The notes beneath the pieces were generated by a model. That model had not been told where the DNA came from. It did no database searches and saw only the letters and a list, made by a program, of their open reading frames with translations. A stretch of DNA of 64,000 nucleotides from positions 161 to 64,160 of IMG/VR virus record IMGVR_UViG_3300045747_000276; one strand, written 5' to 3'. This DNA is from a virus (Duplodnaviria; Caudoviricetes). Numbering within the stretch: the stretch's first letter is position 1; each line of letters opens with the position of its first letter. Made by a program: the position numbers and the translations under genes. Shown in pieces: positions 1-64,000 of the stretch.

Positions 1-810
1 AGAGACTATGTTTCTAAGCTGATCAACCCAACAAGAATTACTGTTGCAGATGTTACCGGATTCAATGTAGGGGATAAAGTTACATCATCTGCTGGTGCAA
101 TATCCTATGTGTATGACATCAACGCAACATCAAACATCATAAGTACCATAAAGAATAGAGGGATTCCATGGGCAGTAACAAACACCATAACCAATGGTAC
201 TGTCACACAGACTATCTCTGGTGTTGTTCTTGGTGAGATTGACCTTCAATACTTCACACTTGATGATAGTATTTTCAACGTCATCAACATTATCAATACC
301 AGTTCATTGATGAATAACCAATTTGGTGACTTCATGTTCAATCCTCAGTATCAATTAATGGCACCGGAAGTATTGAATATGGTTAAGGGTGGGGCCGGCA
401 TGGGTGGTATAGGATACTTCTACGGTACAATGAATTATATCTCCCAATTAGATTTTGTATTGAGAAAAGTCAAGTCATTCAGGTTCAATAGAAGAATGAA
501 TAAATGTTTTCTAGATATTGATTGGGCATCAGAAGTTCATGTTGGTGACTACATTGCTATGGAAGTGTATAGAGCACTAGACCCAGAGTCCTACAATGAA
601 GTATATGATGATATGTGGCTTAAAGCGTACACAACTTCATTGTTCAAAAGACAGTGGGGAACAAACCTCAAAAAATACAGTGGTATGCAAATGCCTGGCG
701 GTATTACATATGATGGCCAAGGTATTTTCGATGAGTCTATAAGAGAAATTAGGGAATTGGAACAAAAATTAATTGACCAGGAACCACCACTTTTGATGAT
801 GGTAGGATAA
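1..810 (+). CDS. gp13: T4-like neck protein gp13 (5'-truncated at window edge)
   Basis: C-terminal 'YDDMWLKAYTTSLFKRQWGTNLKKYSGMQMPGGITYDG' is typical of gp13; the frame is open upstream of the annotated start at 109. Confidence 0.85.
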   Translation, partial: RDYVSKLINPTRITVADVTGFNVGDKVTSSAGAISYVYDINATSNIISTIKNRGIPWAVTNTITNGTVTQTISGVVLGEIDLQYFTLDDSIFNVINIINTSSLMNNQFGDFMFNPQYQLMAPEVLNMVKGGAGMGGIGYFYGTMNYISQLDFVLRKVKSFRFNRRMNKCFLDIDWASEVHVGDYIAMEVYRALDPESYNEVYDDMWLKAYTTSLFKRQWGTNLKKYSGMQMPGGITYDGQGIFDESIREIRELEQKLIDQEPPLLMMVG

Positions 811-811
811 T

Positions 812-1210
812 ATGAACTTCATACTTATGTTTTTAAAAAATATGTCATTAACTGGCATGTTACTTAGTGGATCTATTGCGTTAAATGCAGGATCTCTCAT
901 TTATATCAAATCATTAAGATCTGACCTAGTAGAAGCTCATGACTCAGTTGTATTATATGAGTCAGCTAACAAAGATATGGCCAGCAAGATAGAACTTCAG
1001 AATGCTGCGTTAAAAGAAGGTGAAAGTAAGTACAATGCTACTCAAACTGCACTCGATAAGGTATCTGGCAAAAATGACGCACTTACATCAGAGTTTTCTA
1101 AATTTAGAAAAGAACTAGGTGGTAAACCAGTACCTACAACATGTCCAGAATCAATCAATGATCTTAAGACAGTAGTTCAGCCACTTGCCACAGATTGGAA
1201 TAAAAAATGA
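812..1210 (+). CDS. Probable i-spanin (Rz-like)
   Basis: N-terminal hydrophobic segment followed by a coiled coil; overlaps the lipoprotein gene downstream. Confidence 0.65.
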   Translation: MNFILMFLKNMSLTGMLLSGSIALNAGSLIYIKSLRSDLVEAHDSVVLYESANKDMASKIELQNAALKEGESKYNATQTALDKVSGKNDALTSEFSKFRKELGGKPVPTTCPESINDLKTVVQPLATDWNKK

Positions 1211-1479
1211 AATTGATCGCTGCTTTATGCATTCCATTTATATTGTCAGCTTGCTGCACTAATCCTCCAGCGAATCCTTGTGCTGATAGGCCCATCTACA
1301 AGCCATATAAAATAGAAATGCCCATTAGACCCAAATTGGAGTCTGCAACCATGAGCGCTTTAACTGATGGGCTAGTTGTAAGGTCAGTTGAAAATGACTT
1401 CTCTAAGTTAATAGAATATTCTCAAAAGCTAGAAAACATCTTGACAACTTTACCTTCTGATATCGCCATTAAGCAATAG
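1207..1479 (+). CDS. Probable o-spanin (Rz1-like lipoprotein)
   Basis: Lipobox LSAC-C, Pro-rich, adjacent to the i-spanin candidate. Confidence 0.65.
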   Translation: MKLIAALCIPFILSACCTNPPANPCADRPIYKPYKIEMPIRPKLESATMSALTDGLVVRSVENDFSKLIEYSQKLENILTTLPSDIAIKQ

Positions 1480-1696
1480 ATTTGATTTAACAATCACTTC
1501 GTGATTGACTTCGTGACCTTAATCTTCTTTTAATCACATCTAATACAATATAATTAATTTACATTACACAGCAGCAGAAGCAGTTATGTCAAATGTAAGA
1601 CATCAGGGAATTAATGTCAAATTTATTTTCATATTTGACACAAACTCACGTTGTCATTACAATTGACACAATCCTGAAATATTATGAGTTTAAATT

Positions 1697-2746
1697 ATGC
1701 CTTTGTGGTTAGATGCGCAGTATGCAAAATTAATGGGGCACCGGTTAGAGGGTTGGCAGGTCAAGTTAGATAGTGGCGGCAAGTTCGCTGCAAACTTCAG
1801 GTGCCCCTTATGTGGTGACTCACAAAAAAACAAGTCAAAGAAACGTGGTAACTTCTTCACGCAAGAGAATGACGTTTATTTTAAGTGTTTCAATTGTATG
1901 CCTGACCAGGCATTGCACTTTGGTACATTCTTAAAAGACCAAGACCATTACTTATATCAGCAGTATGCTGTGGAACGGTATAAGCAGAACACAGATGGTC
2001 ATACACACACCAAAAAAGATATAGATTGGTCTGTTAAAATACTTAAGGTCGAACCTACCCTTAAATCCCAGGATATCCTTAAAGGAACAACTTGTGTTGA
2101 GGATCTGCCTAAAGGTCACCCAGCATTGGATTATGTAATCAATAGACAGATTCCAGAGCAGTATTGGGCAGAGATATTTTACGCACCTAAATTCATGGCA
2201 TGGGCATCAACAAACTCTGATAGGTTCAATCTCAAAGAAGGTGCCAAAGATCATCCTAGGCTTATAATCCCATGGTTTGACACAGATTTCAAAATATTCA
2301 CATATCAAGCAAGGGCCTTTGGAAAAGAAACTCCAAAATACTACACTATAAATGTTGAGACTAAAACTAACAAGTATTTTGGAGAAAATAGGTTAAACCC
2401 CAATCGCAGGGTTTATGTGGTTGAAGGTCCAATAGACTCGTTCTTTTTACCAAATTCTGTGGCGGTGGGATCATCAGCGCTAACATTATTTGATGAAAAA
2501 GGCATGGATGTGATATATTGTTATGACAATGAGGCCCGAAATAAGGAAATAGTCCATATCATTGAAAAATGTATCCTAGAAGGCAAAAAAACAGTTCTTT
2601 ACCCAGATAATTACATATACAAGGATATAAATGATGCAGTTGTTAAAGGTGGTATGTCTCCTAAGGACATCGTTAAGATGTTAGATGAAAATACATACAG
2701 TGGTTTGAGAGCGAGAATGAAATTTAATGATTGGAGAAAAGTATGA
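1697..2746 (+). CDS. gp61: DNA primase (T4 gp61-like)
   Basis: Zn finger 'NFRCPLCGDSQKNKSKKRG...YFKCFNC'; TOPRIM motifs 'VVEGPIDS', 'YDNE', 'KDIND'. Confidence 0.95.
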   Translation: MPLWLDAQYAKLMGHRLEGWQVKLDSGGKFAANFRCPLCGDSQKNKSKKRGNFFTQENDVYFKCFNCMPDQALHFGTFLKDQDHYLYQQYAVERYKQNTDGHTHTKKDIDWSVKILKVEPTLKSQDILKGTTCVEDLPKGHPALDYVINRQIPEQYWAEIFYAPKFMAWASTNSDRFNLKEGAKDHPRLIIPWFDTDFKIFTYQARAFGKETPKYYTINVETKTNKYFGENRLNPNRRVYVVEGPIDSFFLPNSVAVGSSALTLFDEKGMDVIYCYDNEARNKEIVHIIEKCILEGKKTVLYPDNYIYKDINDAVVKGGMSPKDIVKMLDENTYSGLRARMKFNDWRKV

Positions 2747-2955
2747 AAACGTATAAGTTTGAAAGTTATGATGAAGATTCAAATGTCAAAACAGTCGTAG
2801 AGTTCGATACAGAATCAGATATGTGGTCTGGGTACGAGGGTCCAATGTATAACTTCTTCAATTTCCTTAAGGGAAGTGGGTTTGTGTTTGATCTGGAAGA
2901 TAGTATTGGGATTATGCAGGGCAACGGCGATTTCAAAGCTGCTGCTGAGGGTTAA
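2743..2955 (+). CDS. Hypothetical protein
   Basis: Short ORF packed between primase and thyX. Confidence 0.6.
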   Translation: MKTYKFESYDEDSNVKTVVEFDTESDMWSGYEGPMYNFFNFLKGSGFVFDLEDSIGIMQGNGDFKAAAEG

Positions 2956-2956
2956 T

Positions 2957-3817
2957 ATGAGTGAAGTTAAATTGGTGTCGGTTTCCCACTCAAGAAACAT
3001 TGAGGGTGTCAAAACTGCAGAGGAATTCATTGCTTATACTGCAAGGGTGTCGAACCCAACGAATCAGATTAACAATGAAACTGCGCCTAAGCTATTGGCG
3101 TATTTAGTCAAACACTCCCATTGGAGTCCGTTTGAGATGGTTAATGTGTGTATTGAAATTAAGACTACTAGAGATATAGGTCGTCAAATTTTGAGGCACA
3201 GGTCATTTTCATTCCAAGAATTCAGTCAGAGATATGCTGAAGTGAATGATAACTTCGAGTTTCGTGAAGCGCGAATTCAGGATTTAAAGAATAGGCAGAA
3301 CAGTTTGCCTATTGATAATGATTCTACATTGAGTGGTGTATGGGAAGAAATACAGCGAAAGGTTGCTATTCAAGCTAGGGATTCCTACAATAAGGCAATT
3401 GAATTGGGTATTGCCAAGGAACAAGCTAGGGCGGTCCTTCCCGAAGGTATGACAAAGAGCACAATGTATATGTCTGGTACATTGCGGTCATGGATTCACT
3501 ATTGTCAACTTAGAATGGCGAATGGTACACAATTGGAACATCAATTAGTTGCAATTGCGTGTTGGAAAATCATCACAGAGGAATTTCCGTCCCTTAATAC
3601 TCTCATTGAACACGATACTGAAAAATCTGCAGAACCCGTAAAAACAGGAGTGCCAGAGCAGATCAACAAATCTGCATTTTTCTCTATGATGGACGAGTGG
3701 GCCCAAGCTAACCTACCACCTATTCCTAAAAATTGGAGAGATGCAAAGTTACCTGATGAAAAACCACCAGCTAAATGGGATCAGATGGGTGGAGTTCCTG
3801 TGAGTAGTGTTCAATGA
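2957..3817 (+). CDS. thyX: Flavin-dependent thymidylate synthase with C-terminal extension
   Basis: 'HWSPFE' and 'RQILRHRSFSFQEFSQRY' ThyX motifs; likely start MSEVKLV at 2957. Confidence 0.95.
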   Translation: MSEVKLVSVSHSRNIEGVKTAEEFIAYTARVSNPTNQINNETAPKLLAYLVKHSHWSPFEMVNVCIEIKTTRDIGRQILRHRSFSFQEFSQRYAEVNDNFEFREARIQDLKNRQNSLPIDNDSTLSGVWEEIQRKVAIQARDSYNKAIELGIAKEQARAVLPEGMTKSTMYMSGTLRSWIHYCQLRMANGTQLEHQLVAIACWKIITEEFPSLNTLIEHDTEKSAEPVKTGVPEQINKSAFFSMMDEWAQANLPPIPKNWRDAKLPDEKPPAKWDQMGGVPVSSVQ

Positions 3818-4464
3818 AGATAGAAACCGTTAGTGGGGTAAAGTTCAATACATTTACACCTGACCCAAATGATGTCAGGTTAGATGATATTGCGTGGGCA
3901 ACTAGTAGAATGCCCAGATTCGCTGGCCACACTATTCCTATGCTACCATATTCTGTTGCACAGCATGCTGTCGCTGTGTCTAACGAACTTCTTCGGATGT
4001 TTGATAGTGGTGCATATGATCAATATGGTGAGGAAATGTCATCTTTGATTTATGATTACCTTGATATGTATAATTTCGATGCAAAATTGAAATTCAAAAT
4101 GGCTATGCACGGATTAATGCACGACGCTGCAGAGGCATATATTGGAGACATCCCATCACCGGTGAAACATCTTCCTGGGTTATGTGATGCGATCAAATCC
4201 ATTGAAGACGGTATTCTTAAAGCTATATATACATCATTCAAAATAGAATATCCTACAGAAGAAGAGTGGGTGTTCATACATCATGCAGACATGGTCCAGC
4301 GCACCATCGAAGCATATAATTTCATGCATAGCAGAGGAAAAGATTGGGGTGATCTACCTGACGTATCTTTACGGCGACTTCAGGCATTCAACCCACCTAT
4401 GCCGTCGATCCAGGCATATGATGAGTTTTTAGAAAAGTTTAGATATTTGAGAGGAAAAATATGA
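3814..4464 (+). CDS. HD-domain 5'-deoxynucleotidase (YfbR-like)
   Basis: 'RFAGH...YSVAQH...LMHDAAEAYIGDIPSPVK'. Confidence 0.85.
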   Translation: MKIETVSGVKFNTFTPDPNDVRLDDIAWATSRMPRFAGHTIPMLPYSVAQHAVAVSNELLRMFDSGAYDQYGEEMSSLIYDYLDMYNFDAKLKFKMAMHGLMHDAAEAYIGDIPSPVKHLPGLCDAIKSIEDGILKAIYTSFKIEYPTEEEWVFIHHADMVQRTIEAYNFMHSRGKDWGDLPDVSLRRLQAFNPPMPSIQAYDEFLEKFRYLRGKI

Positions 4465-5012
4465 GTTTAGATGTGAGACAACCAACGACATTTAGGAATG
4501 TGCCTATGCAAACAGCGGCGGCACAACAAGAGAACAAGATGCCTTCTCCAGAGGAAATGCGAAGCATGATTCCAAAGGCACCAGTCCGTGTCATTAACAA
4601 ATCCAAACACCCTTTACCACAATATGAAACCAGTGGTGCATCTGGTATGGATGTAAAAGCAAATCTGGAAACAGACAAGATGATGATTTCATCAGGTGAA
4701 ACTGCTTTGGTTCCCACAGGTCTGTTTGTTGAAATTCCACCAGGTCTTGAAATTCAAGTTAGACCAAGAAGTGGTATGTCATTGAAGACAAAGATGCGAG
4801 TATGCAATAGCCCAGGAACAATCGACTCTTGCTATCGTGGCGAGGTTAAAGTCATTATGGAGAACACTGGGGTGGAACCGTTTGCAATTAACGACGGTGA
4901 CCGAATCGCACAATTAGTATTGTGCCCTGTCATTCAAGTTCAATGGCAAGAGACCGAAACATTGTCTGAAACAGACCGTGGTGTAGGTGGTTTCGGTAGT
5001 ACTGGCAAATAA
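4461..5012 (+). CDS. dut: Trimeric dUTPase
   Basis: 'SGMD', 'RPRSG', 'PGTIDSCYRGE', 'RIAQLV', 'RGVGGFGSTG'. Confidence 0.95.
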   Translation: MSLDVRQPTTFRNVPMQTAAAQQENKMPSPEEMRSMIPKAPVRVINKSKHPLPQYETSGASGMDVKANLETDKMMISSGETALVPTGLFVEIPPGLEIQVRPRSGMSLKTKMRVCNSPGTIDSCYRGEVKVIMENTGVEPFAINDGDRIAQLVLCPVIQVQWQETETLSETDRGVGGFGSTGK

Positions 5013-5032
5013 TTAAAATAATAAGGAAGAGC

Positions 5033-7576
5033 ATGACACGTTTTATTGAACCCTTCGCAGAAGAAATCTGGAATCAAACATACAAAGATCATAATGACAA
5101 AGACATTAATGACAATCTACGAAGAGTTGCTAAAGCAGTAGCTTCGGTAGAGACAACTGAGATTGATAAAATCAAATGGGGGCAATTGTTTTATGATTTA
5201 TTGACGGATTTTAAGGGTACTTGTGGTGGAAGAACATATTCAAACGCTGGTACAGAATGGAAGGGAACAACGCTATTAAACTGTTTTGTTTCACCTAGAT
5301 CGACCTCAGACATTGATTCATTAGACGTTATCATTGACGATCTGAAAAATCAGGCATTCACTCTAAAATCAGAGGGTGGTTGGGGTCAGAATTTCAGCTG
5401 GATCCGTCCTAGAGGTTCATTTATTGCTGGTGTTGGTGTTGAGACACCAGGTGCAGTAAAGTACATGGAGCTTTACGACAAAGCATCAGAAATCATTACT
5501 GCTGGATCAGGTAAAAAGAGCACAAATAAGAAGTCCAAAGGTAAGATCCGCAAGGGTGCTATGATGGGTGTTCTAGACGTGTGGCATCCAGATATTGTTG
5601 AATTTGTTACTGCCAAACAGAGTTCTGGTAGACTGACAAAGTTTAACATATCAGTTAATTTCACAAATGAATTTATGCAACGGTTGGATAAAATCAATGA
5701 GTTGAATCCTATTGATGACGCAGTTGAGATTGCAAAATTAGATGAATGGGAATTGAAATTTCCTGACACTTCATTTGAAAAGTACAAGAATGAATGGGAC
5801 GGCAATATAAAGACTTGGGAATCTAATGGGTACCCAATTGAAAAATATCAAACTATCTCTGTTAAGTGGTTGTGGAATTTGGTTATGGAATCCACATATA
5901 ACAGAGCAGAACCTGGTGTTCTATTCTTAGATAGAGCCAACGAGTTCAATCCATTGTATTATGGTGAAACGATCATAGCAACAAATCCTTGTGGTGAACA
6001 AACTCTGGCTCCAGGTGGTGTTTGCTGCCTGGGGTCATTGAACCTGACACAGTTTATTTCAGCAGATAATGAATTTGATCTTGTTAAGTTGACAAAATAC
6101 ACCAAGATTATGGTTCGGTTCTTAGATAATGTAAATGAATATTCAAATGCACCTCTACCAGAATACATTGATTCTATGCGTAACAAACGTCGTATTGGTA
6201 TTGGTGTTCTAGGTTGGGGATCTGCATTGTTCATGCTTAAAACTAGATTCGCATCCCCTGCTGCTGCGGTTTTGCGTGATCAGGTCATGAGCACTATTGC
6301 CAAGGCATCATATGAAGCATCTATTGATTTGGCAATAGAAAAAGGCATGTTTAAATACTGTGACCCATCAAAACATGCAGCAGGCAAATTTGTAAGTTCA
6401 ATTGGTCTATCTGCAGGTTATATGAAGAAGTTGACGACAACAGGAATTCGCAATAGTTCTCTGCTGTCTATCCAACCAACAGGGAACACAGGTATTTTAG
6501 CCAATATGGTATCCGGCGGATTAGAACCAATCTTTATGCCTGAATATGTTAGAACAGTAACAGTGGGCAAAGTGCCAGATGATATGCTATCATTTACACC
6601 AAAGTGGTATGAAGGTGCATGGCAAGAAACAGACGTATTTAAATTCACTAAGGAAGGTGATGAAGAAATTTTGAAAGCTGTTGTAGATGGTACAACATAC
6701 AAAATTGATAAAAATCGTGGATTGACAAAAGAAGTTGCTTGTATTGATTATGGTGTTCGTTGGTTAAAAGACAACAATCTATGGGAAGAAAACGCAGCTT
6801 GGGCAGCAACAGCCCTTAATGGTCTCACCGCAGAAGATCATCTGAATGATTTGATTGGGTTCGCTCGCTGGGTGGATTCGGCAATGTCAAAAACAATCAA
6901 TGTACCTAATGATTATTCGTTTGAAGATTTTAAAAACATCTATATGACTGCTTATCATTCAGGTGTGGTAAAAGGTGTTACAACATATAGGTCAGGTACT
7001 ATGACAGCTGTTTTGTCATCAAAAGAGAGCACCACTAATGGATATGATGAAGAAGTCATTTTAGACACAGTCAAAATGTCAGACTCAGCAGATGCATCAA
7101 TGAAGGTTCTTAGGGCAGAAGGTAGGAAATGGTACTTGACAGTGGTCTGGAATGAAACTAAGAGCAGGCCACAAGCATTGTTCGTTCATACCAATCATCA
7201 CGAGAAGACTGTACCAACGCACGATGCCTCTGACAAGATGATTCAACTTGCTAGGGACAAAGGAATTCCACAAAAGTTCATTGATGATGTAGAATCCAAA
7301 GTGTCGTCTGATACAAATACTACAAAGTTGACACGAATTATTTCATTGCTGTTACGGCATGGTGTGTTGATCAAGAATATTGTGGCAGTGCTCGACAGAG
7401 TAGATGGTGTATTTGTTGGAACCTTCTTGTTTCAGATCAAGAAATTCCTAAGCTCTTTTATCAAAGACGGCGAGAAGGTTGAAGGTGAGCTTTGTCGAGA
7501 ATGTGGATCAGATAAAGTTGTTTTCCGTGAGGGTTGCAAAATCTGTGTTTCTTGTGGCTCGAGTAGGTGCGGGTGA
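5033..7576 (+). CDS. nrdJ: Adenosylcobalamin-dependent (class II) ribonucleotide reductase
   Basis: 'TNPCGEQ', 'SIQPTG', 'KGVTTYR', C-terminal Cys-rich tail; no nrdB nearby. Confidence 0.85.
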   Translation: MTRFIEPFAEEIWNQTYKDHNDKDINDNLRRVAKAVASVETTEIDKIKWGQLFYDLLTDFKGTCGGRTYSNAGTEWKGTTLLNCFVSPRSTSDIDSLDVIIDDLKNQAFTLKSEGGWGQNFSWIRPRGSFIAGVGVETPGAVKYMELYDKASEIITAGSGKKSTNKKSKGKIRKGAMMGVLDVWHPDIVEFVTAKQSSGRLTKFNISVNFTNEFMQRLDKINELNPIDDAVEIAKLDEWELKFPDTSFEKYKNEWDGNIKTWESNGYPIEKYQTISVKWLWNLVMESTYNRAEPGVLFLDRANEFNPLYYGETIIATNPCGEQTLAPGGVCCLGSLNLTQFISADNEFDLVKLTKYTKIMVRFLDNVNEYSNAPLPEYIDSMRNKRRIGIGVLGWGSALFMLKTRFASPAAAVLRDQVMSTIAKASYEASIDLAIEKGMFKYCDPSKHAAGKFVSSIGLSAGYMKKLTTTGIRNSSLLSIQPTGNTGILANMVSGGLEPIFMPEYVRTVTVGKVPDDMLSFTPKWYEGAWQETDVFKFTKEGDEEILKAVVDGTTYKIDKNRGLTKEVACIDYGVRWLKDNNLWEENAAWAATALNGLTAEDHLNDLIGFARWVDSAMSKTINVPNDYSFEDFKNIYMTAYHSGVVKGVTTYRSGTMTAVLSSKESTTNGYDEEVILDTVKMSDSADASMKVLRAEGRKWYLTVVWNETKSRPQALFVHTNHHEKTVPTHDASDKMIQLARDKGIPQKFIDDVESKVSSDTNTTKLTRIISLLLRHGVLIKNIVAVLDRVDGVFVGTFLFQIKKFLSSFIKDGEKVEGELCRECGSDKVVFREGCKICVSCGSSRCG

Positions 7577-7830
7577 TGAGGGATTTAACAATAATCTCTA
7601 GCATTCTTGATGAAATAGCATTAGAAAAACCATTGGATTGGGAATCATACAACTATGAAGGTATGCGCGATGTGGCAATTCAAAGCACATTAGAACAGTA
7701 TTTTTCATTGATACATAATGTTAAGATGAACGGTGAATTGCAGGAGATAGCTCTGCTCTCCGTGATGTCTTATTTGGTGTTGGAGAACACCCAATTATGG
7801 CTAGAAATAACAAAAATGAAAAAGGGATAG
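7576..7830 (+). CDS. Hypothetical protein
   Basis: ORF in operon order. Confidence 0.55.
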   Translation: MRDLTIISSILDEIALEKPLDWESYNYEGMRDVAIQSTLEQYFSLIHNVKMNGELQEIALLSVMSYLVLENTQLWLEITKMKKG

Positions 7831-7832
7831 CA

Positions 7833-7985
7833 ATGGCAAAAAAAGAAAAATTCTGTTATGAATGTGACGTACCATTCACAGTGAAAGGCCCTTTGGGGTT
7901 TGAAGTCAATTATTGCCCAGCTTGTGGAGAAGAATTGGGTTCAGGTGAGGACAATGAATTTGAGGATGAAGAGTTAGACGAGTAA
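7833..7985 (+). CDS. Small Zn-ribbon protein with acidic tail
   Basis: CYEC...CPACG motifs. Confidence 0.6.
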   Translation: MAKKEKFCYECDVPFTVKGPLGFEVNYCPACGEELGSGEDNEFEDEELDE

Positions 7986-8423
7986 TATTGCCTTACGCAA
8001 GTTGTCAATATCGTCTTTTTTAACCCATGTTCTATAGACTTTAGCTCTTATATTTTCATTGAGCCAGTCGTGAGACTCTAGGGCGCCTACAGTGTAGAGC
8101 GCCCATTCTTCGCAGTAGGCAAGCGAACCTTTGCTTGTGCAAAATGTCAAAACTTCTCTGGTGAAGTCCGTTGTCCCGTGGTCCTTAATATATGCTTTGA
8201 GGAATGGCGATGATGACCAGTACGTTTTCCAATCCGACTCTTTCCGTATTTTCTTTTTCTTGCCTGCAACCATCTTGGTTGATGCTGAGGTTAGCAACTT
8301 CCTGCCTATGTACTTTTTTCCTGTGGAAACTTGACGTATGATGTATATGAACCCTAGTGCGTTCGCTGGGATGTCAGTTGGCAACAGCGGTTTGCCCAAA
8401 AATTTCCATTCATTATCAACCAT
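7974..8423 (-). CDS. GIY-YIG endonuclease (DenA/EndoII-like)
   Basis: 'GFIYII...KKYIGRK...ESDWKTYWSSS'. Confidence 0.8.
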   Translation of the reverse strand: MVDNEWKFLGKPLLPTDIPANALGFIYIIRQVSTGKKYIGRKLLTSASTKMVAGKKKKIRKESDWKTYWSSSPFLKAYIKDHGTTDFTREVLTFCTSKGSLAYCEEWALYTVGALESHDWLNENIRAKVYRTWVKKDDIDNLRKAILLV

Positions 8424-8686
8424 TTAGGTCATCCCTTTACATTTAAGTTGCAATGTGCAACAATATATGTATGTGTTTGAAATTTGAGGTGTTGTATGGT
8501 TGCTTGGGATGTGTTTATTGATGGCAAGTTGACAGATACTGTGTTCTTCTCTTTCGCTTGTGATAAGGAATACTTAATTCGATCTCTGATCATGTTTGAC
8601 GGACTTCCGGATAATATTGAGGTCAAGATAAAGTATTGACATAAAAGTAAATATGTGTCACAATCATTAACAATTCAAGGAAATTT

Positions 8687-9442
8687 ATGGAAATTCAGGT
8701 ATTTAGTGACGTGCATGGCGAGTGTTATCATTCACCCCACGTGGTTATGGGTTTATTTAAACCATCTGCTCCTGTTGCGGTAGTTGCTGGTGATATTCAC
8801 TCTCGTAAGTTTGAAGAACAACTGTCGTTAATAGCGTCAAAATTCGACAAAGTTATTGCTGTAATGGGTAATCACGAGTGGTATGCAGGGAAATCTGTTG
8901 AGTGGCGCCCCAAATTAGAATTACTTCCAGATAATGTTAGTGTTTTATCCCGTGGTGTATGTGAGTATAAAGACACTGTGTTCATTGGTGCCACATTGTG
9001 GACAGATTTCAAATCGAATGACTTCTTTGTTATGAACACGGCAAAGTCATTTATTAATGATTTTAGACTCATCCGTGCCCATGGTGGGGAAGATCCATTT
9101 ACACCAAAAATGGCATCTGAGCTGTATATGAAAGACAAGGCATATATTAAGCTAATGGTTGAGGAATACCGAGGTAAAGGTAAGAAGGTTGTCATTGTAA
9201 CTCATTTTATGCCATCTTATGAACTAGTTAATCCAAAGTGGAAAACAACCTCTACGAATGACCTAAATTATTACTTTTCGGCATCGTGCGACGAGTTGAT
9301 TGAATTTAGTGAAGCAGATGCATGGGTTTGTGGTCATACTCACGACTCATTTGATGTTATGTTGCATGGTGTCCGTTGTGTATGTAACCCAATGGGATAC
9401 CCAGGAGAAAACAATTACACCGATAAGGTTATCAAGATATGA
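8687..9442 (+). CDS. Calcineurin-like metallophosphoesterase
   Basis: 'SDVH', 'AGD', 'GNHE', 'GHTH', 'NPMGY'. Confidence 0.9.
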   Translation: MEIQVFSDVHGECYHSPHVVMGLFKPSAPVAVVAGDIHSRKFEEQLSLIASKFDKVIAVMGNHEWYAGKSVEWRPKLELLPDNVSVLSRGVCEYKDTVFIGATLWTDFKSNDFFVMNTAKSFINDFRLIRAHGGEDPFTPKMASELYMKDKAYIKLMVEEYRGKGKKVVIVTHFMPSYELVNPKWKTTSTNDLNYYFSASCDELIEFSEADAWVCGHTHDSFDVMLHGVRCVCNPMGYPGENNYTDKVIKI

Positions 9443-9499
9443 AAAGAGAGAATGCAGGCAGACAAATTCGGTTTTATATTGTATGAGGGTTATTGGAAA

Positions 9500-10063
9500 A
9501 TGAAAGTATTGTTTTTAGATTTTGACGGTCCTTTATTCAGTGATCGTGTAATTAAATTCGACCCAGACAACATTAAACCATATCCTGGTAATGTTGAAAT
9601 GTCTGAATGGGTCGGATACTGGAAGATGGATCCGTTGTCAGTGCATGTTTTAAATAAGATGAGAGACGTTCACCCATTCAAAACGGTGGTGTCGAGTTCT
9701 TGGAAACGGTTTGTAAATAAAGAACAGATCGTAGATCTATTCAGAGTTAATAACTTAATATTAGACCTGCATGATGATTACAGCACCCCAGATTTATCAA
9801 ATAGATACGGCCCATATTCCTCGGGATATTCTGGTGACACCAGATCAAGGGAAATTGAGGCATGGCTCAGGGATTGTGGTCGTGATGTTGATGACTACTT
9901 AATCATTGATGATCCAATGTCTGGGGCATCACTAGACGTCAATAATCATTCCCTCAATAAGGATAATATCATCATGGTTGATGGTGATGTGGGCCCAAAT
10001 ACAACTGACATCACCAGAATGCGGAGTATCGTATATACATGGGCAGGTTTTCAAGGAAAATAA
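9500..10063 (+). CDS. HAD phosphatase (Swiss-Army-knife RNA-repair-like HAD)
   Basis: 'VLFLDFDG', 'VVSSSWK', 'RSREIEAWL', 'YLIIDD'. Confidence 0.75.
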   Translation: MKVLFLDFDGPLFSDRVIKFDPDNIKPYPGNVEMSEWVGYWKMDPLSVHVLNKMRDVHPFKTVVSSSWKRFVNKEQIVDLFRVNNLILDLHDDYSTPDLSNRYGPYSSGYSGDTRSREIEAWLRDCGRDVDDYLIIDDPMSGASLDVNNHSLNKDNIIMVDGDVGPNTTDITRMRSIVYTWAGFQGK

Positions 10064-10678
10064 ATGGCAAGATTTAACTATAGTTTCAACATCCCAGACA
10101 GTATCTGGAGATTTAGATGGGAAAATATTAAAAATTATTCTATGTGGATATTCAATCCACATAGATGTTATGTCTGTAATAAAAGACTGCAGATTTCATC
10201 AACAGAAGTCGAGTACAACTTCAAAACCAAAAATGGTGACAAATCTTACAATGATAGGGTGATGGCACAATGGAGTGTGGAACGCGATTGGAAGTCTATT
10301 GATTACCATATTCCACCCGAACATATTTGTGTGGAATGTTTGGCAGAATGTGTTAAGGATGAAAACGCTGTTCCAAAAAGAGGAATCAGTAAATTCGGAG
10401 AGGATGACCTAAAAAACAAGTGTGACTGCTGCGGTAGTAAGAAGAAATCATACAAGTGGACATCTTTTAAAATTCCAAGTGGCAAAACCGCAGCATTCAT
10501 CTTAGGGAACTATTGCTCATGGAATAGTGCTCATTACTGTGCAGAGTGCATTCGGCACGCTATAGTTTTTGGTGACAAGAAGTCTAGTATCTTCACCTAT
10601 TGGTATGGTAAGAGAGCACACATTCAACAAAATGGTCTTCCGGTCGTCGACAATAAAGTTAGGTTTCCAGAAAGGTAA
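10064..10678 (+). CDS. Cys-rich hypothetical protein
   Basis: Four CxxC pairs. Confidence 0.6.
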   Translation: MARFNYSFNIPDSIWRFRWENIKNYSMWIFNPHRCYVCNKRLQISSTEVEYNFKTKNGDKSYNDRVMAQWSVERDWKSIDYHIPPEHICVECLAECVKDENAVPKRGISKFGEDDLKNKCDCCGSKKKSYKWTSFKIPSGKTAAFILGNYCSWNSAHYCAECIRHAIVFGDKKSSIFTYWYGKRAHIQQNGLPVVDNKVRFPER

Positions 10679-10899
10679 TATGAATTATAATCAACTACAA
10701 GAGTTCCTAAATAACTCTAATAAAGCATCCGTTGTTCTGGGGTTAGACATAGCCAAAACAATCTGCCAGAAGTATTTTTTAACAGCGTTTGATGTAGGAC
10801 CTGACGCCACAAACACAGTAGCAGCAATCACAAAAGATATTGCGGATACTATGCAGAAGATTGCTAATGATGATTACGATATTTACGAAAAGGTTAAAA

Positions 10900-11733
10900 A
10901 TGACAATTGATAAAGAATATTATGACTTGACATTGACTAGGGATGGAAAGCTCATCCTTGATAAATGGGAATATGATCATGTTGCTAAACATGGTGAGTA
11001 TATTAAAATTGACCACACCAGCAATCCATATGCAGTATTGAATAAGACGGTTCAAATTGAACCTGGTTTTACACTCAAACACCTATTTGAAATTGTCAAA
11101 GCAGACGCTGACATCTTGAATGTTGTATTGGATGACTGTTGGGTGGAAGCTTATATTAAACACTATGAATCTGTAAAAGGTGATGCTGTTCCGTGTCAAG
11201 GATACTCGCCAGACGGTATCGAATACATGAGGTTGTACTGGAATGCAGAATTAGATGATTCATATTCTGGTACTTATATCTGGGGAGACAACAAACCAGA
11301 CTTCGATGGGGTTGGGTGGCTTCTAAAAGAAGATAAACTTGAAGATACCTTTGTGATGTATAAAAAGGATACTAGAATTAATTGGGGCCTGGATTTTTCA
11401 CCACTTGTAGGTCTATTAAACCTCTCTATTGTTGCTGATGAGGAATTTATTATTCGTGATGATATTAAGAATTGGAACCAGGAAGATCCGTCTCTTATGC
11501 AACGATTCGAGTGTAAAAAGAAATACACTTTGCGTAATGTTATCGAGGGTGTATTCTGGGAACTGTCGTTCCACGGTACACCAGAAGATAAGGATACCAA
11601 TTCTGCAGAAGTTACTCGCAGATATGATGATGCCAAGGAATATCTTGCCACAGGAGATATGAGTAAATTTGTCAAAATTGATGATGCATTCATAAAGGGG
11701 TTGCGTAATACTATGGAGAAAAATGATGATTGA
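10900..11733 (+). CDS. Hypothetical protein
   Basis: Long ORF in operon order. Confidence 0.65.
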   Translation: MTIDKEYYDLTLTRDGKLILDKWEYDHVAKHGEYIKIDHTSNPYAVLNKTVQIEPGFTLKHLFEIVKADADILNVVLDDCWVEAYIKHYESVKGDAVPCQGYSPDGIEYMRLYWNAELDDSYSGTYIWGDNKPDFDGVGWLLKEDKLEDTFVMYKKDTRINWGLDFSPLVGLLNLSIVADEEFIIRDDIKNWNQEDPSLMQRFECKKKYTLRNVIEGVFWELSFHGTPEDKDTNSAEVTRRYDDAKEYLATGDMSKFVKIDDAFIKGLRNTMEKNDD

Positions 11734-11968
11734 GAAAGAAGAATTGCAAAAATTATTGCATGAAAACATTGTATCTGTTACATTTACAAAAATCAATGGA
11801 GATAAACGTGTTATGCCTTGCACCCTACAGGCTGATATGATCCCATATGAGAGCAAAGCAAAAGAGTCAGGCCGGGTTGTGAATCCTGATGTTTGTTCTG
11901 TTTGGGCAACAGATGCCAACGGGTGGAGAGCATTCCGGTGGGATTCGGTTGAATGTTTTAATGTTTAG
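11723..11968 (+). CDS. WYL-like SH3 small protein
   Basis: 'VTFTKINGDKRVMPCTL...GWRAFRWD' pattern. Confidence 0.65.
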   Translation: MMIEKEELQKLLHENIVSVTFTKINGDKRVMPCTLQADMIPYESKAKESGRVVNPDVCSVWATDANGWRAFRWDSVECFNV

Positions 11969-11981
11969 TAAAGGATAGAAA

Positions 11982-12245
11982 ATGGCAAAGACAGTAATTA
12001 TTCCTAGTAATCCAGCTGATCTGCAAAAGATTAACAAGTGGATTAAGGACGCATGCGATTGTAAGACACGCATTGCAGCAGAGAACGAAGCAATTAAAGA
12101 TATTGTTGCTGTCATCAAGGAAGAGTTTAAACTCCCACCTAAGTTCACAAATAAATTGATAAGGACAAAGTACAAGGACAATTTTGATCAGCAAGAAACA
12201 GAGCAAGAAGATTTCGCTGAATTGTACGGGAAAGTCATCAAGTGA
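11982..12245 (+). CDS. dsbA: dsDNA-binding protein (T4 DsbA-like)
   Basis: 'EAIKDI...KEEFKLPPKFTNKLIRTKYKDNF..E..E.FAELY' resembles DsbA; lies near rnh. Confidence 0.7.
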   Translation: MAKTVIIPSNPADLQKINKWIKDACDCKTRIAAENEAIKDIVAVIKEEFKLPPKFTNKLIRTKYKDNFDQQETEQEDFAELYGKVIK

Positions 12246-13375
12246 ATGCCACAAAGCGGGCTAAGGCCCATGCTCACGTAAGGAAAGCTGCTTGGATGAA
12301 CAACATCCCAGAATTCAATGTGATGGATTATAACATCTCATTGATCAAATGGCTTAACTTTTTCAATGTTGAAGTTCCAATGAAGGATAAACAAGCATGG
12401 GTTATCAGTTATTGGAAATCACAAGGAAAAGTAACAAAGGGTCTCGAGAAGTTAACCAACGGATTCAATCAGTGCGCTACTCTCATCAAGTTGAAAGAGC
12501 AGGGGTATAGTATTGAATCTAATCACGAAAAGTTCTTAGAATCGCATTATCAAACATTATTCAAACGAACTAAGCAACCTGTTTTGGATGAGAATGGTAA
12601 TGAAGTTGAGGACCCAGACGTTAAGGCAAAATTGGAATCAGAATCAAAGAAAACTGTTTCTATTCAGGAGAGAACTGATAAATTATTGCATACGCACCTT
12701 GCAGAATTCGACGCTGCCATTGATGAACTGTGCACTGCCGGTACAGAATTTGACACCAAGTCATATCTTTTAACCAATCAAGTTAAATCAGCGATGGCCA
12801 AAGATATAGGTGATTATATCAAAATACAGCTTACAGAATGGGAAACCACCCTTAAAGGAAAAGACCCCCAGCTGAATGAAGGTTATGGGCATTATGATAA
12901 AAAGGGATTAAAGCAAGTAATATCATTTTTGTCAGACGCTATGAATGAATGTTTTAGGACGTCAATCATATCAAAAACAACAAGAGCGCCGATTAAGAAA
13001 CGTGAGAAACCTGCAGCGTCACTTGTGTCGAAGATGAAATATCTCAAAGAATTTCCAGATTACAAAATGAGGTCATTGCAGCCAGAAAAATTGATAGGTG
13101 CATCCACAGTAATTTTGTTTGACACTAAATTCAGAAAACTGATACAATATGAATCATTAGAAGGATCAACATTGACAGTCAATGGAGCAACATTAAAGAA
13201 TTTTGACCCAGAAAAATCCTTTTCAAAGACAGTAAGAAAGGTTGAAATTCTTGATGGTGTACATAGGATGACAAAAAGACCATTTACTGCCCTTATGAAG
13301 GGGATAAATTCTGTAGAGGCTAAAGTCACAGGTAGAGTTAATGAAAATCAAATTATTTTGTCAGTGTTTAATTAA
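12242..13375 (+). CDS. Conserved T4-like hypothetical protein
   Basis: 'SIQER', 'KMKYLKE', 'PEKLIGA', 'KTVRK', 'TGRVNE' pattern seen in T4-like phages. Confidence 0.6.
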   Translation: MNATKRAKAHAHVRKAAWMNNIPEFNVMDYNISLIKWLNFFNVEVPMKDKQAWVISYWKSQGKVTKGLEKLTNGFNQCATLIKLKEQGYSIESNHEKFLESHYQTLFKRTKQPVLDENGNEVEDPDVKAKLESESKKTVSIQERTDKLLHTHLAEFDAAIDELCTAGTEFDTKSYLLTNQVKSAMAKDIGDYIKIQLTEWETTLKGKDPQLNEGYGHYDKKGLKQVISFLSDAMNECFRTSIISKTTRAPIKKREKPAASLVSKMKYLKEFPDYKMRSLQPEKLIGASTVILFDTKFRKLIQYESLEGSTLTVNGATLKNFDPEKSFSKTVRKVEILDGVHRMTKRPFTALMKGINSVEAKVTGRVNENQIILSVFN

Positions 13376-13851
13376 GGGTTAAAATGAAACGATATTATTA
13401 TGTGTATGTGAGAAGTGTTGATCCAGATACACTGGATCTTGTTTGGTCAGTTCATGTTTGCCTCCCAGATGCAACAACCAAGACTGATGTATTGGCATGG
13501 GCTAAAGATAGGTATGATGGTGAAGCATTTGGGTTTGTAGACTGTGGAAATGTATGTCCACCACGCTTTATAGCTGGTGCAATTGAACTAGGAATGAAAG
13601 GAAACTGATATGAATGATAATGAAGTAACTGATGTAGAGGTGATTGAAAAGTCCCCAGAGACTCCTGATTTGGGTCGTTTGTTGAATCCAGCAAGGTTTC
13701 CTGATGAGAAATTTGAGGATTACAAAGTGCGCCGCAAAAGTGCAAATAAGGTAGTTAAGAATCATATTCGCAATGGAACTATGTTTCACAACTCTCGGCC
13801 TGACCCAGATAAAAAGGGTGTAACATATCGTAAACCAAAGGTGGTGGCATA

Positions 13852-14157
13852 ATGGACGCAGACATCAAAAGGTCATCGGACACGGACAAGGATATGAATT
13901 CCCTATTCCCAAAAGCAGAGGAAGTTAAGCGAAAAATTGGTCGTCCTAAAAAGGAAGACACCTCTACGGTATCCCAGGTAGAAGAAGTTGAAGAATCCAT
14001 TCCACCTGTTGTTTATAACTCTGACTCTGAGGTGTGGAAGCAAGCCATGTTTGTTATCATGGAAAACTTCATGGTAAAGTCCCCAGTTGATATTGTTAGG
14101 TGCATTCCAGCTGCGGATGAATTTCTTCGTGTGTTTAAGGAACGTTGGGACGTATAA
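13852..14157 (+). CDS. Hypothetical protein with AT-hook-like motif
   Basis: 'RKIGRPKK'. Confidence 0.55.
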   Translation: MDADIKRSSDTDKDMNSLFPKAEEVKRKIGRPKKEDTSTVSQVEEVEESIPPVVYNSDSEVWKQAMFVIMENFMVKSPVDIVRCIPAADEFLRVFKERWDV

Positions 14158-15062
14158 TGTTAGTTATCGACTTCTCTCAGGTGGTTATATCCAATGCACA
14201 AGTTCAATTGGGTAAAGAGTTAAAATCCCCAAAACCTGAGGTAAAAAACCTAATCAAACACCTGTTCTTTTCACAGTTGCTACGGTACAAGAAAATGTTC
14301 CCAAAATCTGGGAGTGTAATCATAGCATGTGATGGTAGAAAATATTGGCGTAAAGAGTTTTTCCCCTATTACAAGGGGCACAGAAAGCTCATTAATGACT
14401 CTGATGGGTTTGATTGGGAATTTCTATACAATTGTATGGACGAGCTTAAGGAAGACATCAAGTTAAATTTTCCATACAAGTTAATTCAAGCTGACCGTGC
14501 AGAGGCAGATGATATTGTTGCAGTATTGGCAAAATATTCTCAAACCAACGAATTGATTTCTGACGGTTTGTTTGATGGAGAACCTCAAGAATTTGCCATC
14601 ATAAGCACAGACAATGACTTTGGCCAGCTACAGAAATATAAAAATGTTAAGCAGTATGCTCCAATGTTAAAGAAGATGATTAAGAATCCTAAACCATTAG
14701 AGTATGTCATTGAGCATATTTGTGAGGGTGATGCCGGTGATAATGTGCCTAATATTGTAACTGCTGATCAGTGGGCAATTGACAGAACCAACGGTGTTAA
14801 GGTCAGAGCAAAATCATTTATGAAGGAACGACAACACAGTTTTAATACTCATGGTATTGATGCGTGTTTGAATGACCTAGAACGAGCAAATTGGGTTAGA
14901 AATAGGACTCTCGTTGATTTTGATTACATTCCATCCGATGTAGAGAAATTAATACTCGATACATATAATACAACAGAAGTCAAAGGCAGTAAAACTAAGA
15001 TTATGAATTATTTGATGGCCAACAGGATGAAGTTGTTAATGGAATCGTTGGGTGATTTTTAA
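14157..15062 (+). CDS. rnh: T4-type RNase H (5'-3' exonuclease)
   Basis: 'IACDGRKYWRKEFFPYYKGHR', 'EADD', 'ISTDNDFGQL', 'GDAGDNVPN'. Confidence 0.92.
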   Translation: MLVIDFSQVVISNAQVQLGKELKSPKPEVKNLIKHLFFSQLLRYKKMFPKSGSVIIACDGRKYWRKEFFPYYKGHRKLINDSDGFDWEFLYNCMDELKEDIKLNFPYKLIQADRAEADDIVAVLAKYSQTNELISDGLFDGEPQEFAIISTDNDFGQLQKYKNVKQYAPMLKKMIKNPKPLEYVIEHICEGDAGDNVPNIVTADQWAIDRTNGVKVRAKSFMKERQHSFNTHGIDACLNDLERANWVRNRTLVDFDYIPSDVEKLILDTYNTTEVKGSKTKIMNYLMANRMKLLMESLGDF

Positions 15063-15173
15063 TGAATGAATTACATAGTACGATGGTTATTAATGCTGCC
15101 ATTTTCACACCAAGAGGATGTAGATCTCTTGGTGTTTATGGCATGTAGTGATTATATTTGGAGAAACAATAAC

Positions 15174-15623
15174 ATGGCTGAAAAAGAAGTAACGGTGGCG
15201 ACAGCCAAACACGCATTTGAGTTTTTCAAACTCATTCAGGCTGCAGGTACAGAAGAAGACAAAATTGTTCTTATTAAGAAGTGGGGTGCCACGCTGCCAT
15301 TGAATATGCTACTATCATTGAATTTTGATAGCACATTGGCATTAGATTTGCCTGAAGGTATGCCACCCCACAAGAGAGACGAGCAAACTCATTTTGATCT
15401 GTTCGCACCATTGGCATCACAATTGGTCAGATTGAAGGCATGCCTCAAAACATCAAAGATCAAAAAGATGGATAAAGAGAGAGTGTTTATTCAGGTAATT
15501 GAAAACGTGTCACCCGCAGAGGCAGATATTCTTATCGCTTGCAAGGACAGGGCTTTGACTGAGATGTTCCCAAGTATAACAAAAGAATTAGTTGCCAAAG
15601 TATACCCTGGATATTGCAGATGA
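15174..15623 (+). CDS. Conserved T4-like protein (DUF6433-like)
   Basis: 'LPEGMPP', 'KERVFIQVIENVSPAEADILIACKD'. Confidence 0.65.
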   Translation: MAEKEVTVATAKHAFEFFKLIQAAGTEEDKIVLIKKWGATLPLNMLLSLNFDSTLALDLPEGMPPHKRDEQTHFDLFAPLASQLVRLKACLKTSKIKKMDKERVFIQVIENVSPAEADILIACKDRALTEMFPSITKELVAKVYPGYCR

Positions 15624-16033
15624 AGAAGAGAGATATAGAATTGTATATGGACATTGCAGATAGGGTGTCCCAACAATCAAGAGCAGTCCGCGCTAAAGTT
15701 GGTGCAGTGTTTGTTGCTGAATCAGGCGTTCTATCTATAGGGTATAATGGAACTTTGCCTGGGTGTGATAATGAATGTGAGATTCGTGTTGGAACGGAAT
15801 TGGTTACTAAACCTGATGTATATCATGCTGAGGAAAACATATTCTCTAAGCTGTTGGAAGAGGGTGTATCTGCGAAAGGCGGCTCTGTGTTCTTGACAAT
15901 GGAACCTTGCCTGCCGTGTTCAAAATTAATACGTGGAGCTAAAGTTAAGAATGTATATTACAGAGATTCTTATCGCTCCCATGCCGGGGCAGAGTTCTTG
16001 TCTGCCAACGGAATTAATGTTGTTCAAGTATAA
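15620..16033 (+). CDS. cd: dCMP deaminase
   Basis: 'GYNG', 'HAEEN', 'PCLPC'. Confidence 0.9.
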   Translation: MKKRDIELYMDIADRVSQQSRAVRAKVGAVFVAESGVLSIGYNGTLPGCDNECEIRVGTELVTKPDVYHAEENIFSKLLEEGVSAKGGSVFLTMEPCLPCSKLIRGAKVKNVYYRDSYRSHAGAEFLSANGINVVQV

Positions 16034-16060
16034 ATATTGACATAATAACAAAGGATATTA

Positions 16061-16336
16061 ATGCCTACATATGATTACAGGTGTCCCAAGTGTGAATGGA
16101 ATTGGGAAACAGTCGTTAAGATCAGCGATAGAGATATTCCATTATCTGAACCTTGTCCAAATTGTGGCGCCCATGATTCTGTAGTCAGAACGATTTGTGG
16201 TGCTCCTATATTTGGAGACCCAGTGAGAATGGGTAGGATTAAACCTGACAACGGTTTTAAAGAGGTACTACAGAAGATTCACCAAAGAACTCCAGGGAGT
16301 CAACTGAACACAACGAGTACAATTAGAAGTTTGTGA
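16061..16336 (+). CDS. FmdB-family Zn-ribbon protein
   Basis: 'MPTYDYRCPKC...CPNCG'. Confidence 0.8.
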   Translation: MPTYDYRCPKCEWNWETVVKISDRDIPLSEPCPNCGAHDSVVRTICGAPIFGDPVRMGRIKPDNGFKEVLQKIHQRTPGSQLNTTSTIRSL

Positions 16337-16357
16337 TTTGATATACTATGAAATAGC

Positions 16358-16394
16358 AGGGCATAGCATTATGATGTTATGCCCTTTTTCTTTT
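16358..16394 (+). terminator. Intrinsic terminator
   Basis: agggcatagcat/atgttatgccct hairpin followed by a T-tract. Confidence 0.7.
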
Positions 16395-16411
16395 CACCAG
16401 AAGGAGTTTGC

Positions 16412-17152
16412 ATGGCTAAACTAGCACAAGTAGCAGTTAACGAAGATATTCCACAAGTAGTATCTACAAAGAAAATTAGGCAAGATTTATTAAAACGTAT
16501 CGAACCTAAGACCCCTGCTCAAGTGATGGCATTCAATGCTTATAGAGATCGCAATCTAGTTATGCTAGGTAGCGCAGGTACAGGTAAAACATTCATAGGT
16601 ATGTATTTGGCAATGAAGGAAGTACTATCTAGAGAATCAGGTTATACTAAATTGACAGTGGTTAGAAGCGCTGTGCCTGTTAGAGACCTTGGTTTTATGC
16701 CAGGAACCAAAGAAGAAAAAGAAGCAGTGTATGAAATGCCATACCATTCAATTTTCAAAGAGATTTTTCATCAGATTCAGGGAAATGGTTTAGTTGAAAA
16801 GTTAAAAGACCAGCATCTCTATGAGTTCATTTCTACCTCATACATTCGTGGTATCACTATGCACGATACTATAATATTGGTAGATGAATGTGAAAATATG
16901 ACATACCAAGAGTTGTCTTCTATCATCACCAGAATGGGTGACAATTGCAAGATCATGTTCTGCGGTGACTTTAGGCAATCTGACCTGCAGAAGAAAGCAG
17001 ATAAGGATGGACTAGTCAAATTCTTAGCAATTCTTAGGAAAATTTACGACTTCTCTTTTGTAGAGTTCAACAGAGAAGACATAGTAAGATCATCAATAGT
17101 CAAACAGTTCATTATTGCAGAAGAACAGTATGAAGAAGAAAATGGAGACTGA
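16412..17152 (+). CDS. phoH: PhoH-family ATPase
   Basis: 'GSAGTGKT', 'LGFMPG', 'YIRG', 'DECEN', 'GDFRQSD'. Confidence 0.93.
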   Translation: MAKLAQVAVNEDIPQVVSTKKIRQDLLKRIEPKTPAQVMAFNAYRDRNLVMLGSAGTGKTFIGMYLAMKEVLSRESGYTKLTVVRSAVPVRDLGFMPGTKEEKEAVYEMPYHSIFKEIFHQIQGNGLVEKLKDQHLYEFISTSYIRGITMHDTIILVDECENMTYQELSSIITRMGDNCKIMFCGDFRQSDLQKKADKDGLVKFLAILRKIYDFSFVEFNREDIVRSSIVKQFIIAEEQYEEENGD

Positions 17153-17154
17153 AA

Positions 17155-17598
17155 ATGACACCATCAAAAAACGTAATTGATATTATAAAGCAAATGGAGG
17201 GGTTTAGGAATAAATCCTACCAAGACGTAGTTGGCGTTTGGACAGTTGGGTACGGGTCAACTAGAATCAACGGTAAGCCAGTGTCGCTGGGTATGACTTG
17301 CACAGAGGAAGAAGCTGTGCAATATATTCTTGATGAATTGTCACCAGTGGCAGAGCGGATAACTAAAATGGTCACGGTTCCACTTACTCAAAACCAATTT
17401 GACAGCTTATGTGATTTTGCTTATAATTTAGGGTCAGGTGCATTGCAAGGCTCTACACTTATGAAGAGGTTGAATTTGAAAGATTATGAAGGGGCGGCAA
17501 ATGAGTTTGCAAAATGGAATAAAGCAGGAGGCAAGGTCCTTAATGGACTCGTCAAACGCCGCGAACTTGAACGTAAGTTATTTCTCAGCCAAGAATAA
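17155..17598 (+). CDS. Endolysin, GH24 muramidase
   Basis: 'EGFR...YQDVVGVWTVGYG', 'QFDSL..FAYNLG', 'GLVKRR..E..LF'. Confidence 0.92.
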   Translation: MTPSKNVIDIIKQMEGFRNKSYQDVVGVWTVGYGSTRINGKPVSLGMTCTEEEAVQYILDELSPVAERITKMVTVPLTQNQFDSLCDFAYNLGSGALQGSTLMKRLNLKDYEGAANEFAKWNKAGGKVLNGLVKRRELERKLFLSQE

Positions 17599-18256
17599 AT
17601 TTGATTTAGACTTTCTTCCGTTGCTTAAACTCAATAGAGTGGACGCACCGGAGGGAAGATACTATGTTACACCTGAAGGTAATCATTACACTTCGGTCAC
17701 TACATTTTTGTCCAAGTCAGATAAATCAAATTATATAGCAGAGTGGAGAGCCGCTGTAGGGGAAGCTGAAGCTGATAGGGTAAGTAATCGTGCTGCAAAT
17801 AGAGGAACTCTATTGCATGAGAATGCTGAAACATACCTTACAAATAACATAGTTGCTATACCTAAGGTTAGAATGATGGACATTTCTTTAATGAAAGGAA
17901 TGATACCATCGTTAGACAGGATAAGTAATATAAGGTTGCTTGAAGCTCAACTATATAGTGATAATTTTAAATTGGCAGGGACTGTTGATTGTGTGGCAGA
18001 TTTTGATGGAGTCCCCTCAATCATAGATTTTAAAACATCTAGTAAATTGAAGGGCAAAGAAGAGATAGATAATTATTTTATTCAAACCTCTATATATTCT
18101 TGGATGGTGGAAGAGCGGTATGGTATTAAAATACCCCAGATAGTTATTTTGATAAGTCAGGAATTTGGAAGTTCACAAATTTTTATTGAGAACAGGAAAA
18201 ATTGGGTGAGAAGAATGGGTGATTTGATTAGGGGTAGAAATAATGCCAATGTATGA
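17543..18256 (+). CDS. PD-(D/E)xK exonuclease
   Basis: 'YTSVTT', 'RGT..H', 'AGTVDC', 'IIDFKTS', 'QTSIY'; start uncertain, overlaps the endolysin. Confidence 0.85.
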   Translation: MDSSNAANLNVSYFSAKNKFDLDFLPLLKLNRVDAPEGRYYVTPEGNHYTSVTTFLSKSDKSNYIAEWRAAVGEAEADRVSNRAANRGTLLHENAETYLTNNIVAIPKVRMMDISLMKGMIPSLDRISNIRLLEAQLYSDNFKLAGTVDCVADFDGVPSIIDFKTSSKLKGKEEIDNYFIQTSIYSWMVEERYGIKIPQIVILISQEFGSSQIFIENRKNWVRRMGDLIRGRNNANV

Positions 18257-18437
18257 TTTTAAATGTATAAATTGTGGTGAGGTTAGGGAAGCAATTGCTA
18301 AACGTGATGACATTTTAGTTTGCCACAAGTGTGCTAGTGATATGCACAGAGCAGAGGTAAATTTGTCTAACTTTCAGTTGAAAGGATCTGGGTGGTTTAA
18401 GGACGGGTATTCTGATAAACGGAATAATAAACGATAA
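18243..18437 (+). CDS. FmdB-family Zn-ribbon protein
   Basis: 'MPMYDFKCINCG...LKGSGWFKDGY'. Confidence 0.8.
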   Translation: MPMYDFKCINCGEVREAIAKRDDILVCHKCASDMHRAEVNLSNFQLKGSGWFKDGYSDKRNNKR

Positions 18438-18455
18438 TAACTATAGGGCCGATGC

Positions 18456-19016
18456 ATGTTAAAATTAATAAACAAAGAAACACTAGGAATGAGAGAGGTT
18501 CCCTCATCATTCTTTTTATTGATGGATGAGATTGATAATGATAATTGCAAAGAGGCCATTCAGTGGATAATTGAAACGAATTTTGCCGAGGAAAAACCTC
18601 AAGTTATGAATTTGCTTGTGTGCAGCCCAGGTGGCGATTTGTCAGCAGCGTTTGCACTAATTGATGTAATGAGAGGTTCTTCTATCCCAATCAGAACAAT
18701 AGGATTGGGGCAGATTGCTAGCGCTGGCCTGCTTATATTCATTGCTGGCGCAAAGGGTCAACGCATACTTACGGAAAACACATCTATAATGTCTCATCAA
18801 TGGTCAGGTGGATCCATTGGCAAAGAGCACGAACTGATGGCAGTCATAAAGGAATTTGATCTTGTGACTAAGAGAATGATTCAGCATTATAAAAAGTGTA
18901 CAAAGTTGTCCGAAGCTGATGTTCGCAAGTATTTGCTGCCAAGCCAAGACGTTTGGCTTGAAAGTTCGGAAGCCAAGAAATTTGGGCTATGCGATGAAAT
19001 AAAATCCCTAAAGTGA
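18456..19016 (+). CDS. clpP: ClpP-like protease subunit
   Basis: 'SPGG', 'GQIASAG', 'MSHQ', 'DVWL...EAKKFGLCD'. Confidence 0.88.
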   Translation: MLKLINKETLGMREVPSSFFLLMDEIDNDNCKEAIQWIIETNFAEEKPQVMNLLVCSPGGDLSAAFALIDVMRGSSIPIRTIGLGQIASAGLLIFIAGAKGQRILTENTSIMSHQWSGGSIGKEHELMAVIKEFDLVTKRMIQHYKKCTKLSEADVRKYLLPSQDVWLESSEAKKFGLCDEIKSLK

Positions 19017-19207
19017 AGAAAAATTCAGTTTAAAAACAACCACATACATGGTGCATTTTACAAATAAGTGCACTAAATGTACAATTGGGTATGTAATGAC
19101 AGAAACGGTGGTTTAACAGTGAAATATGATTTAGTTGATGTTTTGACACCCATTGTTTACATATTGTGTCTTGTGGTTGTTTGTATTGATATTATTTGGA
19201 GGTTCGG

Positions 19208-19615
19208 ATGAAAGTTTGTATTAATTCGTGTTACGGTGGCTTCGGGCTATCGGATGAAGCGATGACATTGTATTGCGAAAAGAAGGGGATTGTGGTGTAC
19301 CCTGAGCCCGGGGCATACGGCGTCTCATTTTATCTAAAGCCCGCATCTGAGCGAATGACATCACCAATTTCTTGGGGTAAAATGACGAACTCCCAGCGGT
19401 CGGAATATAATGAGTCAAACAAGTCAATTTATTGTAGGGACATTGATAGGAACGACCCAGTATTGATAGAGGTTGTTCAAGAATTAGGGTCAAAGAAGGC
19501 ATCATGCAATTACGCTAATCTAACAATAGTGAATATTCCAGACGATGTGTTGTGGGAAATTGATGAGTATGATGGGTATGAAAGTGTCGCAGAAAAACAC
19601 CGTAAATGGGGTTAA
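19208..19615 (+). CDS. Conserved phage hypothetical protein
   Basis: 'INSCYGGFGLS...RNDPVLIEVV...IDEYDGYESV'. Confidence 0.7.
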   Translation: MKVCINSCYGGFGLSDEAMTLYCEKKGIVVYPEPGAYGVSFYLKPASERMTSPISWGKMTNSQRSEYNESNKSIYCRDIDRNDPVLIEVVQELGSKKASCNYANLTIVNIPDDVLWEIDEYDGYESVAEKHRKWG

Positions 19616-20004
19616 ATATGGATTATCTGATTGGTGCTATTTGTATGTGGGTGGTTTTTATACTCATTTTATGGTTGAAAAAGTCTGATTGTAATCATAA
19701 TTGTAATCAGGGTCGAACTTGTAATTGCAAAAAAGAGAGTAATAATGTTTAATTCTATCAATTTAGTCGAACTCAATAAACTAGTGACTGGCACACATGT
19801 GCACTATGGGAATTATGGCAGGACATTTCAGGTAGATGAAGACGGTAATGAAATAGATGATAAAGTTACAAAAGAAAAACGCGGTCGTGGTCGACCCAAA
19901 AGTTACATTAATGCATGTGAAATGGTTTGGTCACCTATTATCAATAAGGTGACGAATTCGTGGGGAAAAATGAGCATGCGTGGGAAATAGTTGAGGGATA
20001 TAAT

Positions 20005-21054
20005 ATGAGAAAATTGGCATCTATTAGAAAAATTGCAGACATTCGCCCTATAGAAGGGGCAGATGCAATTGAGTGTGTGGTTATAGACGGCTGGACAGTC
20101 GTATCTAAAAAGGGCGAGTTTCAGGTTGGTGAACTGTGTGTTTATTTTGAAATAGATTCTGTTCTACCTATTCAACCTGCATTTGAATTCCTTAGAAAAT
20201 CTTGCTATGTTAATAAGGATTGGTTACCTAATGGTGAGGGGTTTAGGTTGAAAACTATTCGTCTTAGGGGACAATTATCTCAAGGCCTTGTAGTTCCATT
20301 GGAGCCAGCTTGCGCTAACATTGAATCACAGCTGTTTGATGGGTTAGATGTGACATACCCATTGGGTGTTATTAAATGGGACCCTCCATTGCCAGCTTGC
20401 CTACAGGGTCAAGCCGAGGGGCTGTTTCCGTCATTCATTGCAAAGTCTGATCAAGAAAGAGCGCAGAATTTGACATTGGAAATTGCAGAAGCGTTTGCAA
20501 ACAAGGAACAATTTGAGGTCACAATAAAGTTAGATGGGTCATCTTGCACCGTGTTTCATCGTGATGGTGATACCGGGGTATGTTCTAGGAATTTGCATCT
20601 TAAGGACAATGATGAAAATAAAGACAACTCGTTTGTTCGCATTGCACATGACACTGGTCTTATCGCTGCATTGAAACAATATGGTAAAAATATTGCTGTT
20701 CAGGGTGAGCTAATGGGTCCTGGTATTCAAGGCAATAGAGAATGCCTGCCAAAAACCCAATTGTTTGTATTTGATATATTTGATATTGATGCACGCAAAT
20801 TCCTTATGCATAGGGATAGGATGAATGTGTTTGTAGATTTGCAAGAGTTGGGGTTCAACGGTATGCACACTCCTATATGCACAGATTTAGGGGTGACAAA
20901 ATTACCGTCCGGTGATGTGAATGATTTGCTAAAATTAGCTGACGGTAAGTCTCTAATCAACCCAGTCAGGGAAGGCATGGTGTGGAAATCAACATCAAGG
21001 AACTTCTCGTTCAAAACGATTTCTAACAAGTTTTTGTTGGGTGGTGGTGAGTAG
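20005..21054 (+). CDS. ATP-dependent RNA ligase (DRB0094/Rnl5-like, N-terminal OB domain)
   Basis: 'MRKLASIRKI..I.PIEGADAIE', 'KLDGSS', 'GELMG', 'REGMVWK', 'FKTISNKFLL'. Confidence 0.9.
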   Translation: MRKLASIRKIADIRPIEGADAIECVVIDGWTVVSKKGEFQVGELCVYFEIDSVLPIQPAFEFLRKSCYVNKDWLPNGEGFRLKTIRLRGQLSQGLVVPLEPACANIESQLFDGLDVTYPLGVIKWDPPLPACLQGQAEGLFPSFIAKSDQERAQNLTLEIAEAFANKEQFEVTIKLDGSSCTVFHRDGDTGVCSRNLHLKDNDENKDNSFVRIAHDTGLIAALKQYGKNIAVQGELMGPGIQGNRECLPKTQLFVFDIFDIDARKFLMHRDRMNVFVDLQELGFNGMHTPICTDLGVTKLPSGDVNDLLKLADGKSLINPVREGMVWKSTSRNFSFKTISNKFLLGGGE

Positions 21055-21104
21055 GTTGCAATAAAAAAATGCCTGTGTTATCATAGGCATATATAATACA
21101 ACAA

Positions 21105-21148
21105 AGAGATAGACTCAATGTTGCCAATAATTTTAAAGGATATTTAAA
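21105..21148 (+). promoter_or_regulatory. NAD-gene leader motif, copy 1 (GAG-ATAGA-CTC hairpin plus TTTTAAAGGA RBS)
   Basis: AGAGATAGACT recurs at about 22476 and 24409, each time ahead of an NAD gene start. Confidence 0.6.
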
Positions 21149-22177
21149 ATGACAAATTATGACACACTAGTTTTAATAGGGCGCTTTCAGCCCGTACACA
21201 ATGCACACGCAGAGATAATAGCCAAAGCCATCAATATGGCCAAACAGGTTATTGTGATCGTGGGATCGGCAAAACAACCCAGAACATATAAGAACCCATG
21301 GACTAGCCATGAACGTGTATTGATGCTGAACAATGTGGTTGATGATATGCTACCAAAGCTACCCACCAAAACAGTTAGGGTAGAAGAAAATGTAGATACT
21401 GTCTACAATGACCAATCATGGGCAGCCAGAATACAAGCCATAGTATCTAAACACACTATGCCAGGTGATAACATAGGTATCATTGGGCACACTAAAGATG
21501 ATACTAGTTATTATCTTAGTATGTTCCCCCAGTGGGGATTTGTTGAGGTGAATCTTATCCAGCCTCTAAATGCAACTAATATTAGGGATTTGTATTTTAG
21601 GAAAAACGCTAACATGAATTTCATTCGTGGTGTTGTTCCTCCAGTAGTAACAAGAATGCTTGAATCCTGGAAAGATACTCCAGATTATAATCAGATAATA
21701 AAAGAACGTGAGTTTGTTGATGATTATAAGAAACAGTATTCATCCTTACCATACGCTCCAGTTTTTGTAACTGTTGATGCTGTGGTTGTTTGTGCAGGAC
21801 ATGTATTGATGGTTAAACGAAGAAGTGAACCTGGTAGAGGCCTATGGGCAATGCCAGGCGGGTTCTTAAACGCTGCAACGGACAGAATCATTCGTGACGC
21901 AATGATAAGGGAACTTAGAGAAGAGACAATGATCAAGGTCCCAGGGCCTGTCCTTGTGGGAAGTATAACACGGTCAATGGTATTTGATGCTATTGATAGG
22001 AGTGCTAGGGGTCGAACAATTACACATTGTTTTAAGATCGACCTTCCACCAGGTGAATTGCCTAAAGTTAAAGGATCTGATGATGCAGAAAAGGCACAAT
22101 GGATTCCTATTGCATCAATAAATTCATCTACTTGCTTCGAAGATCATTTTGAGATTATAACAACCATGCTAGGATAA
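21149..22177 (+). CDS. nadM: Bifunctional NMN adenylyltransferase / Nudix ADP-ribose pyrophosphatase
   Basis: 'IGRFQPVHNAH'; Nudix box 'PGGF...MIRELREET'; 'GSDDA'. Confidence 0.93.
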   Translation: MTNYDTLVLIGRFQPVHNAHAEIIAKAINMAKQVIVIVGSAKQPRTYKNPWTSHERVLMLNNVVDDMLPKLPTKTVRVEENVDTVYNDQSWAARIQAIVSKHTMPGDNIGIIGHTKDDTSYYLSMFPQWGFVEVNLIQPLNATNIRDLYFRKNANMNFIRGVVPPVVTRMLESWKDTPDYNQIIKEREFVDDYKKQYSSLPYAPVFVTVDAVVVCAGHVLMVKRRSEPGRGLWAMPGGFLNAATDRIIRDAMIRELREETMIKVPGPVLVGSITRSMVFDAIDRSARGRTITHCFKIDLPPGELPKVKGSDDAEKAQWIPIASINSSTCFEDHFEIITTMLG

Positions 22178-22468
22178 ATTATGAAGTATAAAGCAACAAT
22201 TTTGAGTATATCTGTTCATCCAGATAACGAAAACCCAGTATTTGGCGAACGATCAACCCATATTACAGTGGACGATGAAGCTGGAGGGCCCTTCTTGAAA
22301 CTCATTCAATGTAATGATCAGATTACGTCAGGGGAGATCAGGGTTGACTTTGGAGAGATGGAAGTTATATATGCTACATCAAAAATATTGAGTTCGCAAT
22401 TTGACACAAAAGAAAATTCAATGTAAAATTAAATTGAGGTAAAAGTAGGTGTCCTTACAATGACATTA

Positions 22469-22516
22469 AAGTCCTAGAGATAGACTCGAGGCATATTAAT
22501 TTTAAAGGAGCTTTAA
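22469..22516 (+). promoter_or_regulatory. NAD-gene leader motif, copy 2
   Basis: aagtcctagagatagact...aggca...ttttaaaggagctttaa. Confidence 0.65.
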
Positions 22517-23218
22517 ATGAAAAATTCAATTATACTTGACACGGATTCCTATAAGGTATCAATGTGGAAACAGTACCCTAAAGGTACCGAATATGTATAC
22601 TCTTATATCGAATCACGCGGTGGTAAATATGACCGAACAGAATTCCTCGGTGTGCAGGCACTAGCTAAGTATCTAGCAACACCCATTACACAGGAACAAA
22701 TTGATTATGCAGATAAAATCTGGACTGCTCACGGAGAACCGTTCAATAGAGCCGGGTGGCAGTACATCTTGGATGTCTATCAAGGAAAATTACCCCTACG
22801 CATCCGCGCGGCTAAAGAGGGACTTATCATCCCAACCAAAAATGTCCTCTGCACAATCGAAAATACTGATCCAAAATGTTTCTGGCTTACAACTTGGGTT
22901 GAAACGGCAGCACTCAGAGCAATTTGGTATCCTACAACTGTCGGAACTACATCTTGGCACATAAAGCAAGAAATTCTAAACTACTTGGAGATGTCAGGTG
23001 ATCCTACCCTTATTAGTTTTAAGCTTCACGATTTTGGTGCCCGGGGTGTTAGTTCTCTCGAATCTGCAGGAATTGGTGGGGCGGCGCACCTGGTTAATTT
23101 TATGGGTACGGATACTATGTCTGGTGTTCTTCATATCATTGATGTATACGGAGGCGATGTGGTGGGGTTCTCGATCCCAGCAAGTGAACATTCAGTTGCA
23201 TGTAGTTACGGAAAATAA
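22517..23218 (+). CDS. nadV: Nicotinamide phosphoribosyltransferase, N-terminal half
   Basis: 'DTDSYK', 'LHDFGARG', 'GTDT', 'IPASEHS'; stops just after SEHS. Confidence 0.92.
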   Translation: MKNSIILDTDSYKVSMWKQYPKGTEYVYSYIESRGGKYDRTEFLGVQALAKYLATPITQEQIDYADKIWTAHGEPFNRAGWQYILDVYQGKLPLRIRAAKEGLIIPTKNVLCTIENTDPKCFWLTTWVETAALRAIWYPTTVGTTSWHIKQEILNYLEMSGDPTLISFKLHDFGARGVSSLESAGIGGAAHLVNFMGTDTMSGVLHIIDVYGGDVVGFSIPASEHSVACSYGK

Positions 23219-23273
23219 AAACAGTGCTCCGTAGCAGAAATCGCATAAATACATTATAGAGGAATACACTATT

Positions 23274-24410
23274 ATGCTTTATACGATTTACAAAATTACG
23301 AATAAAATGACAGGTCAGATTTATATTGGGCAACACATTACTGATAATTTGAATGACGGTTATATGGGTTCGGGCAGTAGAATCATAAACTCGGTTGCAA
23401 AATATGGAAAAGACCAATTTGATAAAGAAATTCTGTTTGTGTTTGATAATTTTGATGATATGGACCGAAGCGAGGCTGAATTAGTAAATGAAGAATTTAT
23501 TAAACGACCTGACACATATAATGTAGTATTGGGCGGAACAGGTTGGTGCAGCAAAGGAACTGTTACTGTAGAAGATTTATTAAATCCAGGCATTTTTATT
23601 AGGATACCAACTGACCATTTTGATTCTAAAATCCATAGGTATCCAACTTCAGGTTCGGTACAGGTTTACTTAAAAACAACAGGTGAGAAAATCAGAGTTA
23701 ATATGGAAGAATACAGAACTAATAAATCTCTGTATAATGCTGTATCAACCGGTAAGGTATCTATTAGAAACATAAAGACAGGAAAAACTTCTTCTATTGT
23801 AGTGTCGGAGTTTGATCCAAAAATTCATGAAAAAGTCCTTGGTGGTATCGTGGCAGTAAAAGAAGGTATTAAACAATACGTATCAAAGGAAGAATTTGTG
23901 CATAGTGGGTTGCAGGGTGTGCACAAGGGAAAAATAACCGCGGTAGATAAAGAAACAGGAGTTAAAAAGCACATAACACAGGCTGAATATTATGCAGATA
24001 AAAATAGATATTTACCCAATGGTTCAGGAACCACTTTAGTGAAAGATAAGTCGACCGGTAAACGGTATAGAATAGCTACTGAGTTAGTCGATAACACGCA
24101 GCATGTAGTAGGAACATCTGGGTGGGCTACAGTATACGACATAGCATTAGGTAAATTTTTAAATATCACTAAAGGAACAATAGATAATAGTAAACACAAA
24201 CGAGCTAGTGATAAGAAGTTTGTTTGCTACAATCCAGATGGTACAATTAAATTTGAATTTTGGGGCGGAAAGCAAGAATTTTTGGGAAGATATAAATGTC
24301 CTGCAAGCGTATGGGAATCTGCAGTAAAAGGAAATACATTTAAATCAGACAGAGCAGGTAGTAAGGATTTTAATGGGTGTAATTTTGTGCTCATTGATTG
24401 GAAGTCCTAG
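23274..24410 (+). mobile_element. Free-standing GIY-YIG (Seg-like) homing endonuclease splitting nadV
   Basis: 'YTIYKITN...YIGQH...DGYMGSG'; repeated C-terminal units; CATAAATA late-promoter-like site at 23244-23251. Confidence 0.88.
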
Positions 24411-24451
24411 AGATAGACTTTAGGCAATTTTATTTTTAAAGGAGCTTTAAA
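24402..24451 (+). promoter_or_regulatory. NAD-gene leader motif, copy 3 (near duplicate of copy 2)
   Basis: An identical 18-mer aagtcctagagatagact and an identical ttttaaaggagctttaaa. Confidence 0.7.
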
Positions 24452-25201
24452 ATGAGTGAAAGACAATATGTGTTAAATATGATAGAACAGTTTGCAAAAC
24501 CAGGAGCAATTTTTGCCATGGTAGCAGACTCATACAACATCTATAATTTTTGTGAGATGTTAGGTGACGATTTAGAGATTAAGGAGAAAATAGATGCACA
24601 CAGACTTACTGGGGGGTTTACTGTTATCCGCCCTGATTCTGGCGATCCTGTTGAAGTATTGCCGAAGATGTTCAAGATTCTTGGAGAAAAGTTCGGATTC
24701 ACTAAAAATGAAAAAGGATACAAAGTCCTTAACAGTGTCAGAGTTATATGGGGAGATGGCATTGACAGCAGTTCTCTTTCTACTATTCTTCGGACTGTTG
24801 TTGATGTTGGAGGCTGGTCTGCTGACAACATAGCATTCGGTATGGGTGGTGGGCTGTTGCAACAATGCAACCGTGACACCCTTGAGTTTGCTATGAAGGC
24901 ATCTGCGGTTGGTGTTCGTGAATGGGTTGAAGATGGTGATCTTGGTTCTGGATGGAAACTTGTATTCCGCGATGTGTTTAAAGACCCAATTACTGCATCA
25001 AACAAAGCATCTAAGAAGGGTAAGGTAAAACTTTGGACTAACAACGCCGGCGAATTTTATACAAGTGTAAATGAACCAACAGGATGGACTGATAAGGGGG
25101 TATATGGTGGCTGGCAAGATGCTATGGAAACATACTTTTTAGATGGTGCTGTAATGTTTACACAAACCTTTGAAGAAGTTCGGAACAATACAAGGAGTTA
25201 A
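24452..25201 (+). CDS. nadV: Nicotinamide phosphoribosyltransferase, C-terminal half
   Basis: 'VADSY', 'IRPDSGDP', 'GDGI', 'FGMGGGLLQ..NRDT..FAMK', 'KDPIT..NKASKKG'. Confidence 0.92.
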   Translation: MSERQYVLNMIEQFAKPGAIFAMVADSYNIYNFCEMLGDDLEIKEKIDAHRLTGGFTVIRPDSGDPVEVLPKMFKILGEKFGFTKNEKGYKVLNSVRVIWGDGIDSSSLSTILRTVVDVGGWSADNIAFGMGGGLLQQCNRDTLEFAMKASAVGVREWVEDGDLGSGWKLVFRDVFKDPITASNKASKKGKVKLWTNNAGEFYTSVNEPTGWTDKGVYGGWQDAMETYFLDGAVMFTQTFEEVRNNTRS

Positions 25202-25208
25202 ATAGTAA

Positions 25209-25685
25209 ATGATTGAAGTTAAGGCACCAAATAGATCTGGGTGGGACGCACCATGTTCTGTATTTCTGGGTGGGTCAATAGAGATGGGAAAAGCATCTGA
25301 TTGGCAAGATAAATTAAAAAATGATCTTGCTCAATACAATGTTGTTCTATTTAATCCAAGGAGAGAATATTGGGATTCGTCAATGGTTCAATCAATATCC
25401 AACCCAGAATTTAATGAGCAGGTATCATGGGAATTGGAACACATCGAACTCGCTGATCTAGTGGTGTTTTATTTTGACCCATTGACACAGTCCCCAGTAA
25501 CATTGATGGAAGTTGGGCTCTGCGCAGGACTTGGCAAGGCATCTGATGTTATTGTGTGTTGCCCAGACGGATACTTTCGCAAGGGGAACTTGGAAATTGT
25601 GTGCTCTAGGTATGGTATGCCAATTCTAGAAACTTATAATTCGCTTGTTGAGACACTACATCAAAGGTTATCATACTACAATTGA
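25209..25685 (+). CDS. Nucleoside 2-deoxyribosyltransferase-like protein
   Basis: 'VFLGGSI...WQ...FNPRR...QVSWEL...SPVTLMEVG'. Confidence 0.8.
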   Translation: MIEVKAPNRSGWDAPCSVFLGGSIEMGKASDWQDKLKNDLAQYNVVLFNPRREYWDSSMVQSISNPEFNEQVSWELEHIELADLVVFYFDPLTQSPVTLMEVGLCAGLGKASDVIVCCPDGYFRKGNLEIVCSRYGMPILETYNSLVETLHQRLSYYN

Positions 25686-25710
25686 CATTTAAGTCATAAA
25701 TATGTATAAT
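25682..25710 (+). promoter_or_regulatory. Sigma70-type early promoter
   Basis: TTGACA-17 nt-TATAAT directly before a tRNA. Confidence 0.85.
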
Positions 25711-25721
25711 TGATACATGAA

Positions 25722-25797
25722 GCAACTCTAGCATAATGGTTATTGCCGAGAACTCATAATTCTTACGATCCGGGTTCGAGTCCCGGGGGTTGCACCA
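25722..25797 (+). tRNA. tRNA with CAT anticodon (Met or Ile2)
   Basis: Cloverleaf; gagaa-CTCATAA-ttctt; TTCGAGT T-loop; ACCA end. Confidence 0.9.
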
Positions 25798-25953
25798 ATT
25801 TTTTATTTTTATATTATGAATGTGATAGAGTTAATTACGGCTCTTGGCAACAAACAGTTGCATTTTTCAAATTCTCGGCAGGTGATGTGCTTAACATCAC
25901 CTAAGTGGTATCATTGTATCACCAGTCCAGATAAAACAGCTAAAGGATCTAGA

Positions 25954-26613
25954 ATGAAAATGACAATCATTCCACCTGCCTCATCATTGAATTATGATAT
26001 TAAGAAGAAGGCATTTAAACTTCGAATAGATTGGATGGGTAAATTTAAGTCCATCGGTAAATTGTTTCGTGTAACTGCAATAACCTGCATTATTGCAGTT
26101 GGCTTACTTGGAGTAAATTCCGATGAAATAAAATCTGCAGAAATGGACTTACTATTATTGCCTGAAGCAATATTCACTAGGTATATCATAGACAGTAATC
26201 CCAAAGTCAATATGAACGACGCTGTGACTATGTCAAATTCTATATTGAAATGGGCAGATCAATTCAATATTGACCCCAGTTTATTGCTAGCATTATCACA
26301 AACAGAGTCTGGTTTTAATAAACACAGCATATCGTCTGTTGGTGCGGTTGGGTTAACTCAGATTATGGTCAGATATCATGTAGAGAAGATCAAAACAGCA
26401 AAAAAGTATCTTCCTACACCTGAACTATTTGACATCAATACCAATATCTATTTAGGAGCATGGGTTCTACGTGATTGTTTAACAAAGTTCAAGAGCACAA
26501 ATAGTGCATTGCTTTGTTATAACGGGTCCAATTCTAATCCTTCCGGGTACGATAAAGTTGTTCTAAGGTTCAAGAGTAATATCGACGGGTATTTGAAATC
26601 AGTAAAGGCATAA
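25954..26613 (+). CDS. Lytic transglycosylase (SLT domain) with membrane anchor
   Basis: 'ESGFN', 'GAVGLTQIM', 'NIYLGA..L', 'YNG'. Confidence 0.85.
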   Translation: MKMTIIPPASSLNYDIKKKAFKLRIDWMGKFKSIGKLFRVTAITCIIAVGLLGVNSDEIKSAEMDLLLLPEAIFTRYIIDSNPKVNMNDAVTMSNSILKWADQFNIDPSLLLALSQTESGFNKHSISSVGAVGLTQIMVRYHVEKIKTAKKYLPTPELFDINTNIYLGAWVLRDCLTKFKSTNSALLCYNGSNSNPSGYDKVVLRFKSNIDGYLKSVKA

Positions 26614-26615
26614 TT

Positions 26616-27377
26616 ATGGCAAAGATTGGTTATGAGTTTGAGTTTCTCTGCAATAGAGATAGCTCAGATATTGAAAGAGACATGGAAAAAATATTTGGGC
26701 CTAAGAACAAGTTTAGGGTAACCACAGACGGATCCATAAAGAGAAGTAAAAACACTATTAAACGAAACGGTTGGCATGGTGTGGAGTTAATAACACCACC
26801 ATTAACTAAATTAAAATCTATCAACACTTTGAATATATTACAGTTATATCTAGATAAGATAGGGGCAATAACAAACAACTCAACTGGATTTCATATAAAT
26901 GTGTCTTCATCGAGTATGAGAAATTTTGACCCTATGACATTGATTGGGGTAGTTGACGAGAGTAGAATTGCAAGAACTTTTGGTAGGGAATTAAACCCAT
27001 ACTGTGTCCCATGGGCATTTTATCTCAACTCTCTTGCGAGAAGCATAAAACGGGATAAGAGTGTCATAAACAAATTTGGTACTTTTATAAAAGAAGTTGA
27101 TGCAGTTACATATGCTATTTCTGTAGGGGATGCAGATTGTGGTCATATTCATGCAGATCGCCTTATGAAACGTATGATAGAAAAGTATATGACGACCAAT
27201 ATAAGTAAGTTGCAATTGGGTTACGTAGAATATAGAATGCTAGGTGGAAAAGATTATCATAAAAAGGGGCTGCAACCCATAGTAGAACATCTTGTCAGTT
27301 TGACAAACTATGCAGCCAAAGGGAAAAGCAACAGTATTAACAATGATTACTATAGTCAATATAAGGATTTACTATGA
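26616..27377 (+). CDS. Putative amidoligase family protein
   Basis: 'GYEFEF', 'DGSI', 'ELITP', 'TGFHIN', 'VEYR'. Confidence 0.8.
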   Translation: MAKIGYEFEFLCNRDSSDIERDMEKIFGPKNKFRVTTDGSIKRSKNTIKRNGWHGVELITPPLTKLKSINTLNILQLYLDKIGAITNNSTGFHINVSSSSMRNFDPMTLIGVVDESRIARTFGRELNPYCVPWAFYLNSLARSIKRDKSVINKFGTFIKEVDAVTYAISVGDADCGHIHADRLMKRMIEKYMTTNISKLQLGYVEYRMLGGKDYHKKGLQPIVEHLVSLTNYAAKGKSNSINNDYYSQYKDLL

Positions 27378-27551
27378 ATAAATTGCCCAGTATTTTGAAA
27401 TCTAATAAGATTCCCAATTCAATTGAGACAACTCGGTTGATTGAAATCAATGAAAAGAAAAGAGTGGCTGCAATAGAACGCCTTGGAGAGAGGTGGTTGT
27501 TCCATCCGTCGAATAAAGTTCAACGAAGCAATAGTATGGCATTAAATTAAT

Positions 27552-27977
27552 ATGAAATATCAATATCACAAAGACGGCACTGCACCTCCTGAGGCATGCG
27601 ACAAAACAATTTTTGTATTCGGCAGTAATCTATCTGGCATACATGGAGCAGGTGCAGCTCGGGCAGCATTTGAAAATTATGGTGCCAAGTGGGGCACTGG
27701 TGTGGGGTTTGCAGGACAGTCATACGCAATTCCAACAAAGGATTTTGGCATTGCCCGAACACTAACTATCGGTGAAATTTCTGATTATGTAATTTATTTT
27801 AAGTTGGCAGCAAATAATGTTAGGGGCATGGATGGCAACGTGTTGAAATATTTTGTAACCAGGATTGGCTGCGGTCTGGCAGGGTACAAAGACGAAGATA
27901 TTGCCCCATTATTTGCCAATTCCCCAGAAAACTGTAATTTTCCAGTAACATGGAAACCATTCTTGGAAGTCCTATAA
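27552..27977 (+). CDS. Macro-domain-like (A1pp-type) protein
   Basis: 'IFVFGSNLSGIHGAGAA', 'SYAIPTK', 'TRIGCGLAG'. Confidence 0.75.
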   Translation: MKYQYHKDGTAPPEACDKTIFVFGSNLSGIHGAGAARAAFENYGAKWGTGVGFAGQSYAIPTKDFGIARTLTIGEISDYVIYFKLAANNVRGMDGNVLKYFVTRIGCGLAGYKDEDIAPLFANSPENCNFPVTWKPFLEVL

Positions 27978-28053
27978 ATAGATTGTCGCAAAGTAATATT
28001 GCATTAAATTAAAATATATGTGACAATACATCATCAATCGAAAAGGAGCATAA

Positions 28054-28728
28054 ATGTTTGACGTTAAGAAAACCGACCCTGCATTGGGACAATTAGTAGA
28101 AGATAACCTTAATCGTCTTGGTCTACAAACACCAACGAAAAGAACTGCATTACTGGCAGGTGAAGATTATAAAATATCTCAGATTCAAAAATCATTCTCG
28201 GATATTATGACCGTTATGGGTTTAGATTTATCAGACGACTCTCTAGAGGATACACCCAAAAGGGTTGCCAAGATGTTTGTCAATGAGACAATGTGGGGCC
28301 TCAAACCTGAGAATTTCCCAAAAATCACAACCATCGAAAACAAGATGAAGTACGATGAGATGCTAATCGAAAAAGACATCTCAGTTATGTCAAATTGTGA
28401 GCATCATTTTGTCACCATTGAGGGTCGTGCCCACATAGCATACATTCCGAAAAATAGGGTAATCGGATTGTCAAAAATCAACCGAGTTGTTGAATATTTT
28501 AGTCGTCGTCCTCAAGTTCAGGAACGATTGACATCACAGATTTTTGAAACATTGAAATTTATTCTGGATACTGATGATGTTGCAGTAGTAGTTGACGCTA
28601 AGCATTATTGTGTTATTAGTCGCGGTATTCAAGATGAGAATAGTCATACCATCACAAGTGCCGTGGGTGGAAAGTTTAGAACAGAACCTGATGTCCGTAA
28701 AGAGTTCTTAGCATTAGTAAGAGTATGA
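28054..28728 (+). CDS. folE: GTP cyclohydrolase I
   Basis: 'TPKRVAKM', 'SNCEHH', 'GLSKINR', 'RPQVQERLT'. Confidence 0.95.
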   Translation: MFDVKKTDPALGQLVEDNLNRLGLQTPTKRTALLAGEDYKISQIQKSFSDIMTVMGLDLSDDSLEDTPKRVAKMFVNETMWGLKPENFPKITTIENKMKYDEMLIEKDISVMSNCEHHFVTIEGRAHIAYIPKNRVIGLSKINRVVEYFSRRPQVQERLTSQIFETLKFILDTDDVAVVVDAKHYCVISRGIQDENSHTITSAVGGKFRTEPDVRKEFLALVRV

Positions 28729-28834
28729 AGTATCTAAAGTTTATATTATTGACAATTGCTGCTATACCCTATATTTTTATATGGTGTATATTTCATCCTA
28801 AACTCGTATGGTTTCAATGTAAGAAAGATTACAA

Positions 28835-29374
28835 ATGGCTTTAAGTAAACATGCCCACATTATGATAGACACTGAGACACTGAGCCAGCATAAAAATGCT
28901 GTTATTGTGTCAATAGGTGCATGTAAGTTCTCCTTTGAAAAGGGGATCTTCGATGAATTTTATATCAACATTGATGCCAAAGATTCAAAGAAACACGGAC
29001 TCCACATTGATCAGAGCACAATTGATTGGTGGATGAAGCAGGATAAGGCAGCTCGCAATGCGTGGATGGTTGATCCTCAACCATTGAAATTTGCAATGGG
29101 AGAATTGACAAATTGGATTGGTGACGCGAATCATAACTTTTGGGCACACGGTGCATCATTCGACTATCCTATCCTAGAGAGTTCATGGGAAGCGGTCGGA
29201 ATGAAACCTCAGTGGAAATATTGGAATCTAAATGATTCTAGAACCATTATGAACATTGCTGGTATAAACAATAAGACTCTTAGGAGTAATGATGATACTG
29301 TTTACCACAATGCATTGGAAGATTCCAAAGCACAAACAAAGGTTTTGATTGAGTTATTGAAGGATATAATGTAA
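28835..29374 (+). CDS. DEDD 3'-5' exonuclease (DexA-like)
   Basis: 'IDTETL', 'GASFD', 'DSRT', 'HNALED'. Confidence 0.88.
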   Translation: MALSKHAHIMIDTETLSQHKNAVIVSIGACKFSFEKGIFDEFYINIDAKDSKKHGLHIDQSTIDWWMKQDKAARNAWMVDPQPLKFAMGELTNWIGDANHNFWAHGASFDYPILESSWEAVGMKPQWKYWNLNDSRTIMNIAGINNKTLRSNDDTVYHNALEDSKAQTKVLIELLKDIM

Positions 29375-30585
29375 TGAGTGAACATATTAAAACGCGCTTT
29401 CTATTGGCGCTTAGTGGTGGAAGTTTGACGGCAATTAAGAAGTATGTTTCTGGTAATTGGGAACAGCGCAATCTATCAAAGTCGTTTAAGTTTTATAACA
29501 AAGACGCAGATTCTTATTTCTATCACCCAGATTTGCTGTTCAGTGCATTCCATATGAAACCTATTCTTAAGGGTCGTACAATCTGGGATGTGTTAGAAAT
29601 CAACAGGAATGAAAAACGAATGATTTTCATCGACTCTGGTGGTTACTCTATTGCTACAGGTGCAGTGTCTCGAGACAAGTGGACAGACCAGATGGCATTT
29701 GACTTATCTGTCGCCAATGGTAATTTGTTCCCCATTCTAGATATTCCTGTTACACCCAATGCAGACTTTGATGAGCACCTAAAGATCAGCAAAAACAGTG
29801 CACAATTTTACAAGGCAAACAAACCAGGCAACGGTGAGATGATTTTGAATGTTGCACACGGTAGACACATTGAAGAAGTTAAGAGGTGGGTTGATTCTAT
29901 CAGTGAAGTAGAGTTGGATGGTTGGGCTCTAGGTTCAAGTCACAGAGGAAATCCAAAGGAAATCTTGAAGGGCATGTTCTACATGCTAACATCAGGTGTT
30001 CTTGACAAAGCAAAAGCATTCCACGTCTTCGGTGTATCGTCAGCATCAATGATCATTTATTTTGCAGCAGTTAAGCATGCTATTCGCCGAAACAAGTTGA
30101 AGTATAATTTTGATCTTACATTTGATAGTTCATATCCAATGAGGACATTCGCATTTGGTCACTTCTTTGCATTCCGCAAGTTTGATGGGTTTGTGAATGT
30201 GACCATGACTAACACTGTTGATTGGTCACAATTAAAGGATGATGATTTTGCAGATGGGTTCTTTTGTAATTGCCCAGTTTGTTCAAACATCAAGTCTTTC
30301 CCATCATTGATGAAGGATGAGAAGTCAGATGAGCGAGGTATGTGGGGTTCGTTGCATAATTTGCATGAAATGCTAATGTATAAACGGCAGATTGAGGCTC
30401 TGGTAGAAATGTGTATGGATGTAGATGGTCTTGTTGGGAACATTTTCCCTGCAACGATTGCTAGGAACATACTGGTTATCCAAGAGGCATTCAACGACAT
30501 TCCTAATGGTGAGGCAATCATCAATCGTAAATTTGAATACAAAGACATTGATGCAGGCAACTCATTGGAAGGATTCTTCGGATGA
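29374..30585 (+). CDS. TGT-family guanine transglycosylase (tRNA TGT or DpdA-like)
   Basis: 'DSGGY', 'LDIP', 'HG', 'GWALG', 'HVFG', 'FDSS', Zn site 'CNCPVC...HN'. Confidence 0.85.
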   Translation: MSEHIKTRFLLALSGGSLTAIKKYVSGNWEQRNLSKSFKFYNKDADSYFYHPDLLFSAFHMKPILKGRTIWDVLEINRNEKRMIFIDSGGYSIATGAVSRDKWTDQMAFDLSVANGNLFPILDIPVTPNADFDEHLKISKNSAQFYKANKPGNGEMILNVAHGRHIEEVKRWVDSISEVELDGWALGSSHRGNPKEILKGMFYMLTSGVLDKAKAFHVFGVSSASMIIYFAAVKHAIRRNKLKYNFDLTFDSSYPMRTFAFGHFFAFRKFDGFVNVTMTNTVDWSQLKDDDFADGFFCNCPVCSNIKSFPSLMKDEKSDERGMWGSLHNLHEMLMYKRQIEALVEMCMDVDGLVGNIFPATIARNILVIQEAFNDIPNGEAIINRKFEYKDIDAGNSLEGFFG

Positions 30586-30836
30586 ACCGAAACCCATATT
30601 TGTCCTATTACACAGACAAAATTAAGAGTCTACGGAGTGAAATCAATTTGCTCCGTAGAACAGAACGAGCATTCGTAAAGGAAATGAGGAAAGCTTGTTC
30701 TCACTCTGGTCATTTGAAACGTCTACCTGTAATGAGTAAATTACCTATGTTTGCTGCACAGGGCTCAGATCCATTCACAGCGACGGTTAAGTATAAAGTT
30801 GTGTGTCAGGATTGTGGAAAGGTTATTCAGAAATGA
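30582..30836 (+). CDS. Small Zn-binding hypothetical protein
   Basis: CSH...CQDCGK. Confidence 0.6.
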   Translation: MNRNPYLSYYTDKIKSLRSEINLLRRTERAFVKEMRKACSHSGHLKRLPVMSKLPMFAAQGSDPFTATVKYKVVCQDCGKVIQK

Positions 30837-31111
30837 AAATACGAAATGCAGTAAAAAGACTTGAAGATAAAATAACTAAACTATATAATGACATTAAGGA
30901 CATTAGGGAAACCTGTCCCCATGAACATTTGCAAGGCAAATTCGGTGCAAACACGGGGAATTGGTGTAGTAGTGATGATTCCTATTGGGTAGACTTTGTG
31001 TGTCAGGATTGTGGAAAACGCTGGACAGAAGATCAAATGGAGATTGGGTACGGCGTGACCAAAGATGGTTTTAAATTTACTAGAGTTAAGGAGTTCGTTG
31101 TGACTTCTTGA
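30833..31111 (+). CDS. Small Zn-binding hypothetical protein (paralog of the previous ORF)
   Basis: CPH...CQDCGK; shares a 20-nt identical stretch. Confidence 0.6.
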   Translation: MKIRNAVKRLEDKITKLYNDIKDIRETCPHEHLQGKFGANTGNWCSSDDSYWVDFVCQDCGKRWTEDQMEIGYGVTKDGFKFTRVKEFVVTS

Positions 31112-31781
31112 TGTAATATGAAGTCTTCGGTTTACCTATCGACCTGGTGTGTAATTTAATATTGCCAGCATTGAATAGTTTATTACAATGCTGGCACTCA
31201 TACATGTTCTTTGTGGCAAATGTTTTCCTTGTTTCCGCATCATGCACCTTTCCTTTGTTTATCATAACAACTTCCCCAGAAATATAAATAGGATCTGATT
31301 TGTTTATACGAAATATATTACCCAATTTATCCTTAACTGTTACTGAATTGTGCCCTGGATCTGGTACTCTCCCTGGTAACCTACCCTTTATAAAGGTATC
31401 GGGTATTGGTAATCCCTTTGGTATTCTACGTTCTATAGACCCGTTGTTACAATAGTAGTTGCCGTTTCTTTTATAACTCTCATAGTTAGGATAATGATCA
31501 ATCATGTTAATCCACTTTTCTTCATTCTTGGCGTTCAATCGTTTTAGCACCATGGACTCCCATTTCATTGCTACAGACGCACCCTCGAATATTTTTCGTA
31601 TTTGTATTATATCTGGTTCCCCATAAGTATTACGAAAATCTTTTACATATCTAGAACTAGTGAAGTATACTTTCCATAGGTCTTGATGTGGTGTTGTTTT
31701 GTTTGCTGTTCGGACACCATAGTACCATCTATTGTGTTTGGTCCAACCAATTAGGTAGGTGTAAGGTTGAAATTTTGACAT
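31086..31781 (-). mobile_element. GIY-YIG-like homing endonuclease
   Basis: 'YTYLIGW...YYGVR...YFTSS'; TATAAATA on the minus strand at 31816-31823. Confidence 0.75.
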
Positions 31782-31836
31782 AAAATAAGATTTCCTTTAT
31801 CATCAATGTATGTATTATTTATAAGGAGAACATATC

Positions 31837-33282
31837 GTGTGTGGAATAGGTGGTGTATTAAATTTTGGGTCAAATACGTTTGAGGATTATAATGGTTTTC
31901 TCAATCAGTTGACACAACGCGGTAGGGACTCTTTAGGTATTATGGTATATGACGACCAGGGTCGGGTGTCTACTACTAAGTACCTAGATCAAAAGAGCAT
32001 AGGAAGTTACTTCCCATTGAACGACATCGTTAAGTTGATGATGGTTAATGTTAGAGCGGTGCCCACATCATTCTCAGAGGGTAATGTTAAGATGGAAGAT
32101 GGTTACCTTCAACCTTATGTTATTCGTGGTGAAGCGTCACCCAAGCAACATCGTGCCATAATTCACAATGGCACAATAGCTAATGATGACACTCTAAACA
32201 AGACATTCGATTACCTAATCAATGACGACAATGGTGCAGTGTATTTTGATAGACGGCAAGTTCCTATTGATTCAACTGTATTTTTGAATTATTCCTCTAA
32301 GACCCTATGTGATGCTATTCGTGATCAAGAGATAGTCGGTTCATTTAGTGGGGCTCTGTGGGATGAACCTGAAGCCACAGTAGTGTTGTTTAAAAATTAT
32401 ATGCCATTACATATTATGATTGACTACACTGCCCGGCGTGTGTGGTGGTCTAATGTAAAAGAAGCACTATATGAGGTGGGTGGGAACGAAGTTGCATATT
32501 TTGATGTCCCTGCATATACATCTATTTTTATCCCGTATCACCGGACTTTTGATGAAGTTGTGCATATCATCAAACAAGGTATGCGAAAGGGTGGTAACCT
32601 CTATGGGAAACAAAAAGCGGAAAAGGCATTAGTTGTTTGCTCTTCCGGATTGGATTCAACTACAGTTGCAGCTCTCGCTGTAAAGAAATACGGCAAAGAC
32701 AATGTGACATTGTTGCATTATAACTATGGATGTAAGGCAGAATCACGGGAACAATTCCGAATTGTTCAAATTGCAGAACGATTAGGTTGTTCCTATAAGA
32801 TAGTTGACATTAGCACAGTTTTTGCAGGAATGAAGTCCCCTATTCTAGGTACAAATGGCGACATTAGCAAAGGTGATGCAGGGGTAGAATATGCAAAGGA
32901 ATGGGTACCAGCACGTAATTTGATTATGATGTCTGTAGCGTTGGGTGTTGCAGAAGATGGTGGGTTCTCTACAATCCAATTGGGTGCCAACTTGACAGAA
33001 CAAGCATCATTCCCAGACAACTCATTGGATTTCACAGAGAAGTTGAATGTATTGAGCGCGTATGCCGTGCAGAATAATGTACGAATCCGGGTTGAAGCAC
33101 CTCTTGTGAATCTGATGAAACAAGAGATCGTGAAGATTGGTATTGAAGTGAACACACCTTACGAGTTAACATGGTCTTGCTATCACAATGGAGAAACCCA
33201 CTGTGGTGAGTGTGCTCCATGCCAGATGAGGAAGCAAGCATTTGAAATGAACGGGTTAGTTGACCCGGTGATGAAAGGTTAA
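31837..33282 (+). CDS. queC: Gat-QueC fusion (Ntn glutamine amidotransferase plus preQ0 synthase)
   Basis: 'MCGIGG', 'RGRDS', 'HNGTI'; QueC 'SSGLDS', 'VPARN', 'TWSCY...HCGECAPC..R'. Confidence 0.9.
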   Translation: MCGIGGVLNFGSNTFEDYNGFLNQLTQRGRDSLGIMVYDDQGRVSTTKYLDQKSIGSYFPLNDIVKLMMVNVRAVPTSFSEGNVKMEDGYLQPYVIRGEASPKQHRAIIHNGTIANDDTLNKTFDYLINDDNGAVYFDRRQVPIDSTVFLNYSSKTLCDAIRDQEIVGSFSGALWDEPEATVVLFKNYMPLHIMIDYTARRVWWSNVKEALYEVGGNEVAYFDVPAYTSIFIPYHRTFDEVVHIIKQGMRKGGNLYGKQKAEKALVVCSSGLDSTTVAALAVKKYGKDNVTLLHYNYGCKAESREQFRIVQIAERLGCSYKIVDISTVFAGMKSPILGTNGDISKGDAGVEYAKEWVPARNLIMMSVALGVAEDGGFSTIQLGANLTEQASFPDNSLDFTEKLNVLSAYAVQNNVRIRVEAPLVNLMKQEIVKIGIEVNTPYELTWSCYHNGETHCGECAPCQMRKQAFEMNGLVDPVMKG

Positions 33283-33283
33283 T

Positions 33284-33571
33284 ATGGAAAATCAACATAG
33301 AAAAATTAACGGATACCGTGAGTTGAGCCAGGTCGAAATTGATCTGATGAATGAAGTCAAGCAAAAAGGTGTGGAATTAGAGCATTTGATAAAACGGATT
33401 CATAAACACATTAATGACCAGGCATTGATTGCTTTCAAGGAACCAGATGATGTAGAAGCTCGAAGGATACAGTCTGCGGCACCATCAAAGTGGCTAAGAG
33501 AGGGGACAACCCAATTACAATTGGGCCTCATGGAGTTGACCAGGTCGATTGCACAACCAACATTCTTCTAA
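33284..33571 (+). CDS. Acb2-like cyclic-oligonucleotide sponge (anti-CBASS)
   Basis: 'MENQHRKINGYRELSQ.EIDLMN..K...W......LQLGLM.L.RSIAQP' matches the Acb2 family pattern. Confidence 0.75.
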   Translation: MENQHRKINGYRELSQVEIDLMNEVKQKGVELEHLIKRIHKHINDQALIAFKEPDDVEARRIQSAAPSKWLREGTTQLQLGLMELTRSIAQPTFF

Positions 33572-33604
33572 TTTGCATAAAAACAACACATTCTCAAAAT
33601 AAAT

Positions 33605-33633
33605 TTGACAGTTAAGATTCAAAATGCTATAAT
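33605..33633 (+). promoter_or_regulatory. Sigma70-type promoter
   Basis: TTGACA-17-TATAAT. Confidence 0.8.
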
Positions 33634-33723
33634 AGAATTTGTCAAGTGTTTATTTTGGGTTTAAGAAAGAAGATAGGGTTGTGCGAAGCACCAGCACGAA
33701 GTGCTGTCATTGATAGGTTATTA

Positions 33724-34185
33724 ATGTTTTATGATTCTAATGGTGGAAGACATTCGACAGTAAATGAAGTCGGTGTTTATGGGTTCTTTGGTGATTATAG
33801 ATTTTTGTCTAATTTTGAGATTTGTCAATTCAAGTTAGATGGCCTTTCGTGGTCATCTTCTGAATCAGCATATATGGCATGTAAGGTAGATAATTGGTAT
33901 TTAAAAGAAGAAATATCTAAAATGACACCTAATGAGGCAAAGAAGGTCGGCAGATCAATTAAATTGATACCTGATTGGGATCTTTTAAAAGTATATCACA
34001 TGACCAGAATTCTATTTGCTAAATTTAAACAAAATCAATTTCTAGCAGACAAGCTATCTAGAACAGGTAATCTTTATCTTGAAGAGACCAATGATTGGAA
34101 TGATAAGTTTTGGGGTAGAGATACATTCGGCGATGGCCATAACATGTTGGGTAGTTGTTTAATGATAGTAAGGGATAATATCTGA
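33724..34185 (+). CDS. NADAR family protein
   Basis: 'FLSNF', 'SSESAYMACK', 'KFKQN..L...L..TG...LEE', 'DKFWG', 'GHNMLG..LM.VR'. Confidence 0.88.
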   Translation: MFYDSNGGRHSTVNEVGVYGFFGDYRFLSNFEICQFKLDGLSWSSSESAYMACKVDNWYLKEEISKMTPNEAKKVGRSIKLIPDWDLLKVYHMTRILFAKFKQNQFLADKLSRTGNLYLEETNDWNDKFWGRDTFGDGHNMLGSCLMIVRDNI

Positions 34186-35048
34186 TGCATATTTGTATTA
34201 TTGGAATAGCTGGAGTAGGTAAAGCACATGCGCTTGCAGCTGCAAAGTTTCTTGATGGGCAGAAATCTGGAACAGGTATAATCACGCTGGTTGATTATCA
34301 AGATAAGCTCAATAATAATTTGGGCCCATTGCAAGAAGTGTGGACGAATTCTTGGGGCCCTATTAGTGATTCATATTGTATATGTGACACAAGAGAAGAT
34401 CAATTTATCACAGTAAATAGGGTTGCTCTTGAAAATATGACGGATATTAATTCTATTGGTGCAGACCTCTATATTATATCTACTCCAAATGAATATCACG
34501 AGATTTACCTACATTCTATTAAATCTGGTAAAATCTTATGTGAAAAACCATTAGTTGCACACAATCAGATTCCTGAATGGGGTGTGCTCGATACAGTGCA
34601 CCTTGGGATTGAGTGGTTATTCCACCCAGATGTTGAAAAAGTGAGGAGAGTAAAATCTATTTCCTTTGTACATGGTTTCCCACCAGACGCTGCATTTTGG
34701 GACACTACCCATGAAGTGTTTGATTTGGGTAGTCATGTTATCTCTATCTATCAGTATTTGTCTGGCATAGATATGGTGTATTTTAAGTCTATATCTAGGT
34801 CTGGTAGGGTCGTCACATGCATAACTGATGATGGAACCGAATTACAATTTGGTTACAAAAAGGGAGTTACCACAGACTCTATTATTATAAATGGTGATCT
34901 TGTGTTAGAGTGGATTCCATTTGAATCTGGCGATCTATTCTACAAACAAATAGAATATATTATGTCGAATAAACCTTCACTATTGAATACATCCCAAATC
35001 TATATTGGGCACAGTACATTGCAACACATCAGAAAGGCTATAGTATGA
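34185..35048 (+). CDS. Gfo/Idh/MocA-like NAD(P) oxidoreductase
   Basis: Rossmann motif 'IIGIAGVGKAH', 'STPN..H', 'CEKP', 'DLGSH'. Confidence 0.75.
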   Translation: MHICIIGIAGVGKAHALAAAKFLDGQKSGTGIITLVDYQDKLNNNLGPLQEVWTNSWGPISDSYCICDTREDQFITVNRVALENMTDINSIGADLYIISTPNEYHEIYLHSIKSGKILCEKPLVAHNQIPEWGVLDTVHLGIEWLFHPDVEKVRRVKSISFVHGFPPDAAFWDTTHEVFDLGSHVISIYQYLSGIDMVYFKSISRSGRVVTCITDDGTELQFGYKKGVTTDSIIINGDLVLEWIPFESGDLFYKQIEYIMSNKPSLLNTSQIYIGHSTLQHIRKAIV

Positions 35049-36031
35049 CAATATGGATAGTTGGAAGTCTCAATTATCACAATGAGACAATTGTAGGGCC
35101 TATCATTGATAAGTTTAAGGAAAAGCATCTACAGTATAATTGGTTTAAGCCAGATAATGGGGACGGTGCTAACGTACACATCTCAGAATTCACAAATCAA
35201 ACTATAAAGTATTGGATGAATTTTAATGCTCTGGGACATAGATTGCAGAAAAATGATATTGTATTAGTTCTAGATTTTTGGAATCCCACAATTTTTGATC
35301 TCAAGTTTTATTCTACTCGTAATAATCTCAATATCAAATTCTTTACCATACATCATGGATCTAGTCATCTTCCAGGAGATTTTGCATCACAACCTGGGTA
35401 TGAGTGGGCATATAAATTTGAACAGGCATGGACAGGTTGTTATGAAAAGATATTCTTTGGTTCATATAATGCATTAGATCAGTTCGACGAATTGGAACCC
35501 GGGCAAGGAGTAGTGAGTTATCTCCCAATCAAATACATTGAGGACATAAAGAAAGATTTGGATTTGTCTACTGTAGTCAGAGATCCTAAATCAGTAGTTA
35601 TGCCATTAAGGTTAGACGACGATAAGGGGGTTTATGATTTTTATAAGATTGTCAAGAACAATCCAGGTTATAATTTCCACGCGTCATTATTCCACGCTGC
35701 AGCAACAAAACTAGATGCACCAAACATCGTATACCATGACGCAATGGACAGACCTACCATGTTTGCATTGATGGCATCATGCGAGTATGTAGTGAGTTGT
35801 GCCAAGCAAGAGACGTTTGGGTACGCTGTTCTTGAAGCAGTGTCGATGGGGTGTAAGCCAATTTTACAAAACTCCACAGATAATTGTTACAGTGAGATGT
35901 ATGAAGATTCAAGTTTATTCATCTACCCAGAATTGGTGAAGATTGAAGACTATGAAAATAGTGCAGGCCTGATACCTAGTGTATTGAAAACACCTGCAGA
36001 AGAGATTATTGTTCGGGGGATGCTATTTTGA
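35045..36031 (+). CDS. GT-B (GT4-like) glycosyltransferase
   Basis: 'RLDDDKG', 'QETFGYAVLEAVSMGC'. Confidence 0.82.
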   Translation: MTIWIVGSLNYHNETIVGPIIDKFKEKHLQYNWFKPDNGDGANVHISEFTNQTIKYWMNFNALGHRLQKNDIVLVLDFWNPTIFDLKFYSTRNNLNIKFFTIHHGSSHLPGDFASQPGYEWAYKFEQAWTGCYEKIFFGSYNALDQFDELEPGQGVVSYLPIKYIEDIKKDLDLSTVVRDPKSVVMPLRLDDDKGVYDFYKIVKNNPGYNFHASLFHAAATKLDAPNIVYHDAMDRPTMFALMASCEYVVSCAKQETFGYAVLEAVSMGCKPILQNSTDNCYSEMYEDSSLFIYPELVKIEDYENSAGLIPSVLKTPAEEIIVRGMLF

Positions 36032-36318
36032 AACCAGAAGAAATAGAGACATTGATAATTCTTGCTGAAGAATGTTCTGAGGTGGCGCAGGCATGCACCA
36101 AAGTTCTTCGTTTCGGTTTTGATGATTATGATAGTAGAGACCCTGATCGTGTTCCAAATTATAAGAAGTTGGAGACAGAGATCGGTGATGTTATTGCTAT
36201 GGTAAAATTCGCTATAGACATGAATGTTGGTATAACACAAGATGGCATAGAAAAGGCATTTAATGCCAAATTGGAAAAATTGAAAAAATACTCGAGCTAT
36301 TTGTATGACAAGAGTTAA
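36028..36318 (+). CDS. MazG-like nucleotide pyrophosphohydrolase
   Basis: 'EECSEV.QA..K..RFG...EIGD'. Confidence 0.75.
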   Translation: MKPEEIETLIILAEECSEVAQACTKVLRFGFDDYDSRDPDRVPNYKKLETEIGDVIAMVKFAIDMNVGITQDGIEKAFNAKLEKLKKYSSYLYDKS

Positions 36319-36733
36319 TTTGGTTGATGTTAGTGTTTTGTCTGATCAGCATCTAATTGCTGAACGGTTAGAATTAACATGGGTATTCAAGAGTGCTATT
36401 AAATCATTACATAGTAAAAATGGGTTGAGCACATATCCTGAATTTGTATTGGGTACTGGCCATGTTTCGTTCTTTCACGATAAGCTCCAATATATAAAGA
36501 ACAGGTTTTATGAAATAACAGACGAGATGATAAATCGAGGTATGTCACCGAAGATGCCGTATCCTGATGATTCAGAAGTTCCTAAATATATGATGAATGA
36601 TTACATACCTACAGACAAGGCGCTTAAGGTCATAAAGTTGAGAATCTATGAGCGTCTGAATATGAAAATACCATGGTATAAGTATAGGGGCAAGGGAATC
36701 ACACAAACGTGGGTAGATGAGGTGTATAAATGA
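36305..36733 (+). CDS. denV: Pyrimidine-dimer DNA glycosylase (endonuclease V)
   Basis: 'MTRVNLV....LSDQHLIAE', 'LGTGHV.FF.DKL', 'EM..RG'. Confidence 0.92.
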   Translation: MTRVNLVDVSVLSDQHLIAERLELTWVFKSAIKSLHSKNGLSTYPEFVLGTGHVSFFHDKLQYIKNRFYEITDEMINRGMSPKMPYPDDSEVPKYMMNDYIPTDKALKVIKLRIYERLNMKIPWYKYRGKGITQTWVDEVYK

Positions 36734-37305
36734 TGAAGGATTTATTGGATATAATTGATAGTAAGAGTACTGTCTCTGATACAAGAGCAACGCAGTACAG
36801 TAAAGACATGTATGAATATGGAGCGATCCATTGTCACTCTTGCGGCAGAGATATGCCAGCAAATGGGTCAAGTCATGAAGTTATAGAGGTAGCGACAGGA
36901 CGATCAAGTGGATCTACCACATATTCAGGTTCTGTTGGTATGTCCATATTCAATACATCAGGTAAAAAGAGGACTTACGGTAGAGTCGGAAAAACATACA
37001 ACACGGGTAGGACATATTATAAAAATGTGTCAGTTGATATTTGTGCATGGTGTAAGGAAAAAGAGAATGTGGGATCTGAATTTTGGATGTTAATTGGGTC
37101 ACTGGTATTTCTTTTGGGGTCTGGATGGCTATGGTGGGATGCATTGCAACTTGCTGAATTTTTGATGGGTCCTGTCGCTAAGAAATTCTTTCCGTGGTCG
37201 CCATTAATTATGATTTCTGGTATAGCATTAATGAAGTTTGGCGATTATGCTGATTCATTGACAATCAAGGGTATTAACGAAAAATGGAAAAATTATTATG
37301 CATAA
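36730..37305 (+). CDS. Membrane protein with Zn ribbon
   Basis: CHSC/CAWC motifs and two hydrophobic segments. Confidence 0.6.
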   Translation: MMKDLLDIIDSKSTVSDTRATQYSKDMYEYGAIHCHSCGRDMPANGSSHEVIEVATGRSSGSTTYSGSVGMSIFNTSGKKRTYGRVGKTYNTGRTYYKNVSVDICAWCKEKENVGSEFWMLIGSLVFLLGSGWLWWDALQLAEFLMGPVAKKFFPWSPLIMISGIALMKFGDYADSLTIKGINEKWKNYYA

Positions 37306-38623
37306 GTTTTTAAGGAAATTTTCACTGCCGCATAGAGAATTTTCTCTTAGTAAACATGCATCTATCACTGATGCGGCAGCGGCAGCAACATATAACGCAG
37401 TCAAGAACTCGTCCCAACAATTTAGGGACGAAATTTCAGACATCTATTTTGGTCATTCATACAGGTACTATTACAATGGTAACTTGACTAGATTCGGTGA
37501 GGTTATGGGTGTTGAAGCCTCAGACTCCCAAATCTTACATCTGTTCAAAATTCAGGACGAATTCAATATTCCAATCTCACTTACTCTAAACACATTAGAG
37601 ACTCATATGGAGATTATGCATGATAAGACTATTCGAGAAGGTCTTATTTCATACATCAAGAATTTTTATGATCATGGTCTTAGAATTTGTACTATAAGTA
37701 GTAGACACCTTATGACGTCTGGGATTCTGCAAGAACATTTTCCAGATATGGAGTGGAAAAACACTGTTAATCATATGGTTAGAACAGCGCAGGAAGTCGC
37801 AGATTATGCTGCTCTAGGGTACACTACAATTCAACTTGATAGATCTCTGAATAGAAATTTTGATGAGATTAAAAAATGCAAAATCGTAGCTGATAGGAAA
37901 GGTGTGAAGACATCATTACTTGTCAGTGAGGGTTGTTTACCGTCTTGCCCATTCAAAGATGAGCATGATATGGTGCAATACCAAGCACAAAACACTGTTA
38001 ATTATTGGTTAATGTATGGGGACTTGTCCTGCAATAGGTGGAGATTGTCCGGTGAACCAATGCCCAGGACAGGCACTGACCTAAATGCAGTTACTGCAGA
38101 ACAATTAGATTTGCTGTTAGAGAATGTTGATATTTTGAAATTCTCGGGACGATTGGGTGCGCCTGTTCAAAATGATTCGATGTTAGATTGTTATCATTGG
38201 CGAATCAAACCTTCGGCAATGGCAGGAGGAAAACCAGAAGAGATCCCAGTAAAGATGGATTCATTTCAGTCAATCTATGATAAGGGGTTTGAACCTTATA
38301 ATTTGTGGATTGCTAGTGCAACAATAGAGAAAAATTTTGCTGATAAAATAAATGCAGTTGACACAGCATCATTCAAAAACAATATTAAGAATTCAATGTT
38401 TTACCGATGGAACACACCTAAGGGTCGTGCATTGTCAAAGGTGTTAACAAATTGTCAAAATCAATGCTATGATTGCCATGCGTGTGAAAAGGTGTTCGGT
38501 CAACCTAATATGGACACGCTTTTGGAATTGAAAAAACCAAATACAAATAAGTATTATGAGGAAGTCGAAAAAAATGGACAAGAATTAGAGAAGCGTGTTA
38601 TTATGTTAAAGAATTCAATTTAA
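37298..38623 (+). CDS. U32-peptidase-like Fe-S protein
   Basis: 'LDRSLNR', 'EGCLPSCPF..EH', 'DILKFSGR', 'NCQNQCYDCHAC'. Confidence 0.65.
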   Translation: MHKFLRKFSLPHREFSLSKHASITDAAAAATYNAVKNSSQQFRDEISDIYFGHSYRYYYNGNLTRFGEVMGVEASDSQILHLFKIQDEFNIPISLTLNTLETHMEIMHDKTIREGLISYIKNFYDHGLRICTISSRHLMTSGILQEHFPDMEWKNTVNHMVRTAQEVADYAALGYTTIQLDRSLNRNFDEIKKCKIVADRKGVKTSLLVSEGCLPSCPFKDEHDMVQYQAQNTVNYWLMYGDLSCNRWRLSGEPMPRTGTDLNAVTAEQLDLLLENVDILKFSGRLGAPVQNDSMLDCYHWRIKPSAMAGGKPEEIPVKMDSFQSIYDKGFEPYNLWIASATIEKNFADKINAVDTASFKNNIKNSMFYRWNTPKGRALSKVLTNCQNQCYDCHACEKVFGQPNMDTLLELKKPNTNKYYEEVEKNGQELEKRVIMLKNSI

Positions 38624-38635
38624 GGAGAACGGTTA

Positions 38636-39499
38636 ATGCAAAGCACGATGTTTTTATCAAACCTTACAGTGGTTGATCACGCGTACGTAAATCAATATGG
38701 TGATATTGTTGGTGGGTCTTTCAACCCATCATTTGTGGTAGAAGGTGAAGTAGATGAGAAAGAGCAGGTTGTTATCGACTTTTCTACATGCAAGAAGGAT
38801 ATTAAATCTATCATTGATAGTAAGGAAATCGGTCTAGACCACAAATTGTGGATTGGCAATTTTTCAAATTGTTCTGTAGAAGCCACAGCAAATAATGCAT
38901 CTTATATCATCACAACTCCACAGTGGGTGATTGAAGCACCAGAGAATGCTGTTAGGTTCGTTGATGAGACATATTATGATGTTGATTCTATTGGTATGGC
39001 TATGCAGTCATTTGTTACAAGAGAGTTGCAGAAAAAATATCCTACTGTTAATGTTAAAGTTTACAATAATGTAGATGCTCACGGTCTCCCATTTCTAAAA
39101 GATAAATCATACTTCAGATATAGTCACGGTCTAAAGAATAGTACATCTTGGGGCTGTCAGAACATTGCTCACGGTCATTTGAGTTACATATCAATTGTAG
39201 GTGAAGATGAAATTGGAGCAAAGGCTCTGTCGCAGAAGATCGCTGCAGAGTTAGATGGTATTATGTTTGTGTGGACAGAAAATGAAACACAAACAGGATT
39301 GGGGTACACAACTGAACGTGGAGAATTTAAATTAACAGTAAGAGGTAACCCTAAAATTCAATATTGTACCACTGAAACGACAATTGAGAATTTGGTTGAG
39401 ATGATTAGTGTTATGTATGCGAAAGATCTAAAATCGATCTACGCTGAGCAAATTTATGTGTCAGAAGGTTTAAGCAAAGGAGCGGTATTTTATGTCTAA
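38636..39499 (+). CDS. queD: QueD-like (6-carboxytetrahydropterin synthase) tandem T-fold protein
   Basis: 'IDFS..KK.I....DHK', 'YSHGL...GCQNIAHGH', 'TTIENL'. Confidence 0.7.
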   Translation: MQSTMFLSNLTVVDHAYVNQYGDIVGGSFNPSFVVEGEVDEKEQVVIDFSTCKKDIKSIIDSKEIGLDHKLWIGNFSNCSVEATANNASYIITTPQWVIEAPENAVRFVDETYYDVDSIGMAMQSFVTRELQKKYPTVNVKVYNNVDAHGLPFLKDKSYFRYSHGLKNSTSWGCQNIAHGHLSYISIVGEDEIGAKALSQKIAAELDGIMFVWTENETQTGLGYTTERGEFKLTVRGNPKIQYCTTETTIENLVEMISVMYAKDLKSIYAEQIYVSEGLSKGAVFYV

Positions 39500-39785
39500 T
39501 ATTTGGGTTTTGAAATTGATTACAGGTGAGGAGATTGTTACTCGTGGGGCATTCCACAAAGAGACCGACAATTGGATTTGTGAGCGTCCATATATCTTCC
39601 AGGTTGTCCCAGATTATCAGGGAGGTAATCATCGTGCTGCCCTCGGACCGTATTTTATGACGGATCGTAACGCAGATTGTGATTTTAAGGATTCTCATGT
39701 TGTTTCATTTATTGAGGCACCACAAGAGATGAAAACTCAGTACATCAGACAGACTACTGGGATTGAAATTGCTGGTGTTGTTTAA
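39492..39785 (+). CDS. Sm-like small protein
   Basis: 'VLKLITGEEIV...Y...TTGI' pattern of T4-like Sm-fold proteins. Confidence 0.6.
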   Translation: MSNIWVLKLITGEEIVTRGAFHKETDNWICERPYIFQVVPDYQGGNHRAALGPYFMTDRNADCDFKDSHVVSFIEAPQEMKTQYIRQTTGIEIAGVV

Positions 39786-39886
39786 AAACAACAAGTGAAT
39801 AATAATTGTTGTAAATAAATCAAATAACACTTATTATTGATACATTGCAATTGAGCAATAGATATATAATTTTCATAAGGATACAT

Positions 39887-40435
39887 ATGAGTAAGATTAC
39901 AAAATTGGCAGCTATTGTTGCTGTAATGGTGAGCAGCGTGGCAATGGCAGGTGAATTTGCCACAGTTGAATTTCAGGGAGCCAAGACATACGGTAATGCA
40001 GTTCAGTCTGATACTGGTTCATTAGTAGTGGGGACACAGCGAGGCCCAGTTACTCTTGATGTCAAGTTGCAAACAGAACGTCAACGTGATGCTGGCACTA
40101 ATGCTAATGATGTTCAATTCCGAGTAACTGCACCTGTAGGTCCTGTTTGGGTTCGTGTGGGCCTAGGTAAGCAAGTCGATGGCGGTCTTGGTGATAACAC
40201 ATATTACACATACGCTGCAGGTGTTGATTATTCAATTTATAAGAATATCGTTTTAAACGCATCGGCAGAACGCCAAAAGGCATTCGATGGGGCGAAACCA
40301 ACATTTGAAACATACCGATTCGGTGCAACTTATGCATTGACTGCAGTTGATTATGTAGGTGCAGCTTGGGTCATCAATCGTGGTGATGTAGATGCTCATG
40401 CAGTCGGCGTAAATTACACGCGAAAGTTTAATTAA
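39887..40435 (+). CDS. Secreted outer-membrane beta-barrel-like protein
   Basis: Signal peptide ending AMA; alternating beta-strands; C-terminal 'NYTRKFN'. Confidence 0.65.
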   Translation: MSKITKLAAIVAVMVSSVAMAGEFATVEFQGAKTYGNAVQSDTGSLVVGTQRGPVTLDVKLQTERQRDAGTNANDVQFRVTAPVGPVWVRVGLGKQVDGGLGDNTYYTYAAGVDYSIYKNIVLNASAERQKAFDGAKPTFETYRFGATYALTAVDYVGAAWVINRGDVDAHAVGVNYTRKFN

Positions 40436-40476
40436 AATTGTGGCATCCATCGCGGTGCCATTCTTAGTTCATTATT

Positions 40477-40664
40477 AGGAAAAGTTCAGCAAACATACAC
40501 TTTACGTAAATACTAATACTAATGTATGGAGATTCTCGAAGGAGATGACAGATCGGAAAGACGGTATGCCGATAGGAAAGACTATTGCTAATTGATAAAA
40601 GTAGTCAATGACTCTGTGACAAAGACACAGTAATAGTGGTAATCCACAATACTTTTCCTGTTAA
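40477..40664 (+). ncRNA. TCAGCAA-box structured RNA, copy 1
   Basis: aggaaaagt-TCAGCAA...acttttcct-GTTAA; several internal hairpins. Confidence 0.7.
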
Positions 40665-40669
40665 AATTT

Positions 40670-40906
40670 TGGATAATTTCAGCAATTATTAAACGACAAA
40701 TGCTGTTGACGGTGCCTTGTTTGGGGTGATGTGTAGTTATGTTAGAAATAACACACCAATGGAACAGATATGCGATGTAACAGAAAACACATCGGGTGAA
40801 GAGACCTTACATCTTATAGCTCATAAGCGAAAGTTATGATATTGCGTGGAGGGTTTCAGGTAACACGCGTGAATAAATTGAAACAAGACCTCAGATATCC
40901 AGTTAA
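40670..40906 (+). ncRNA. TCAGCAA-box structured RNA, copy 2
   Basis: tggata..TCAGCAA...tatcca-GTTAA; multi-stem interior. Confidence 0.65.
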
Positions 40907-40915
40907 TCGAATAGT

Positions 40916-41045
40916 AGGATAGATTCAGCAACTAATTAAAAGTACTAAGACGGCATATCGAAGCGGACTGATAATCTCCGTGGATATATGCCAAACAAGT
41001 TTTTGACAGTCACTTGTAAAATAAACTACCAAAGCTATCCTGATA
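40916..41045 (+). ncRNA. TCAGCAA-box structured RNA, copy 3
   Basis: aggatag.t-TCAGCAA...ctatcct-GATA. Confidence 0.65.
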
Positions 41046-41111
41046 CTATTTAAATACAACAGACTTTAATTTACGCTCTTAGTCTGTGAGCGGTAATAAG
41101 TAGGAGACGAC

Positions 41112-41873
41112 ATGATGTATAATCAAAAATTTATAGCGACAGTTAAAACAGACGGTAAAGTTCTTAGGGAGTTTAAGGACACAATTTACATACCGTACGG
41201 CAGCGAATATTCTGTATACCTAATGAACATGAATAGTGTTCGAGCAAAAGTCAAGGTATCAATTGATGGTGAGGATGTACTAAATGGTGATGATTTAGTA
41301 ATTGCACCAAACACTTCAATTGAACTAGAGCGGTTTATGGAGACTATGGACAAAGGTCACAAGTTCAAATTCATTGAACGATCATCTGAAATAGAATCGC
41401 ACAGGGGTCTCAGGGCAGAAGATGGTTTGTTGAGGGTAGAATATACCTTTGAGAAAGTATCCGCTCCAATTGTTAATAATTACCCACCCTTTAATTACCC
41501 ACCAGGTGTTCGCGCATTCGGTGTCAATGATTGGGGTAAACCGGTGCTTATGGCACAAACATACGATAGTTATTCACCTAGCAATAGTAGTTTGTTTGTA
41601 TCTGCTTCTGCAAAATCTTTCAGTTCATCAAGTGTGGGTATAACTACTAAAGGTAGTATTTCAACTCAGCAATTTCAGAAAGTTTCAGATTTTACAACCG
41701 ATGGCGTGTCTCATGTTATGGTACTACACCTTCAAGGTGAAAATCAAGGTAAACCGGTAGTCACCCCAATTGATGTTAAGAGGGTACAGAAGTGTGATTG
41801 TTGCGGCAAGGTAAATCCAGTCTCAGCAAAGTTCTGCAATTCGTGTGGAACATCATTAGAAGTGTTAGTGTAA
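41112..41873 (+). CDS. Hypothetical protein (beta-rich N-terminus, C-terminal Zn ribbon)
   Basis: RBS aggag; 'CDCCG...FCNSCG'. Confidence 0.75.
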   Translation: MMYNQKFIATVKTDGKVLREFKDTIYIPYGSEYSVYLMNMNSVRAKVKVSIDGEDVLNGDDLVIAPNTSIELERFMETMDKGHKFKFIERSSEIESHRGLRAEDGLLRVEYTFEKVSAPIVNNYPPFNYPPGVRAFGVNDWGKPVLMAQTYDSYSPSNSSLFVSASAKSFSSSSVGITTKGSISTQQFQKVSDFTTDGVSHVMVLHLQGENQGKPVVTPIDVKRVQKCDCCGKVNPVSAKFCNSCGTSLEVLV

Positions 41874-41962
41874 ATATTTTTAAAATATTTTGATATTTTT
41901 CAGAATTTTGAATATTTCAGGCATATATATTATATAGAAAACAAATTCCAACAGGAAACCAA

Positions 41963-42085
41963 ATGACAAGACTTTTATGTAACATGCAAAAAACAACCCA
42001 GGGTGCAACACGCCCTGAGTGGCATGCTGCAGTACCATTTTATGGTAATGATTCTATTAGTGGGTTGGGGAGTGGGTCTTGTTGA
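41963..42085 (+). CDS. Putative leader peptide (40 aa; not in the ORF track)
   Basis: RBS agga; MTRLLCNMQKTTQGATRPEWHAAVPFYGNDSISGLGSGSC; its end overlaps the antiterminator strand. Confidence 0.6.
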   Translation: MTRLLCNMQKTTQGATRPEWHAAVPFYGNDSISGLGSGSC

Positions 42086-42152
42086 AGGTGTAAAAAGAAG
42101 AAGAAAGAACAAGACCCAACAAGTAGCAATATTTGTTGGGTTTTGTCATTTT
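42073..42152 (+). terminator. Attenuator-like terminator/antiterminator
   Basis: 42073-42083 tgggtcttgtt pairs with 42108-42118 aacaagaccca, which alternatively pairs in the 15-bp stem 42109-42123/42132-42146. Confidence 0.65.
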
Positions 42153-42251
42153 AGTGGTTCAAATCAATGGGTTATGAAAGTGCTTGCAATTTAAGTTGAA
42201 GTCTGTCATAATTGATTTTGTTGTGTTGATTGAAGATGTAAAAATCATCGG

Positions 42252-42280
42252 TTGACATTAAAGATTTTGTATTATACAAT
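42252..42280 (+). promoter_or_regulatory. Sigma70-type promoter ahead of the RNA cluster
   Basis: TTGACA-17-TACAAT. Confidence 0.7.
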
Positions 42281-42309
42281 AAGGTTTGAATAAAAGGTTT
42301 ATATTATGT

Positions 42310-42610
42310 TTCAGCGAAATATGGGTTTGTAGGAAACAAGAGCCCGACAAGAAGTTTCCCCTTATGAGACGCCTCCGGTTTCATATTGAAAGAAGTTAAT
42401 CACACCGTCAGGTGAATGGTAAAATTGTTTGACAAACAACAGTGAGGTGTGGGGATGCAACGAGAGCTGGAAACCACAAGAAAAAGATCAATAGTCGTCC
42501 TGATATTCAGAAATGAATATCGTGATGCTCAAAAAGCATTATCCGGAAAAGCCATCACCAGGATGGATTAAAGGAGGATTTAAAATGAGCCTTGATGCAA
42601 TGTCAGGGCA
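42310..42610 (+). ncRNA. Unidentified multi-hairpin RNA (about 300 nt)
   Basis: No credible ORF; successive hairpins such as gatattca-GAAA-tgaatatc, tatgagac/gtttcata, gccttga/tcagggc. Confidence 0.45.
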
Positions 42611-42711
42611 CATTTTGAAGTGTTTTATTTCATTGCTGAAATTTGATCAGTTAGACAGGGTGCATCAAATAACCTATGTCGTGAATGATAGAATATTTCA
42701 AAATGTAAATT

Positions 42712-42797
42712 GGACGTGTAGGAAAATTGGTAACCCCAGAAGACTGTAAATCTTCCGCCTCACGGCATTGTTGGTTCGACCCCAACCGCGTCCACCA
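42712..42797 (+). tRNA. tRNA-Tyr(GTA)
   Basis: gaaga-CTGTAAA-tcttc; long variable arm; ACCA. Confidence 0.9.
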
Positions 42798-42803
42798 AAC
42801 AAT

Positions 42804-42878
42804 GTCGCATTAGACTTCTAGTGAGGTCATCAGCCTTTCACGCTGACCAGACGGGGGCAGAACCCGTATGCGACTCCA
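42804..42878 (+). tRNA. tRNA-Glu(TTC)
   Basis: tcagc-CTTTCAC-gctga; atypical T-loop GGCAGAA; TCCA. Confidence 0.85.
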
Positions 42879-42889
42879 GACAAATTAAT

Positions 42890-42958
42890 GGGCTTACCGA
42901 ATGGGTCGGGAAAGACACTTGCAATGTCATGCTTGCGGATCGTTACCGCATAGGTCCA
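42890..42958 (+). tRNA. tRNA-Ala(TGC)
   Basis: gaca-CTTGCAA-tgtc; G3.U70 pair; no encoded CCA. Confidence 0.7.
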
Positions 42959-42999
42959 CACAGAGTGAATTTTGCATAAATACATGTAAGGAGGACAAG

Positions 43000-43582
43000 A
43001 TGTTCTATTATTTGTATGAGATAACCAATAAGGTTAATGACAAAATTTACGTAGGGGTGCATAAGACATCAGATTTGAATGATGGTTTATATGGGCTCTG
43101 GAAAGATAATTCAGCATGCAATTGCAAAGCATGGTGTACTGAATTTTTCTAAAGTCATACTAGAGCATTTTGATACATCAGATGCTATGTATGCAAGAGA
43201 AGCAGAATTGGTGAATGCCGAATTCTTAGAAAGAGATGACGTGTATAACCTCCGTAGAGGAGGACATGGCGGGTTTGATTACATTAACAAATATTGTGGT
43301 AATCAGGGTATCCGGATGAATTCACACATGTCTAATGAGACCAGACGCAAGGGTGCATTTAAAATGATTGAAATATGTAAACGTGACGGATTGGGTGTTT
43401 ACTCAGATTCCAGAATAAACATATTTAAAGATAAATCATTCCAAGATGAAATGACAAATAGGGCCAGAATTCATAATATGGGTTCTAAATGGGTCACTAA
43501 TGGTATAGAGAATAGAAAAATAAAGAAAGATGTTTTGATACCTGATGGGTGGAAATTAGGTAGAGTCATTAAGCCGCTGTAG
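43000..43582 (+). pseudogene. Frameshifted GIY-YIG homing endonuclease
   Basis: MFYYLYEITN..YVGVH..DG then YMGSG in another frame (one extra T near 43087); CATAAATA at 42975. Confidence 0.8.
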
Positions 43583-43647
43583 TCCTCGGGGAGGGCAGTT
43601 GATTGTCTATCAATATCAGGTGGGTTCGAGTCCCATCAGCGGCGCCA
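43573..43647 (+). tRNA. tRNA-Asp(GTC)
   Basis: gttga-TTGTCTA-tcaat; GCCA. Confidence 0.85.
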
Positions 43648-43652
43648 ATATT

Positions 43653-43735
43653 AGGATGAATTCAGCAACCAATTAAAATCTGTCTGTGGTTTTCGATTTT
43701 CCACTTAAATAAAAAGTAGGTATTCATCCTGTTAA
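43653..43735 (+). ncRNA. TCAGCAA-box structured RNA, copy 4
   Basis: aggatgaat-TCAGCAA...attcatcct-GTTAA (perfect 9-bp stem). Confidence 0.7.
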
Positions 43736-43860
43736 AATCAATCGGAGTAATTGACCGAAAAGTAAATGTTGATCATCTTGGCTATTTGGGTGATCCATGC
43801 AGTGTTACACAGCTATGAAAAGACGGGGTAAGAATCCTCACGTAAAGTATGCAGAAATAT

Positions 43861-43939
43861 TGACCGTAAGTCGACAAGGTGTTAGGCGCCTCGCTGTTAA
43901 CGAGGAATAAGTTAGGTTCGATTCCTAAACGGTCAGCCA
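43861..43939 (+). tRNA. tRNA-Asn(GTT)
   Basis: cctcg-CTGTTAA-cgagg; GCCA. Confidence 0.88.
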
Positions 43940-43944
43940 ATTAT

Positions 43945-44038
43945 TTCCCAGTTTACCTCACATCGCGCGAGAGGCAATGGAGTCACATATTTTATATGTG
44001 TGCGGACAACATGAGTTCAATTCTCATCTGGGAAGCCA
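43945..44038 (+). ncRNA. Atypical tRNA-like RNA (TTT at anticodon position)
   Basis: Acceptor ttcccag/ctgggaa-GCCA; T-arm atgag-TTCAATT-ctcat; enlarged D region. Confidence 0.65.
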
Positions 44039-44133
44039 ATTTTGTAGTTACAAGGTTATCTGCACCACAATGTTAAGCAGATCTACAAATTATAGTGTAT
44101 TATAGTCAATTATAGTATATTTTAATTTGTATT

Positions 44134-44207
44134 GCCCGGTTAATTAAAAAGTATAATATTCGCCTGATAAGCGAAATTCAGAGGAGCGTTACCTCTACTG
44201 GGTACCA
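44134..44207 (+). tRNA. tRNA-Ile(GAT)
   Basis: ttcgc-CTGATAA-gcgaa; T-loop AGCGTTA; ACCA. Confidence 0.82.
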
Positions 44208-44215
44208 ACGATAAT

Positions 44216-44290
44216 ATCCCCATAGTTCAATGTATAGAATAGAAGTTTCCTAAACTTTAGGTCAGGGTTAGATTCCCTGTGGGGGTTCCA
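44216..44290 (+). tRNA. tRNA-Arg(CCT)
   Basis: gaagt-TTCCTAA-acttt; TCCA. Confidence 0.82.
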
Positions 44291-44295
44291 AATAA

Positions 44296-44355
44296 AGAAT
44301 GCGTTCAGCAAACAAAAAAATTCAACTTTTAATTGAAAAATAAGCATTCTGTTAA
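44296..44355 (+). ncRNA. TCAGCAA-box structured RNA, copy 5 (carries a Lys-UUU anticodon stem-loop mimic)
   Basis: agaatgc.t-TCAGCAA...ttcaa-CTTTTAA-ttgaa...gcattct-GTTAA. Confidence 0.72.
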
Positions 44356-44359
44356 TTTT

Positions 44360-44433
44360 CTCGGTGTGGTGAAATGGTATCACTCTTGGTTTGGGACCAA
44401 GGAGCGAAGGTTCGATTCCTTCTACCGAGACCA
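44360..44433 (+). tRNA. tRNA-Pro(TGG)
   Basis: cttgg-TTTGGGA-ccaag; ACCA. Confidence 0.9.
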
Positions 44434-44560
44434 GTTATGGACGAAAGACGCGAAAGCGGTTTAGTATGTCCACCAAGTTTTGTAGTTTGATCGGTCAGAT
44501 CATGTTAAAGGCGATGCGCATCTTAATGATAATATGTGCAGCCTACTACAGGTTGATTAT

Positions 44561-44631
44561 TGCGGGGATTCAGGGTATCGGCAAGTCTCATAAGCTCGGC
44601 CTAGGTGTTTCGAGTACACCCTCCGCTTCCA
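44561..44631 (+). tRNA. Degenerate initiator-like tRNA-Met(CAT)
   Basis: 1:72 mismatch; CTCATAA loop; weak anticodon stem; TCCA. Confidence 0.6.
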
Positions 44632-44636
44632 ATAAT

Positions 44637-44710
44637 AGTGCATTAGGCTAAAAGAAAACCATGTGTCTCATAAGCACAATTCGATGGAGCGTTACCATCA
44701 TGCACTACCA
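44637..44710 (+). tRNA. tRNA with CAT anticodon (Met or Ile2)
   Basis: tgtgt-CTCATAA-gcaca; ACCA. Confidence 0.82.
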
Positions 44711-44716
44711 AACAAT

Positions 44717-44803
44717 GCGAGTTGTGGTGGAACGGTATACACTCCAGACTTAAAATCTGGCGCCCGTAAGGGATTGAGGGTTCAAGTCCCTCCACTCGTA
44801 CCA
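44717..44803 (+). tRNA. tRNA-Leu(TAA)
   Basis: ccaga-CTTAAAA-tctgg; long variable arm; ACCA. Confidence 0.88.
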
Positions 44804-44809
44804 AATTGT

Positions 44810-44886
44810 GCACCGTTCGTATAACGGCTTATTATACATGGCTCTTAACCATGGAGATCTGGGTTCAAATCCCAGGCGGTGCACCA
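44810..44886 (+). tRNA. tRNA-Lys(CTT)
   Basis: catgg-CTCTTAA-ccatg; ACCA. Confidence 0.9.
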
Positions 44887-44892
44887 AACAAT

Positions 44893-44967
44893 GGCTCGAT
44901 CATATAATGGTCATTATCGCGGATTGTCTATCCGTAGATCGCAGTTCGATTCTGCGTCGGGTCGCCA
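44893..44967 (+). tRNA. tRNA-Asp(GTC)
   Basis: gcgga-TTGTCTA-tccgt; GCCA. Confidence 0.88.
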
Positions 44968-44974
44968 ATATTAT

Positions 44975-45050
44975 TCTTCGATAGCTCAGTTGGTAGAGCC
45001 TTTGACTGTTAATCAAAATGTCCGTGGTTCGAGCCCACGTCGAGGAGCCA
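44975..45050 (+). tRNA. tRNA-Asn(GTT)
   Basis: tttga-CTGTTAA-tcaaa; GCCA. Confidence 0.92.
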
Positions 45051-45076
45051 GAATAACAATAAAAGCAAGAAATTAT

Positions 45077-45150
45077 GCGGGTATGGTATATGGTTTGTGC
45101 CCTAGCCTTCCAAGCTATAGAATCCGGTTAGAGTCCGGATACCCGCTCCA
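45077..45150 (+). tRNA. tRNA-Gly(TCC)
   Basis: tagc-CTTCCAA-gcta; TCCA. Confidence 0.85.
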
Positions 45151-45156
45151 AACAAT

Positions 45157-45231
45157 GCATCCAGAGCCAGTCAGCACAGGCACTCGTCTGCAAAACGAGG
45201 TAATAGAGGGCAGCACTCTATGGGTGTTCCA
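45157..45231 (+). tRNA. tRNA-Cys(GCA)
   Basis: ctcgt-CTGCAAA-acgag; T-loop GGCAGCA; TCCA. Confidence 0.8.
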
Positions 45232-45245
45232 GATAGGTAAATGAT

Positions 45246-45509
45246 ATGACAAAGGATGAACATCTGGGTATCATAAATTCATCGTATCCCAGAATTTACA
45301 AAGCATTGGCGCTTTTCTGGGGTGAACGAGAGTTTATCCCTTATGTTGAAAAGTTACTATCAGATACAAGAGACGGTGATAGGGCAGGGTTCCCATCAAA
45401 TATCGCTGACTCTTTTGTAGAATTGCAGAATATGCACAATAAAGAATTCCCACAATTTGAAACCCAGTGGGGCAATGTGTGGTTAAAAACACATTTTGGA
45501 AAAGTATAA
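45246..45509 (+). CDS. Hypothetical protein within the tRNA cluster
   Basis: 'YPRI...L..FWG...F..Y...LL.DTR.G.R.GFP'. Confidence 0.7.
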   Translation: MTKDEHLGIINSSYPRIYKALALFWGEREFIPYVEKLLSDTRDGDRAGFPSNIADSFVELQNMHNKEFPQFETQWGNVWLKTHFGKV

Positions 45510-45585
45510 GCAACTTTAGCTGATGTGGTCATAGCGGTGTCTTGAAGCGGCATTGAAGTAGGTTCGATTCCTACAGGTTGCACCA
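45510..45585 (+). tRNA. tRNA-Phe(GAA)
   Basis: gtgtc-TTGAAGC-ggcat; ACCA. Confidence 0.82.
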
Positions 45586-45590
45586 AATAT

Positions 45591-45676
45591 AGGTCGGTGG
45601 TGAAATGGTAGCCACACTACGCTTTGAACGTAGCGCCTTAAGTGGCATGGAGGTTCAAGTCCTTCCCGGCCTGCCA
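45591..45676 (+). tRNA. tRNA with TTG (Gln) anticodon on a long-variable-arm body
   Basis: ctacg-CTTTGAA-cgtag; variable arm gcc-ttaagt-ggc; GCCA. Confidence 0.75.
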
Positions 45677-45682
45677 AATAAT

Positions 45683-45756
45683 ATCTCTCTGGTGTAATGG
45701 CAGCACCGCGGTCTCCAAAACCGTCAGTCAAGGTTCGAGTCCTTGGGGGGATGCCA
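45683..45756 (+). tRNA. tRNA-Trp(CCA)
   Basis: gcggt-CTCCAAA-accgt; GCCA. Confidence 0.9.
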
Positions 45757-45763
45757 GTGATAA

Positions 45764-45840
45764 GCGGATGTGACGCAATTGGTAGACGTACTGGTCTTAG
45801 AAACCAGGTCCTGAGAGTTCGAGTCTCTCCATCCGCACCA
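45764..45840 (+). tRNA. tRNA-Leu(TAG), short variable loop
   Basis: ctggt-CTTAGAA-accag; ACCA. Confidence 0.88.
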
Positions 45841-45844
45841 ATAT

Positions 45845-45880
45845 GGAGTTTGTGATGTAATGGTAGCATCAGGGTCTTAA
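45845..45880 (+). pseudogene. 5' half of a disrupted tRNA
   Basis: ggagtttg-tg-gatg-taatggtag-catc D-arm, then breaks off before the endonuclease promoter. Confidence 0.55.
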
Positions 45881-45908
45881 TTTCATAAATAACATATAGG
45901 AGACGAAT

Positions 45909-46577
45909 ATGTTATATTACTTATATGAAATTAGGAATAATATCAATGGCAAAATTTACATTGGTGTTCATAAGTCTAATGATATAGATGATGGTTATAT
46001 GGGATCGGGTGCTCTCATCCAATTAGCTATAAAGAAGTATGGGATTGAAAATTTTACCAAGACTATATTAGAATATTTTGATGATTCCAAATCAATGTTC
46101 TTAAAGGAATATGAGATTGTCGATATTGAGTTTGTATCTCGCAGAGATACATATAATTTGGCGATTGGAGGATGTGGTGGATCTATGTTACAAAACAGAA
46201 GATCATTTTCAGGAAAGCATTCTGATCAATCGAGGAAAAAAATTTCAGATAGCAGTAAAGGAAGAATAGTTGCAGATGCAGCAAAAATAAATATGTCTAG
46301 GCATCATTGGGTAAAGTTGGACCCAGTTGCTCAGAAGGAACACTCCATATATGCTGCCAGAAAATCTGTTGAATCTAGGAAGATGAATAACAATATCTCA
46401 TACAACAAGGTTTCGTGTTCATTGTTGGAACGAAATAAAGAAAATAGAGATTGTGGTATTCCTCATCACAATAGTGGGATTCCAAAGAAAAAGATTGAAT
46501 GTCCCATATGTAATAAGATGGTGGCTATTAACACTGCCAACAGATGGCACTTTGATAACTGTAAAATGAGAACTTAG
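45909..46577 (+). mobile_element. GIY-YIG (SegB-like) homing endonuclease with NUMOD3
   Basis: 'YLYEIRN...YIGVH...DGYMGSG', 'GKHSDQSRKKIS'; CATAAATA at 45884. Confidence 0.88.
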
Positions 46578-46581
46578 AGGT

Positions 46582-46654
46582 GTGGCCTTATCATAAAAGT
46601 AATGACCTAGGCTGTGAACTTAGTTAAGAGGGGGCGGTACCCTCAGGTCACCCC
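46582..46654 (+). tRNA. tRNA-His(GTG)
   Basis: ctagg-CTGTGAA-cttag; C73; no encoded CCA. Confidence 0.8.
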
Positions 46655-46674
46655 TGTAAGTTTTCATTCTCCCC

Positions 46675-46752
46675 AATTGATTATCAGACATATATTGTGT
46701 GTCGGTCTCCGATAAACTTTAATTAGAGATGATATATGTCTGATAATCAATT
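46675..46752. repeat. 21-bp perfect inverted repeat
   Basis: aattgattatcagacatatat / atatatgtctgataatcaatt. Confidence 0.85.
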
Positions 46753-46754
46753 TT

Positions 46755-46829
46755 ATCCCACTAGTGAAATGAATATCACGGAACCCTGCGAAGGTTTAGA
46801 TCCAGGTTTAATTCCTGGGTGGGGTACCA
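46755..46829 (+). tRNA. tRNA-Arg(GCG)
   Basis: gaacc-CTGCGAA-ggttt; ACCA. Confidence 0.8.
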
Positions 46830-46836
46830 AATTAAT

Positions 46837-46912
46837 GCCTGATTGGTGAAACGGATAATCATCATTGTCTTCGAAACAATAGTTGCGGGTTCGATTCCTG
46901 CATTAGGCTCCA
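46837..46912 (+). tRNA. tRNA-Arg(TCG)
   Basis: attgt-CTTCGAA-acaat; TCCA. Confidence 0.85.
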
Positions 46913-46917
46913 GATAT

Positions 46918-46994
46918 GCTGTGTTAGTATAATGGTTTTAGTACAATGGTTTTGTAGTCCATAGACGAGGGTTCGACTCCTTCACACAGCACCA
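46918..46994 (+). tRNA. tRNA-Thr(TGT)
   Basis: atgg-t-TTTGTAG-t-ccat; ACCA. Confidence 0.85.
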
Positions 46995-46999
46995 GATTA

Positions 47000-47073
47000 G
47001 CTCTTTTAGTTCAGAAGTAGAATAGTGCTTTGGTAAAGCACAGATGGTGGAGCATTACCATCAAGGAGCACCA
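47000..47073 (+). tRNA. tRNA-Thr(GGT)
   Basis: gtgct-TTGGTAA-agcac; ACCA. Confidence 0.82.
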
Positions 47074-47079
47074 AACAAT

Positions 47080-47154
47080 GCCTTGTTAACTCAGCGGTAG
47101 AGTGTCTCCCTTACAAGGAGAAGGTCGGCGGTTCGATCCCGTCACAAGGTACCA
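47080..47154 (+). tRNA. tRNA-Val(TAC)
   Basis: tctcc-CTTACAA-ggaga; ACCA. Confidence 0.92.
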
Positions 47155-47160
47155 GATTAT

Positions 47161-47225
47161 GGGAAAGTTCCGAAAGGACGCAGCCTGATAGGTTGATGAC
47201 AGCAAACAAAAATTCTTTCCCGCCA
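47161..47225 (+). ncRNA. T-armless tRNA-like RNA carrying the CAGCAAAC box
   Basis: gggaaag/ctttccc-GCCA; tcc-GAAA-gga; cagc-CTGATAG-gttg; CAGCAAACAAAAA. Confidence 0.6.
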
Positions 47226-47272
47226 ATTACATCCTCTCCCATCCTGATTTTTTGTAAGCAGGAAATTGATTG

Positions 47273-47363
47273 GATTTTATAGTTTAATGGTAGAACAGCG
47301 GATTTATATCCCGTATGCAACAGATAATTGGTTAGTCCAGGTTCGAGTCCTGGTGGGGTACCA
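47273..47363 (+). tRNA. tRNA-Ile(TAT)-like, long variable region, weak acceptor stem
   Basis: gcgg-a-TTTATAT-c-ccgt; ccagg-TTCGAGT-cctgg; ACCA. Confidence 0.6.
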
Positions 47364-47369
47364 AATTAA

Positions 47370-47456
47370 GGATGGTTGTCAGAGTGGTAATGAAGCAGTT
47401 TGCTAAACTGTCGGTTAGAAATAGCCTCATAGGTTCGATCCCTATACCATCCGCCA
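47370..47456 (+). tRNA. tRNA-Ser(GCT)
   Basis: gcagt-TTGCTAA-actgt; long variable arm; GCCA. Confidence 0.9.
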
Positions 47457-47463
47457 CAAATTA

Positions 47464-47538
47464 GCGCCGTTCGTTCAACGGATAGGACAAGACTCTTCTA
47501 AAGTCTATATGGGGGTTCGATTCCCTCACGGCGCACCA
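47464..47538 (+). tRNA. tRNA-Arg(TCT)
   Basis: agact-CTTCTAA-agtct; ACCA. Confidence 0.9.
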
Positions 47539-47582
47539 ATATTGTTTAATTACAATTAAGTTCAGTTAAGTCGATATTGGGT

Positions 47583-48268
47583 ATCATTTTAAAGGGTACT
47601 CGCAGGTAATGGCAAGCAGGTAGGTCATCCAGTTAACTCTGGTGCTGTAGTCAAAGGTTCGACTCCTTTGTGTCCTTCAAAATGATTTTTGTGAAAGTAA
47701 GGGGCGGTACCGTTGTGTGCCGAAAGACGGAGTCAGTTCAGTCGCAAGCCGTGTAAAATCTTCCATTCCTCAGAACTCACAAATCATTCACTATGCCGAT
47801 AGTAGAGACTATCCACCGGGACGGGCGAGAAGCGACCCCACCAATTTTGATGCCTAAGTGTATGTAACTGCCAGGGCACAGGGTCAGCGAAGAAATTCAC
47901 CGACGGGGAGCATACACATCATTTTAAAGTATATTTTGCAACCGTTTCGCACTGCTTTCGGTCAATGTTCAATATACTTTAAAATGATTATCACAGTTGT
48001 TATGTAAGCCATTCACGGGGCTGCTGAAGAGATATTGGAACTCGGAATTCCAGATACTAACGACAGGTTATTGCAAACATTGTTGCAACAGTGTAGCGTG
48101 GTCGCAGCGGATACTATCCGCTTTCAGGTCCGATTCCTGGCGATAACCGTGATTATCATTTTTAAATCTATTGTGTGTTGAGTATATGAGTATCTTGGGA
48201 ACCGTCGAACGAACACTCTATTTCATGTCGTTAGACTGCGGCCGCAGCACAGTAGGTTTAAAAATGAT
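47583..48268 (+). repeat. Array of inverted-repeat-bounded structured cassettes (ATCATT.../...AATGAT arms)
   Basis: Long stems at 47583-47686, 47681-47788, 47918-47988, 47983-48160, 48155-48268. Confidence 0.7.
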
Positions 48269-48341
48269 ATTCCAATTGAAGTACCAATAAATATAATGAA
48301 GAAATTGCCTATAATGGCGCTTTTATATTTACGGAGAAAAC

Positions 48342-48989
48342 GTGATTACTTTTATAAAGAAATTAATTGGGAAAAATGGAGTTAAATGCGACAACGATTT
48401 TTCCGAAGATACTCGTGGGGTGACTATCATAGATGAATTGGAATCTAGTGATGAAAGAATGGAATTAGATGCACGAAAAAAATGGAGATTGTCTATGGCT
48501 AAATCTGCCATGAGGGACGTTTTCTATAGATTTGGTGTCGGCGGTGATAGGTATAAGTTTAAAATATTGCCAATTGATGAAAGAAATCACAACTTTGTGA
48601 TTCTTGTTGATATAGTAAAGCATTTTGAACTGGATGAGTTGACCACATCATCAAAACTTATAGAGATGGAAAAGGCCCTTAAGAAAGAATCATATTATAA
48701 TTATGGTGTAAATGTGCATGGGTTGTATTGGGGAGCAATTGACGGCGTTAGTATAGTTTCGCCAGCTAATATCGATTACCATATTAACATACCTAGGGAA
48801 GAAGCCGATTTAGCAGACACATCCTTATGGGTAACAGGTGATTGTCCTCAAACAGAGGACTTTTTTGATAATGTATCACTTGAGGATAAATTAGCATTTC
48901 AAAATGCTATTAAAAACGGTGATGCTTCTCTCCCTCCGATAAAAAATCGTGGGAAGATTTATAATACAGATTTGGCACCATTTGAATAG
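48342..48989 (+). CDS. Hypothetical protein
   Basis: RBS ggag; 'RDVF...YKFKILPID' resembles betaproteobacterial hypotheticals (from memory, unverified). Confidence 0.65.
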   Translation: MITFIKKLIGKNGVKCDNDFSEDTRGVTIIDELESSDERMELDARKKWRLSMAKSAMRDVFYRFGVGGDRYKFKILPIDERNHNFVILVDIVKHFELDELTTSSKLIEMEKALKKESYYNYGVNVHGLYWGAIDGVSIVSPANIDYHINIPREEADLADTSLWVTGDCPQTEDFFDNVSLEDKLAFQNAIKNGDASLPPIKNRGKIYNTDLAPFE

Positions 48990-48998
48990 GAATTTAAT

Positions 48999-49181
48999 AT
49001 GAATACAAAATCTACACCAAAGAGTTGTTCTTGTACTCAATGCACAAGAGGCAAACATACAAAAAGTGGAAGACAGCTTATGCGTCTTGATGAACGTGCA
49101 TTTAGACACAGTCAAAAGCAAAAGATTAAGAAGAGTTCGGGTGACTACGAGATAGCACCCATTGGAAATTATTACGATTAG
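48999..49181 (+). CDS. Small basic hypothetical protein
   Basis: RBS agga; CSCTQC. Confidence 0.6.
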   Translation: MNTKSTPKSCSCTQCTRGKHTKSGRQLMRLDERAFRHSQKQKIKKSSGDYEIAPIGNYYD

Positions 49182-49302
49182 GAGAAAATATGAAACCGAG
49201 AAATTATTTGGTGCCTTTGGCACTGAAACGAAAGGCGGGATTGCATTGTAAAACCAACAAAGCAACTCGCCGTAAAGAAAATGCAGAAATGGTAAAAATT
49301 AT

Positions 49303-49378
49303 GGAATCGTAGTGAAACGGTTATCACAGCAGACTTTTAATCTGCCAGTTCTGGGTTCGAATCCCAGCGGTTCCACCA
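49303..49378 (+). tRNA. tRNA-Lys(TTT)
   Basis: gcaga-CTTTTAA-tctgc; ACCA. Confidence 0.92.
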
Positions 49379-49578
49379 TTATTTAAATGTATTGATTGTA
49401 GTGTATTTAAACAATGGAGTATAATAATGCCAAAGATCATCATAGTAGACAACCAAGAAGAACACAATAAAATTTTGTTTGAATTGGGTTTATTGGATGA
49501 TGAGGAAGATTGGGATTTATACCAGAAACAAGAAAAGATATTTGATGATATAGATGAAGAATCCTATATAAAGTATAC

Positions 49579-49655
49579 GCGGATGTGACGCAATTGGTAG
49601 ACGTGTTTGATTCAAAATCAAAATTCTGAGAGTTCGAGTCTCTCCATCCGCACCA
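49579..49655 (+). tRNA. tRNA-Leu(CAA), short variable loop
   Basis: tttga-TTCAAAA-tcaaa; body nearly identical to 45764-45840. Confidence 0.88.
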
Positions 49656-49929
49656 CAATTTGAGATAGACGATGAGATTGAGTCCCTTATATTCTAGTGC
49701 CCTATTCTTGAGCATGACACACCAGTAGAATTGTATAAGGTTGTATAAACTCTCTCATTCGAGACAACCCAGCGAGTCCTTAAGAAAGATAGTTGGTCGC
49801 TCAAACCCTTTTTGTATTCAATCGCTACAGTGGAACACCGATAGCCCCAACAAGTCTCGAGTACGGTAAGGCAGGCCATGAAGGAGGGCGGTTCATGGGT
49901 TCAAGTCCCGGAATACAAATTTATTTGAA

Positions 49930-50270
49930 TGGTAGTAAACTGATCGTAAGAAACGATTGCAACACGGGAGTGCAACTCTCCTCACCTCCACCATAAGAAC
50001 TCTGAATCTTGCAGCAATGCATGATCAGGTTTGGTACTCCAGATCCCTCTTGCACGGTAACACCGATAACAAAGACAGATGCACCGAGAGTTCTTTTGAT
50101 GGGGGTGCCTTAGGATCGACTGCGAAAGAAGTACAATGCATTGGCTACTCGTCACAGATAGACGTAAAAAGTAAAACGCAATTAAATGCAAACGACGAAA
50201 GATTCGCTTTAGCCGCATAGGCCTAGCGTAAGGAGTTCGATGGGTTGTCCTTATAACAGACTCAACCCAT
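49930..50270 (+). ncRNA. ssrA: Circularly permuted (two-piece) tmRNA
   Basis: Acceptor piece ends cacctcc-ACCA at 49993; coding piece begins GGGGGTG at 50101 (G3.U70); tag ANDERFALAA* at 50188-50220. Confidence 0.92.
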
Positions 50271-50457
50271 CATAATTGAGTGCGAATCGAAATTGATCCT
50301 AACCATGTCGCTCTACCTGCTAAGGGATAAACAATGCTGGAAACCTTTGACTGTGGTGGTCATTGCACACACCAGTGCAGGGCACTCAATTATTGCAGAA
50401 TTTGACATCAAAGAATTTGTCATATATAATTCATACATCAATTAAATAAACCAAAGG

Positions 50458-50643
50458 ATGTTTGATATGGCAGCAGTAAATATGAAGGAATGGCATGTGG
50501 TAGTTCTTGAGGGTTGCAAGCGCTTGTTTGACAAGGTTTATTACAAGGTAGAAGAAGCCCGTGCAGCAGAGAAAGAAAAACGTGTCGAGTATGCTGACCG
50601 CATGGCAGCAGGTGAAGTTCGTGTTGTTCGTGAATGGTATTAA
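50458..50643 (+). CDS. Hypothetical protein
   Basis: Follows TTGACA-17-TATAAT at 50402-50430. Confidence 0.6.
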   Translation: MFDMAAVNMKEWHVVVLEGCKRLFDKVYYKVEEARAAEKEKRVEYADRMAAGEVRVVREWY

Positions 50644-50844
50644 TTTAAAGGATATATAATGGCTAAGTTGACAGGTCCCAATTTCAATTTGAGTAAGACT
50701 ACCAAGCGTTTGATGGCTACTATTGCCAATGATGACGCTCGGCACACATTCAAGCATTGCATGATCGGTGCTCAATATGCTGCAAGCATAGTGCCTAAGT
50801 CGAAGAAGGAAAAGGACGTAGTTACAGGTTTATTGTAAGATTTC

Positions 50845-50918
50845 GCCCCATTAGTACAGAGGTAGTACAACGGTTTTGTAGTCCGTAGACGGCAGTTCGA
50901 TTCTGTCATGGGGCACCA
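50845..50918 (+). tRNA. tRNA-Thr(TGT)
   Basis: acgg-t-TTTGTAG-t-ccgt; ACCA. Confidence 0.88.
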
Positions 50919-50923
50919 GATTT

Positions 50924-50997
50924 GCGTGGTTAGTTAAATGGTAGAACCAGGCGTTGCCAACGCTTAAACAGGAGTTCGATTCTCCTACCCCGCACCA
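50924..50997 (+). tRNA. tRNA-Gly(GCC)
   Basis: aggcg-TTGCCAA-cgctt; ACCA. Confidence 0.88.
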
Positions 50998-51005
50998 AAA
51001 TTTAT

Positions 51006-51079
51006 ATCGGTATCGTCTAAGAGTAGGATGGTTGCCCCTCAAGCAGCAGATCGGATTGCAATTATCCGTACCGATTCCA
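51006..51079 (+). tRNA. tRNA-Glu(CTC)
   Basis: gttgc-CCCTCAA-gcagc (C33); TCCA. Confidence 0.75.
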
Positions 51080-51084
51080 GTTAC

Positions 51085-51172
51085 GGGGTGTGGAAACCTT
51101 GGAGGTTAAGCGGCTTTGAATACCGTTCCACTGTTAATAGCGGTGATGGTTCGACTCCATCATACCCCGCCA
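51085..51172 (+). tRNA. tRNA-Ser(TGA)
   Basis: gcgg-c-TTTGAAT-a-ccgt; long variable arm; GCCA. Confidence 0.78.
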
Positions 51173-51177
51173 TTTAT

Positions 51178-51267
51178 AGCGAGTTGCCAGAGAGGCCTAT
51201 TGGCGCATCTTGGAAAGATGATGGCTCCGCAAGGGGCACGGGAGTTCGAATCTCCCACTCGCTGCCA
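51178..51267 (+). tRNA. tRNA-Ser(GGA)
   Basis: catc-TTGGAAA-gatg; long variable arm; GCCA. Confidence 0.88.
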
Positions 51268-51273
51268 AATAAT

Positions 51274-51362
51274 GGAAGATTATTGATGCAGGTGCATCAC
51301 ATTGCCTCGAAAACAATTGGGGTCCTAAAGGGCCTGGGGTTCGATACCTCAATCTTCCTCCA
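51274..51362 (+). tRNA. tRNA-Ser(CGA)
   Basis: attg-c-CTCGAAA-a-caat; long variable arm; TCCA. Confidence 0.78.
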
Positions 51363-51391
51363 TATAAATATTCTTTTTATCAGAGAATATT

Positions 51392-51943
51392 ATGCAAAGT
51401 TTCAAAGATTTCTTGTCAGAACATATATTGTCTATAGGATTCAATCCAGATCACGAAAAGTATCGTGAGACGCATAGATCAGAAATGCACAATCTTATTA
51501 AAAATGCTTATAAAGAAATAGGCGGTTATGCTGGCCTAGGTCACGGATCTAAAGAAGAATCTGATACAATTCATAATGATATTAGTAAGCTAAATATCAA
51601 AGCAGTCAAGAGAGATGGCAAAATATCATCAATGAATATGTATAAAGACCAACACGGTCGCAAGTCAGTGGCATCAGCTACCGACACTAGTACACAAGGC
51701 AAAAAAGATTTCATCAAAACAAAAGATGAAGATAATAAGCAGAAGCGGGCGTGGGGTGAAGTTTCTGGCGCTGTTGAACATTTACAAAAGAAGTTGGGAG
51801 TTCCTAGTATACCGTCTAGTAGGACTAAGGAATTGATTGATAAAGATGTCAATAAGCATGATGATGGCTATCATTATGACCGGAAAATTGGTGCTGAGCA
51901 CCACACCAAAGTCATGATGGGTCACCCCAAGGTTGTCAAATAA
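51392..51943 (+). CDS. Late-expressed protein, possible internal head protein
   Basis: TATAAATA at 51363-51370; N-terminus 'MQSFKDFLSE' resembles T4-type capsid-targeting sequences. Confidence 0.6.
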   Translation: MQSFKDFLSEHILSIGFNPDHEKYRETHRSEMHNLIKNAYKEIGGYAGLGHGSKEESDTIHNDISKLNIKAVKRDGKISSMNMYKDQHGRKSVASATDTSTQGKKDFIKTKDEDNKQKRAWGEVSGAVEHLQKKLGVPSIPSSRTKELIDKDVNKHDDGYHYDRKIGAEHHTKVMMGHPKVVK

Positions 51944-51967
51944 GTTTAACTGTGATACAATAAAAAT

Positions 51968-52486
51968 ATGAAAACAGTAGTAGTTTATTTCCATGGGTAT
52001 GCCAGTTCCCCAAATTCTGACAAAGTAGATAGGTTGCGTTCTGCTGGATTTGATGTATATTCATTTCCAATTGATGTTAACCCAGATATTTCATTACCAG
52101 CATTGAGGGACAGTATTGATCAAATGCTGGTGGGTTATAATGATTATGACACAAGGGTGGTGTTTGTCGGAACCTCATTGGGTGCGTGGTATGCGTCAGT
52201 TATGGGGGTTGAATATGATGTATTCTCAATACTAATTAACCCATCATTCGCTCCTAACCCATCATTACTAAAATATGATGTTCCTAAAGATATTGTTGAA
52301 AAATATTTTAGAATGGAAGTCATAACAGGTGCAAAGTATTTCATCGGATTAGAAGATGAAGTTTTAAAATTCGACAAAGTGATGTTATCACATTTAGATA
52401 CAACTTATGTCGAAAATGCAGGTCACAGATTCAATGGCCCAGAATTCGATTTAGTTATAGAATATATTAAAGGTCTTGTTAAGTAA
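51968..52486 (+). CDS. YqiA/UPF0227-like alpha/beta hydrolase
   Basis: 'YFHGYASSPNS.K', 'GTSLG', 'INPS', 'DEVL', 'GHRF'. Confidence 0.85.
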   Translation: MKTVVVYFHGYASSPNSDKVDRLRSAGFDVYSFPIDVNPDISLPALRDSIDQMLVGYNDYDTRVVFVGTSLGAWYASVMGVEYDVFSILINPSFAPNPSLLKYDVPKDIVEKYFRMEVITGAKYFIGLEDEVLKFDKVMLSHLDTTYVENAGHRFNGPEFDLVIEYIKGLVK

Positions 52487-52546
52487 AAAGAATACTACGA
52501 CTTTGACATAGTCGAATCAGAGGAGCGTTACCTCTACAAGATACCA
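52473..52546 (+). tRNA. tRNA-Val(GAC)
   Basis: cgact-TTGACAT-agtcg; T-loop AGCGTTA; ACCA. Confidence 0.78.
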
Positions 52547-52571
52547 ACAATTGCCAAGAGCAACTCAATAA

Positions 52572-52645
52572 GCTGTGTTCGTATAGTGGGATTACACAAC
52601 CCTCGTAACGTTGATACGCTGGTTCGATCCCAGCACGCAGCTCCA
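52572..52645 (+). tRNA. tRNA-Thr(CGT)
   Basis: caac-c-CTCGTAA-c-gttg; TCCA. Confidence 0.85.
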
Positions 52646-52684
52646 CAATTTTACAAATAAGTTTCAATCGTGCATAATTGATTT

Positions 52685-53245
52685 ATGAACATGACAGAAC
52701 ATTTATTGAGTAGATGGTTTGACCAAACCAAATATCCCAATGCAACATTACATGAAAACCAATTGACATTACCACTTTACAATATGAGTGGCAAGTTTGT
52801 GGGTTACCAAACTTATAACCCGACATTACCAAAATTACATGTTGACGATCCCAGATTAGCTAGGTATTTTACATGGGTAACTAAACCTTGCGGCAGTAAA
52901 AACGCTGAAGTTGCTGTGTGGGGTTTAGAAACAGTTAACTGGTATGATAAAGTTTTATTTTTGACTGAAGGTGTGTTTGATGCATGTAGATTACATTGGC
53001 ATGGCTTCCCTGCTGTTGCAGTATTGAGTAATAACCCAGTGCACCTTAGGAGTTGGCTAAAAGCGTTACCCAGTAAAAAGGTTGCTTGCGTGCAAGGTGA
53101 TGCAGCAGGAATGAAGTTGGCCAAATTTGGTGACTATCAGGTGTTCCTTCCTGCAGGCAAAGATGTGGGTGATTTGACAGAAAGCGAACTCGAACAATGC
53201 TTTGCCAGGTTCCTTGACAACAAAGTCCCTATGGTGCATAATTGA
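52685..53245 (+). CDS. TOPRIM-domain (primase-like) protein
   Basis: 'LTEGVFDA', 'GDAAG', 'KDVGD'. Confidence 0.75.
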   Translation: MNMTEHLLSRWFDQTKYPNATLHENQLTLPLYNMSGKFVGYQTYNPTLPKLHVDDPRLARYFTWVTKPCGSKNAEVAVWGLETVNWYDKVLFLTEGVFDACRLHWHGFPAVAVLSNNPVHLRSWLKALPSKKVACVQGDAAGMKLAKFGDYQVFLPAGKDVGDLTESELEQCFARFLDNKVPMVHN

Positions 53246-53430
53246 TTCATATTTTGAAAGTTTAACATGATTGATATTGATGATTTGCAAGGTAGCAGCG
53301 AATACGCTGAATACATTATGGAACATGCTGCAGGGGATAGAATCATCTGCAATGGTGATACATTAGTTATTGCTATGGAAGACGGATATTTGTTTGATGA
53401 TTTTCTAGATTCAATAGGAGTAGTTCAATA

Positions 53431-53886
53431 ATGAAAGTACTGTATATCATTCGGGGATTGCCAGGTTCTGGTAAATCTACCCTTGCTAAAAATATGAGGC
53501 AAGATGGATTTTATGGACTCCCAAAATATTTCGAGGCAGATATGTTTTTCACTGGCCCCGATGGAGCATATAAATTTGACGCATCGAAGTTATCGGAAGC
53601 CCATCAAAAATGCAAATTATGTACTGAGGCAGAGATGCTTCTGGGTAAGAATGTTACGGTATCAAATACATTCACTAAGTACTGGGAAATGGCAGTATAT
53701 TTTGAAATGGCGACCAGATACGGATATGCAATAAAAATTATCCACTGTAAGAAGCGATATAATAATATCCATGGGGTATCAAACGAAATTATTGATATGA
53801 TGGAATTGAGGATGGAATCAGATAATTTTATTGCAGAACAGTGTGCGAATAAAGGTTTAACTGTTGAAATTTCAGAAATAATTTAA
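53431..53886 (+). CDS. P-loop (AAA_33) kinase, polynucleotide-kinase-like
   Basis: 'IRGLPGSGKSTLA', 'EAD.FF', 'VSNTFT', 'NIHGV'. Confidence 0.82.
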   Translation: MKVLYIIRGLPGSGKSTLAKNMRQDGFYGLPKYFEADMFFTGPDGAYKFDASKLSEAHQKCKLCTEAEMLLGKNVTVSNTFTKYWEMAVYFEMATRYGYAIKIIHCKKRYNNIHGVSNEIIDMMELRMESDNFIAEQCANKGLTVEISEII

Positions 53887-54200
53887 ATAGGAGTTTATAT
53901 GTTCACTTTGATGTTTTGCCTGGTGCTCATACTTTTGCTTGCAGCTCGCGATAATAATAACTGGCCGTTCCCATGAAAATGAACAATATGGTTAGTGTGC
54001 TAATGCACCGCGAAGATATGACCTATGATGAGGTCGCATCATGGATTAAATCTGCGACTGATGATATGACAGATCCTGAGGAACTACTTCTTGATGAATT
54101 TGGGCTCGAACCAGATTACATCTGGGATCTGCTAGAATTTGTGTGATTGACATTTAAGTTCCCATCACTCATAATTGAAATATGATGAAGGATGCATTAA

Positions 54201-54434
54201 ATGAAATTGTTTTTAGAAACAACGGTTTGGGATAACAACATCCCAAACCACACTTACATATTAGAAGACGACAAATCTCGTATGCATGGGTATATTCAAA
54301 TGGGGCACAAAGAACCGTTTATGTTTAAAAAACCTATAGGGTTCAGTGCAAGTAAGAGAACATTTAAAATGCTTGGTGAATATACAGATGTGGTTCCCAG
54401 GAAGCCATGGCCATTTGCAAAGGTAACAGAATGA
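54201..54434 (+). CDS. Hypothetical protein
   Basis: 'ETT.W....PNHTY' pattern; follows the promoter at 54147-54175. Confidence 0.65.
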   Translation: MKLFLETTVWDNNIPNHTYILEDDKSRMHGYIQMGHKEPFMFKKPIGFSASKRTFKMLGEYTDVVPRKPWPFAKVTE

Positions 54435-54973
54435 GTAAAATATTTTTCACAAGCGACACGCATTTTTTCCACAGGAACATTTTGAAGTTTTGCCCTAACA
54501 CTAGGCGAGGTTCCAACGAAATAGATATGACTAATCATATAGTGCATGATTGGAATTCTAAGGTATCAGCAAACGATTTGGTTTATCATCTTGGCGACGT
54601 ATCTTTTGGTGATGAGGAAAAGACTAAATCTGTATTGTGGAGGCTTAACGGAAAAATCATCCTAGTTAAGGGAAATCACGACAAAGTTGTAACTAATGGT
54701 GATTGTTCGGCTAGATTCGAGTCTATTACAGACTATGCCAGAATTTCTATTGACGGGCATGAAGTTATGATGTTTCACTTCCCTATTTGGGAATGGGATA
54801 AAATGCACCGAGGGTCTTTTCACCTATATGGCCATGTACACGGTAATAGTTCTGTGCCTGGTAGGGCAATGGATGTTGGTGTTGATATGAGACCAGGCGT
54901 CGATATGTCACCATGGTCATGGGATGAGATTAAGAAAAAAATATCACCTATTGAAATTCGGAGTCATCACTAG
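54431..54973 (+). CDS. Calcineurin-like phosphoesterase
   Basis: 'FTSDTHF.H', 'HLGD', 'GNHD', 'GHVH', 'DVGVD'. Confidence 0.88.
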   Translation: MSKIFFTSDTHFFHRNILKFCPNTRRGSNEIDMTNHIVHDWNSKVSANDLVYHLGDVSFGDEEKTKSVLWRLNGKIILVKGNHDKVVTNGDCSARFESITDYARISIDGHEVMMFHFPIWEWDKMHRGSFHLYGHVHGNSSVPGRAMDVGVDMRPGVDMSPWSWDEIKKKISPIEIRSHH

Positions 54974-55045
54974 GGTTAAATATAAAGAGGGTTACACTGA
55001 CCCATTAATCAGTGTTTAAATAGGAGTAGGAAGTTGAGGTAGATT

Positions 55046-55615
55046 ATGACAGCAATTTTAGCATTAGATATTTCAGGACAACCGGTTAAGTGGATAAACG
55101 TCGAAGAGGCAGTTCACTATTACGCAACAGACAAAGTAATTTTTGAATTGGGTGATGTAGTAGCGACTTTGCGCGGTGGGCACAATAACCAAGGAATTCA
55201 ATCTAAGATTTCGACTAAATCTATCATTGCAGTTTCTGGTGGAGGTTCCAAAAATAATAAGCAAGATGCCACTCTAAGCAAGAATGATTATCTATTCAGA
55301 CGAGACCGGTGTGTATGTGCATACTGTGGCGAAACATTCAGAGAGTTTGAATTGACTCGTGAACACATTACACCAAAGGCACAAGGTGGAAAAGACACAT
55401 GGATGAACCTAGTTACTGCTTGCGGTCCTTGTAATCACCACAAGGCAAATAGGACACCAGAGCAAGCAGGCATGGAATTGATTTACGTTCCTTACATACC
55501 ATCAAGGTGGGAGGGATTTATTTTGGCAAACAGGAAGATTCTTGTTGATCAAATGGAATATCTTACATCTAAGCTTCCAAAACATAGCCGGTGGCACCCA
55601 AACTATATTTGTTAA
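55046..55615 (+). CDS. HNH endonuclease (McrA/HNH_5-like)
   Basis: 'RD...CAYCG', 'EHITPK..GG..TW.NLVTACGPCN..K'. Confidence 0.88.
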   Translation: MTAILALDISGQPVKWINVEEAVHYYATDKVIFELGDVVATLRGGHNNQGIQSKISTKSIIAVSGGGSKNNKQDATLSKNDYLFRRDRCVCAYCGETFREFELTREHITPKAQGGKDTWMNLVTACGPCNHHKANRTPEQAGMELIYVPYIPSRWEGFILANRKILVDQMEYLTSKLPKHSRWHPNYIC

Positions 55616-55628
55616 CATTTAAATTATT

Positions 55629-56786
55629 ATGAAAATTGTTCGATATCCAGTAACCAATACAAAACGTCTGTTTAGTGATGACTACAATTATCACTTTAAT
55701 CAGAAAACAGGTGCATTCGCCAGATGGGGTGCAACACTAGAAGATGATCCTAAGGTAGGAAAACTGGAAATTTTCGACCTTGAGGTATCAGAAGAATGCA
55801 ATGGTATTCCTGATGTTGGGTCTAGTATTGCCGTTCCCTGTAAACATTGTTACAAGAGCAATACTAAATCTGGTCGAAATATGTCCTTTGAAACATTTAA
55901 GAACATTTTCGATAAATTGCCTGAATCCCTAACCCAGATAGCATTTGGTATTGGTGATATGGACGCAAACCCAGACTTAGTTAAAATGTTTGATTACTGC
56001 AGGGTCAATAAACACAATCCGGGTGTAGTTCCGAATTTAACTATTAATGGGTGGGGATTGACTGACGAATGGGCAGATATACTGGCAGAAAAATGTGGTG
56101 CCGCTGCAGTTAGCAGGTATGATAATAAGGATGTGTGTTATGATGCAGTTAAGAAGTTGACTGACCGTGGCATGGCGCAGGTTAACATTCACGCTGTGAT
56201 TGCTAATGAGAATGTAGAACAATGCTATGAATTAATAAATGATGCAATTTCTGACCCTCGTCTAAGTAAGATGAAAGCTATTGTTTTCCTCACGCTTAAA
56301 CCAAAAGGCAAACGCAATACATGGACAACAATTAAAGATGTCACTGTTTATCGCAACTTGGTTTCTTATGCCATGGATAGAGACATTGGAATTGGGTTTG
56401 ATTCTTGTAGTGCACCAACATTCCTTGCAGCGATGAAGGATCATCCGAGGTTTGATTTATTTAGTCAGTTGAGCGAATCGTGTGAATCCGATCGCTTCAG
56501 TGGTTATGCTAATGTGGACGGAATATGGAGTCATTGTTCATTCACTGAGGGTCTTCCAAATTGGGGGACAGTTGACCTTAAAACGATAACAGATTTTGAT
56601 AAAGAAGTTTGGAATGCACCCGAGGTAAAACGATTTCGTGAATGCCTTACCTGCCAAGATAACTCTCATATTGGGGATGAAGTATATTTGTGCCCAGTAT
56701 ATGATTTGTACTCAGAAGAAGTGGGTAGAGCAAAAAGTGCAGTTGTTAAATCTGACCGACGGGTCATTGAAATTATGAGTGCTTAA
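55629..56786 (+). CDS. Radical SAM protein
   Basis: Expanded C-x12-C-xx-C motif 'CNG...PCKHCY'; C-terminal Cys cluster. Confidence 0.8.
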   Translation: MKIVRYPVTNTKRLFSDDYNYHFNQKTGAFARWGATLEDDPKVGKLEIFDLEVSEECNGIPDVGSSIAVPCKHCYKSNTKSGRNMSFETFKNIFDKLPESLTQIAFGIGDMDANPDLVKMFDYCRVNKHNPGVVPNLTINGWGLTDEWADILAEKCGAAAVSRYDNKDVCYDAVKKLTDRGMAQVNIHAVIANENVEQCYELINDAISDPRLSKMKAIVFLTLKPKGKRNTWTTIKDVTVYRNLVSYAMDRDIGIGFDSCSAPTFLAAMKDHPRFDLFSQLSESCESDRFSGYANVDGIWSHCSFTEGLPNWGTVDLKTITDFDKEVWNAPEVKRFRECLTCQDNSHIGDEVYLCPVYDLYSEEVGRAKSAVVKSDRRVIEIMSA

Positions 56787-57274
56787 TGGAAAAATGTTTT
56801 GATGGTTGGGCCCGAGACAATGGAAATATTTCAGGTAGGTGTTGCTGCAACTGTAAATATCAGAGGCCTATTGTGGGGCACCCATGGAATAAAAGAATGG
56901 GTAGTCCCATACAGGGCCCAATGGATATAGTTATAGGGTTTGGGTGCAACATACCAGATGCACCCAATACAGTTTTTTTTGAATTTAAGCACGGAATGTG
57001 TGAAAACCATGATTGGGATAGAGATGAAGAAAAATAGCGAATTTAATGTTTTTAGAAAGTTGTTTGCTGTCGCAACTGACAATTGTTCTATAGAGGGTGT
57101 GAATAGTGCTTATTCGTGGGAAGATGAATATGCTAAGCTCATAGCAAAAGAAATAATCACTAGGATCGAAGATTCCGCTGTGGGTGATTATGGTGCAGGT
57201 GAATGGGACAGGGGGTATGATACAGGATTAGCGCAAGCCACTGCAGTCATACGTCTTATGATCAAGGAAATGCT

Positions 57275-57550
57275 ATGAAATTGAGGATGGGGTTTGTTTC
57301 AAACTCATCTAGCAGCTCTTTTATTGTTGCTAAGGCATATCTTAAGCCATGGCAGATTGATGCACTCATCGAGGTGTGCAAAGAGTCTATGGGCCCCTGG
57401 GACGATTCTTGGGGTGTAGAAGTTGATGATTACAATGTAAGGGGATTTACTTATATGAATAATAATCGTGATGAAGAAGGTGGTCTGGAATCTTGGATGA
57501 TTAAAAACAAGTTTCCTATGAAAGCAATTGTTTGGGAGAATGATGAATGA
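57275..57550 (+). CDS. GFVSNSSSSSF-motif protein 1
   Basis: N-terminus MKLRMGFVSNSSSSSF. Confidence 0.8.
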   Translation: MKLRMGFVSNSSSSSFIVAKAYLKPWQIDALIEVCKESMGPWDDSWGVEVDDYNVRGFTYMNNNRDEEGGLESWMIKNKFPMKAIVWENDE

Positions 57551-57852
57551 AGATTAGACAAGGTTTTGTATCGAACAGTTCAAGTTCGTCTTTTGTGTGT
57601 TGTATCTCTGGTGTGTCATTTGAAGGGTATGACGGAGAATATGATTGTACCTACGCTCAGTGTGCGGCAGGACATGAATTTGAAGCAGATGACTTTCCAG
57701 AAGTATTGGCATATTTGAAAGAAGATGGTGATAACTACGAAGTTCCTAAGGACATCTGCCCTGTATGTAATGGTAAGGCTAAGACTCTTATCGTAACTAG
57801 GTTGAAAAAGGAACTGAAACATTTGGGTATTGATATTGGGGATTTGGTATGA
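57547..57852 (+). CDS. GFVSNSSSSSF-motif protein 2
   Basis: N-terminus MKIRQGFVSNSSSSSF; Cys-rich body. Confidence 0.8.
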   Translation: MKIRQGFVSNSSSSSFVCCISGVSFEGYDGEYDCTYAQCAAGHEFEADDFPEVLAYLKEDGDNYEVPKDICPVCNGKAKTLIVTRLKKELKHLGIDIGDLV

Positions 57853-58334
57853 AAGTTAGATCTGGGTTTGTTAGTAACAGTAGTTCAAGTTCATTTATAA
57901 TCGCAGTTCCTGCTGATATGAATCTTGGGTTTGATGAGTTGCACAATGCAGTTTTTGGTAGTGATAAAATTCAATACTTTGGTCCTGAATACCCAGGGAT
58001 GTCCCGCGTCTCTGTGGATTCTTGTCAGATCATTAGTAGTATGTTGAATAGAATCAAGAAGGTTGATGATTTGTCTGATTTGATTGAAGCAGCATACGAT
58101 CAACCCAACATGGACGATTACAGAATGGAAGACGGAAAGTACGACTGGGATGCATATGATGAAGTTCGCAAAGTAGAAAATAGTAAAGAGGCAGCAAAGT
58201 TATCATCTAAGTTTCCAAAACATGATTTCTACAGCGTAGAATATAGTGATAATGATGGAGAATTTGAATGTGAGGTTGAGCATGGCGCCGCACTAAGGTA
58301 CCAGGAGAATATTGTAAGAGTGAGTCACCATTAA
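57849..58334 (+). CDS. GFVSNSSSSSF-motif protein 3
   Basis: N-terminus MKVRSGFVSNSSSSSF; acidic body. Confidence 0.8.
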   Translation: MKVRSGFVSNSSSSSFIIAVPADMNLGFDELHNAVFGSDKIQYFGPEYPGMSRVSVDSCQIISSMLNRIKKVDDLSDLIEAAYDQPNMDDYRMEDGKYDWDAYDEVRKVENSKEAAKLSSKFPKHDFYSVEYSDNDGEFECEVEHGAALRYQENIVRVSHH

Positions 58335-58342
58335 GGAACTAA

Positions 58343-59005
58343 ATGAAATTAGCTATAGCATCCATTTTATTAACTGCATCATTGAGTGCAGTTTCAGGCA
58401 ATTGTGATAAATTTTACCCAGGTGGTAAAGAGTTTATTGTGCCATCCACAGTAGAATTATGTAACTCTTTCTACGTCACCAGGTTTGATAATACACATAA
58501 CAGAAATGTAATGTCTATTGACCTAGTTAAAGCATCCCGACCCAGGGTCCAGCGTGAAGATAATTTCAGGGCTGATTCTAGGGTGACTAGACCAGCGAAC
58601 CCGAGCGATTATACCCGATCTGGGTATGACAAAGGGCACATGGTTCCTGCAGCAGATGCGAATACTCCTCAAGATATGAGTGATACGTTTTTATTGACTA
58701 ATATGACGCCACAGGTACCGTCATTAAATAGGGGAGCATGGCGTGAACTTGAGGAATCAATTAGGAATAATGCATGGACAACTCGTAGGGACACGTACGT
58801 TATAACCGGTGCACTTTACAAGTCCATCATCACCGCTACAATTGGCAAAAACAAAGTTCCGGTTCCTACTGGGTATTACAAGATTGTATATTTGCCATTA
58901 GGTGTAAAGGCATATTATGCTGATAATACACCAACAGGTACAGTTAAACCAGTGCCAGTCAGTGAAATAGAAAATAAATCAGGATTGGTTTTCCCTAAAT
59001 TATGA
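58343..59005 (+). CDS. Secreted DNA/RNA non-specific endonuclease (NucA-like)
   Basis: Signal peptide; 'DKGHM', 'NMTPQ...NRG.W..LE'. Confidence 0.9.
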   Translation: MKLAIASILLTASLSAVSGNCDKFYPGGKEFIVPSTVELCNSFYVTRFDNTHNRNVMSIDLVKASRPRVQREDNFRADSRVTRPANPSDYTRSGYDKGHMVPAADANTPQDMSDTFLLTNMTPQVPSLNRGAWRELEESIRNNAWTTRRDTYVITGALYKSIITATIGKNKVPVPTGYYKIVYLPLGVKAYYADNTPTGTVKPVPVSEIENKSGLVFPKL

Positions 59006-59724
59006 TTAAGCCACATGAGGTATTCACAAACTCCTTTGTTATTCTACTGGAATCTATGGGGTTTGTGTTTGATAGAAAAATAAAGAGAAACCTTAAGGAT
59101 GAACAGTTGTGCTTGTCCTACGATAGTAAAATCAACCCCATAAACATAATTGACGAGTCCCTAGTCAAAATGGGGATAAAGTCAGACAGGTCAGCGATTG
59201 ACACATATTCGGGTCAATGGTTGATCTGGGGAAAGAAGCCAAGCGGGCTGTGGCTCATCATCATAGACACCCAAAAACGCACTTTGACGTTATTTTTCAG
59301 TGTTGTTCCGTTGCACTATTGACATTTAAGTTTAGATGCATCATAATTCATTCATGTGTTTGAAACAATCAATTTGGAGAATGTAATTTATGATACGACA
59401 GATCGCCCCAAATATCCGGATTTCATATCAAGGAGATCCCAGGATTGTTGCTTACGATGTTTGTGTAGAGAAGTTGGATTCTGACGAATGGACAATGGTG
59501 CGTGGGTTCAATAGCATGTCTGATGACTATGCTTGCATAAATGCAAATGAATTCGCATACGCCATGATTGAACGCGACCGGTTGACGGTTAAGTTGCATT
59601 AGTGTATAATTAATTCAATTATGAAATTTAACAAGTTTGATCAATCAACGGTTGACAAATAAGGCAAATAAAATCATAATTGTTTTATTGATGTTTTTGA
59701 AACAACCCTTAAAGGAAATTTATT

Positions 59725-60054
59725 ATGACAGTTATCAACACCCAAATCAAGCGCAAACAAGAACTCGTTGCAGCATTGCAAGCAGAGATTCGTGGGTTGC
59801 GTGAACAGCGCAACATTGTTTGGAATGGCAAAATTGATGCCAACAAGGCCAAAAAGGCCGAGCGTGAACAAAAGGCAGCTCTCCGAGCACAAACAAAAGC
59901 AGTTAAAGATGAAACAAAAGCGATCAAGGCAGCATCTCTTGCAAAAGCCAAAGCAGATCGTGTAATGAAACTTGAACTTAAACTTGCATCATTGAAAGCA
60001 AAGCGCGAACCAATGACAAAAGAAGACCTCCGTAAATCCGGCGGCATGGTTTAA
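59725..60054 (+). CDS. Lys/Ala-rich coiled-coil protein
   Basis: RBS aagga; follows the promoter at 59652-59680. Confidence 0.7.
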   Translation: MTVINTQIKRKQELVAALQAEIRGLREQRNIVWNGKIDANKAKKAEREQKAALRAQTKAVKDETKAIKAASLAKAKADRVMKLELKLASLKAKREPMTKEDLRKSGGMV

Positions 60055-60067
60055 TTTGCAGGGAGTG

Positions 60068-60096
60068 TTGACAATAAATCGACACTCCCTTACAAT
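60068..60096 (+). promoter_or_regulatory. Sigma70-type promoter for the DUF2828 gene, overlapping a GC hairpin
   Basis: TTGACA-17-TACAAT inside gggagtgttg/cgacactccc. Confidence 0.7.
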
Positions 60097-60121
60097 AATC
60101 AAACATTGAAAAATGTAATTT

Positions 60122-60177
60122 AGTTTGGGTTCAGCAACCTATATCAATCATACTGAAACCAAAGTCCAAACTGTTAA
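60122..60177 (+). promoter_or_regulatory. TCAGCAA-box element, copy 6, in the 5' UTR next to the RBS
   Basis: agtttgg-gt-TCAGCAA...ccaaact-GTTAA-aaggaatttaaATG. Confidence 0.72.
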
Positions 60178-60188
60178 AAGGAATTTAA

Positions 60189-61592
60189 ATGAACGCATTT
60201 GTTAACGCTATCGGTACTCCAAATAAGACTGTAACTACCAATGGAATGGTAGCATTCGATAAGACAGGCTCCAAGTTGGTAGATATGTTCTTCAACATTG
60301 GTGCAGCTCGCAACAACCCAAATATTGTTCCTCAATTCATGCAAGCATTTGCAGAGGACAAACTGTTGGCCACAAAGATGTTATTCTGGGCCCGTGATGT
60401 TCGAGGTGGAGCAGGTGAACGTAAGGTTTTCCGTGATATTTTGTCAAAGCTGGCAGTAACTAACCCAGATTTAGTGAAGAAGAATTTGCCGCTTGTGGCA
60501 AAGTATGGTCGTTGGGATGACCTCCTTATCCTTAAGGGTGATGTATTGCAATCTGCATATCGCCTAATTGGTACTGCCATTAAATCAGGCAATGGTCTGT
60601 GCGGTAAGTGGATGCCCCGCAAGGGCCCAGAGGCTGCAGCACTTCGGTCAGCACTTGGGATGTCACCAAAACAATACAGAAAGACCCTTGTCGGTTTAAC
60701 GTCGGTTGTTGAGACCCAAATGTGTGCTAAGACATGGGATAACATTGAGTTCGGTCATGTGCCTTCAATTGCAGCAGCACGGTATCAAAAAGCATTCGCA
60801 AAGAACGCTGAGGTGAAGTATAAAGAATATCGAGACGCTCTAGTTACTGGTGAAGCAAAGATCAACGCATCTAGCATTTTCCCTCACGATGTTATCAAGA
60901 GCCTGCAGTCGGGTCTGGTAGATGTTGCAACAGCACAATGGAATGCATTACCTAATTATCTAGGTGACCAAAAGGTGTTGGCACTGGTTGACGTGTCAGG
61001 TTCTATGTCCTGCCCAGCAGGAAAGAATAGTAACACAACATGTCTAGATGTGTCATTGTCCCTTGGTTTGTATGTGTCGGACAAATTGACTGGTGCTTTC
61101 AAGGATACATTCTTGACATTTAGTGCATCACCACAATTGTTGACCCTTAAAGGTTCTATTGCAGAAAAGTTAGGACAATTGGAGTCATCTGATGATTGGG
61201 AAATGAATACTAATATTGAATTGGCGTTTGATGCAATTCTTAAGACGGCAGTAAAGGCAAATGCTCCCCAAGAGGATATGCCAGATGTTCTGTTGATTAT
61301 GTCAGATATGCAATTTGATCAATGTGCAGATTGGGGCGACACCATGCAAACTATGATGCAACGCAAGTATGAAAATGCGGGGTATAAGGTGCCTACAATT
61401 GTGTTCTGGAATCTCAATGGTTCACACGGAAATGTGCCTGGCACATCCGTTGATAAGGGAGTTATGATGGTTTCTGGGTTCTCCCCAGCAATCCTTAAGG
61501 CAGTTCTTGCCTGTGATCTGACCAATGTCACACCATACAGTATGATGTTGGAGGTCCTAAACGGTGATCGTTACGCAAACGTAACCGTATAA
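60189..61592 (+). CDS. DUF2828-family helical plus vWA protein (putative Ro60/TROVE-like RNA-binding protein)
   Basis: 'RDVRGGAGER', 'YGRWDDL', 'KWMPR', MIDAS 'DVSGSM', 'SDMQFD', 'FWNL', 'SGFS'. Confidence 0.82.
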   Translation: MNAFVNAIGTPNKTVTTNGMVAFDKTGSKLVDMFFNIGAARNNPNIVPQFMQAFAEDKLLATKMLFWARDVRGGAGERKVFRDILSKLAVTNPDLVKKNLPLVAKYGRWDDLLILKGDVLQSAYRLIGTAIKSGNGLCGKWMPRKGPEAAALRSALGMSPKQYRKTLVGLTSVVETQMCAKTWDNIEFGHVPSIAAARYQKAFAKNAEVKYKEYRDALVTGEAKINASSIFPHDVIKSLQSGLVDVATAQWNALPNYLGDQKVLALVDVSGSMSCPAGKNSNTTCLDVSLSLGLYVSDKLTGAFKDTFLTFSASPQLLTLKGSIAEKLGQLESSDDWEMNTNIELAFDAILKTAVKANAPQEDMPDVLLIMSDMQFDQCADWGDTMQTMMQRKYENAGYKVPTIVFWNLNGSHGNVPGTSVDKGVMMVSGFSPAILKAVLACDLTNVTPYSMMLEVLNGDRYANVTV

Positions 61593-61598
61593 TAATAA

Positions 61599-61626
61599 GG
61601 GGTGGTGCAATGCCACCCCAATTTAA
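61599..61626 (+). terminator. Probable terminator hairpin
   Basis: ggggtgg-tgcaatg-ccacccc. Confidence 0.55.
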
Positions 61627-61952
61627 TTCATATTGTGTTTAGAAAATTTTTAACAAAACTTAGCGAAAAATGCCTGCAATTAACCTCCACACCAAGTTCG
61701 GATATAAAACATACTGCGAAGTAGAGAATAAATTTCTTGATGCCAAATATAGTGACACATTAGACGCATATAAGGGAGTTCTTTTTAAAGAACGAGATAA
61801 AGCAGAGCGTGATGTTCTACATTTCCTCAATGATGAAAAATTGACAAAAAAGTATAAAATGGATGATAATGACAAAGAGGGGTGGGTTCTCTGGAAAGAA
61901 ATGTCAGAGAAGTATTCAGTATTAAATTATTTTTATAATCGTAGGAGTTAAA

Positions 61953-62300
61953 ATGTTTTTCAAGTCATTTAAGAAGGAAGACGAGAAACCTAGAGATGGA
62001 GAAGTGGAATCAGCATTAATGACCACAATCGAATCTCTTGAAAATGATATAAGTGCACTAAAACATACAATTGCCAAATTAAAGTGCAATGATGATTGTG
62101 AATTTGTATTTGATTGGGAATCTGCTGGTGCATTCTCAATCGAAAGAAGTCGGGACGGAGTAACAACCATAGGTTATACTAGGAATGTTGATTCTAAAAC
62201 TTCCCCAGGTGAATGGGCACTATATTGTAATATAACAACACACAATAAGTTGGCAGAATCATTCCGAGAGTGGCTCCGAGTTAAAGGGACTGCAGAATGA
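61953..62300 (+). CDS. Hypothetical protein
   Basis: RBS aggag. Confidence 0.65.
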   Translation: MFFKSFKKEDEKPRDGEVESALMTTIESLENDISALKHTIAKLKCNDDCEFVFDWESAGAFSIERSRDGVTTIGYTRNVDSKTSPGEWALYCNITTHNKLAESFREWLRVKGTAE

Positions 62301-62533
62301 CTGATACAGAACAACCTAGGTTTCTAGACGCCACAACATTCCAACTCGGGGTGGAGGCGCTAACACGAGAAAAACGAATTGACCACCTGGATGCAGTAAT
62401 TATGTTCTGCAAAGAAAATGATCTAGAACCAGATGAGATTAAGAAGTTATTGACATCAAATCTCAAAGATAAAATTAAGATGGCTGCTATTGACGGCGGC
62501 TATATGAAAAGAGAAGCAACACTTCCAATTTAG
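62297..62533 (+). CDS. gp33: Late-promoter co-activator gp33
   Basis: 'F...VE.......HLDAV..FC.EN.LEP...KKLL...LK.KI'; precedes gp59 and gp32. Confidence 0.85.
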   Translation: MTDTEQPRFLDATTFQLGVEALTREKRIDHLDAVIMFCKENDLEPDEIKKLLTSNLKDKIKMAAIDGGYMKREATLPI

Positions 62534-62729
62534 ACATGGCACATTATTTTTATATATTATCGTGGGTTTTTGCTGCGCTGAGCACAATTTCTGTCGTTAG
62601 CACAATTATGTGGTTTTTGAGTCTTGCACCATTCCAGCAACATCATGCTAGAATTTCAATTATTCCGTTTATTATCGCTATCGTTTGTTGGCCGTATGTG
62701 TTAGTTGGACCTAAATAGGAAATATTATC

Positions 62730-63344
62730 ATGACTGGGTTTGAATTTTTTAAGATTTACACCCCATTAAAATTACATTTTACGCAAGAGTCGTATGATGG
62801 ATTCAAATATAAATGGCAAACTAGGGCTATATCTAATGATGGGTTTTGTGCTAGGAAAGATCGGTTTCTATTTGAAAAATGGGGAAAACAACATAAAAAT
62901 AGCATATCCGCTGGGCAATTGGTTATTAGCAATTTCATATATAACAGTGCGAATTGGTTATATGATGATATGCAAGACGCGCAAGATGTTTATACCAAAT
63001 GGAAGTCCGTAAGAGAGTCTATAACAAAAACATTCGAAGATGATTTAAATGAACTCAATGCACACAAACTACTATGGGATCAATGCATTTCCAGAACCCC
63101 AAAGGGAAATGCTGCTCCACTTCTCCAATTATATTTGGCTAAACGGATACACCCAGAGTCAGTGGTTATATCCGATAACATCAATTCTTTTATTGATAGG
63201 TGGGCAAATGAATACAACCTAGATCCACTTATAAAAGACGAGATGGTCAAATTAAAAAAGTATGTCCCTTTTGTCAAGTTCGATAGGGATAAAGTGCAAG
63301 AAAAATTTACTAGTTTATTTAGAGAAGAAAATGAAAAAAATTGA
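62730..63344 (+). CDS. gp59: Helicase loader gp59
   Basis: 'Y..LKLHFT..SYD.FKY...F..RKDR..FEK'. Confidence 0.88.
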   Translation: MTGFEFFKIYTPLKLHFTQESYDGFKYKWQTRAISNDGFCARKDRFLFEKWGKQHKNSISAGQLVISNFIYNSANWLYDDMQDAQDVYTKWKSVRESITKTFEDDLNELNAHKLLWDQCISRTPKGNAAPLLQLYLAKRIHPESVVISDNINSFIDRWANEYNLDPLIKDEMVKLKKYVPFVKFDRDKVQEKFTSLFREENEKN

Positions 63345-63757
63345 GGCAGGTATTGAGGGAAGTTTGGAGAAGATTAAAAAGGTTGTAGTTGAGAAAAAAC
63401 GCAATCCTTGGGAGTTTGAAGAACCAATCTTTAAAGACCCCACTAAACGAAACCATACTAAATTCATCGACGACTGTGGGTTTGAAGACGAAGATGAGAT
63501 GCAAAACTACAAGTATTTAATAAAATGACAAATACACAATTACTATTGCTGGCAGGTACTGTTTACATCGCCCCTCATGTACCCAAACACATAGGGTTAG
63601 TAGTGGGAAGTATTGTAATGATAGTAGCATTCCTGCACGGAAACGCATTTATTTAGGTATAAATAAAAACTTGATATTAATTCGCTATGTGTTATACAAT
63701 GTAAATCGTGTCAAATAAAACACAATCAAATGTAATCTTAAATTAAGGAACAATCAA

Positions 63758-64000
63758 ATGGCTACAAAAAATTCAAAGGCATTCGCCAACATTCTCGGTG
63801 CAGTTCAGAAAATGAAACAAGGCACTGTTGCACAAGATCCGAATCAGGACAAATTCTGGAAAGCTGAAACAGACAAAACAGGAAGTGGTTTTGCAGTAAT
63901 TCGTTTCCTACCTGGTCGTACCGATGACGATGTGCCTTTTGTTAAAACATATAATCACGGGTTCCAAGGCCCTGCAGGCAAATGGTTCATTGAAAATTGC
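63758..64000 (+). CDS. gp32: ssDNA-binding protein gp32 (3'-truncated)
   Basis: 'D.FWKAETDKTGSGFAVIRFLP...HGFQGPAGKWFIENC'. Confidence 0.93.
   Translation, partial: MATKNSKAFANILGAVQKMKQGTVAQDPNQDKFWKAETDKTGSGFAVIRFLPGRTDDDVPFVKTYNHGFQGPAGKWFIENC

What the first reader, a model, noticed from the sequence alone, without database searches (positions are those of the whole stretch)
41963..42152. Leader peptide using all 20 amino acids, coupled to an attenuator upstream of the tRNA array
An unannotated 40-codon ORF with an RBS (MTRLLCNMQKTTQGATRPEWHAAVPFYGNDSISGLGSGSC) contains all 20 amino acids by codon 32; with uniform usage the expected wait is about 72 codons. Its last codons (tgggtcttgtt, 42073-42083) are exactly complementary to the 5' arm of the downstream terminator-like stem. 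A ribosome reaching the stop would allow termination, and stalling at any earlier codon would favour antitermination. Inference: a pan-tRNA depletion sensor that turns on the tRNA/ncRNA cluster when host tRNAs are cleaved. Caveats: sigma70-like promoters at about 42184 and 42252 lie downstream and could bypass it, and the T-tract is short.
Basis: partly seen in the sequence, partly recalled or inferred. Interest (0 to 1): 0.88.

Follow-up and report, generated by a model that had tools for sequence, protein, structure and literature searches.

The report
Short ORF and terminator before tRNA array
A short, probably translated reading frame ends inside a stretch that can pair with a strong transcription terminator just ahead of a phage tRNA array, but nothing tested shows that it senses tRNA loss, and the array has its own strong promoter downstream.

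Summary
The 40-codon ORF (41963-42085) has a ribosome-binding site and uses all 20 amino acids by codon 32. Its last 11 nt are exactly complementary to 42108-42118, in the 5' arm of the strongest terminator hairpin of the window (42109-42146).

The pairing is beyond chance: 14 of 20000 shuffles reach it, and it is the only one of 13 hairpins tested with more than 7 nt. The amino-acid diversity is not. About 0.4 such ORFs are expected among the window's 566 ORFs, and one was seen.

No homologue of the peptide or of the spacer was found in any locus fetched from relatives (85 searched, 18) or in three public collections. Conservation therefore could not be tested.

A consensus-type promoter at 42252-42280 lies between terminator and tRNAs. 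It is one of 13 same-strand copies, with none on the other strand.

Predicted energies let the core terminator form even when the antiterminator is present.

Best reading (0.55): this is an ordinary end of a transcription unit, a small ORF plus an insulating terminator. Translation-coupled attenuator: 0.27. Evolved pan-tRNA sensor: about 0.06.

The parts
41112..41873 (+). Upstream gene: a 253-aa protein of unknown function with a C-terminal zinc-ribbon-like CxxC...CxxC motif. It is probably the last long gene of the transcription unit that the terminator ends.
   Evidence: ORF. Weak Zn_Ribbon_1 hit, below the Pfam cut-off. 39.6% identical to XacN1 ORF366. At least 356 metagenome relatives, all at most 46% identical. 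No PHROG match.
41874..41962 (+). AT-rich spacer (19% GC) holding the ribosome-binding site AGGAAA (41953-41958). It also holds a weak promoter-like pair, TTGAAT (41908-41913), 17 nt, TATATA (41931-41936).
   Evidence: GC content; sequence. The promoter-like pair is my own reading. The scan did not list it, because the last base of the second hexamer is not T.
41963..42085 (+). 40-codon ORF ending in TGA. It is probably translated. No family or homologue was found.
   Evidence: Codon-usage score 0.224, against 0.354 +/- 0.129 for gene chunks and -0.012 +/- 0.167 for 151 small ORFs, of which 6% score as high. CAI-like value 0.736, against 0.714 +/- 0.052 for gene chunks; 8.6% of small ORFs score as high. 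No homologue.
42073..42083 (+). 5' strand of the possible antiterminator. It covers the last codons and the first base of the stop codon.
   Evidence: I5. 14 of 20000 shuffles reach this length. The hairpin 42073-42118 alone folds at -15.1 kcal/mol.
42108..42118 (+). 3' strand of the possible antiterminator. It is shared with the lower 5' arm of the terminator and includes its three C residues, 42115-42117.
42109..42146 (+). Intrinsic terminator. The extended stem has 17 pairs, loop GCAA. Its core is ACCCAACAAGUA / UAUUUGUUGGGU (42114-42141), followed by a T-rich tail to 42152.
   Evidence: -25.5 kcal/mol, z -8.5. It is the strongest + strand hairpin with a T-rich tail in the window (-20.8).
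42184..42212 (+). Weaker promoter-like site: TTGCAA, 17 nt, CATAAT, with TG before the second hexamer.
   Evidence: 9 of 12.
42252..42280 (+). Strong promoter of the phage's own family (TTGACA, 17 nt, TACAAT), placed between the terminator and the tRNA array.
   Evidence: 11 of 12. It is one of 13 matches to TTGAC[AG]-N17-[TC]A[TC]AAT on the + strand, with 0 on the - strand. My reading of the printed rows is that most share an A-rich TTGACAnnnAAG-like extension.
42712..42797 (+). tRNA-Tyr (GTA), the first recognised tRNA of the array.
   Evidence: 83-90% identical to the tRNA-Tyr of 18 other viral contigs.

Best explanation
The segment is the ordinary 3' end of the transcription unit that carries the 253-aa gene. 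A short ORF, probably a real small phage gene, is followed by the strongest intrinsic terminator of the window. The terminator insulates that unit from the tRNA/tmRNA array. The array is transcribed mainly from its own consensus-type promoter at 42252-42280, perhaps helped by the weaker site at 42184. On this reading the 20 amino-acid types in 32 codons are a chance property of a compositionally ordinary peptide.

The 11-nt complementarity is real. It gives the RNA a hairpin that forms before the terminator's 3' arm is made, but I take it to have at most a small effect on termination. The terminator's upper stem is free to nucleate, and it can take back the three G-C pairs at no predicted energy cost.

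Shown: the ORF, the ribosome-binding site, the terminator, the complementarity and its rarity, the promoter family, and the failure to find homologues. Inferred: which promoter drives what, that the ORF is translated, and that the terminator terminates.
For: - Terminator strength: 17 pairs, -25.5 kcal/mol, z -8.5, the best + strand hairpin with a T-rich tail in the window.
- Promoter: 42252-42280 matches 11 of 12. It belongs to a set of 13 near-consensus sites, all on the + strand and none on the - strand. Another 12-of-12 copy sits about 12 nt ahead of the lone tRNA-Met at 25722, so tRNA genes here sit directly behind such promoters.
- Amino-acid diversity: about 0.4 ORFs expected against 1 seen. 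A 47-aa ORF next to the homologous gene in L008 also has all 20 types.
- State energies over 42066-42152: antiterminator plus upper stem -20.2, partial antiterminator plus core terminator -19.9, full terminator -23.2 kcal/mol. At equilibrium the terminator has P at least 0.95 in every modelled ribosome position.
- Relatives: a tRNA or tmRNA starts within 225 nt after the homologous gene in 8 of 80 loci. None has a related peptide or spacer. In L036 the gene is followed by a 12-bp hairpin, which I read in the sequence printed.
- The leader has no run of any codon.
Against: - The 11-nt perfect complement is rare (14 of 20000 shuffles) and unique among the 13 hairpins tested. This reading leaves it unexplained.
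- Its position is what a translation-coupled switch needs. The stop codon begins at the last base of the complement. A ribosome at the stop abolishes the helix, while ribosomes at codons 5, 20 or 32 leave it.
- Before the 3' arm exists, the antiterminator has probability about 1, so kinetic trapping is possible. Equilibrium energies cannot exclude it.
- The ORF looks coding, so a ribosome is probably there.
Confidence: 0.55

Rival explanations
1. Translation-coupled transcription attenuator that senses general translation capacity. The antiterminator 42073-42083:42108-42118 forms as soon as it is transcribed. Only a ribosome that has reached the TGA in time masks it and lets the terminator form. 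Slow, stalled or absent translation of the 40 codons, from any cause, therefore lets transcripts from the upstream unit run on into the tRNA/tmRNA array, adding to the array's own promoter.
For: - The complementarity is beyond chance.
- The ribosome-mask model behaves as required at transcript end 42132.
- The antiterminator is in the minimum-energy fold for 3' ends 42118-42132.
- The ORF has a ribosome-binding site typical of the phage and gene-like codon usage.
- The roughly 60 nt from the stop codon to the terminator's end is, from recall, similar to the trp leader.
Against: - No conservation could be shown.
- The core terminator is isoenergetic with the full antiterminator, and its upper stem is not sequestered.
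- The terminator wins at equilibrium.
- No pause element or synchronising hairpin is supported. The pairing of ORF start with ORF end is matched by 27.5% of shuffles.
- A strong promoter between the attenuator and its supposed targets limits what it could control.
- No promoter for the leader passes the scan.
Confidence: 0.27
2. The same attenuator, but with a leader selected to contain every amino acid before the point where a ribosome would mask the antiterminator, so that depletion of any host tRNA switches on the phage tRNA array.
For: All 20 types are reached at codon 32. Codon 32 was the latest stall position modelled, and it still leaves 42073 free (mask 42041-42070). The remaining 8 codons add no new type. 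The element sits ahead of an array of at least 28 tRNAs plus a tmRNA. Phage tRNAs as an answer to tRNA-cleaving defences is an established idea (PMC10264068, PMC11555353, PMC11464382; search listing and start of abstracts only).
Against: The composition is within chance given 566 ORFs in the window, and the property was chosen after seeing the peptide. A single codon of each kind is a weak stall signal compared with the codon runs of known leaders (recall). All objections to the general attenuator apply as well. None of the 8 relatives' loci where a tRNA or tmRNA starts within 225 nt after the homologous gene has anything comparable.
Confidence: 0.06
3. A separate small transcript of about 210 nt, running from a weak promoter near 41908-41936 to the terminator. 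It would act as a small RNA or as the mRNA of a small protein, and the internal pairings would serve its stability rather than regulation of the array.
For: A promoter-like pair TTGAAT-17-TATATA lies about 25 nt ahead of the ATG (my reading). A terminator lies at the 3' end. The whole 41940-42160 stretch folds with z -3.7.
Against: The promoter-like pair fails the scan's criteria. The ORF part alone is not unusually structured (z -1.0). No Rfam family reaches its gathering score. No homologues were found.
Confidence: 0.07

Closest known systems
Leader-peptide transcription attenuators of amino-acid operons (trp, his, phe, thr, leu, ilv of enterobacteria; from established knowledge, not from a call)
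   Same: A short ORF with a ribosome-binding site, an intrinsic terminator downstream, and an alternative helix that shares bases with the terminator's 5' arm. The formation of that helix depends on where the ribosome sits.
   Different: There are no runs of a regulatory codon. Only three pairing segments have support, not four, since the pairing of ORF start with ORF end is not beyond chance. With three segments, no translation would give read-through rather than termination. The antiterminator covers only the lowest part of the terminator stem. A strong promoter lies between the element and its supposed targets. It sits in a phage, ahead of tRNA genes.
uORF attenuators that sense ribosome stalling in general: vmlR of Bacillus subtilis (PMC9226507) and toiL of E. 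coli (PMC12121999). I saw only the search listing and the start of each abstract.
   Same: A short uORF without codon runs, in which stalling from many causes would change a downstream termination event.
   Different: Those control resistance or toxin-antitoxin genes in bacteria. By its abstract, toiL senses several classes of ribosome-targeting antibiotics. Here the signal, the response and even translation are all unshown.
Plain intrinsic terminator followed by a promoter at a boundary between transcription units
   Same: A G-C-based stem with an A-rich 5' flank and a T-rich tail, and a consensus promoter 106 nt further on.
   Different: The extra 11-nt complement upstream is not expected of a plain terminator.
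T-box leader RNAs, which sense uncharged tRNA directly
   Same: They control read-through of a terminator in response to tRNA status.
   Different: They need no ORF and have a conserved specifier loop and T-box sequence. No such match was found here.

Membership tests
Leader-peptide (ribosome-mediated) transcription attenuator | Short ORF with a ribosome-binding site in the leader | tested here: met
   40 codons, with AGGAAA 4 nt before the ATG. Codon usage is gene-like. Translation itself is not shown.
Leader-peptide (ribosome-mediated) transcription attenuator | Intrinsic terminator downstream of the ORF | tested here: met
   42109-42146, -25.5 kcal/mol, z -8.5, with a T-rich tail.
Leader-peptide (ribosome-mediated) transcription attenuator | Mutually exclusive antiterminator whose formation depends on ribosome position | tested here: inconclusive
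   The 11-bp helix shares 42109-42118 with the terminator arm and is rare by chance. It is abolished only by a ribosome at the stop codon. However, the core terminator can coexist with a shortened antiterminator at equal predicted energy, and the terminator wins at equilibrium.
Leader-peptide (ribosome-mediated) transcription attenuator | Regulatory codons in runs or clusters within the leader | tested here: not met
   No amino acid occurs more than twice in a row (LL, TT, AA). The commonest are G (6) and S (5), mostly in the last 8 codons.
Leader-peptide (ribosome-mediated) transcription attenuator | Promoter upstream of the leader, with the regulated genes directly downstream and no bypassing promoter | tested here: not met
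   No site upstream of the ORF passes the scan, and sites at 42184 and 42252 lie between the terminator and the tRNAs.
Leader-peptide (ribosome-mediated) transcription attenuator | Conservation of the ORF and the pairings in relatives (covariation) | not testable with these tools
   No homologue was found in phage records, viral contigs, genome contigs, the loci fetched from relatives (85 searched, 18) or protein collections.
Intrinsic (Rho-independent) terminator | G-C-containing hairpin followed at once by a U-rich tract | tested here: met
   The tail TTTTGTCATTTT follows the GGG of the 3' arm. Termination itself is not measured.
T-box riboswitch | Match to the T-box leader model | tested here: not met
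   No T-box match among the 6 weak Rfam matches at E up to 10 in 41850-42720.

The most novel reading that the evidence does not exclude
A jumbo phage carries a translation-stress sensor ahead of its tRNA/tmRNA array. This is a three-segment leader-peptide attenuator whose 40-codon leader samples every amino acid before the ribosome reaches the antiterminator. Loss of any host tRNA, for example through an anticodon nuclease, or any general slowing of translation, would then let late transcripts read through into the phage's own tRNA and tmRNA genes.
Probability: 0.06. Interest if true: 0.85.

Novelty: new member of a known kind. Interest (0 to 1): 0.35.

Why it matters
If the pairing did couple termination to translation of the short ORF, this would be a phage-encoded sensor of translation capacity placed ahead of a tRNA/tmRNA array. 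It would link the current view of phage tRNAs as a counter to tRNA-cleaving defences (PMC10264068, PMC11555353, PMC11464382; abstracts only) to a regulatory mechanism. My four literature searches listed no paper describing such a mechanism, though I read only listings and abstract starts.

As it stands, the evidence supports a real but unexplained RNA pairing next to an ordinary terminator-promoter boundary. The finding is also a worked example of how an eye-catching composition, all 20 amino acids in 32 codons, falls within chance once the number of ORFs is counted.

Tried and rejected
Searches for relatives of the element:
- Megablast of 41100-42720 against phage records gave no match. Sensitive blastn of 41100-43600 hit only the homing-endonuclease gene.
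- A degenerate DNA pattern for peptide residues 18-28 gave 0 hits in viral contigs and 0 in genome contigs.
- Terminator and antiterminator patterns gave 0 hits in viral contigs.
- The same pattern gave 2 hits in genome contigs (L105, L106). Both are unrelated perfect palindromes in bacterial MAGs with no similar flanks, so I rejected them.
- The 3' end of tRNA-Tyr gave 0 hits in viral contigs.

Protein searches with the peptide:
- No word-sharing candidate.
- Four hits in the representative library are long tandem-repeat proteins matched in 4-10 stretches at 35-38% identity. I rejected them as repeat-inflated.
- No PHROG match. Only DUF5544, at E 0.091 and below the cut-off.

Synteny and loci of relatives:
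- XacN1, Xoo-sp13, RAS14 and L002 have no tRNA array after the homologous gene.
- tblastn of the peptide and blastn of 41874-42711 against the 85 loci then held and the 18 tRNA-Tyr loci gave only chance-level hits. The best peptide E-value was 0.33.

Other ideas tested:
- Structured RNA in the ORF part alone: z -1.0, rejected.
- A four-segment trp-like scheme using ORF start paired with ORF end: 27.5% of shuffles do as well, rejected.
- Opal suppression of the ORF's TGA by the 'tRNA-Sec' match at 51274-51358: its anticodon reads CGA, so it is tRNA-Ser. TGA ends 20 of 50 long ORFs. Rejected.
- Repeated copies of the stem motif in the window: only the two arms themselves plus four 3-mismatch hits. 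Three of 100 shuffles gave as many.

Sequencing runs: no RNA holder was listed. One possible source run and one other run hold identical pieces, with no variant in the element. This gives no information on expression or conservation.

No supplements of papers were consulted. All papers were seen only as search listings with the start of the abstract.

Full report
CONTEXT

The window is almost all of a 64,160-base linear IMG/VR virus record estimated at 36% complete. It carries 29 tRNA genes by ARAGORN, 28 of them between 42712 and 52645. It also has further tRNA matches and a permuted tmRNA by Rfam, QueC- and TGT-like genes and GIY-YIG homing-endonuclease genes.

The 253-aa gene just upstream of the finding (41112-41873) is 39.6% identical to ORF366 of the jumbo phage XacN1 and 31-33% to genes of Xoo-sp13, CM1 and RAS14. 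The phage is therefore a distant relative of XacN1-type jumbo phages. Megablast against 50,697 phage records found nothing.

THE OBSERVATION

All elements are present as described.
- ORF 41963-42085 encodes the quoted 40-aa peptide.
- AGGAAA lies 4 nt before the ATG, like the AGGA/AAGGA sites before the window's long ORFs.
- The twentieth amino-acid type is reached at codon 32.
- 42073-42083 is perfectly complementary to 42108-42118.
- The downstream hairpin 42109-42146 has 17 pairs and folds at -25.5 kcal/mol with z -8.5. It is the strongest + strand hairpin with a T-rich tail in the whole window.

IS IT MORE THAN CHANCE?

The two striking properties behave differently.

Amino-acid diversity. 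One of 566 ORFs of at least 32 aa in the window has all 20 types by codon 32, and 4 of 566 by codon 40. The frequency per 32-residue window is:
- 21 of 32,781 in stop-free frames;
- 0.00079 in a composition-matched simulation;
- 11 of 11,913 in the long ORFs.

About 0.36-0.45 such ORFs are therefore expected per window, and one is seen. A 47-aa ORF beside the homologous gene in a relative (L008) also has all 20 types.

Complementarity. An 11-nt perfect complement to the terminator's 5' arm occurs in 14 of 20,000 dinucleotide shuffles of the upstream 141 nt. A duplex energy as low as observed occurs in 0.55% of 2,000 shuffles. Among 13 hairpins of the window, the other 12 have upstream complements of only 4-7 nt. 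The pairing is a real stand-out.

IS THE ORF CODING?

The evidence is modest but positive.
- Its codon log-odds score is 0.224. In-frame chunks of long genes score 0.354 +/- 0.129. The 151 other small + strand ORFs score -0.012 +/- 0.167, and 6% of them reach 0.224.
- Its synonymous-codon index is 0.736. Gene chunks score 0.714 +/- 0.052 and small ORFs 0.645 +/- 0.064, with 8.6% as high.
- It groups with other intergenic small ORFs that have an ATG, a Shine-Dalgarno site and a high index.
- The genetic code looks standard. TGA ends 20 of 50 long ORFs, and the 'tRNA-Sec' match at 51274-51358 has anticodon CGA.

RNA MECHANICS

Folding growing transcripts from 41930 shows the antiterminator 42073-42083:42108-42118 in the minimum-energy structure for 3' ends 42118-42132. 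The terminator replaces it from 42140 on.

With nucleotides masked as if by a ribosome, and the transcript ending at 42132, the antiterminator has:
- probability about 1 with no ribosome, or with a ribosome whose A site is at codon 5, 20 or 32;
- probability 0 with the A site at the stop codon.

Codon 32 is also the latest position I modelled that leaves 42073 free.

Three points weigh against a working switch.
- At full length the terminator has P at least 0.95 in every case.
- The antiterminator covers only the lowest part of the stem. The upper 7 pairs can nucleate freely.
- The state 'shortened antiterminator plus 12-bp core terminator' (-19.9) is isoenergetic with 'full antiterminator plus upper stem' (-20.2). 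The full terminator is at -23.2 kcal/mol.

Whether the antiterminator holds the three G-C pairs for long enough is a kinetic question that these tools cannot answer.

A fourth segment at the ORF start, which pairs with the ORF end in the full-length minimum-energy fold, is not beyond chance: 27.5% of shuffles do as well. The ORF part alone is not unusually structured (z -1.0).

TRANSCRIPTION CONTEXT

The pattern TTGAC[AG]-N17-[TC]A[TC]AAT occurs 13 times on the + strand and never on the - strand. By my reading of the printed rows, most copies share an A-rich extension after the first hexamer. One copy is 42252-42280 (11 of 12), 106 nt after the terminator and about 430 nt before tRNA-Tyr.

Another copy (12 of 12, at 25682-25710) ends about 12 nt before the lone tRNA-Met. 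A third (50402-50430) precedes a later part of the array. The array therefore very probably has its own strong promoters, and whatever passes the terminator only adds to them.

Upstream of the ORF, no site passes the scan. I read a weak TTGAAT-17-TATATA at 41908-41936 in the 19%-GC spacer.

RELATIVES

I found no homologue of the element anywhere.
- DNA patterns for the peptide and for the stems: 0 in viral contigs and 0 for the peptide in genome contigs.
- Two stem-pattern hits in genome contigs are unrelated palindromes.
- The peptide has no relatives in two protein collections, apart from repeat-inflated hits.

The upstream gene's family is large. At least 356 metagenome stretches were confirmed, and the best 80 were kept, all at most 46% identical. 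In 8 of these 80 loci a tRNA or tmRNA starts 10-224 nt after the gene: L008, L010, L013, L017, L019, L022, L026 and L036. Many of the 80 loci have little downstream sequence. None carries a related peptide or spacer.

Three of the eight have a different, mutually related Cys-rich small ORF. One (L036) has a 12-bp hairpin straight after the stop codon.

Eighteen viral contigs share the tRNA-Tyr (83-90% identical), mostly in a conserved Glu-Tyr-Asp order. Again nothing matches 41874-42632.

Two sequencing runs hold identical pieces, and no RNA run was listed.

VERDICT

The most likely reading (0.55) is an ordinary unit end: a small, probably translated ORF, then a strong insulating terminator, then the array's own promoter. 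That reading leaves one real, unexplained extra, the 11-nt complement.

A translation-coupled attenuator that lets upstream transcripts into the array when the short ORF is translated slowly is a serious rival (0.27). Its geometry fits and the pairing is rare. It lacks conservation, a supported synchronising element, a leader promoter and a clear thermodynamic block, and it is bypassed by a promoter.

The specific pan-tRNA-sensor idea rests on a composition that is within chance (about 0.06). A separate small transcript is a minor alternative (0.07).

LITERATURE

Four searches listed no paper on a leader-peptide attenuator ahead of phage tRNA genes. I saw only listings and the starts of abstracts. 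Subscription papers and supplements were not covered.

Noticed in passing
window 42802-42878: A tRNA-Glu(TTC)-like sequence right after tRNA-Tyr. It is 88% identical to the tRNA-Glu of relatives L092 and L088 and 85% to that of L090. Neither ARAGORN nor Rfam called it, so it may be a slightly degenerate or unusual tRNA.
   Followed up: partly
window, 13 sites on the + strand (1635, 8636, 17399, 25682, 33605, 42252, 50402, 53214, 54147, 59319, 59582, 59652, 60068): A family of near-consensus sigma-70-type promoters, TTGAC[AG]-N17-[TC]A[TC]AAT. All 13 are on the + strand and none on the - strand. By my reading, most share an A-rich extension after the first hexamer.
   Followed up: partly
window 42901-43582: A SegB-like GIY-YIG homing-endonuclease gene between tRNA-Tyr and tRNA-Asp appears split over two overlapping frames (42901-43152 and 43079-43582). 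It is about 70% identical at the DNA level to T4 segB.
   Followed up: no
window 42455-42749: Two further small ORFs with Shine-Dalgarno sites lie in the roughly 430-nt leader between the 42252 promoter and tRNA-Tyr. One is 38 aa from the ATG at 42455. The other is 54 aa from the ATG at 42585, behind AAAGGAGGA, and runs 38 nt into tRNA-Tyr. Neither has a family match. A -17.6 kcal/mol hairpin lies at 42579-42619.
   Followed up: partly
window 42633-42682: A 50-nt stretch is 84% and 80% identical to intergenic stretches inside the tRNA arrays of L090 and L088. It is a conserved element of unknown role.
   Followed up: no
window 40462-41111: A 650-nt stretch with no ORF of 60 aa or more and no Rfam match at E up to 1. 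It lies between a hairpin after the 196-aa gene (40440-40461) and the 253-aa gene.
   Followed up: partly
window 49931-50220: A permuted tmRNA (Rfam RF04321, 91.7 bits) lies inside the tRNA array. Relatives L008, L010 and L013 carry a tmRNA within 165 nt after their homologue of the 253-aa gene; L012 and L080 carry one 0.7-2.3 kb after it, and L073 and L086 carry one upstream of it.
   Followed up: no
L027, L028, L029, L038, L040, L048, L050, L053, L058, L066, L067, L070, L072, L073, L077, L078, L085: 17 of the 80 metagenome loci with a homologue of the 253-aa gene carry a tRNA with anticodon CTA nearby. ARAGORN labels it 'Pyl'; it is an amber-suppressor type. This hints at TAG reassignment in part of this phage group. 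The window has none.
   Followed up: no
L008 1431-1574, L010 2155-2307, L013 4347-4535: A conserved small Cys-rich ORF of 47-62 aa with a shared C-terminal ...KMAAK(D/E)IKELL-like end. It lies between the homologue of the 253-aa gene and the tmRNA and overlaps the called 5' end of the tmRNA.
   Followed up: no
window 29374-33282: A TGT-like gene (PF01702) and a fusion of a glutamine amidotransferase-like domain with QueC (PF06508, E 2.5e-51). These suggest 7-deazaguanine modification of the phage's DNA or tRNA.
   Followed up: no

What the first reader, a model, noticed from the sequence alone, without database searches (positions are those of the whole stretch)
44296..44355. Minimal box RNA displaying a perfect tRNA-Lys(UUU) anticodon stem-loop
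The only cargo of the 60-nt copy 5 is ttcaa-CTTTTAA-ttgaa on A-rich linkers. This is a 5-bp stem with a 7-nt loop identical to that of the real tRNA-Lys(TTT) at 49303. tRNA-Lys(UUU) is the known target of PrrC and PARIS AriB. Copy 6 similarly holds tca-ATCATAC-tga (CAT centred, weaker). Inference: a protein-scaffolded anticodon decoy or a sensor of anticodon nuclease activity.
Basis: partly seen in the sequence, partly recalled or inferred. Interest (0 to 1): 0.85.

Follow-up and report, generated by a model that had tools for sequence, protein, structure and literature searches.

The report
Phage Ro-partner RNA displaying anticodon hairpin
A 59-base RNA gene wedged between two phage tRNA genes belongs to a widespread small-RNA family, found in no paper or RNA library searched, that sits beside a Ro60-like phage protein; its only variable part is a conserved copy of a lysine-tRNA anticodon hairpin, which may bait host enzymes that cut tRNAs.

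Summary
Window 44297-44355 (+) is a 6-bp terminal stem, a UUCAGCAA box, a 32-nt A-rich cargo holding UUCAA-CUUUUAA-UUGAA, and a UGUUAA tail. The loop equals that of the phage's own tRNA-Lys(UUU).

It is not chance. An IMG/VR contig whose DUF2828 protein is about 53% identical carries the same hairpin and 3' flank letter for letter. Relatives keep the hairpin with compensatory stem changes and vary only the middle loop base.

The scaffold defines a family. A covariance model finds 143 copies, all on the gene's strand, in 89 sources, and 132 of 133 copies in IMG/VR loci lie upstream of a DUF2828/DUF7788 gene. It also lies next to that gene in FelixO1, P100, CP8, MiniLon and others.

The protein model folds like Ro60.

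Cargoes range from YrlA-like permuted tRNA domains and acceptor-less tRNA bodies to bare anticodon-type hairpins. Of 106 unique elements, 30 have such a hairpin, against 2.6 in shuffles.

These are therefore Y-RNA-like partners of a Ro-like protein, and copy 5 is a minimal member. A decoy role against anticodon nucleases is plausible but untested. Copy 6's "CAT" hairpin is not supported.

The scaffold signature also matches Dictyostelium Class I RNAs (Rfam RF01414, 35.4 bits, below its threshold).

The parts
44297..44355 (+). Copy 5: minimal box RNA (terminal stem, box, cargo, tail)
   Evidence: Sequence read. Covariance model R1 scores it 60.2 bits, E 5e-13. Rfam RF01414 scores it 35.4 bits, against a gathering score of 41.5.
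44297..44302 (+). Outer stem, 5' strand GAAUGC. Pairs with 44344-44349.
   Evidence: Across the family the 6 pairs are formed in 101-106 of 106 unique elements with several Watson-Crick types; a seventh pair forms in only 38 of 106.
44304..44311 (+). 5' box UUCAGCAA
   Evidence: C13, G15 and C16 are invariant (106/106); A17 and A18 are present in 105/106.
44321..44337 (+). Inner hairpin UUCAA-CUUUUAA-UUGAA (loop 44326-44332), an anticodon-stem-loop mimic of Lys-UUU type
   Evidence: Identical in L003:1339-1400. Covariation shown. The loop equals that of tRNA-Lys(UUU).
44344..44349 (+). Outer stem, 3' strand GCAUUC
44350..44355 (+). 3' tail UGUUAA
   Evidence: In the family the stem-closing C is followed by U (97/106) and G (104/106), then mostly U, U.
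40478..40664 (+). Copy 1 (long cargo of about 160 nt)
40671..40906 (+). Copy 2 (long cargo; tail AGUUAA)
40917..41046 (+). Copy 3 (cargo of about 100 nt; tail UGAUAC)
43654..43735 (+). Copy 4 (cargo with a T-arm-like hairpin and an AAAAAGUAG motif shared with relatives)
   Evidence: (41.1 bits).
60123..60177 (+). Copy 6, directly upstream of the Ro-like gene. Its tail runs into the ribosome-binding site.
   Evidence: 47.3 bits.
47188..47250 (+). Weak seventh candidate between tRNA-Val and tRNA-Ile
   Evidence: 22.3 bits, E 0.0034. By my reading of the sequence, only 4 of 6 stem pairs form.
60189..61592 (+). DUF2828 + DUF7788 protein (467 aa), with a Ro60-like ring and a vWA-like domain. Presumed protein partner.
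   Evidence: Pfam: 98.7 and 153.5 bits. PHROG 850 'RNA-binding protein'. AF2 model pLDDT 77. The 13 Foldseek PDB hits with E <= 0.001 are all Ro60/TROVE.
49303..49378 (+). The phage's own tRNA-Lys(UUU), with the same anticodon loop
44216..44290 (+). Flanking tRNA-Arg(CCU)
44360..44433 (+). Flanking tRNA-Pro(UGG)

Best explanation
Copy 5 is a gene for a small non-coding RNA of about 55-60 nt. It is most likely cut out of the tRNA-array transcript when the flanking tRNAs are processed (inferred).

It is the minimal member of a phage RNA family built like a Y RNA.
- The two ends form a 6-bp stem that starts with G.
- One unpaired base and the box UUCAGCAA (in relatives UUACAGCAA, UAACAGCAA or UUCCGCAA) follow the 5' strand.
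- UGUU follows the 3' strand.
- Everything between is a swappable effector module.

The constant module is most likely the binding site for the phage's Ro60-like DUF2828/DUF7788 protein. Co-location and fold are shown here; binding is inferred.

The effector module of copy 5 is a selected mimic of the tRNA-Lys(UUU) anticodon stem-loop. Sister RNAs display Thr-UGU, Arg-UCU, Ser-NGA and Phe-GAA type loops, acceptor-less tRNA bodies, or YrlA-like permuted tRNA domains.

Most likely function (inferred, roughly 1 in 3): the Ro-like particle presents tRNA parts as bait to host tRNA-directed enzymes, above all anticodon nucleases of the PrrC, RloC or PARIS-AriB kind. This would soak them up or block them while the phage's own tRNAs and RNA ligase keep translation going.

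I hold the structural and family part of this statement at about 0.85, and the decoy part at about 0.35.
For: Scaffold family:
- Model R1 finds 143 hits at E <= 0.05 in 658,609 bases of 89 sources, all 143 on the + strand, which is the strand of the DUF2828 gene. They reduce to 107 unique sequences.
- 66 of 80 IMG/VR loci have at least one hit. Of the 75 loci with at least 300 nt upstream, 60 have a hit ending within 300 nt of the gene start. 132 of 133 hits lie upstream.
- In five complete phage genomes (FelixO1, P100, CP8, S-CoN_Ph12, MiniLon), 9 of 10 hits at E <= 0.1 lie within about 1.1 kb of the gene.
- The stem covaries.

Protein: all 13 Foldseek PDB hits with E <= 0.001 are Ro60/TROVE, with TM 0.39-0.62 normalised by query length.

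Cargo is tRNA-derived:
- L052:1459-1517 matches the tRNA model over positions 7-64 at 55.5 bits, inside a box element.
- L068:2802-2867 matches the tRNA model at 41.3 bits.
- Sub-threshold YrlA (RF02553) matches fall inside box elements of L052 (40.9 bits), EFDG1 (44.9, 34.2) and MiniLon (37.7).

Anticodon-type hairpins:
- 30 of 106 unique elements have one, against 2.6 +/- 1.6 in shuffles (maximum 8 in 300).
- 20 of 106 have CUNNNAA, against 0.17 +/- 0.40.
- Copy 5's hairpin is identical in L003, and the helix shows compensatory changes.

Decoy idea:
- UAAU at positions 36-39 is invariant in the copy-5 subclass.
- The Ro60-like gp130 of phage Bas63 was reported to counter a defence system (PMC11482910, passage).
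- The window also encodes an RNA ligase at 19960-21054.
Against: - No expression data. No RNA run holds the stretch.
- RNA-protein binding was not tested.
- The hairpin is thermodynamically marginal: dG 0 for the 17-mer, and the minimum-energy fold of copy 5 does not use it.
- 76 of 106 unique elements lack an anticodon-type hairpin at this stringency, and 59 have neither that nor a T-arm-like hairpin.
- The counts are of related sequences selected and aligned by the model, so they are not independent events. Sequence clustering could not separate lineages because the cargo is low-complexity.
- The U33/R37 criterion is nearly symmetric under reverse complement.
- AriB also needs D-loop contacts and cuts C40|A41, whereas copy 5 has U40-G41 and no D arm. 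A bare hairpin may not be recognised.
- The host, and whether it has such nucleases, is unknown. The window is a metagenomic contig estimated 36% complete.
Confidence: 0.55

Rival explanations
1. RNA-repair or quality-control platform rather than decoy. As proposed for Rsr-YrlA with RtcB in bacteria, the Ro-like particle would use its tRNA-like module to dock onto tRNA-handling enzymes (ligase, kinase, modification enzymes, exonucleases) or onto damaged tRNAs. The anticodon hairpin would be a docking handle, not a bait.
For: - Ro60 fold.
- YrlA-like cargo.
- A 'tRNA splicing ligase' gene lies 1.3 kb from the DUF2828 gene in P100.
- An RNA ligase is encoded in the window.
- The jumbo-phage review describes ROT/TROVE with a tRNA-like partner as a repair platform (PMC7824862, passage).
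- The Thermus phage Ro60 with its Y-like RNAs binds host PNPase (PMC12135203, passages).
Against: - No ligase lies next to the gene in the window or in most loci I looked at.
- A bare 17-nt hairpin offers little for enzymes that read the tRNA elbow.
- Nothing was tested.
Confidence: 0.25
2. Cis-acting elements rather than stable RNAs. They would act as punctuation or processing signals of the tRNA-array transcript. For the copy directly upstream of the gene, the role would be an autoregulatory leader whose tail overlaps the ribosome-binding site.
For: - Copies sit in tRNA spacers.
- Copy 6's tail runs into the AAAGGA before the start codon, and many relatives end in CUGAAAGG before the ATG.
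Against: - Cargo sequences are conserved and covary independently of the flanks.
- Cargoes are whole tRNA-like domains in many copies.
- The same signature marks abundant stable small RNAs in Dictyostelium (PMC7919456, passages).
- In FelixO1, S-CoN_Ph12 and MiniLon the copies lie downstream of the gene.
Confidence: 0.1
3. The anticodon likeness of copy 5 is a chance hairpin, or a decaying relic of a former tRNA-like cargo, in A/U-rich filler with no function of its own.
For: - The hairpin is weak (dG 0).
- The cargo is low-complexity.
- Most family members lack such a hairpin.
Against: - Letter-for-letter identity with L003, although the Ro-like proteins are only about 53% identical.
- Compensatory stem changes and an invariant CUU-N-UAA loop in 8 elements.
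- About 12-fold (U33+R37) and about 100-fold (CUNNNAA) excess over shuffles.
Confidence: 0.05
4. A DNA-level repeat: a miniature mobile element, a recombination site or a homing-endonuclease site spread through the tRNA region.
For: - Several copies per genome.
- GIY-YIG and HNH endonuclease genes lie nearby.
Against: - Strict strand bias: 143 of 143 hits on one strand.
- Compensatory changes keep an RNA helix.
- Only the short constant module is shared between copies, while the cargo differs.
- I saw no terminal inverted repeats or target duplications when reading the copies, but I ran no dedicated repeat search.
Confidence: 0.03

Closest known systems
Bacterial and phage Y RNAs (YrlA/Yrn1, Rfam RF02553) with Ro60/Rsr
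   Same: - A small RNA gene sits next to, and on the strand of, a ring-shaped Ro60-fold protein gene.
- The ends pair into a terminal stem that carries the constant module.
- A variable effector module is often a tRNA mimic. Cargoes of several box RNAs give sub-threshold YrlA matches.
- Phage examples are known with Y-like RNAs upstream of the gene (PMC12135203; PMC4201824).
   Different: - The protein belongs to Pfam DUF2828/DUF7788. It gave no TROVE match at E <= 0.001, and a profile search against PDB sequences found no Ro60.
- The constant module is UUCAGCAA plus UGUU, not the GNCGAAN0-1G motif of YrlA.
- No box element reaches the YrlA gathering score.
- Minimal members carry only an anticodon-type hairpin, whereas in YrlA the anticodon arm is the part that is replaced.
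Dictyostelium Class I RNAs (Rfam RF01414)
   Same: - 5' G and a 6-bp terminal stem.
- A conserved motif next to the 5' strand. The Rfam consensus reads ...CCUUACAGCAA, and the phage variants include UUACAGCAA.
- The positions reported as nearly invariant in dictyostelids (C6, C9, A10, A11 of the motif) are the invariant ones here.
- A variable middle, a CUGU end, and a length of 42-65 nt.
- All three RF01414 hits at E <= 1 in the stretches searched fall on box elements: copy 5 at 35.4 bits, L048:694-750 at 34.2 and L016:2928-2980 at 29.6.
   Different: - All scores are below the gathering score of 41.5.
- The motif is 1-2 nt shorter.
- There is no DUSE promoter, and the context is a phage, not an amoeba.
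- The known direct binder in Dictyostelium is the RRM protein Rnp1A.
- The authors report the class as unique to Dictyostelia (PMC7919456, section 14).
Phage-encoded tRNAs that neutralise tRNA-cutting defences (T5 tRNA-Lys, Thr and Asn versus PARIS AriB)
   Same: A phage RNA with a Lys-UUU or Thr-UGU type anticodon loop, encoded in a tRNA array and proposed to blunt anticodon nucleases (PMC12409363, abstract).
   Different: Those are complete, functional replacement tRNAs that escape cleavage. Copy 5 is a 17-nt hairpin on a foreign scaffold, cannot be charged, and would act only as bait or inhibitor.

Membership tests
Y RNA (Ro60-associated ncRNA) | Encoded next to, and on the strand of, a Ro60-type protein gene | tested here: met
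   Copy 6 ends 11 nt before the gene. 132 of 133 hits in IMG/VR loci lie upstream, all on the same strand. 9 of 10 genome-wide hits lie within about 1.1 kb of the gene in 5 phages. The protein has a Ro60 fold. Copy 5 itself lies 16 kb from the gene, in the tRNA array.
Y RNA (Ro60-associated ncRNA) | 5' and 3' ends pair into a terminal stem that carries a conserved protein-binding module | tested here: met
   A 6-bp stem with covariation, plus invariant flanking bases.
Y RNA (Ro60-associated ncRNA) | The Ro-binding motif of known Y RNAs (bacterial GNCGAAN0-1G; a bulged helix in animals) | tested here: not met
   The constant module is UUCAGCAA ... UGUU. The YrlA motif is taken from PMC4201824.
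Y RNA (Ro60-associated ncRNA) | Physical binding to the Ro protein | not testable with these tools
   No tool here handles RNA-protein binding.
YrlA (Rfam RF02553) | Score at or above the gathering score (69 bits) | tested here: not met
   No hit on any window copy. The best hits in relatives' cargo are 44.9, 40.9 and 37.7 bits.
Dictyostelium Class I RNA (Rfam RF01414) | Score at or above the gathering score (41.5 bits) | tested here: not met
   Copy 5 scores 35.4 bits and copy 6 scores 12.6 bits.
Dictyostelium Class I RNA (Rfam RF01414) | 5' G, 6-bp terminal stem, conserved motif next to the 5' strand, CUGU end, 42-65 nt | tested here: met
   Features as described in PMC7919456. The motif matches over its last 8-9 of 11 positions.
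Dictyostelium Class I RNA (Rfam RF01414) | DUSE promoter about 60 nt upstream; dictyostelid genome | tested here: not met
   The element lies 7 nt after a phage tRNA gene. The contig is a T4-like phage (gp59 domain; virus record).
tRNA | Cloverleaf recognised by tRNA models | tested here: not met
   ARAGORN and the Rfam tRNA model give no hit on 44291-44359.
tRNA anticodon stem-loop (mimic) | 5-bp stem and 7-nt loop with pyrimidine 32, U33 and purine 37 | tested here: met
   UUCAA-CUUUUAA-UUGAA. The loop is identical to that of the phage's tRNA-Lys(UUU).
Ro60/TROVE protein (for the partner) | Pfam TROVE domain match | tested here: not met
   Only DUF7788 and DUF2828 pass at E <= 0.001. A profile search against PDB sequences finds no Ro60.
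Ro60/TROVE protein (for the partner) | HEAT-repeat ring plus vWA fold | tested here: met
   AF2 model pLDDT 77, pTM 0.69. Foldseek ranks 1-13 are all Ro60/TROVE. vWA domains follow from rank 14, interspersed with a few low-probability O-GlcNAc transferase rows.

The most novel reading that the evidence does not exclude
The phage box RNAs and the Class I RNAs of dictyostelid amoebae are one RNA class. Both would be the Y-RNA equivalents of a second, DUF2828-type lineage of Ro-like proteins that spans phages, giant viruses and eukaryotes.

If so:
- The long-unexplained Class I RNAs would be ligands of a DUF2828 homologue.
- The constant module (G-stem, ACAGCAA, CUGU) would be an ancient protein-recognition code.
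- The variable middle would be a programmable display site, which phages load with tRNA parts (anticodon loops of the tRNAs that defence nucleases cut).
Probability: 0.3. Interest if true: 0.9.

Novelty: new variant of a known kind. Interest (0 to 1): 0.8.

Why it matters
Homologues of the DUF2828 "RNA-binding / Ro-like" protein occur in 709 phage records of the collection searched. These include the well-known phages FelixO1, KVP40 and P100, as well as Campylobacter, Staphylococcus, Enterococcus and mycobacterial phages.

In the papers I could search, its RNA partner is only guessed at. One preprint speculates that "some tRNA genes are possibly Y RNAs" (PMC11482910). The family described here supplies concrete candidate partners, with a simple signature that can be searched for and mutated.

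It also shows a graded series from tRNA-like domains down to a bare anticodon hairpin. That makes the idea of tRNA-part decoys against tRNA-targeting immunity directly testable in laboratory phage-host pairs.

The match to Dictyostelium Class I RNAs, if real, would give a first mechanistic lead for an abundant eukaryotic RNA class of unknown function.

Tried and rejected
Searches and look-ups that gave nothing:
- Megablast of 43600-45300 against phage records: no match. A distant blastn of 44100-44500 found only tRNA pieces. There are no close named relatives.
- The original Class I RNA protein paper (Avesson 2011) is not held. I could not see which four proteins bound the Dictyostelium RNA.
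- A profile search against PDB sequences gave nothing meaningful.
- The protein atlas listed only viral DUF2828 clusters and said nothing about amoebae.
- Promoter and terminator scans are at chance level overall. They gave only a promoter-like site at 42252-42280 and hairpins at 40440-40461 and 42109-42146.

Methods that fell short:
- My first two pattern scanners were too noisy: many false positives, and forward 397 against reverse 121 hits. I replaced them with covariance model R1.
- R1 does not recover the long copies 1-3 whole.
- R1 gave no hit at E < 1 in S13 or KVP40. Their elements were found by eye.
- R1 missed the very short elements of L002 and L020, which are visible.
- Some R1 hits are closed too early and are truncated: L049, L051 and L058 at 2812-2861, L015:1832-1885 and L044:984-1049. 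One (L044:984-1049) was dropped by the 3'-end filter before the counts, leaving 106 of 107. The others stayed in.
- Clustering cargoes at 65% identity lumped 52 of 60 into one cluster, so lineage-independent counts could not be made.

Sequencing runs:
- No RNA holder is listed for the stretch.
- Laying contigs of three DNA runs showed copy 5 unchanged in contigs of two other studies and no informative variants.

Rejected readings:
- Copy 6's proposed CAT hairpin was considered and rejected. It has 3 bp only.
- Chance hairpin, DNA repeat and pure processing signal were considered and are listed as rivals.

Supplements are closed. Two may bear on novelty and I could not see them: Table S2 of PMC4201824 (22 phages with YrlA-like RNAs) and Table S4 of PMC7919456 (Class I candidates outside Dictyostelia).

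Searches behind the statement that I found no description of this family: (DUF2828), plus Rfam 15.

That PrrC and RloC target anticodon loops is recalled, not taken from a call.
Full report
WHAT IS THERE

The window is part of a T4-like phage contig. It is a virus record of 64,160 bases, estimated 36% complete, with a gp59 N-domain at 62730. It has a long same-strand array of 29 ARAGORN tRNAs, further Rfam-only tRNA hits and a permuted tmRNA.

The finding lies between tRNA-Arg(CCU) (ends 44290) and tRNA-Pro(UGG) (starts 44360). Read directly, the order is:
- G-A-A-U-G-C at 44297-44302
- G at 44303
- UUCAGCAA at 44304-44311
- a 32-nt A-rich stretch
- GCAUUC at 44344-44349
- UGUUAA at 44350-44355

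Inside the A-rich stretch lies UUCAA-CUUUUAA-UUGAA (44321-44337). The phage's tRNA-Lys(UUU) has the anticodon arm GCAGA-CUUUUAA-UCUGC. The loops are identical and the stems differ.

The same scaffold (stem, UUCAGCAA, cargo, stem, tail) occurs at 40478-40664, 40671-40906, 40917-41046, 43654-43735 and 60123-60177. The last copy ends 11 nt before a 467-aa ORF that matches Pfam DUF2828 and DUF7788.

THE SCAFFOLD IS A FAMILY TIED TO THE DUF2828 GENE

tblastn finds homologues of the ORF in 709 phage records, all below 60% identity. They are annotated "RNA-binding protein", "Ro-like RNA binding protein" or "DUF2828".

Printing the 260 nt upstream of the gene in 80 IMG/VR loci with homologues showed one to three tandem copies of the same scaffold in most of them.

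I built covariance model R1 from 24 short copies, giving it only the 6-bp outer stem as structure.
- It finds 143 matches at E <= 0.05 in 89 sources (658,609 bases), and all 143 are on the strand of the gene.
- 66 of 80 IMG/VR loci have a match. Of the 75 loci with at least 300 nt of upstream sequence, 60 have a match ending within 300 nt of the start codon. 132 of 133 matches are upstream.
- The 14 loci without a match break down as follows: five have almost no upstream sequence; two have very short copies visible by eye (L002, L020); seven, among them the most divergent proteins of the set, show none in the 260 nt printed.
- In named phages the model hits right beside the gene in FelixO1, P100, CP8, S-CoN_Ph12, MiniLon and EFDG1.
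- In whole-genome searches of five of these, 9 of 10 hits at E <= 0.1 lie within about 1.1 kb of the gene.
- S13 and KVP40 have copies the model missed.

Across 106 unique matches, the six stem pairs are formed in 101-106 cases with several Watson-Crick types. A seventh pair forms in only 38. G at the 5' end, C-A/C-G-C-A-A in the box, and C-U-G after the stem are invariant or nearly so. This alignment is fitted to the model, so it leans towards the structure.

THE PROTEIN IS RO60-LIKE

An AlphaFold2 model from a 24-sequence alignment (pLDDT 77, pTM 0.69) was searched against the PDB. All 13 matches with E <= 0.001 are Ro60/TROVE structures: Thermus phage phiLo Ro60, Deinococcus Rsr, and Xenopus and human Ro60. 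TM normalised by query length is 0.56-0.62, except two at 0.39. From rank 14 the hits are mostly vWA domains, with a few low-probability O-GlcNAc transferase rows among them. Sequence methods do not see this relationship.

Ro60 proteins work with Y RNAs. Their ends form the protein-binding stem, and their middle is an effector module. In bacteria that module mimics tRNA (PMC4201824, passages). A canonical phage Ro60 has two Y-like RNAs just upstream of its gene (PMC12135203, passages).

THE CARGO IS MADE OF tRNA PARTS

Rfam matches fall inside box elements of relatives:
- tRNA model positions 7-64 at 55.5 bits (L052:1459-1517). This is a D arm, an anticodon arm with loop CUUUUAA and a T arm, but no acceptor stem.
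- tRNA model at 41.3 bits (L068:2802-2867).
- Sub-threshold YrlA matches (gathering score 69) in L052 (40.9), EFDG1 (44.9, 34.2, 28.4), MiniLon (37.7), L011 and L047. By my reading these are circularly permuted tRNA domains: anticodon arm, T arm, capped acceptor, D arm.

Of 106 unique elements, 25 have a T-arm-like hairpin, 30 have an anticodon-type hairpin, 8 have both and 59 have neither.

A converse architecture also exists. Two "tRNAs" of 121 and 113 nt in Cronobacter phage S13, and one in L003, keep the acceptor, D and T arms but carry the box module, circularly permuted, in place of the anticodon arm.

IS COPY 5'S HAIRPIN MEANINGFUL?

Conservation:
- L003:1339-1400 has the hairpin and its 3' flank letter for letter. 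It sits in the same kind of tRNA array, on a contig whose Ro-like protein is about 53% identical. The outer stem carries a compensated A-U to G-C change.
- Six further elements keep the hairpin with stems UUCAA/UUGAA or UUUGA/UCAAA (UUGA/UCAA in L005) and loops CUUGUAA or CUUCUAA.
- On the 8-sequence alignment, the inner helix is 97.5% paired. Two of five pairs show changes on both sides, probably one event. The loop varies only at its middle base. Sliding the partner by one column drops pairing of the whole two-helix structure from 98.9% to 47-48%.

Statistics over the family:
- In 60 unique short-cargo elements, hairpins of at least 5 bp with 7-nt loops number 29, against 6.1 +/- 2.3 in 200 dinucleotide shuffles. 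Those with U33 and purine 37 number 21, against 1.0 +/- 0.9.
- Over all 106 elements, 30 have such a hairpin (T-loops excluded), against 2.6 +/- 1.6 in shuffles. 20 have the canonical CUNNNAA, against 0.17 +/- 0.40.
- At least nine different stems carry such loops, including one in a mycobacteriophage (UUUCA-CUGCUAA-UGAAA in MiniLon).

Against:
- The sequences are related and model-selected.
- The U33/R37 rule is nearly strand-symmetric.
- The isolated hairpin has dG 0, and copy 5's minimum-energy fold does not use it. It would need a protein, modification or stacking to form.
- Most members (76 of 106) have no such hairpin.
- Copy 6's proposed hairpin fails (3 bp).

HOW IT MOST LIKELY WORKS

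Shown here: the anatomy, conservation, covariation, co-location and the protein fold.

Inferred:
- The RNA is released from the tRNA-array transcript by processing of its neighbours.
- The constant module binds the Ro-like ring.
- The module in the middle is displayed.

For the displayed anticodon loops, the most specific lead concerns the copy-5 subclass. It keeps C32, U33, U34, U36, A37, A38 and U39 and varies only position 35, giving UUU, UGU and UCU. [quoted passage not shown] Phage T5 counters it with its own tRNA variants (PMC12409363, abstract and sections 22-23). Several box RNAs even read UAAUCA (L040, L047, L064, L005, L052, L068), though copy 5 reads UAAUUG.

A Ro60-like protein of the Felixounavirus Bas63 was reported to counter a defence system, with Y RNAs only guessed at (PMC11482910, passage).

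I therefore favour bait or inhibitor for tRNA-directed host enzymes, but only at about one in three. AriB also reads the D loop, and nothing here tests binding. A repair or quality-control platform, as for Rsr-YrlA-RtcB, is the main rival. The window encodes an RNA ligase, and P100 has a tRNA ligase gene 1.3 kb from the DUF2828 gene.

COMPARISON WITH KNOWN FAMILIES

The system works like a Ro60/Y-RNA particle with tRNA mimicry. It is not a member of YrlA or Y_RNA by Rfam score or by binding motif, and the protein is not a Pfam TROVE member.

Unexpectedly, copy 5 matches Rfam RF01414, the Class I RNAs of Dictyostelium. The match is end to end at 35.4 bits (gathering score 41.5; E 4e-4 in 4.3 kb; bias 0.0). 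Two other box elements score 34.2 and 29.6. No RF01414 hit at E <= 1 fell anywhere else in the 64.8 kb searched.

The published defining features are all present here (PMC7919456, passages and sections 14-15):
- a conserved 5' G
- a 6-bp stem
- a motif next to the 5' strand with invariant C, C, A, A
- a variable middle
- a CUGU end
- a length of 42-65 nt

The authors found the class nowhere outside Dictyostelia. DUF2828 is reported in plants and in mimivirus-like proteins (search listing; passage). Whether dictyostelids have it I could not test.

NOVELTY

I found no description of this RNA family. The text searches were made, and no family in Rfam 15 reaches its gathering score on these elements. 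A supplement I could not open (the phage table of PMC4201824) may list some of the tRNA-like members as YrlA-like. I rate it a new variant of a known kind.

Noticed in passing
L081:5896-6016 and 6026-6138 (Cronobacter phage S13); L003:1157-1275: These are annotated or detected as over-long tRNAs (121, 113 and 117 nt). They keep the acceptor, D and T arms, but in place of the anticodon arm they carry the box module circularly permuted: 3' stem strand, UGAYAA or UGUUAA as the loop, 5' stem strand, then UUCAGCA. This is a tRNA carrying the presumed Ro-like binding site.
   Followed up: partly
window 49931-50220: Permuted tmRNA inside the phage tRNA region (Rfam RF04321, 91.7 bits, gathering score 47).
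   Followed up: no
window 44134-44204, 44637-44707, 43861-43936: tRNA-model hits (47.8, 41.3 and 39 bits) that ARAGORN does not report. They may be odd or degenerate tRNAs within the array.
   Followed up: no
L009:876-1304; L084:2468-3019 (Listeria phage P100): A GOLLD RNA (196.6 bits, above its gathering score of 150) and a ROOL-like match (86 bits, below 99.1) lie in the same tRNA/DUF2828 neighbourhoods. Large ornate RNAs thus share the locus with the box RNAs.
   Followed up: no
window 40478-41046; L001, L002 and L017 upstream regions: The long copies 1-3 and long relatives share repeated small hairpins with GGAAAGAC-type loops. Their role is unknown.
   Followed up: no
window 42901-43582 and 45909-46577: Seg-like GIY-YIG homing-endonuclease ORFs sit among the tRNAs. 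The first is listed as two overlapping ORFs (42901-43152 and 43079-43582), so it may be frameshifted.
   Followed up: no
window 19960-21054, 29374-30585, 31837-33282: An RNA ligase (PF09414 with an OB domain), a TGT-like protein and a QueC-containing protein. These point to RNA repair and 7-deazaguanine pathway genes in the same contig.
   Followed up: no
L088:3393-3835 (Enterococcus phage EFDG1); L085:5446-5709 (Mycobacterium phage MiniLon): By my reading, each has three tandem box RNAs beside the gene. At least one in each has a YrlA-like permuted tRNA cargo. MiniLon's third is a bare anticodon-type hairpin with loop CUGCUAA.
   Followed up: partly
window 44038-44370: The copy-5 region occurs with 0-1 differences in contigs of two other metagenome studies (coded runs X2 and X3). 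The phage, or a near-identical strain, therefore occurs in more than one sample.
   Followed up: partly

Follow-up and report, generated by a model that had tools for sequence, protein, structure and literature searches.

Y RNAs serve Ro60 as tether and gate, and the YrlA RNAs of bacteria are tRNA mimics. Non-tRNA genes can also lie inside phage tRNA clusters, as the small stable RNAs of the T4 tRNA cluster illustrate, a setting shared by the element described here. That partner RNAs of Ro60 can mimic tRNA has already been established for YrlA (PMC4201824). According to the parts of two papers that deal with maturation, the YrlA RNA of Mycobacterium smegmatis has a 7-bp acceptor stem, is cut by RNase P and receives CCA (PMC4201824; 10.1101/312249). 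In the passages concerned, Wang et al. liken YrlA to a circularly permuted tRNA without a free CCA end (10.1101/312249), and processing of some YrlA RNAs toward the look of a canonical tRNA is raised in the YrlA literature only as a possibility. As binding motif of bacterial and phage Y RNAs, the pertinent sections give GNCGAA(N)G or CGAA (PMC4201824; PMC12135203).

A phage system of this kind has been described for phiLo, in which, as is proposed below for the locus studied here, a Ro60 homologue is accompanied by small partner RNAs (Yrl1 and Yrl2) just upstream of its gene (PMC12135203). The sections of that paper on the RNAs place the CGAA motif in a stem-bulge-stem, different from what we describe below, and mention neither a placement in a tRNA array nor a CCA-ended form (PMC12135203). 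Literature searches around the topic returned YrlA and phiLo work only, as far as the retrieved records go. They returned no paper on RNAs linked to DUF2828 proteins, and by title and abstract the papers using that word did so incidentally.

Here we describe a 65-nt element in the tRNA array of a tailed phage (Caudoviricetes; IMG/VR record IMGVR_UViG_3300045747_000276). A preliminary description had read it as a tRNA/box-RNA hybrid, in which a sequence box shared with other sites of the same phage takes the place of the T arm. Comparison with related phages suggests that the tRNA-mimicking Y RNAs probably have a miniature relative in this element, which would belong with RNAs marked by a CAGCAA box beside genes for a divergent Ro60-like protein.

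Results

The 65-nt element lies in register with a phage tRNA array

The window, i.e. the whole 64,000-nucleotide stretch of DNA that was analysed, is nearly the whole of a 64,160-base IMG/VR virus record with a completeness estimate of 36%. Its tRNA array occupies the plus strand from about 42.7 to 52.6 kb. ARAGORN found 29 tRNAs in the window, 28 of them within the array, and Rfam added further ones. The same phage has a permuted tmRNA (49931-50220), and the other genes of the window include a ribonucleotide reductase, QueC, a TGT-like gene, an RNA ligase and the DUF2828/DUF7788 protein. Several further atypical tRNA-like genes with CCA ends were seen in the array, as were GIY-YIG-like ORFs, whose Pfam matches lie below the cut-off. 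No close relative of the phage was found in the collections searched, and the 215-aa ORF adjoining the element has no relatives in IMG/VR. The sequencing runs listed for the element comprise four of DNA and none of RNA, and their contigs leave positions 47160-47247 practically uncovered.

Gaps between tRNAs of the array measure 5-7 nt in 14 of 28 cases, and 6 nt likewise separate the element from the CCA of tRNA-Val, which ends at 47154 (Table 1). From 5' to 3', it consists of the acceptor-like 5' strand, two nucleotides, a hairpin in the position of a D arm, the capped stem CAGCC/GGTTG, the linker ATGA, CAGCAA, an A-rich strand, the acceptor-like 3' strand and GCCA. All 7 pairs of GGGAAAG/CTTTCCC are of the Watson-Crick type, with zero G-U. 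The element thus has the 7-bp acceptor stem, discriminator and CCA of a tRNA (RF00005), and it lacks the T arm with a TPsiC-type loop and the D arm with GG. The minimum free energy fold is exactly this structure (-17.3 kcal/mol, z = -1.8; 13 of 200 shuffles were as good). In it, positions 47196-47214 are unpaired, and no helix is possible where a T arm would stand. The acceptor stem with GCCA, the GAAA hairpin, the Ile-like loop letters and the 13-mer shared with the site at 44306, all listed in the preliminary description, are present in the sequence. That 13-mer is identical to 44306-44318 in the box RNA that we call copy E.

Table 1. Coordinates of the 65-nt element, its surroundings, the box RNAs of the window and the DUF2828 gene
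Feature	Position in window	Strand	Basis or remark
A/T-rich spacer GATTAT, from tRNA-Val CCA to the element	47155..47160	+	putative RNase P site 47160/47161
Acceptor-like stem, 5' strand GGGAAAG	47161..47167	+	sequence and fold
3-bp hairpin TCC-GAAA-GGA, D-arm position	47169..47178	+	fold
Capped box stem CAGCCT-GAT-AGGTTG	47181..47195	+	fold; comparison with family and hybrids
4-nt linker ATGA	47196..47199	+	counterpart in hybrids: CAGT, CATA or CGTT
Box CAGCAA with A-rich extension	47200..47212	+	13-mer CAGCAAACAAAAA
Acceptor-like stem, 3' strand CTTTCCC	47215..47221	+	sequence and fold
Discriminator G and encoded CCA	47222..47225	+	G47222; CCA at 47223-47225
tRNA-Thr(UGU) anticodon-arm relic CCTG-ATTTTTTGTAAG-CAGG	47243..47262	+	context; sign of local decay
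Box RNA A (larger, tandem)	40477-40659	+	weight matrix 27.1 bits
Box RNA B (larger, tandem)	40670-40901	+	weight matrix 24.6 bits
Box RNA C (larger, tandem)	40917-41041	+	weight matrix 23.1 bits
Linear box RNA, copy D	43653..43738	+	R1 40.6 bits
Linear box RNA, copy E	44296..44359	+	R1 68.4 bits
Linear box RNA, copy F	60122..60179	+	R1 55.1 bits
DUF2828/DUF7788 protein, predicted Ro60 (TROVE + vWA) fold	60189..61592	+	putative partner

The tRNA-type ends raise the question of decoding. If the hairpin at 47181-47195 is drawn with a 4-bp stem as CAGC-CTGATAG-GTTG, its 7-nt loop CUGAUAG has U33 and A37, and together with the 7-bp acceptor and GCCA the element could be taken for a T-armless tRNA-Ile(GAU). 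We regard this reading as barely credible. The Rfam tRNA model leaves the element unreported even at E<=5 (membership threshold 29 bits), ARAGORN does not call it, and both the T arm and the GG of the D loop are absent. A tRNA whose anticodon reads GAU by eye is already present at 44134-44204 (Rfam 47.8 bits), and the letters of the loop are explained by the termini CCTG and TAGG of the box family described below. Bacterial EF-Tu needs an acceptor/T helix, which likewise counts against a tRNA-Ile. T-armless mitochondrial tRNAs are short, have tRNA-type ends and lack a T arm like the element; nothing indicates decoding here.

The 47-nt spacer on the 3' side of the element contains, 20 nt downstream, the relic of an anticodon arm from a tRNA-Thr(UGU). 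A 12-mer of the relic is identical to intact tRNA-Thr genes in five relatives. With a broken anticodon arm right behind the element, the neighbourhood is therefore decaying. We also considered a linear box RNA that would start with TAGGTTGA and take the spacer sequence CATCCTGATTTTTT as its 3' end. This candidate was rejected: its stem has 2 mismatches in 8, and the same letters form the 5' strand of the tRNA-Thr relic.

Box RNAs form a family linked to DUF2828 genes

Six intergenic sites on the plus strand of the window share TTCAGCAA. At each of them, the box follows the 5' strand of a stem, and the 3' strand is then followed by GTTAA(A/T). The family design is a terminal stem (T)AGGnnnn/nnnnCCTG with CAGCAA beside its 5' strand and a GTTA(T)n tail. 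Copies D and E stand in register between tRNAs, copy E between tRNA-Arg and tRNA-Pro, and the 3' end of copy F is 10 nt before the start codon of the DUF2828 gene. Copy E has the stem AGAATGC/GCATTCT, the box at 44306, an inner hairpin with the loop CTTTTAA and the tail GTTAATTTT. The stems of copies A to C were read by eye, and matches of the covariance model R1 there are partial only.

We assembled 80 IMG/VR loci around DUF2828 homologues and 80 more around an atypical array tRNA. The same box design recurs upstream of DUF2828 in the loci of the relatives, where the stems covary freely. The covariance model R1, built from 12 short family members, detected 90 copies in the 80 DUF2828 loci, every one on the strand of the gene, and 50 copies in the 80 tRNA-array loci. 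In 73 of the 85 loci with enough sequence, the 400 nt upstream of the DUF2828 gene contain a box, and box sites number 224 on the same strand versus 3 on the opposite strand, counts that are partly circular because the weight matrix was built from the same loci. On this sequence evidence, the box is the mark of a large RNA family tied to the DUF2828 gene.

Members of the family differ in what the terminal stem encloses. Minimal ones such as copy E contain a lone hairpin whose 7-nt loop, e.g. CTTTTAA or CTTGTAA, looks like an anticodon loop. A larger one in the relative locus L072 (1655-1768) has the linear order stem, box, anticodon-like hairpin, T arm, loop-closed acceptor, D arm and stem. 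Against the Rfam YrlA model, its tRNA-like part matches model positions 24-84 only, with 40.9 bits at a gathering score of 69. The link between box family and tRNA mimicry that had been proposed from the element is thus borne out by members in relatives, which carry tRNA-like domains. The layout of the linear box RNAs is shared by the Dictyostelium Class I RNAs (RF01414). These measure ~55-60 nt and are closed by a short stem of their ends; a conserved motif that finishes with ACAGCAA adjoins the 5' strand, the middle varies, and the 3' end reads CUGU (PMC7919456). Class I RNAs differ in being eukaryotic and in binding the RRM protein Rnp1A (PMC7919456). The Class I model scores copy E at 35.4 bits and the relatives L026 and L003 at 29.6 and 23.0 bits, all below the gathering score of 41.5, and does not match the 65-nt element.

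The DUF2828 protein is predicted to have a Ro60 fold

The best matches of the DUF2828 protein are 46% identical among GenBank phages and 55% identical in IMG/VR, or 54% when the full-length protein is compared. Neither phmmer against PDB sequences nor NCBIfam returned anything for it, and its PHROGs label is 'RNA-binding protein'. We modelled the protein with AlphaFold2 from 26 aligned homologues (pLDDT 77.9) and used the model in a fold search. Over its whole length, the predicted structure matched Ro60 of the Thermus phage phiLo (9kop, 9l5y) with E 4e-9 to 2e-7, the closest solved fold. Further matches were Deinococcus Rsr and the Ro60 proteins of Xenopus and human, with 13 chains at E<=0.001 altogether. 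The link to Ro60 came from the fold search only. From the predicted Ro60 fold and the gene linkage, it follows that the box RNAs are candidate Y-RNA-like partners of a divergent Ro60, with CAGCAA as a new motif if the structural model is right.

Related phages encode tRNA/box hybrids with true acceptor ends

A structure scan for CAGCAA after a hairpin, enclosed by a 7-bp stem with NCCA, found three genes besides the element: L003:1157-1276, L104:2267-2385 (the same sequence occurs in L139) and L156:11752-11869. They are 118-120 nt long and lie in tRNA arrays of relatives; 16 other candidates of the scan were judged, without detailed study, to be chance. A 17-mer from the D arm of these hybrids led to 15 viral contigs (L288-L302) with 8 different sequences, among which 7 have an intact acceptor. 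At 115-120 nt, the hybrids retain canonical D and T arms together with an anticodon-like hairpin. Their first half runs from the acceptor 5' strand through the D arm, GCTTATAAAAGGT, the hairpin TATCCT-GTTA-AGGATA and the linker CAGT to CAGCA(A/C), and their second half comprises an A-rich stretch, the hairpin TTCC-ATGTCAA-GGAA, the T arm, the acceptor 3' strand and ACCA. The Rfam tRNA model detects one hybrid with 47.8 bits, placing a 57-nt insert in its anticodon arm.

Across the 7 aligned hybrids, 95.6% of the cells are paired. Two-sided changes affect 9 pairs, located in the acceptor, box hairpin and T stem. That number of pairs was reached by 1 of 500 shuffles, and the covariation score by none of 500. 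The hairpin loop GTTA corresponds to the conserved tail of the linear family, and the ends of its stem to the CCT and AGG of the family. When the L072 RNA (1655-1772) is cut in its acceptor loop and rotated, it is identical to the L003 hybrid at 82 of 107 positions, and the score rises from 48.5 unrotated to 89.5, the best among all rotations tried. The GTTA loop, the CCT/AGG ends and the L072 rotation therefore identify the hybrids as circular permutations of tRNA-containing box RNAs. Judged by their sequences, the hybrids are a conserved class in related phages that ends at a true acceptor stem with CCA and not at the protein-binding stem.

The hybrids change the way in which the element itself is to be read. 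The hairpin described as an Ile-like anticodon arm is better understood as the terminal stem of the family closed by a loop: CCTG-A-TAGG is the conserved 3' end of the family joined to its 5' end, and the same hairpin in the full hybrids reads CCT-GTTA-AGG. The box does not replace the T arm either. In the full hybrids, it stands between the capped hairpin and the anticodon-like hairpin and the T arm is kept, whereas the element lacks both. The idea that the element combines tRNA ends with a module of the box family is upheld, with the hybrids forming a class of this kind, so that the hybrid nature of the preliminary interpretation stands and its assignment of arms does not. Its suggestion that the element shows the origin of the family is not supported; the element looks derived, either minimised or decayed, and not ancestral.

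Comparison of the element with the family and the hybrids

Like the hybrid class, the element has an open acceptor with NCCA, a capped CCT..AGG stem, a linker of 4-5 nt, CAGCA(A/C) and an A-rich strand, in this order. Missing are the variable region, T arm, anticodon-like hairpin and canonical D arm of the hybrids, and in contrast to them the element is not found by the Rfam tRNA model; part order and register in a tRNA array are shared. In the family, CAGCAA stands 1-4 nt behind a (T)AGGnnnn strand, and the element reads TAGGTTG-ATGA-CAGCAA. It differs from the linear members in that its stem is capped by a loop and the RNA ends at the acceptor-like stem, not at a stem of its own ends followed by a GTTA(T)n tail. 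The Rfam YrlA model (RF02553) does not match the element. In its D-position hairpin, UCCGAAAG fits, by eye, the YrlA motif GNCGAA(N)G save for the first G; this segment is not conserved in the hybrids.

A weight matrix built from 125 non-redundant 5' halves of relatives only ranked the element 7th in the window with 17.8 bits, behind the six true copies (22.6-27.3 bits) and ahead of the next site at 10.9 bits. The model R3, made from the central module of 7 hybrids, had the element as its top match on both strands of the window (47176-47218, 14.3 bits), with a weak E of 0.29 and the next match at 13.0 bits. In the R3 alignment, GGACG (47176-47180) falls on the 3' strand of the D stem of the hybrids. 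With the full hybrid model R2, which finds mostly ordinary tRNAs, the element reached 6.3 bits (E 4.8), and R1 with its filters off did not match it at E<=10. These sequence tests of the element against the family are consistent but statistically weak.

The modest scores leave room for an A/T-rich spacer that resembles the family by chance. By itself, the shared 13-mer is not significant (9 matches with <=2 mismatches versus 4.5 expected, and 4 of 100 shuffles reach 9), the R3 value is as given above, and 2 of 20 shuffled windows reached 17.7 bits with the weight matrix. Enrichment is seen for the 8-mer CAGCAAAC, with 8 matches versus 2.2 expected, a number reached by 0 of 100 shuffles. What makes coincidence highly improbable in our view is that the register, a perfect stem with NCCA, the CCTG/TAGG capped stem, the linker length and the box come together within 65 nt.

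A homologue search had been proposed as a check, and it gave none for the element in GenBank phages, IMG/VR, the fetched loci or the metagenome matches listed. Against GenBank phages, blastn of 47155-47272 returned chance matches of at most 41 nt. An exact 24-mer had zero matches in IMG/VR, and blastn-short against the 165 fetched loci (1.4 Mb) gave matches of at most 21 nt. A gapped pattern had 1 match in IMG/VR and at least 120 in metagenomes, and an acceptor-like stem with NCCA was present in 0 of the 121 loci examined. A second gapped pattern matched 7 times in IMG/VR, in no case with the flanks of the element. As no homologue was found in the collections searched, the element itself is without conservation or covariation support.

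This singleton status is one of the observations that would fit a decayed fragment. The element would then be an internal piece of a former full hybrid, from the D loop to the start of the anticodon-like hairpin, that deletions or recombination left behind in a repeat-rich array holding homing-endonuclease-like genes, with no function and with a fortuitous pairing of its ends. Consistent with this, MAFFT aligns it without long gaps to hybrid positions ~19-78, it has neither a T arm nor an anticodon-like hairpin nor a canonical D arm, a broken tRNA-Thr arm follows close by, and the array contains the GIY-YIG-like ORFs with their sub-threshold Pfam matches. However, the hybrid segments that correspond to the two acceptor-like strands are not complementary, yet the element has 7 perfect pairs followed by NCCA. 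With random flanks, a perfect 7-bp stem arose in 568 of 20,000 trials and one followed by NCCA in 6 of 20,000; outside the array, such stem elements number 15 in 116 kb of both strands. The element also starts at the usual 6-nt distance behind a tRNA, and both of its internal hairpins are intact. We consider a functionless remnant of this kind the main rival, although a less likely one than a processed partner RNA.

Discussion

The register, the perfect closure with NCCA and the intact box module argue for a processed small RNA. The reading that we put first, at roughly even chances, is that of a minimal, tRNA-processed partner RNA of a Ro-like protein, a miniature of the Y-RNA-like class of these phages in a 'tRNA topology'. 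In such a scenario, the element would be transcribed along with the tRNA array. Its 5' end would be freed at 47161 by RNase P, a cut that we propose because the 7-bp acceptor-like stem is followed by GCCA, and its 3' end would be the encoded CCA. The resulting 65-nt RNA would display the protein-binding module of the box family, consisting of the short loop-capped helix CAGCC/GGTTG, the 4-nt linker and a single-stranded ACAGCAA-A-rich strand, and this module might bind the Ro60-like DUF2828 protein of the phage. Relative to the full hybrids, the anticodon-like hairpin and the T arm would have been lost and the D arm would have shrunk to a tetraloop hairpin.

Several points count against this partner-RNA reading. 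The searches described above returned no homologue of the element, its scores with the family models are weak, and its fold surpasses those of shuffles only modestly. The tRNA-Thr relic marks a decaying neighbourhood, and the GCC of GCCA could descend from the 5' end of this relic. Bacterial RNase P normally reads the stacked acceptor/T helix, which is absent from the element. That RNase P processes the element, that CCA stabilises it and that it binds the protein would follow by analogy with the YrlA RNA of M. smegmatis and with phiLo Ro60 (PMC4201824; PMC12135203). A downstream role, e.g. tethering or gating a Ro-like ring as Y RNAs do, may be envisaged on the same kind of analogy.

Processing could also serve an RNA that has nothing to do with the Ro-like protein. 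The element might act as a decoy or competitor for tRNA-directed host enzymes or as a structured spacer that aids cutting of the array, with the box inherited and idle. The acceptor-like stem, CCA and register suit processing of any such RNA, the array contains the other atypical CCA-ended tRNA-like genes, and even the minimal box RNAs carry look-alikes of anticodon loops. We find this distinctly improbable: the parts of the element that best match relatives are exactly the box module, and once the capped stem is assigned to the box, no anticodon-like hairpin is left.

If the element is a partner RNA of a Ro-like protein, it resembles YrlA (RF02553) in being a Ro60-type partner RNA encoded beside the protein gene and in combining a protein-binding helix with a tRNA-like domain, and it departs from YrlA in three respects. 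First, YrlA uses the binding motif GNCGAA(N)G, whereas the phage RNAs have CAGCAA beside a (T)AGG/CCTG stem. Second, YrlA ends at the Ro-binding stem and its acceptor is closed, whereas the element and the hybrids have an open acceptor with an encoded CCA and a capped binding stem. Third, the element lacks the D and T arms. Two gene orders for one fold are likewise known from two-piece tmRNA and from algal permuted tRNA genes, the latter as cited in a passage of 10.1101/312249. With those genes, processing restores one functional form, whereas here both orders seem to give different mature ends.

Taken further, the phage group might encode partner RNAs of a divergent Ro60 in two permuted orders, and among natural Y-like RNAs with a free CCA end of tRNA type, the element might be the smallest. 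Such an RNA could be cut by RNase P, its CCA could be kept or repaired by the CCA-adding enzyme, and it could couple a Ro-like ring to tRNA-handling or RNA-repair enzymes during infection. We offer this proposal tentatively and hold it to be rather doubtful as a whole.

If the partner-RNA reading is true, a second and very common phage family of Ro60-like proteins (DUF2828) would be served by partner RNAs of its own that bear a different signature, and these RNAs would live inside tRNA arrays. Both circular permutations of one design would then exist in nature, one with its ends at the protein-binding stem and the other with true tRNA ends. As a ready minimal substrate, the 65-nt form would lend itself to experiments on recognition by the Ro-like protein and on the purpose of tRNA-type ends, be it stability, repair or recruitment. 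The CAGCAA-box family, tied to DUF2828 Ro60-like genes and present in two permuted orders in tRNA arrays, may merit more attention than the 65-nt element itself.

Atypical tRNA-like genes around the tRNA/box element

The 65-nt element (47161-47225) carries in its D position a hairpin, UCCGAAAG, which matches the canonical Ro60-binding motif of bacterial Y RNAs, GNCGAA(N)G, except for the first G (47169-47178). This fit is probably coincidental because the equivalent segment is not conserved in the tRNA/box RNA hybrids of related phages.

Directly downstream, the spacer begins with GCC..ATCCT, which bears a faint likeness to the 5' part of tRNA-Thr in relatives, and contains the broken anticodon arm of a tRNA-Thr(UGU), whose loop has three additional T (see the table below). 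The following 'tRNA-Ile(tat)' scored low (38.6 bits), with a long insert 3' of the anticodon arm and, as judged by eye, an acceptor mostly of G-U pairs. A 92-nt gene in a related phage (L003:2172-2263) resembles it.

Elsewhere in the array, three tRNA-like genes have in common an unusual T arm, GGAGCGTTACC, as well as D arms that are rich in A/T and lack GG. Exact matches to the 17-mer AGAGGAGCGTTACCTCT were found in 85 IMG/VR stretches, where a box RNA often lies directly 3' of the 17-mer. Four further in-register genes were neither called by ARAGORN nor among the Rfam tRNA model matches at E<=5; by eye, their T loops are apparently non-canonical. Immediately 3' of tRNA-Pro is a short element with a GCGAAAGC hairpin inside, recognised by eye alone.

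The array also holds a permuted tmRNA of the two-piece type, which gives this phage a second circularly permuted RNA gene, and a match at the gathering score to the Rfam tRNA-Sec model. Inside and near the array are three ORFs resembling GIY-YIG homing endonucleases. Two of the three were scanned and gave Pfam SegE_GIY-YIG matches below the cut-off; the remaining one was assigned by eye from its N-terminal sequence.

Features of the array and tRNA-like genes of related phages (L-numbers, fetched viral loci)
Feature	Location	Remark
tRNA-like gene	44134-44207	unusual T arm
tRNA-like gene	44637-44710	unusual T arm
tRNA-like gene	52473-52546	unusual T arm
In-register gene	42804-42878	7-bp acceptor, CCA
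In-register gene	43945-44038	7-bp acceptor, CCA
In-register gene	45157-45231	7-bp acceptor, CCA
In-register gene	51006-51079	7-bp acceptor, CCA
Short element	44437-44476	5-bp stem TGGAC/GTCCA, then CCA
Spacer	47226-47272	47 nt
'tRNA-Ile(tat)'	47273-47362	90 nt
tmRNA	49931-50220	91.7 bits
tRNA-Sec match	51274-51358	47 bits
GIY-YIG-like ORF	43079-43582	
GIY-YIG-like ORF	45909-46577	
GIY-YIG-like ORF	23274-24410	
GCGGT...TCCA gene	L124:7555-7619	
GCGGT...TCCA gene	L161:88-154	- strand
GCGGT...TCCA gene	L014:4633-4699	
GCGGT...TCCA gene	L026:4654-4718	
GCGGT...TCCA gene	L068:159-223	
tRNA core	L072:1459-1517	no acceptor stem
tRNA core	L070:2594-2652	no acceptor stem
tRNA core	L027:1477-1527	no acceptor stem

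Likeness of box RNAs to other small RNAs

The Rfam model Dicty_Class_I_RNA matched three linear box RNAs, all below its gathering score of 41.5 bits: copy E (44296-44359; 35.4 bits), L026:2928-2980 (29.6 bits) and L003:1342-1396 (23.0 bits). The minimal linear box RNAs share with Dictyostelium Class I RNAs a terminal stem, a CUGU 3' end and, adjoining the 5' strand, a motif with ACAGCAA at its end. Class I RNAs are reported from dictyostelids only (PMC7919456).

The relatives also have a conserved in-register gene of 65-67 nt between tRNAs, starting with GCGGT and ending in TCCA. ARAGORN misses this gene, which represents a distinct class of short tRNA-like genes. Finally, three related loci contain tRNA cores that match the Rfam model at positions 7-64 or 9-63, with scores of up to 55.5 bits, and large box RNAs appear to enclose these acceptor-less cores.
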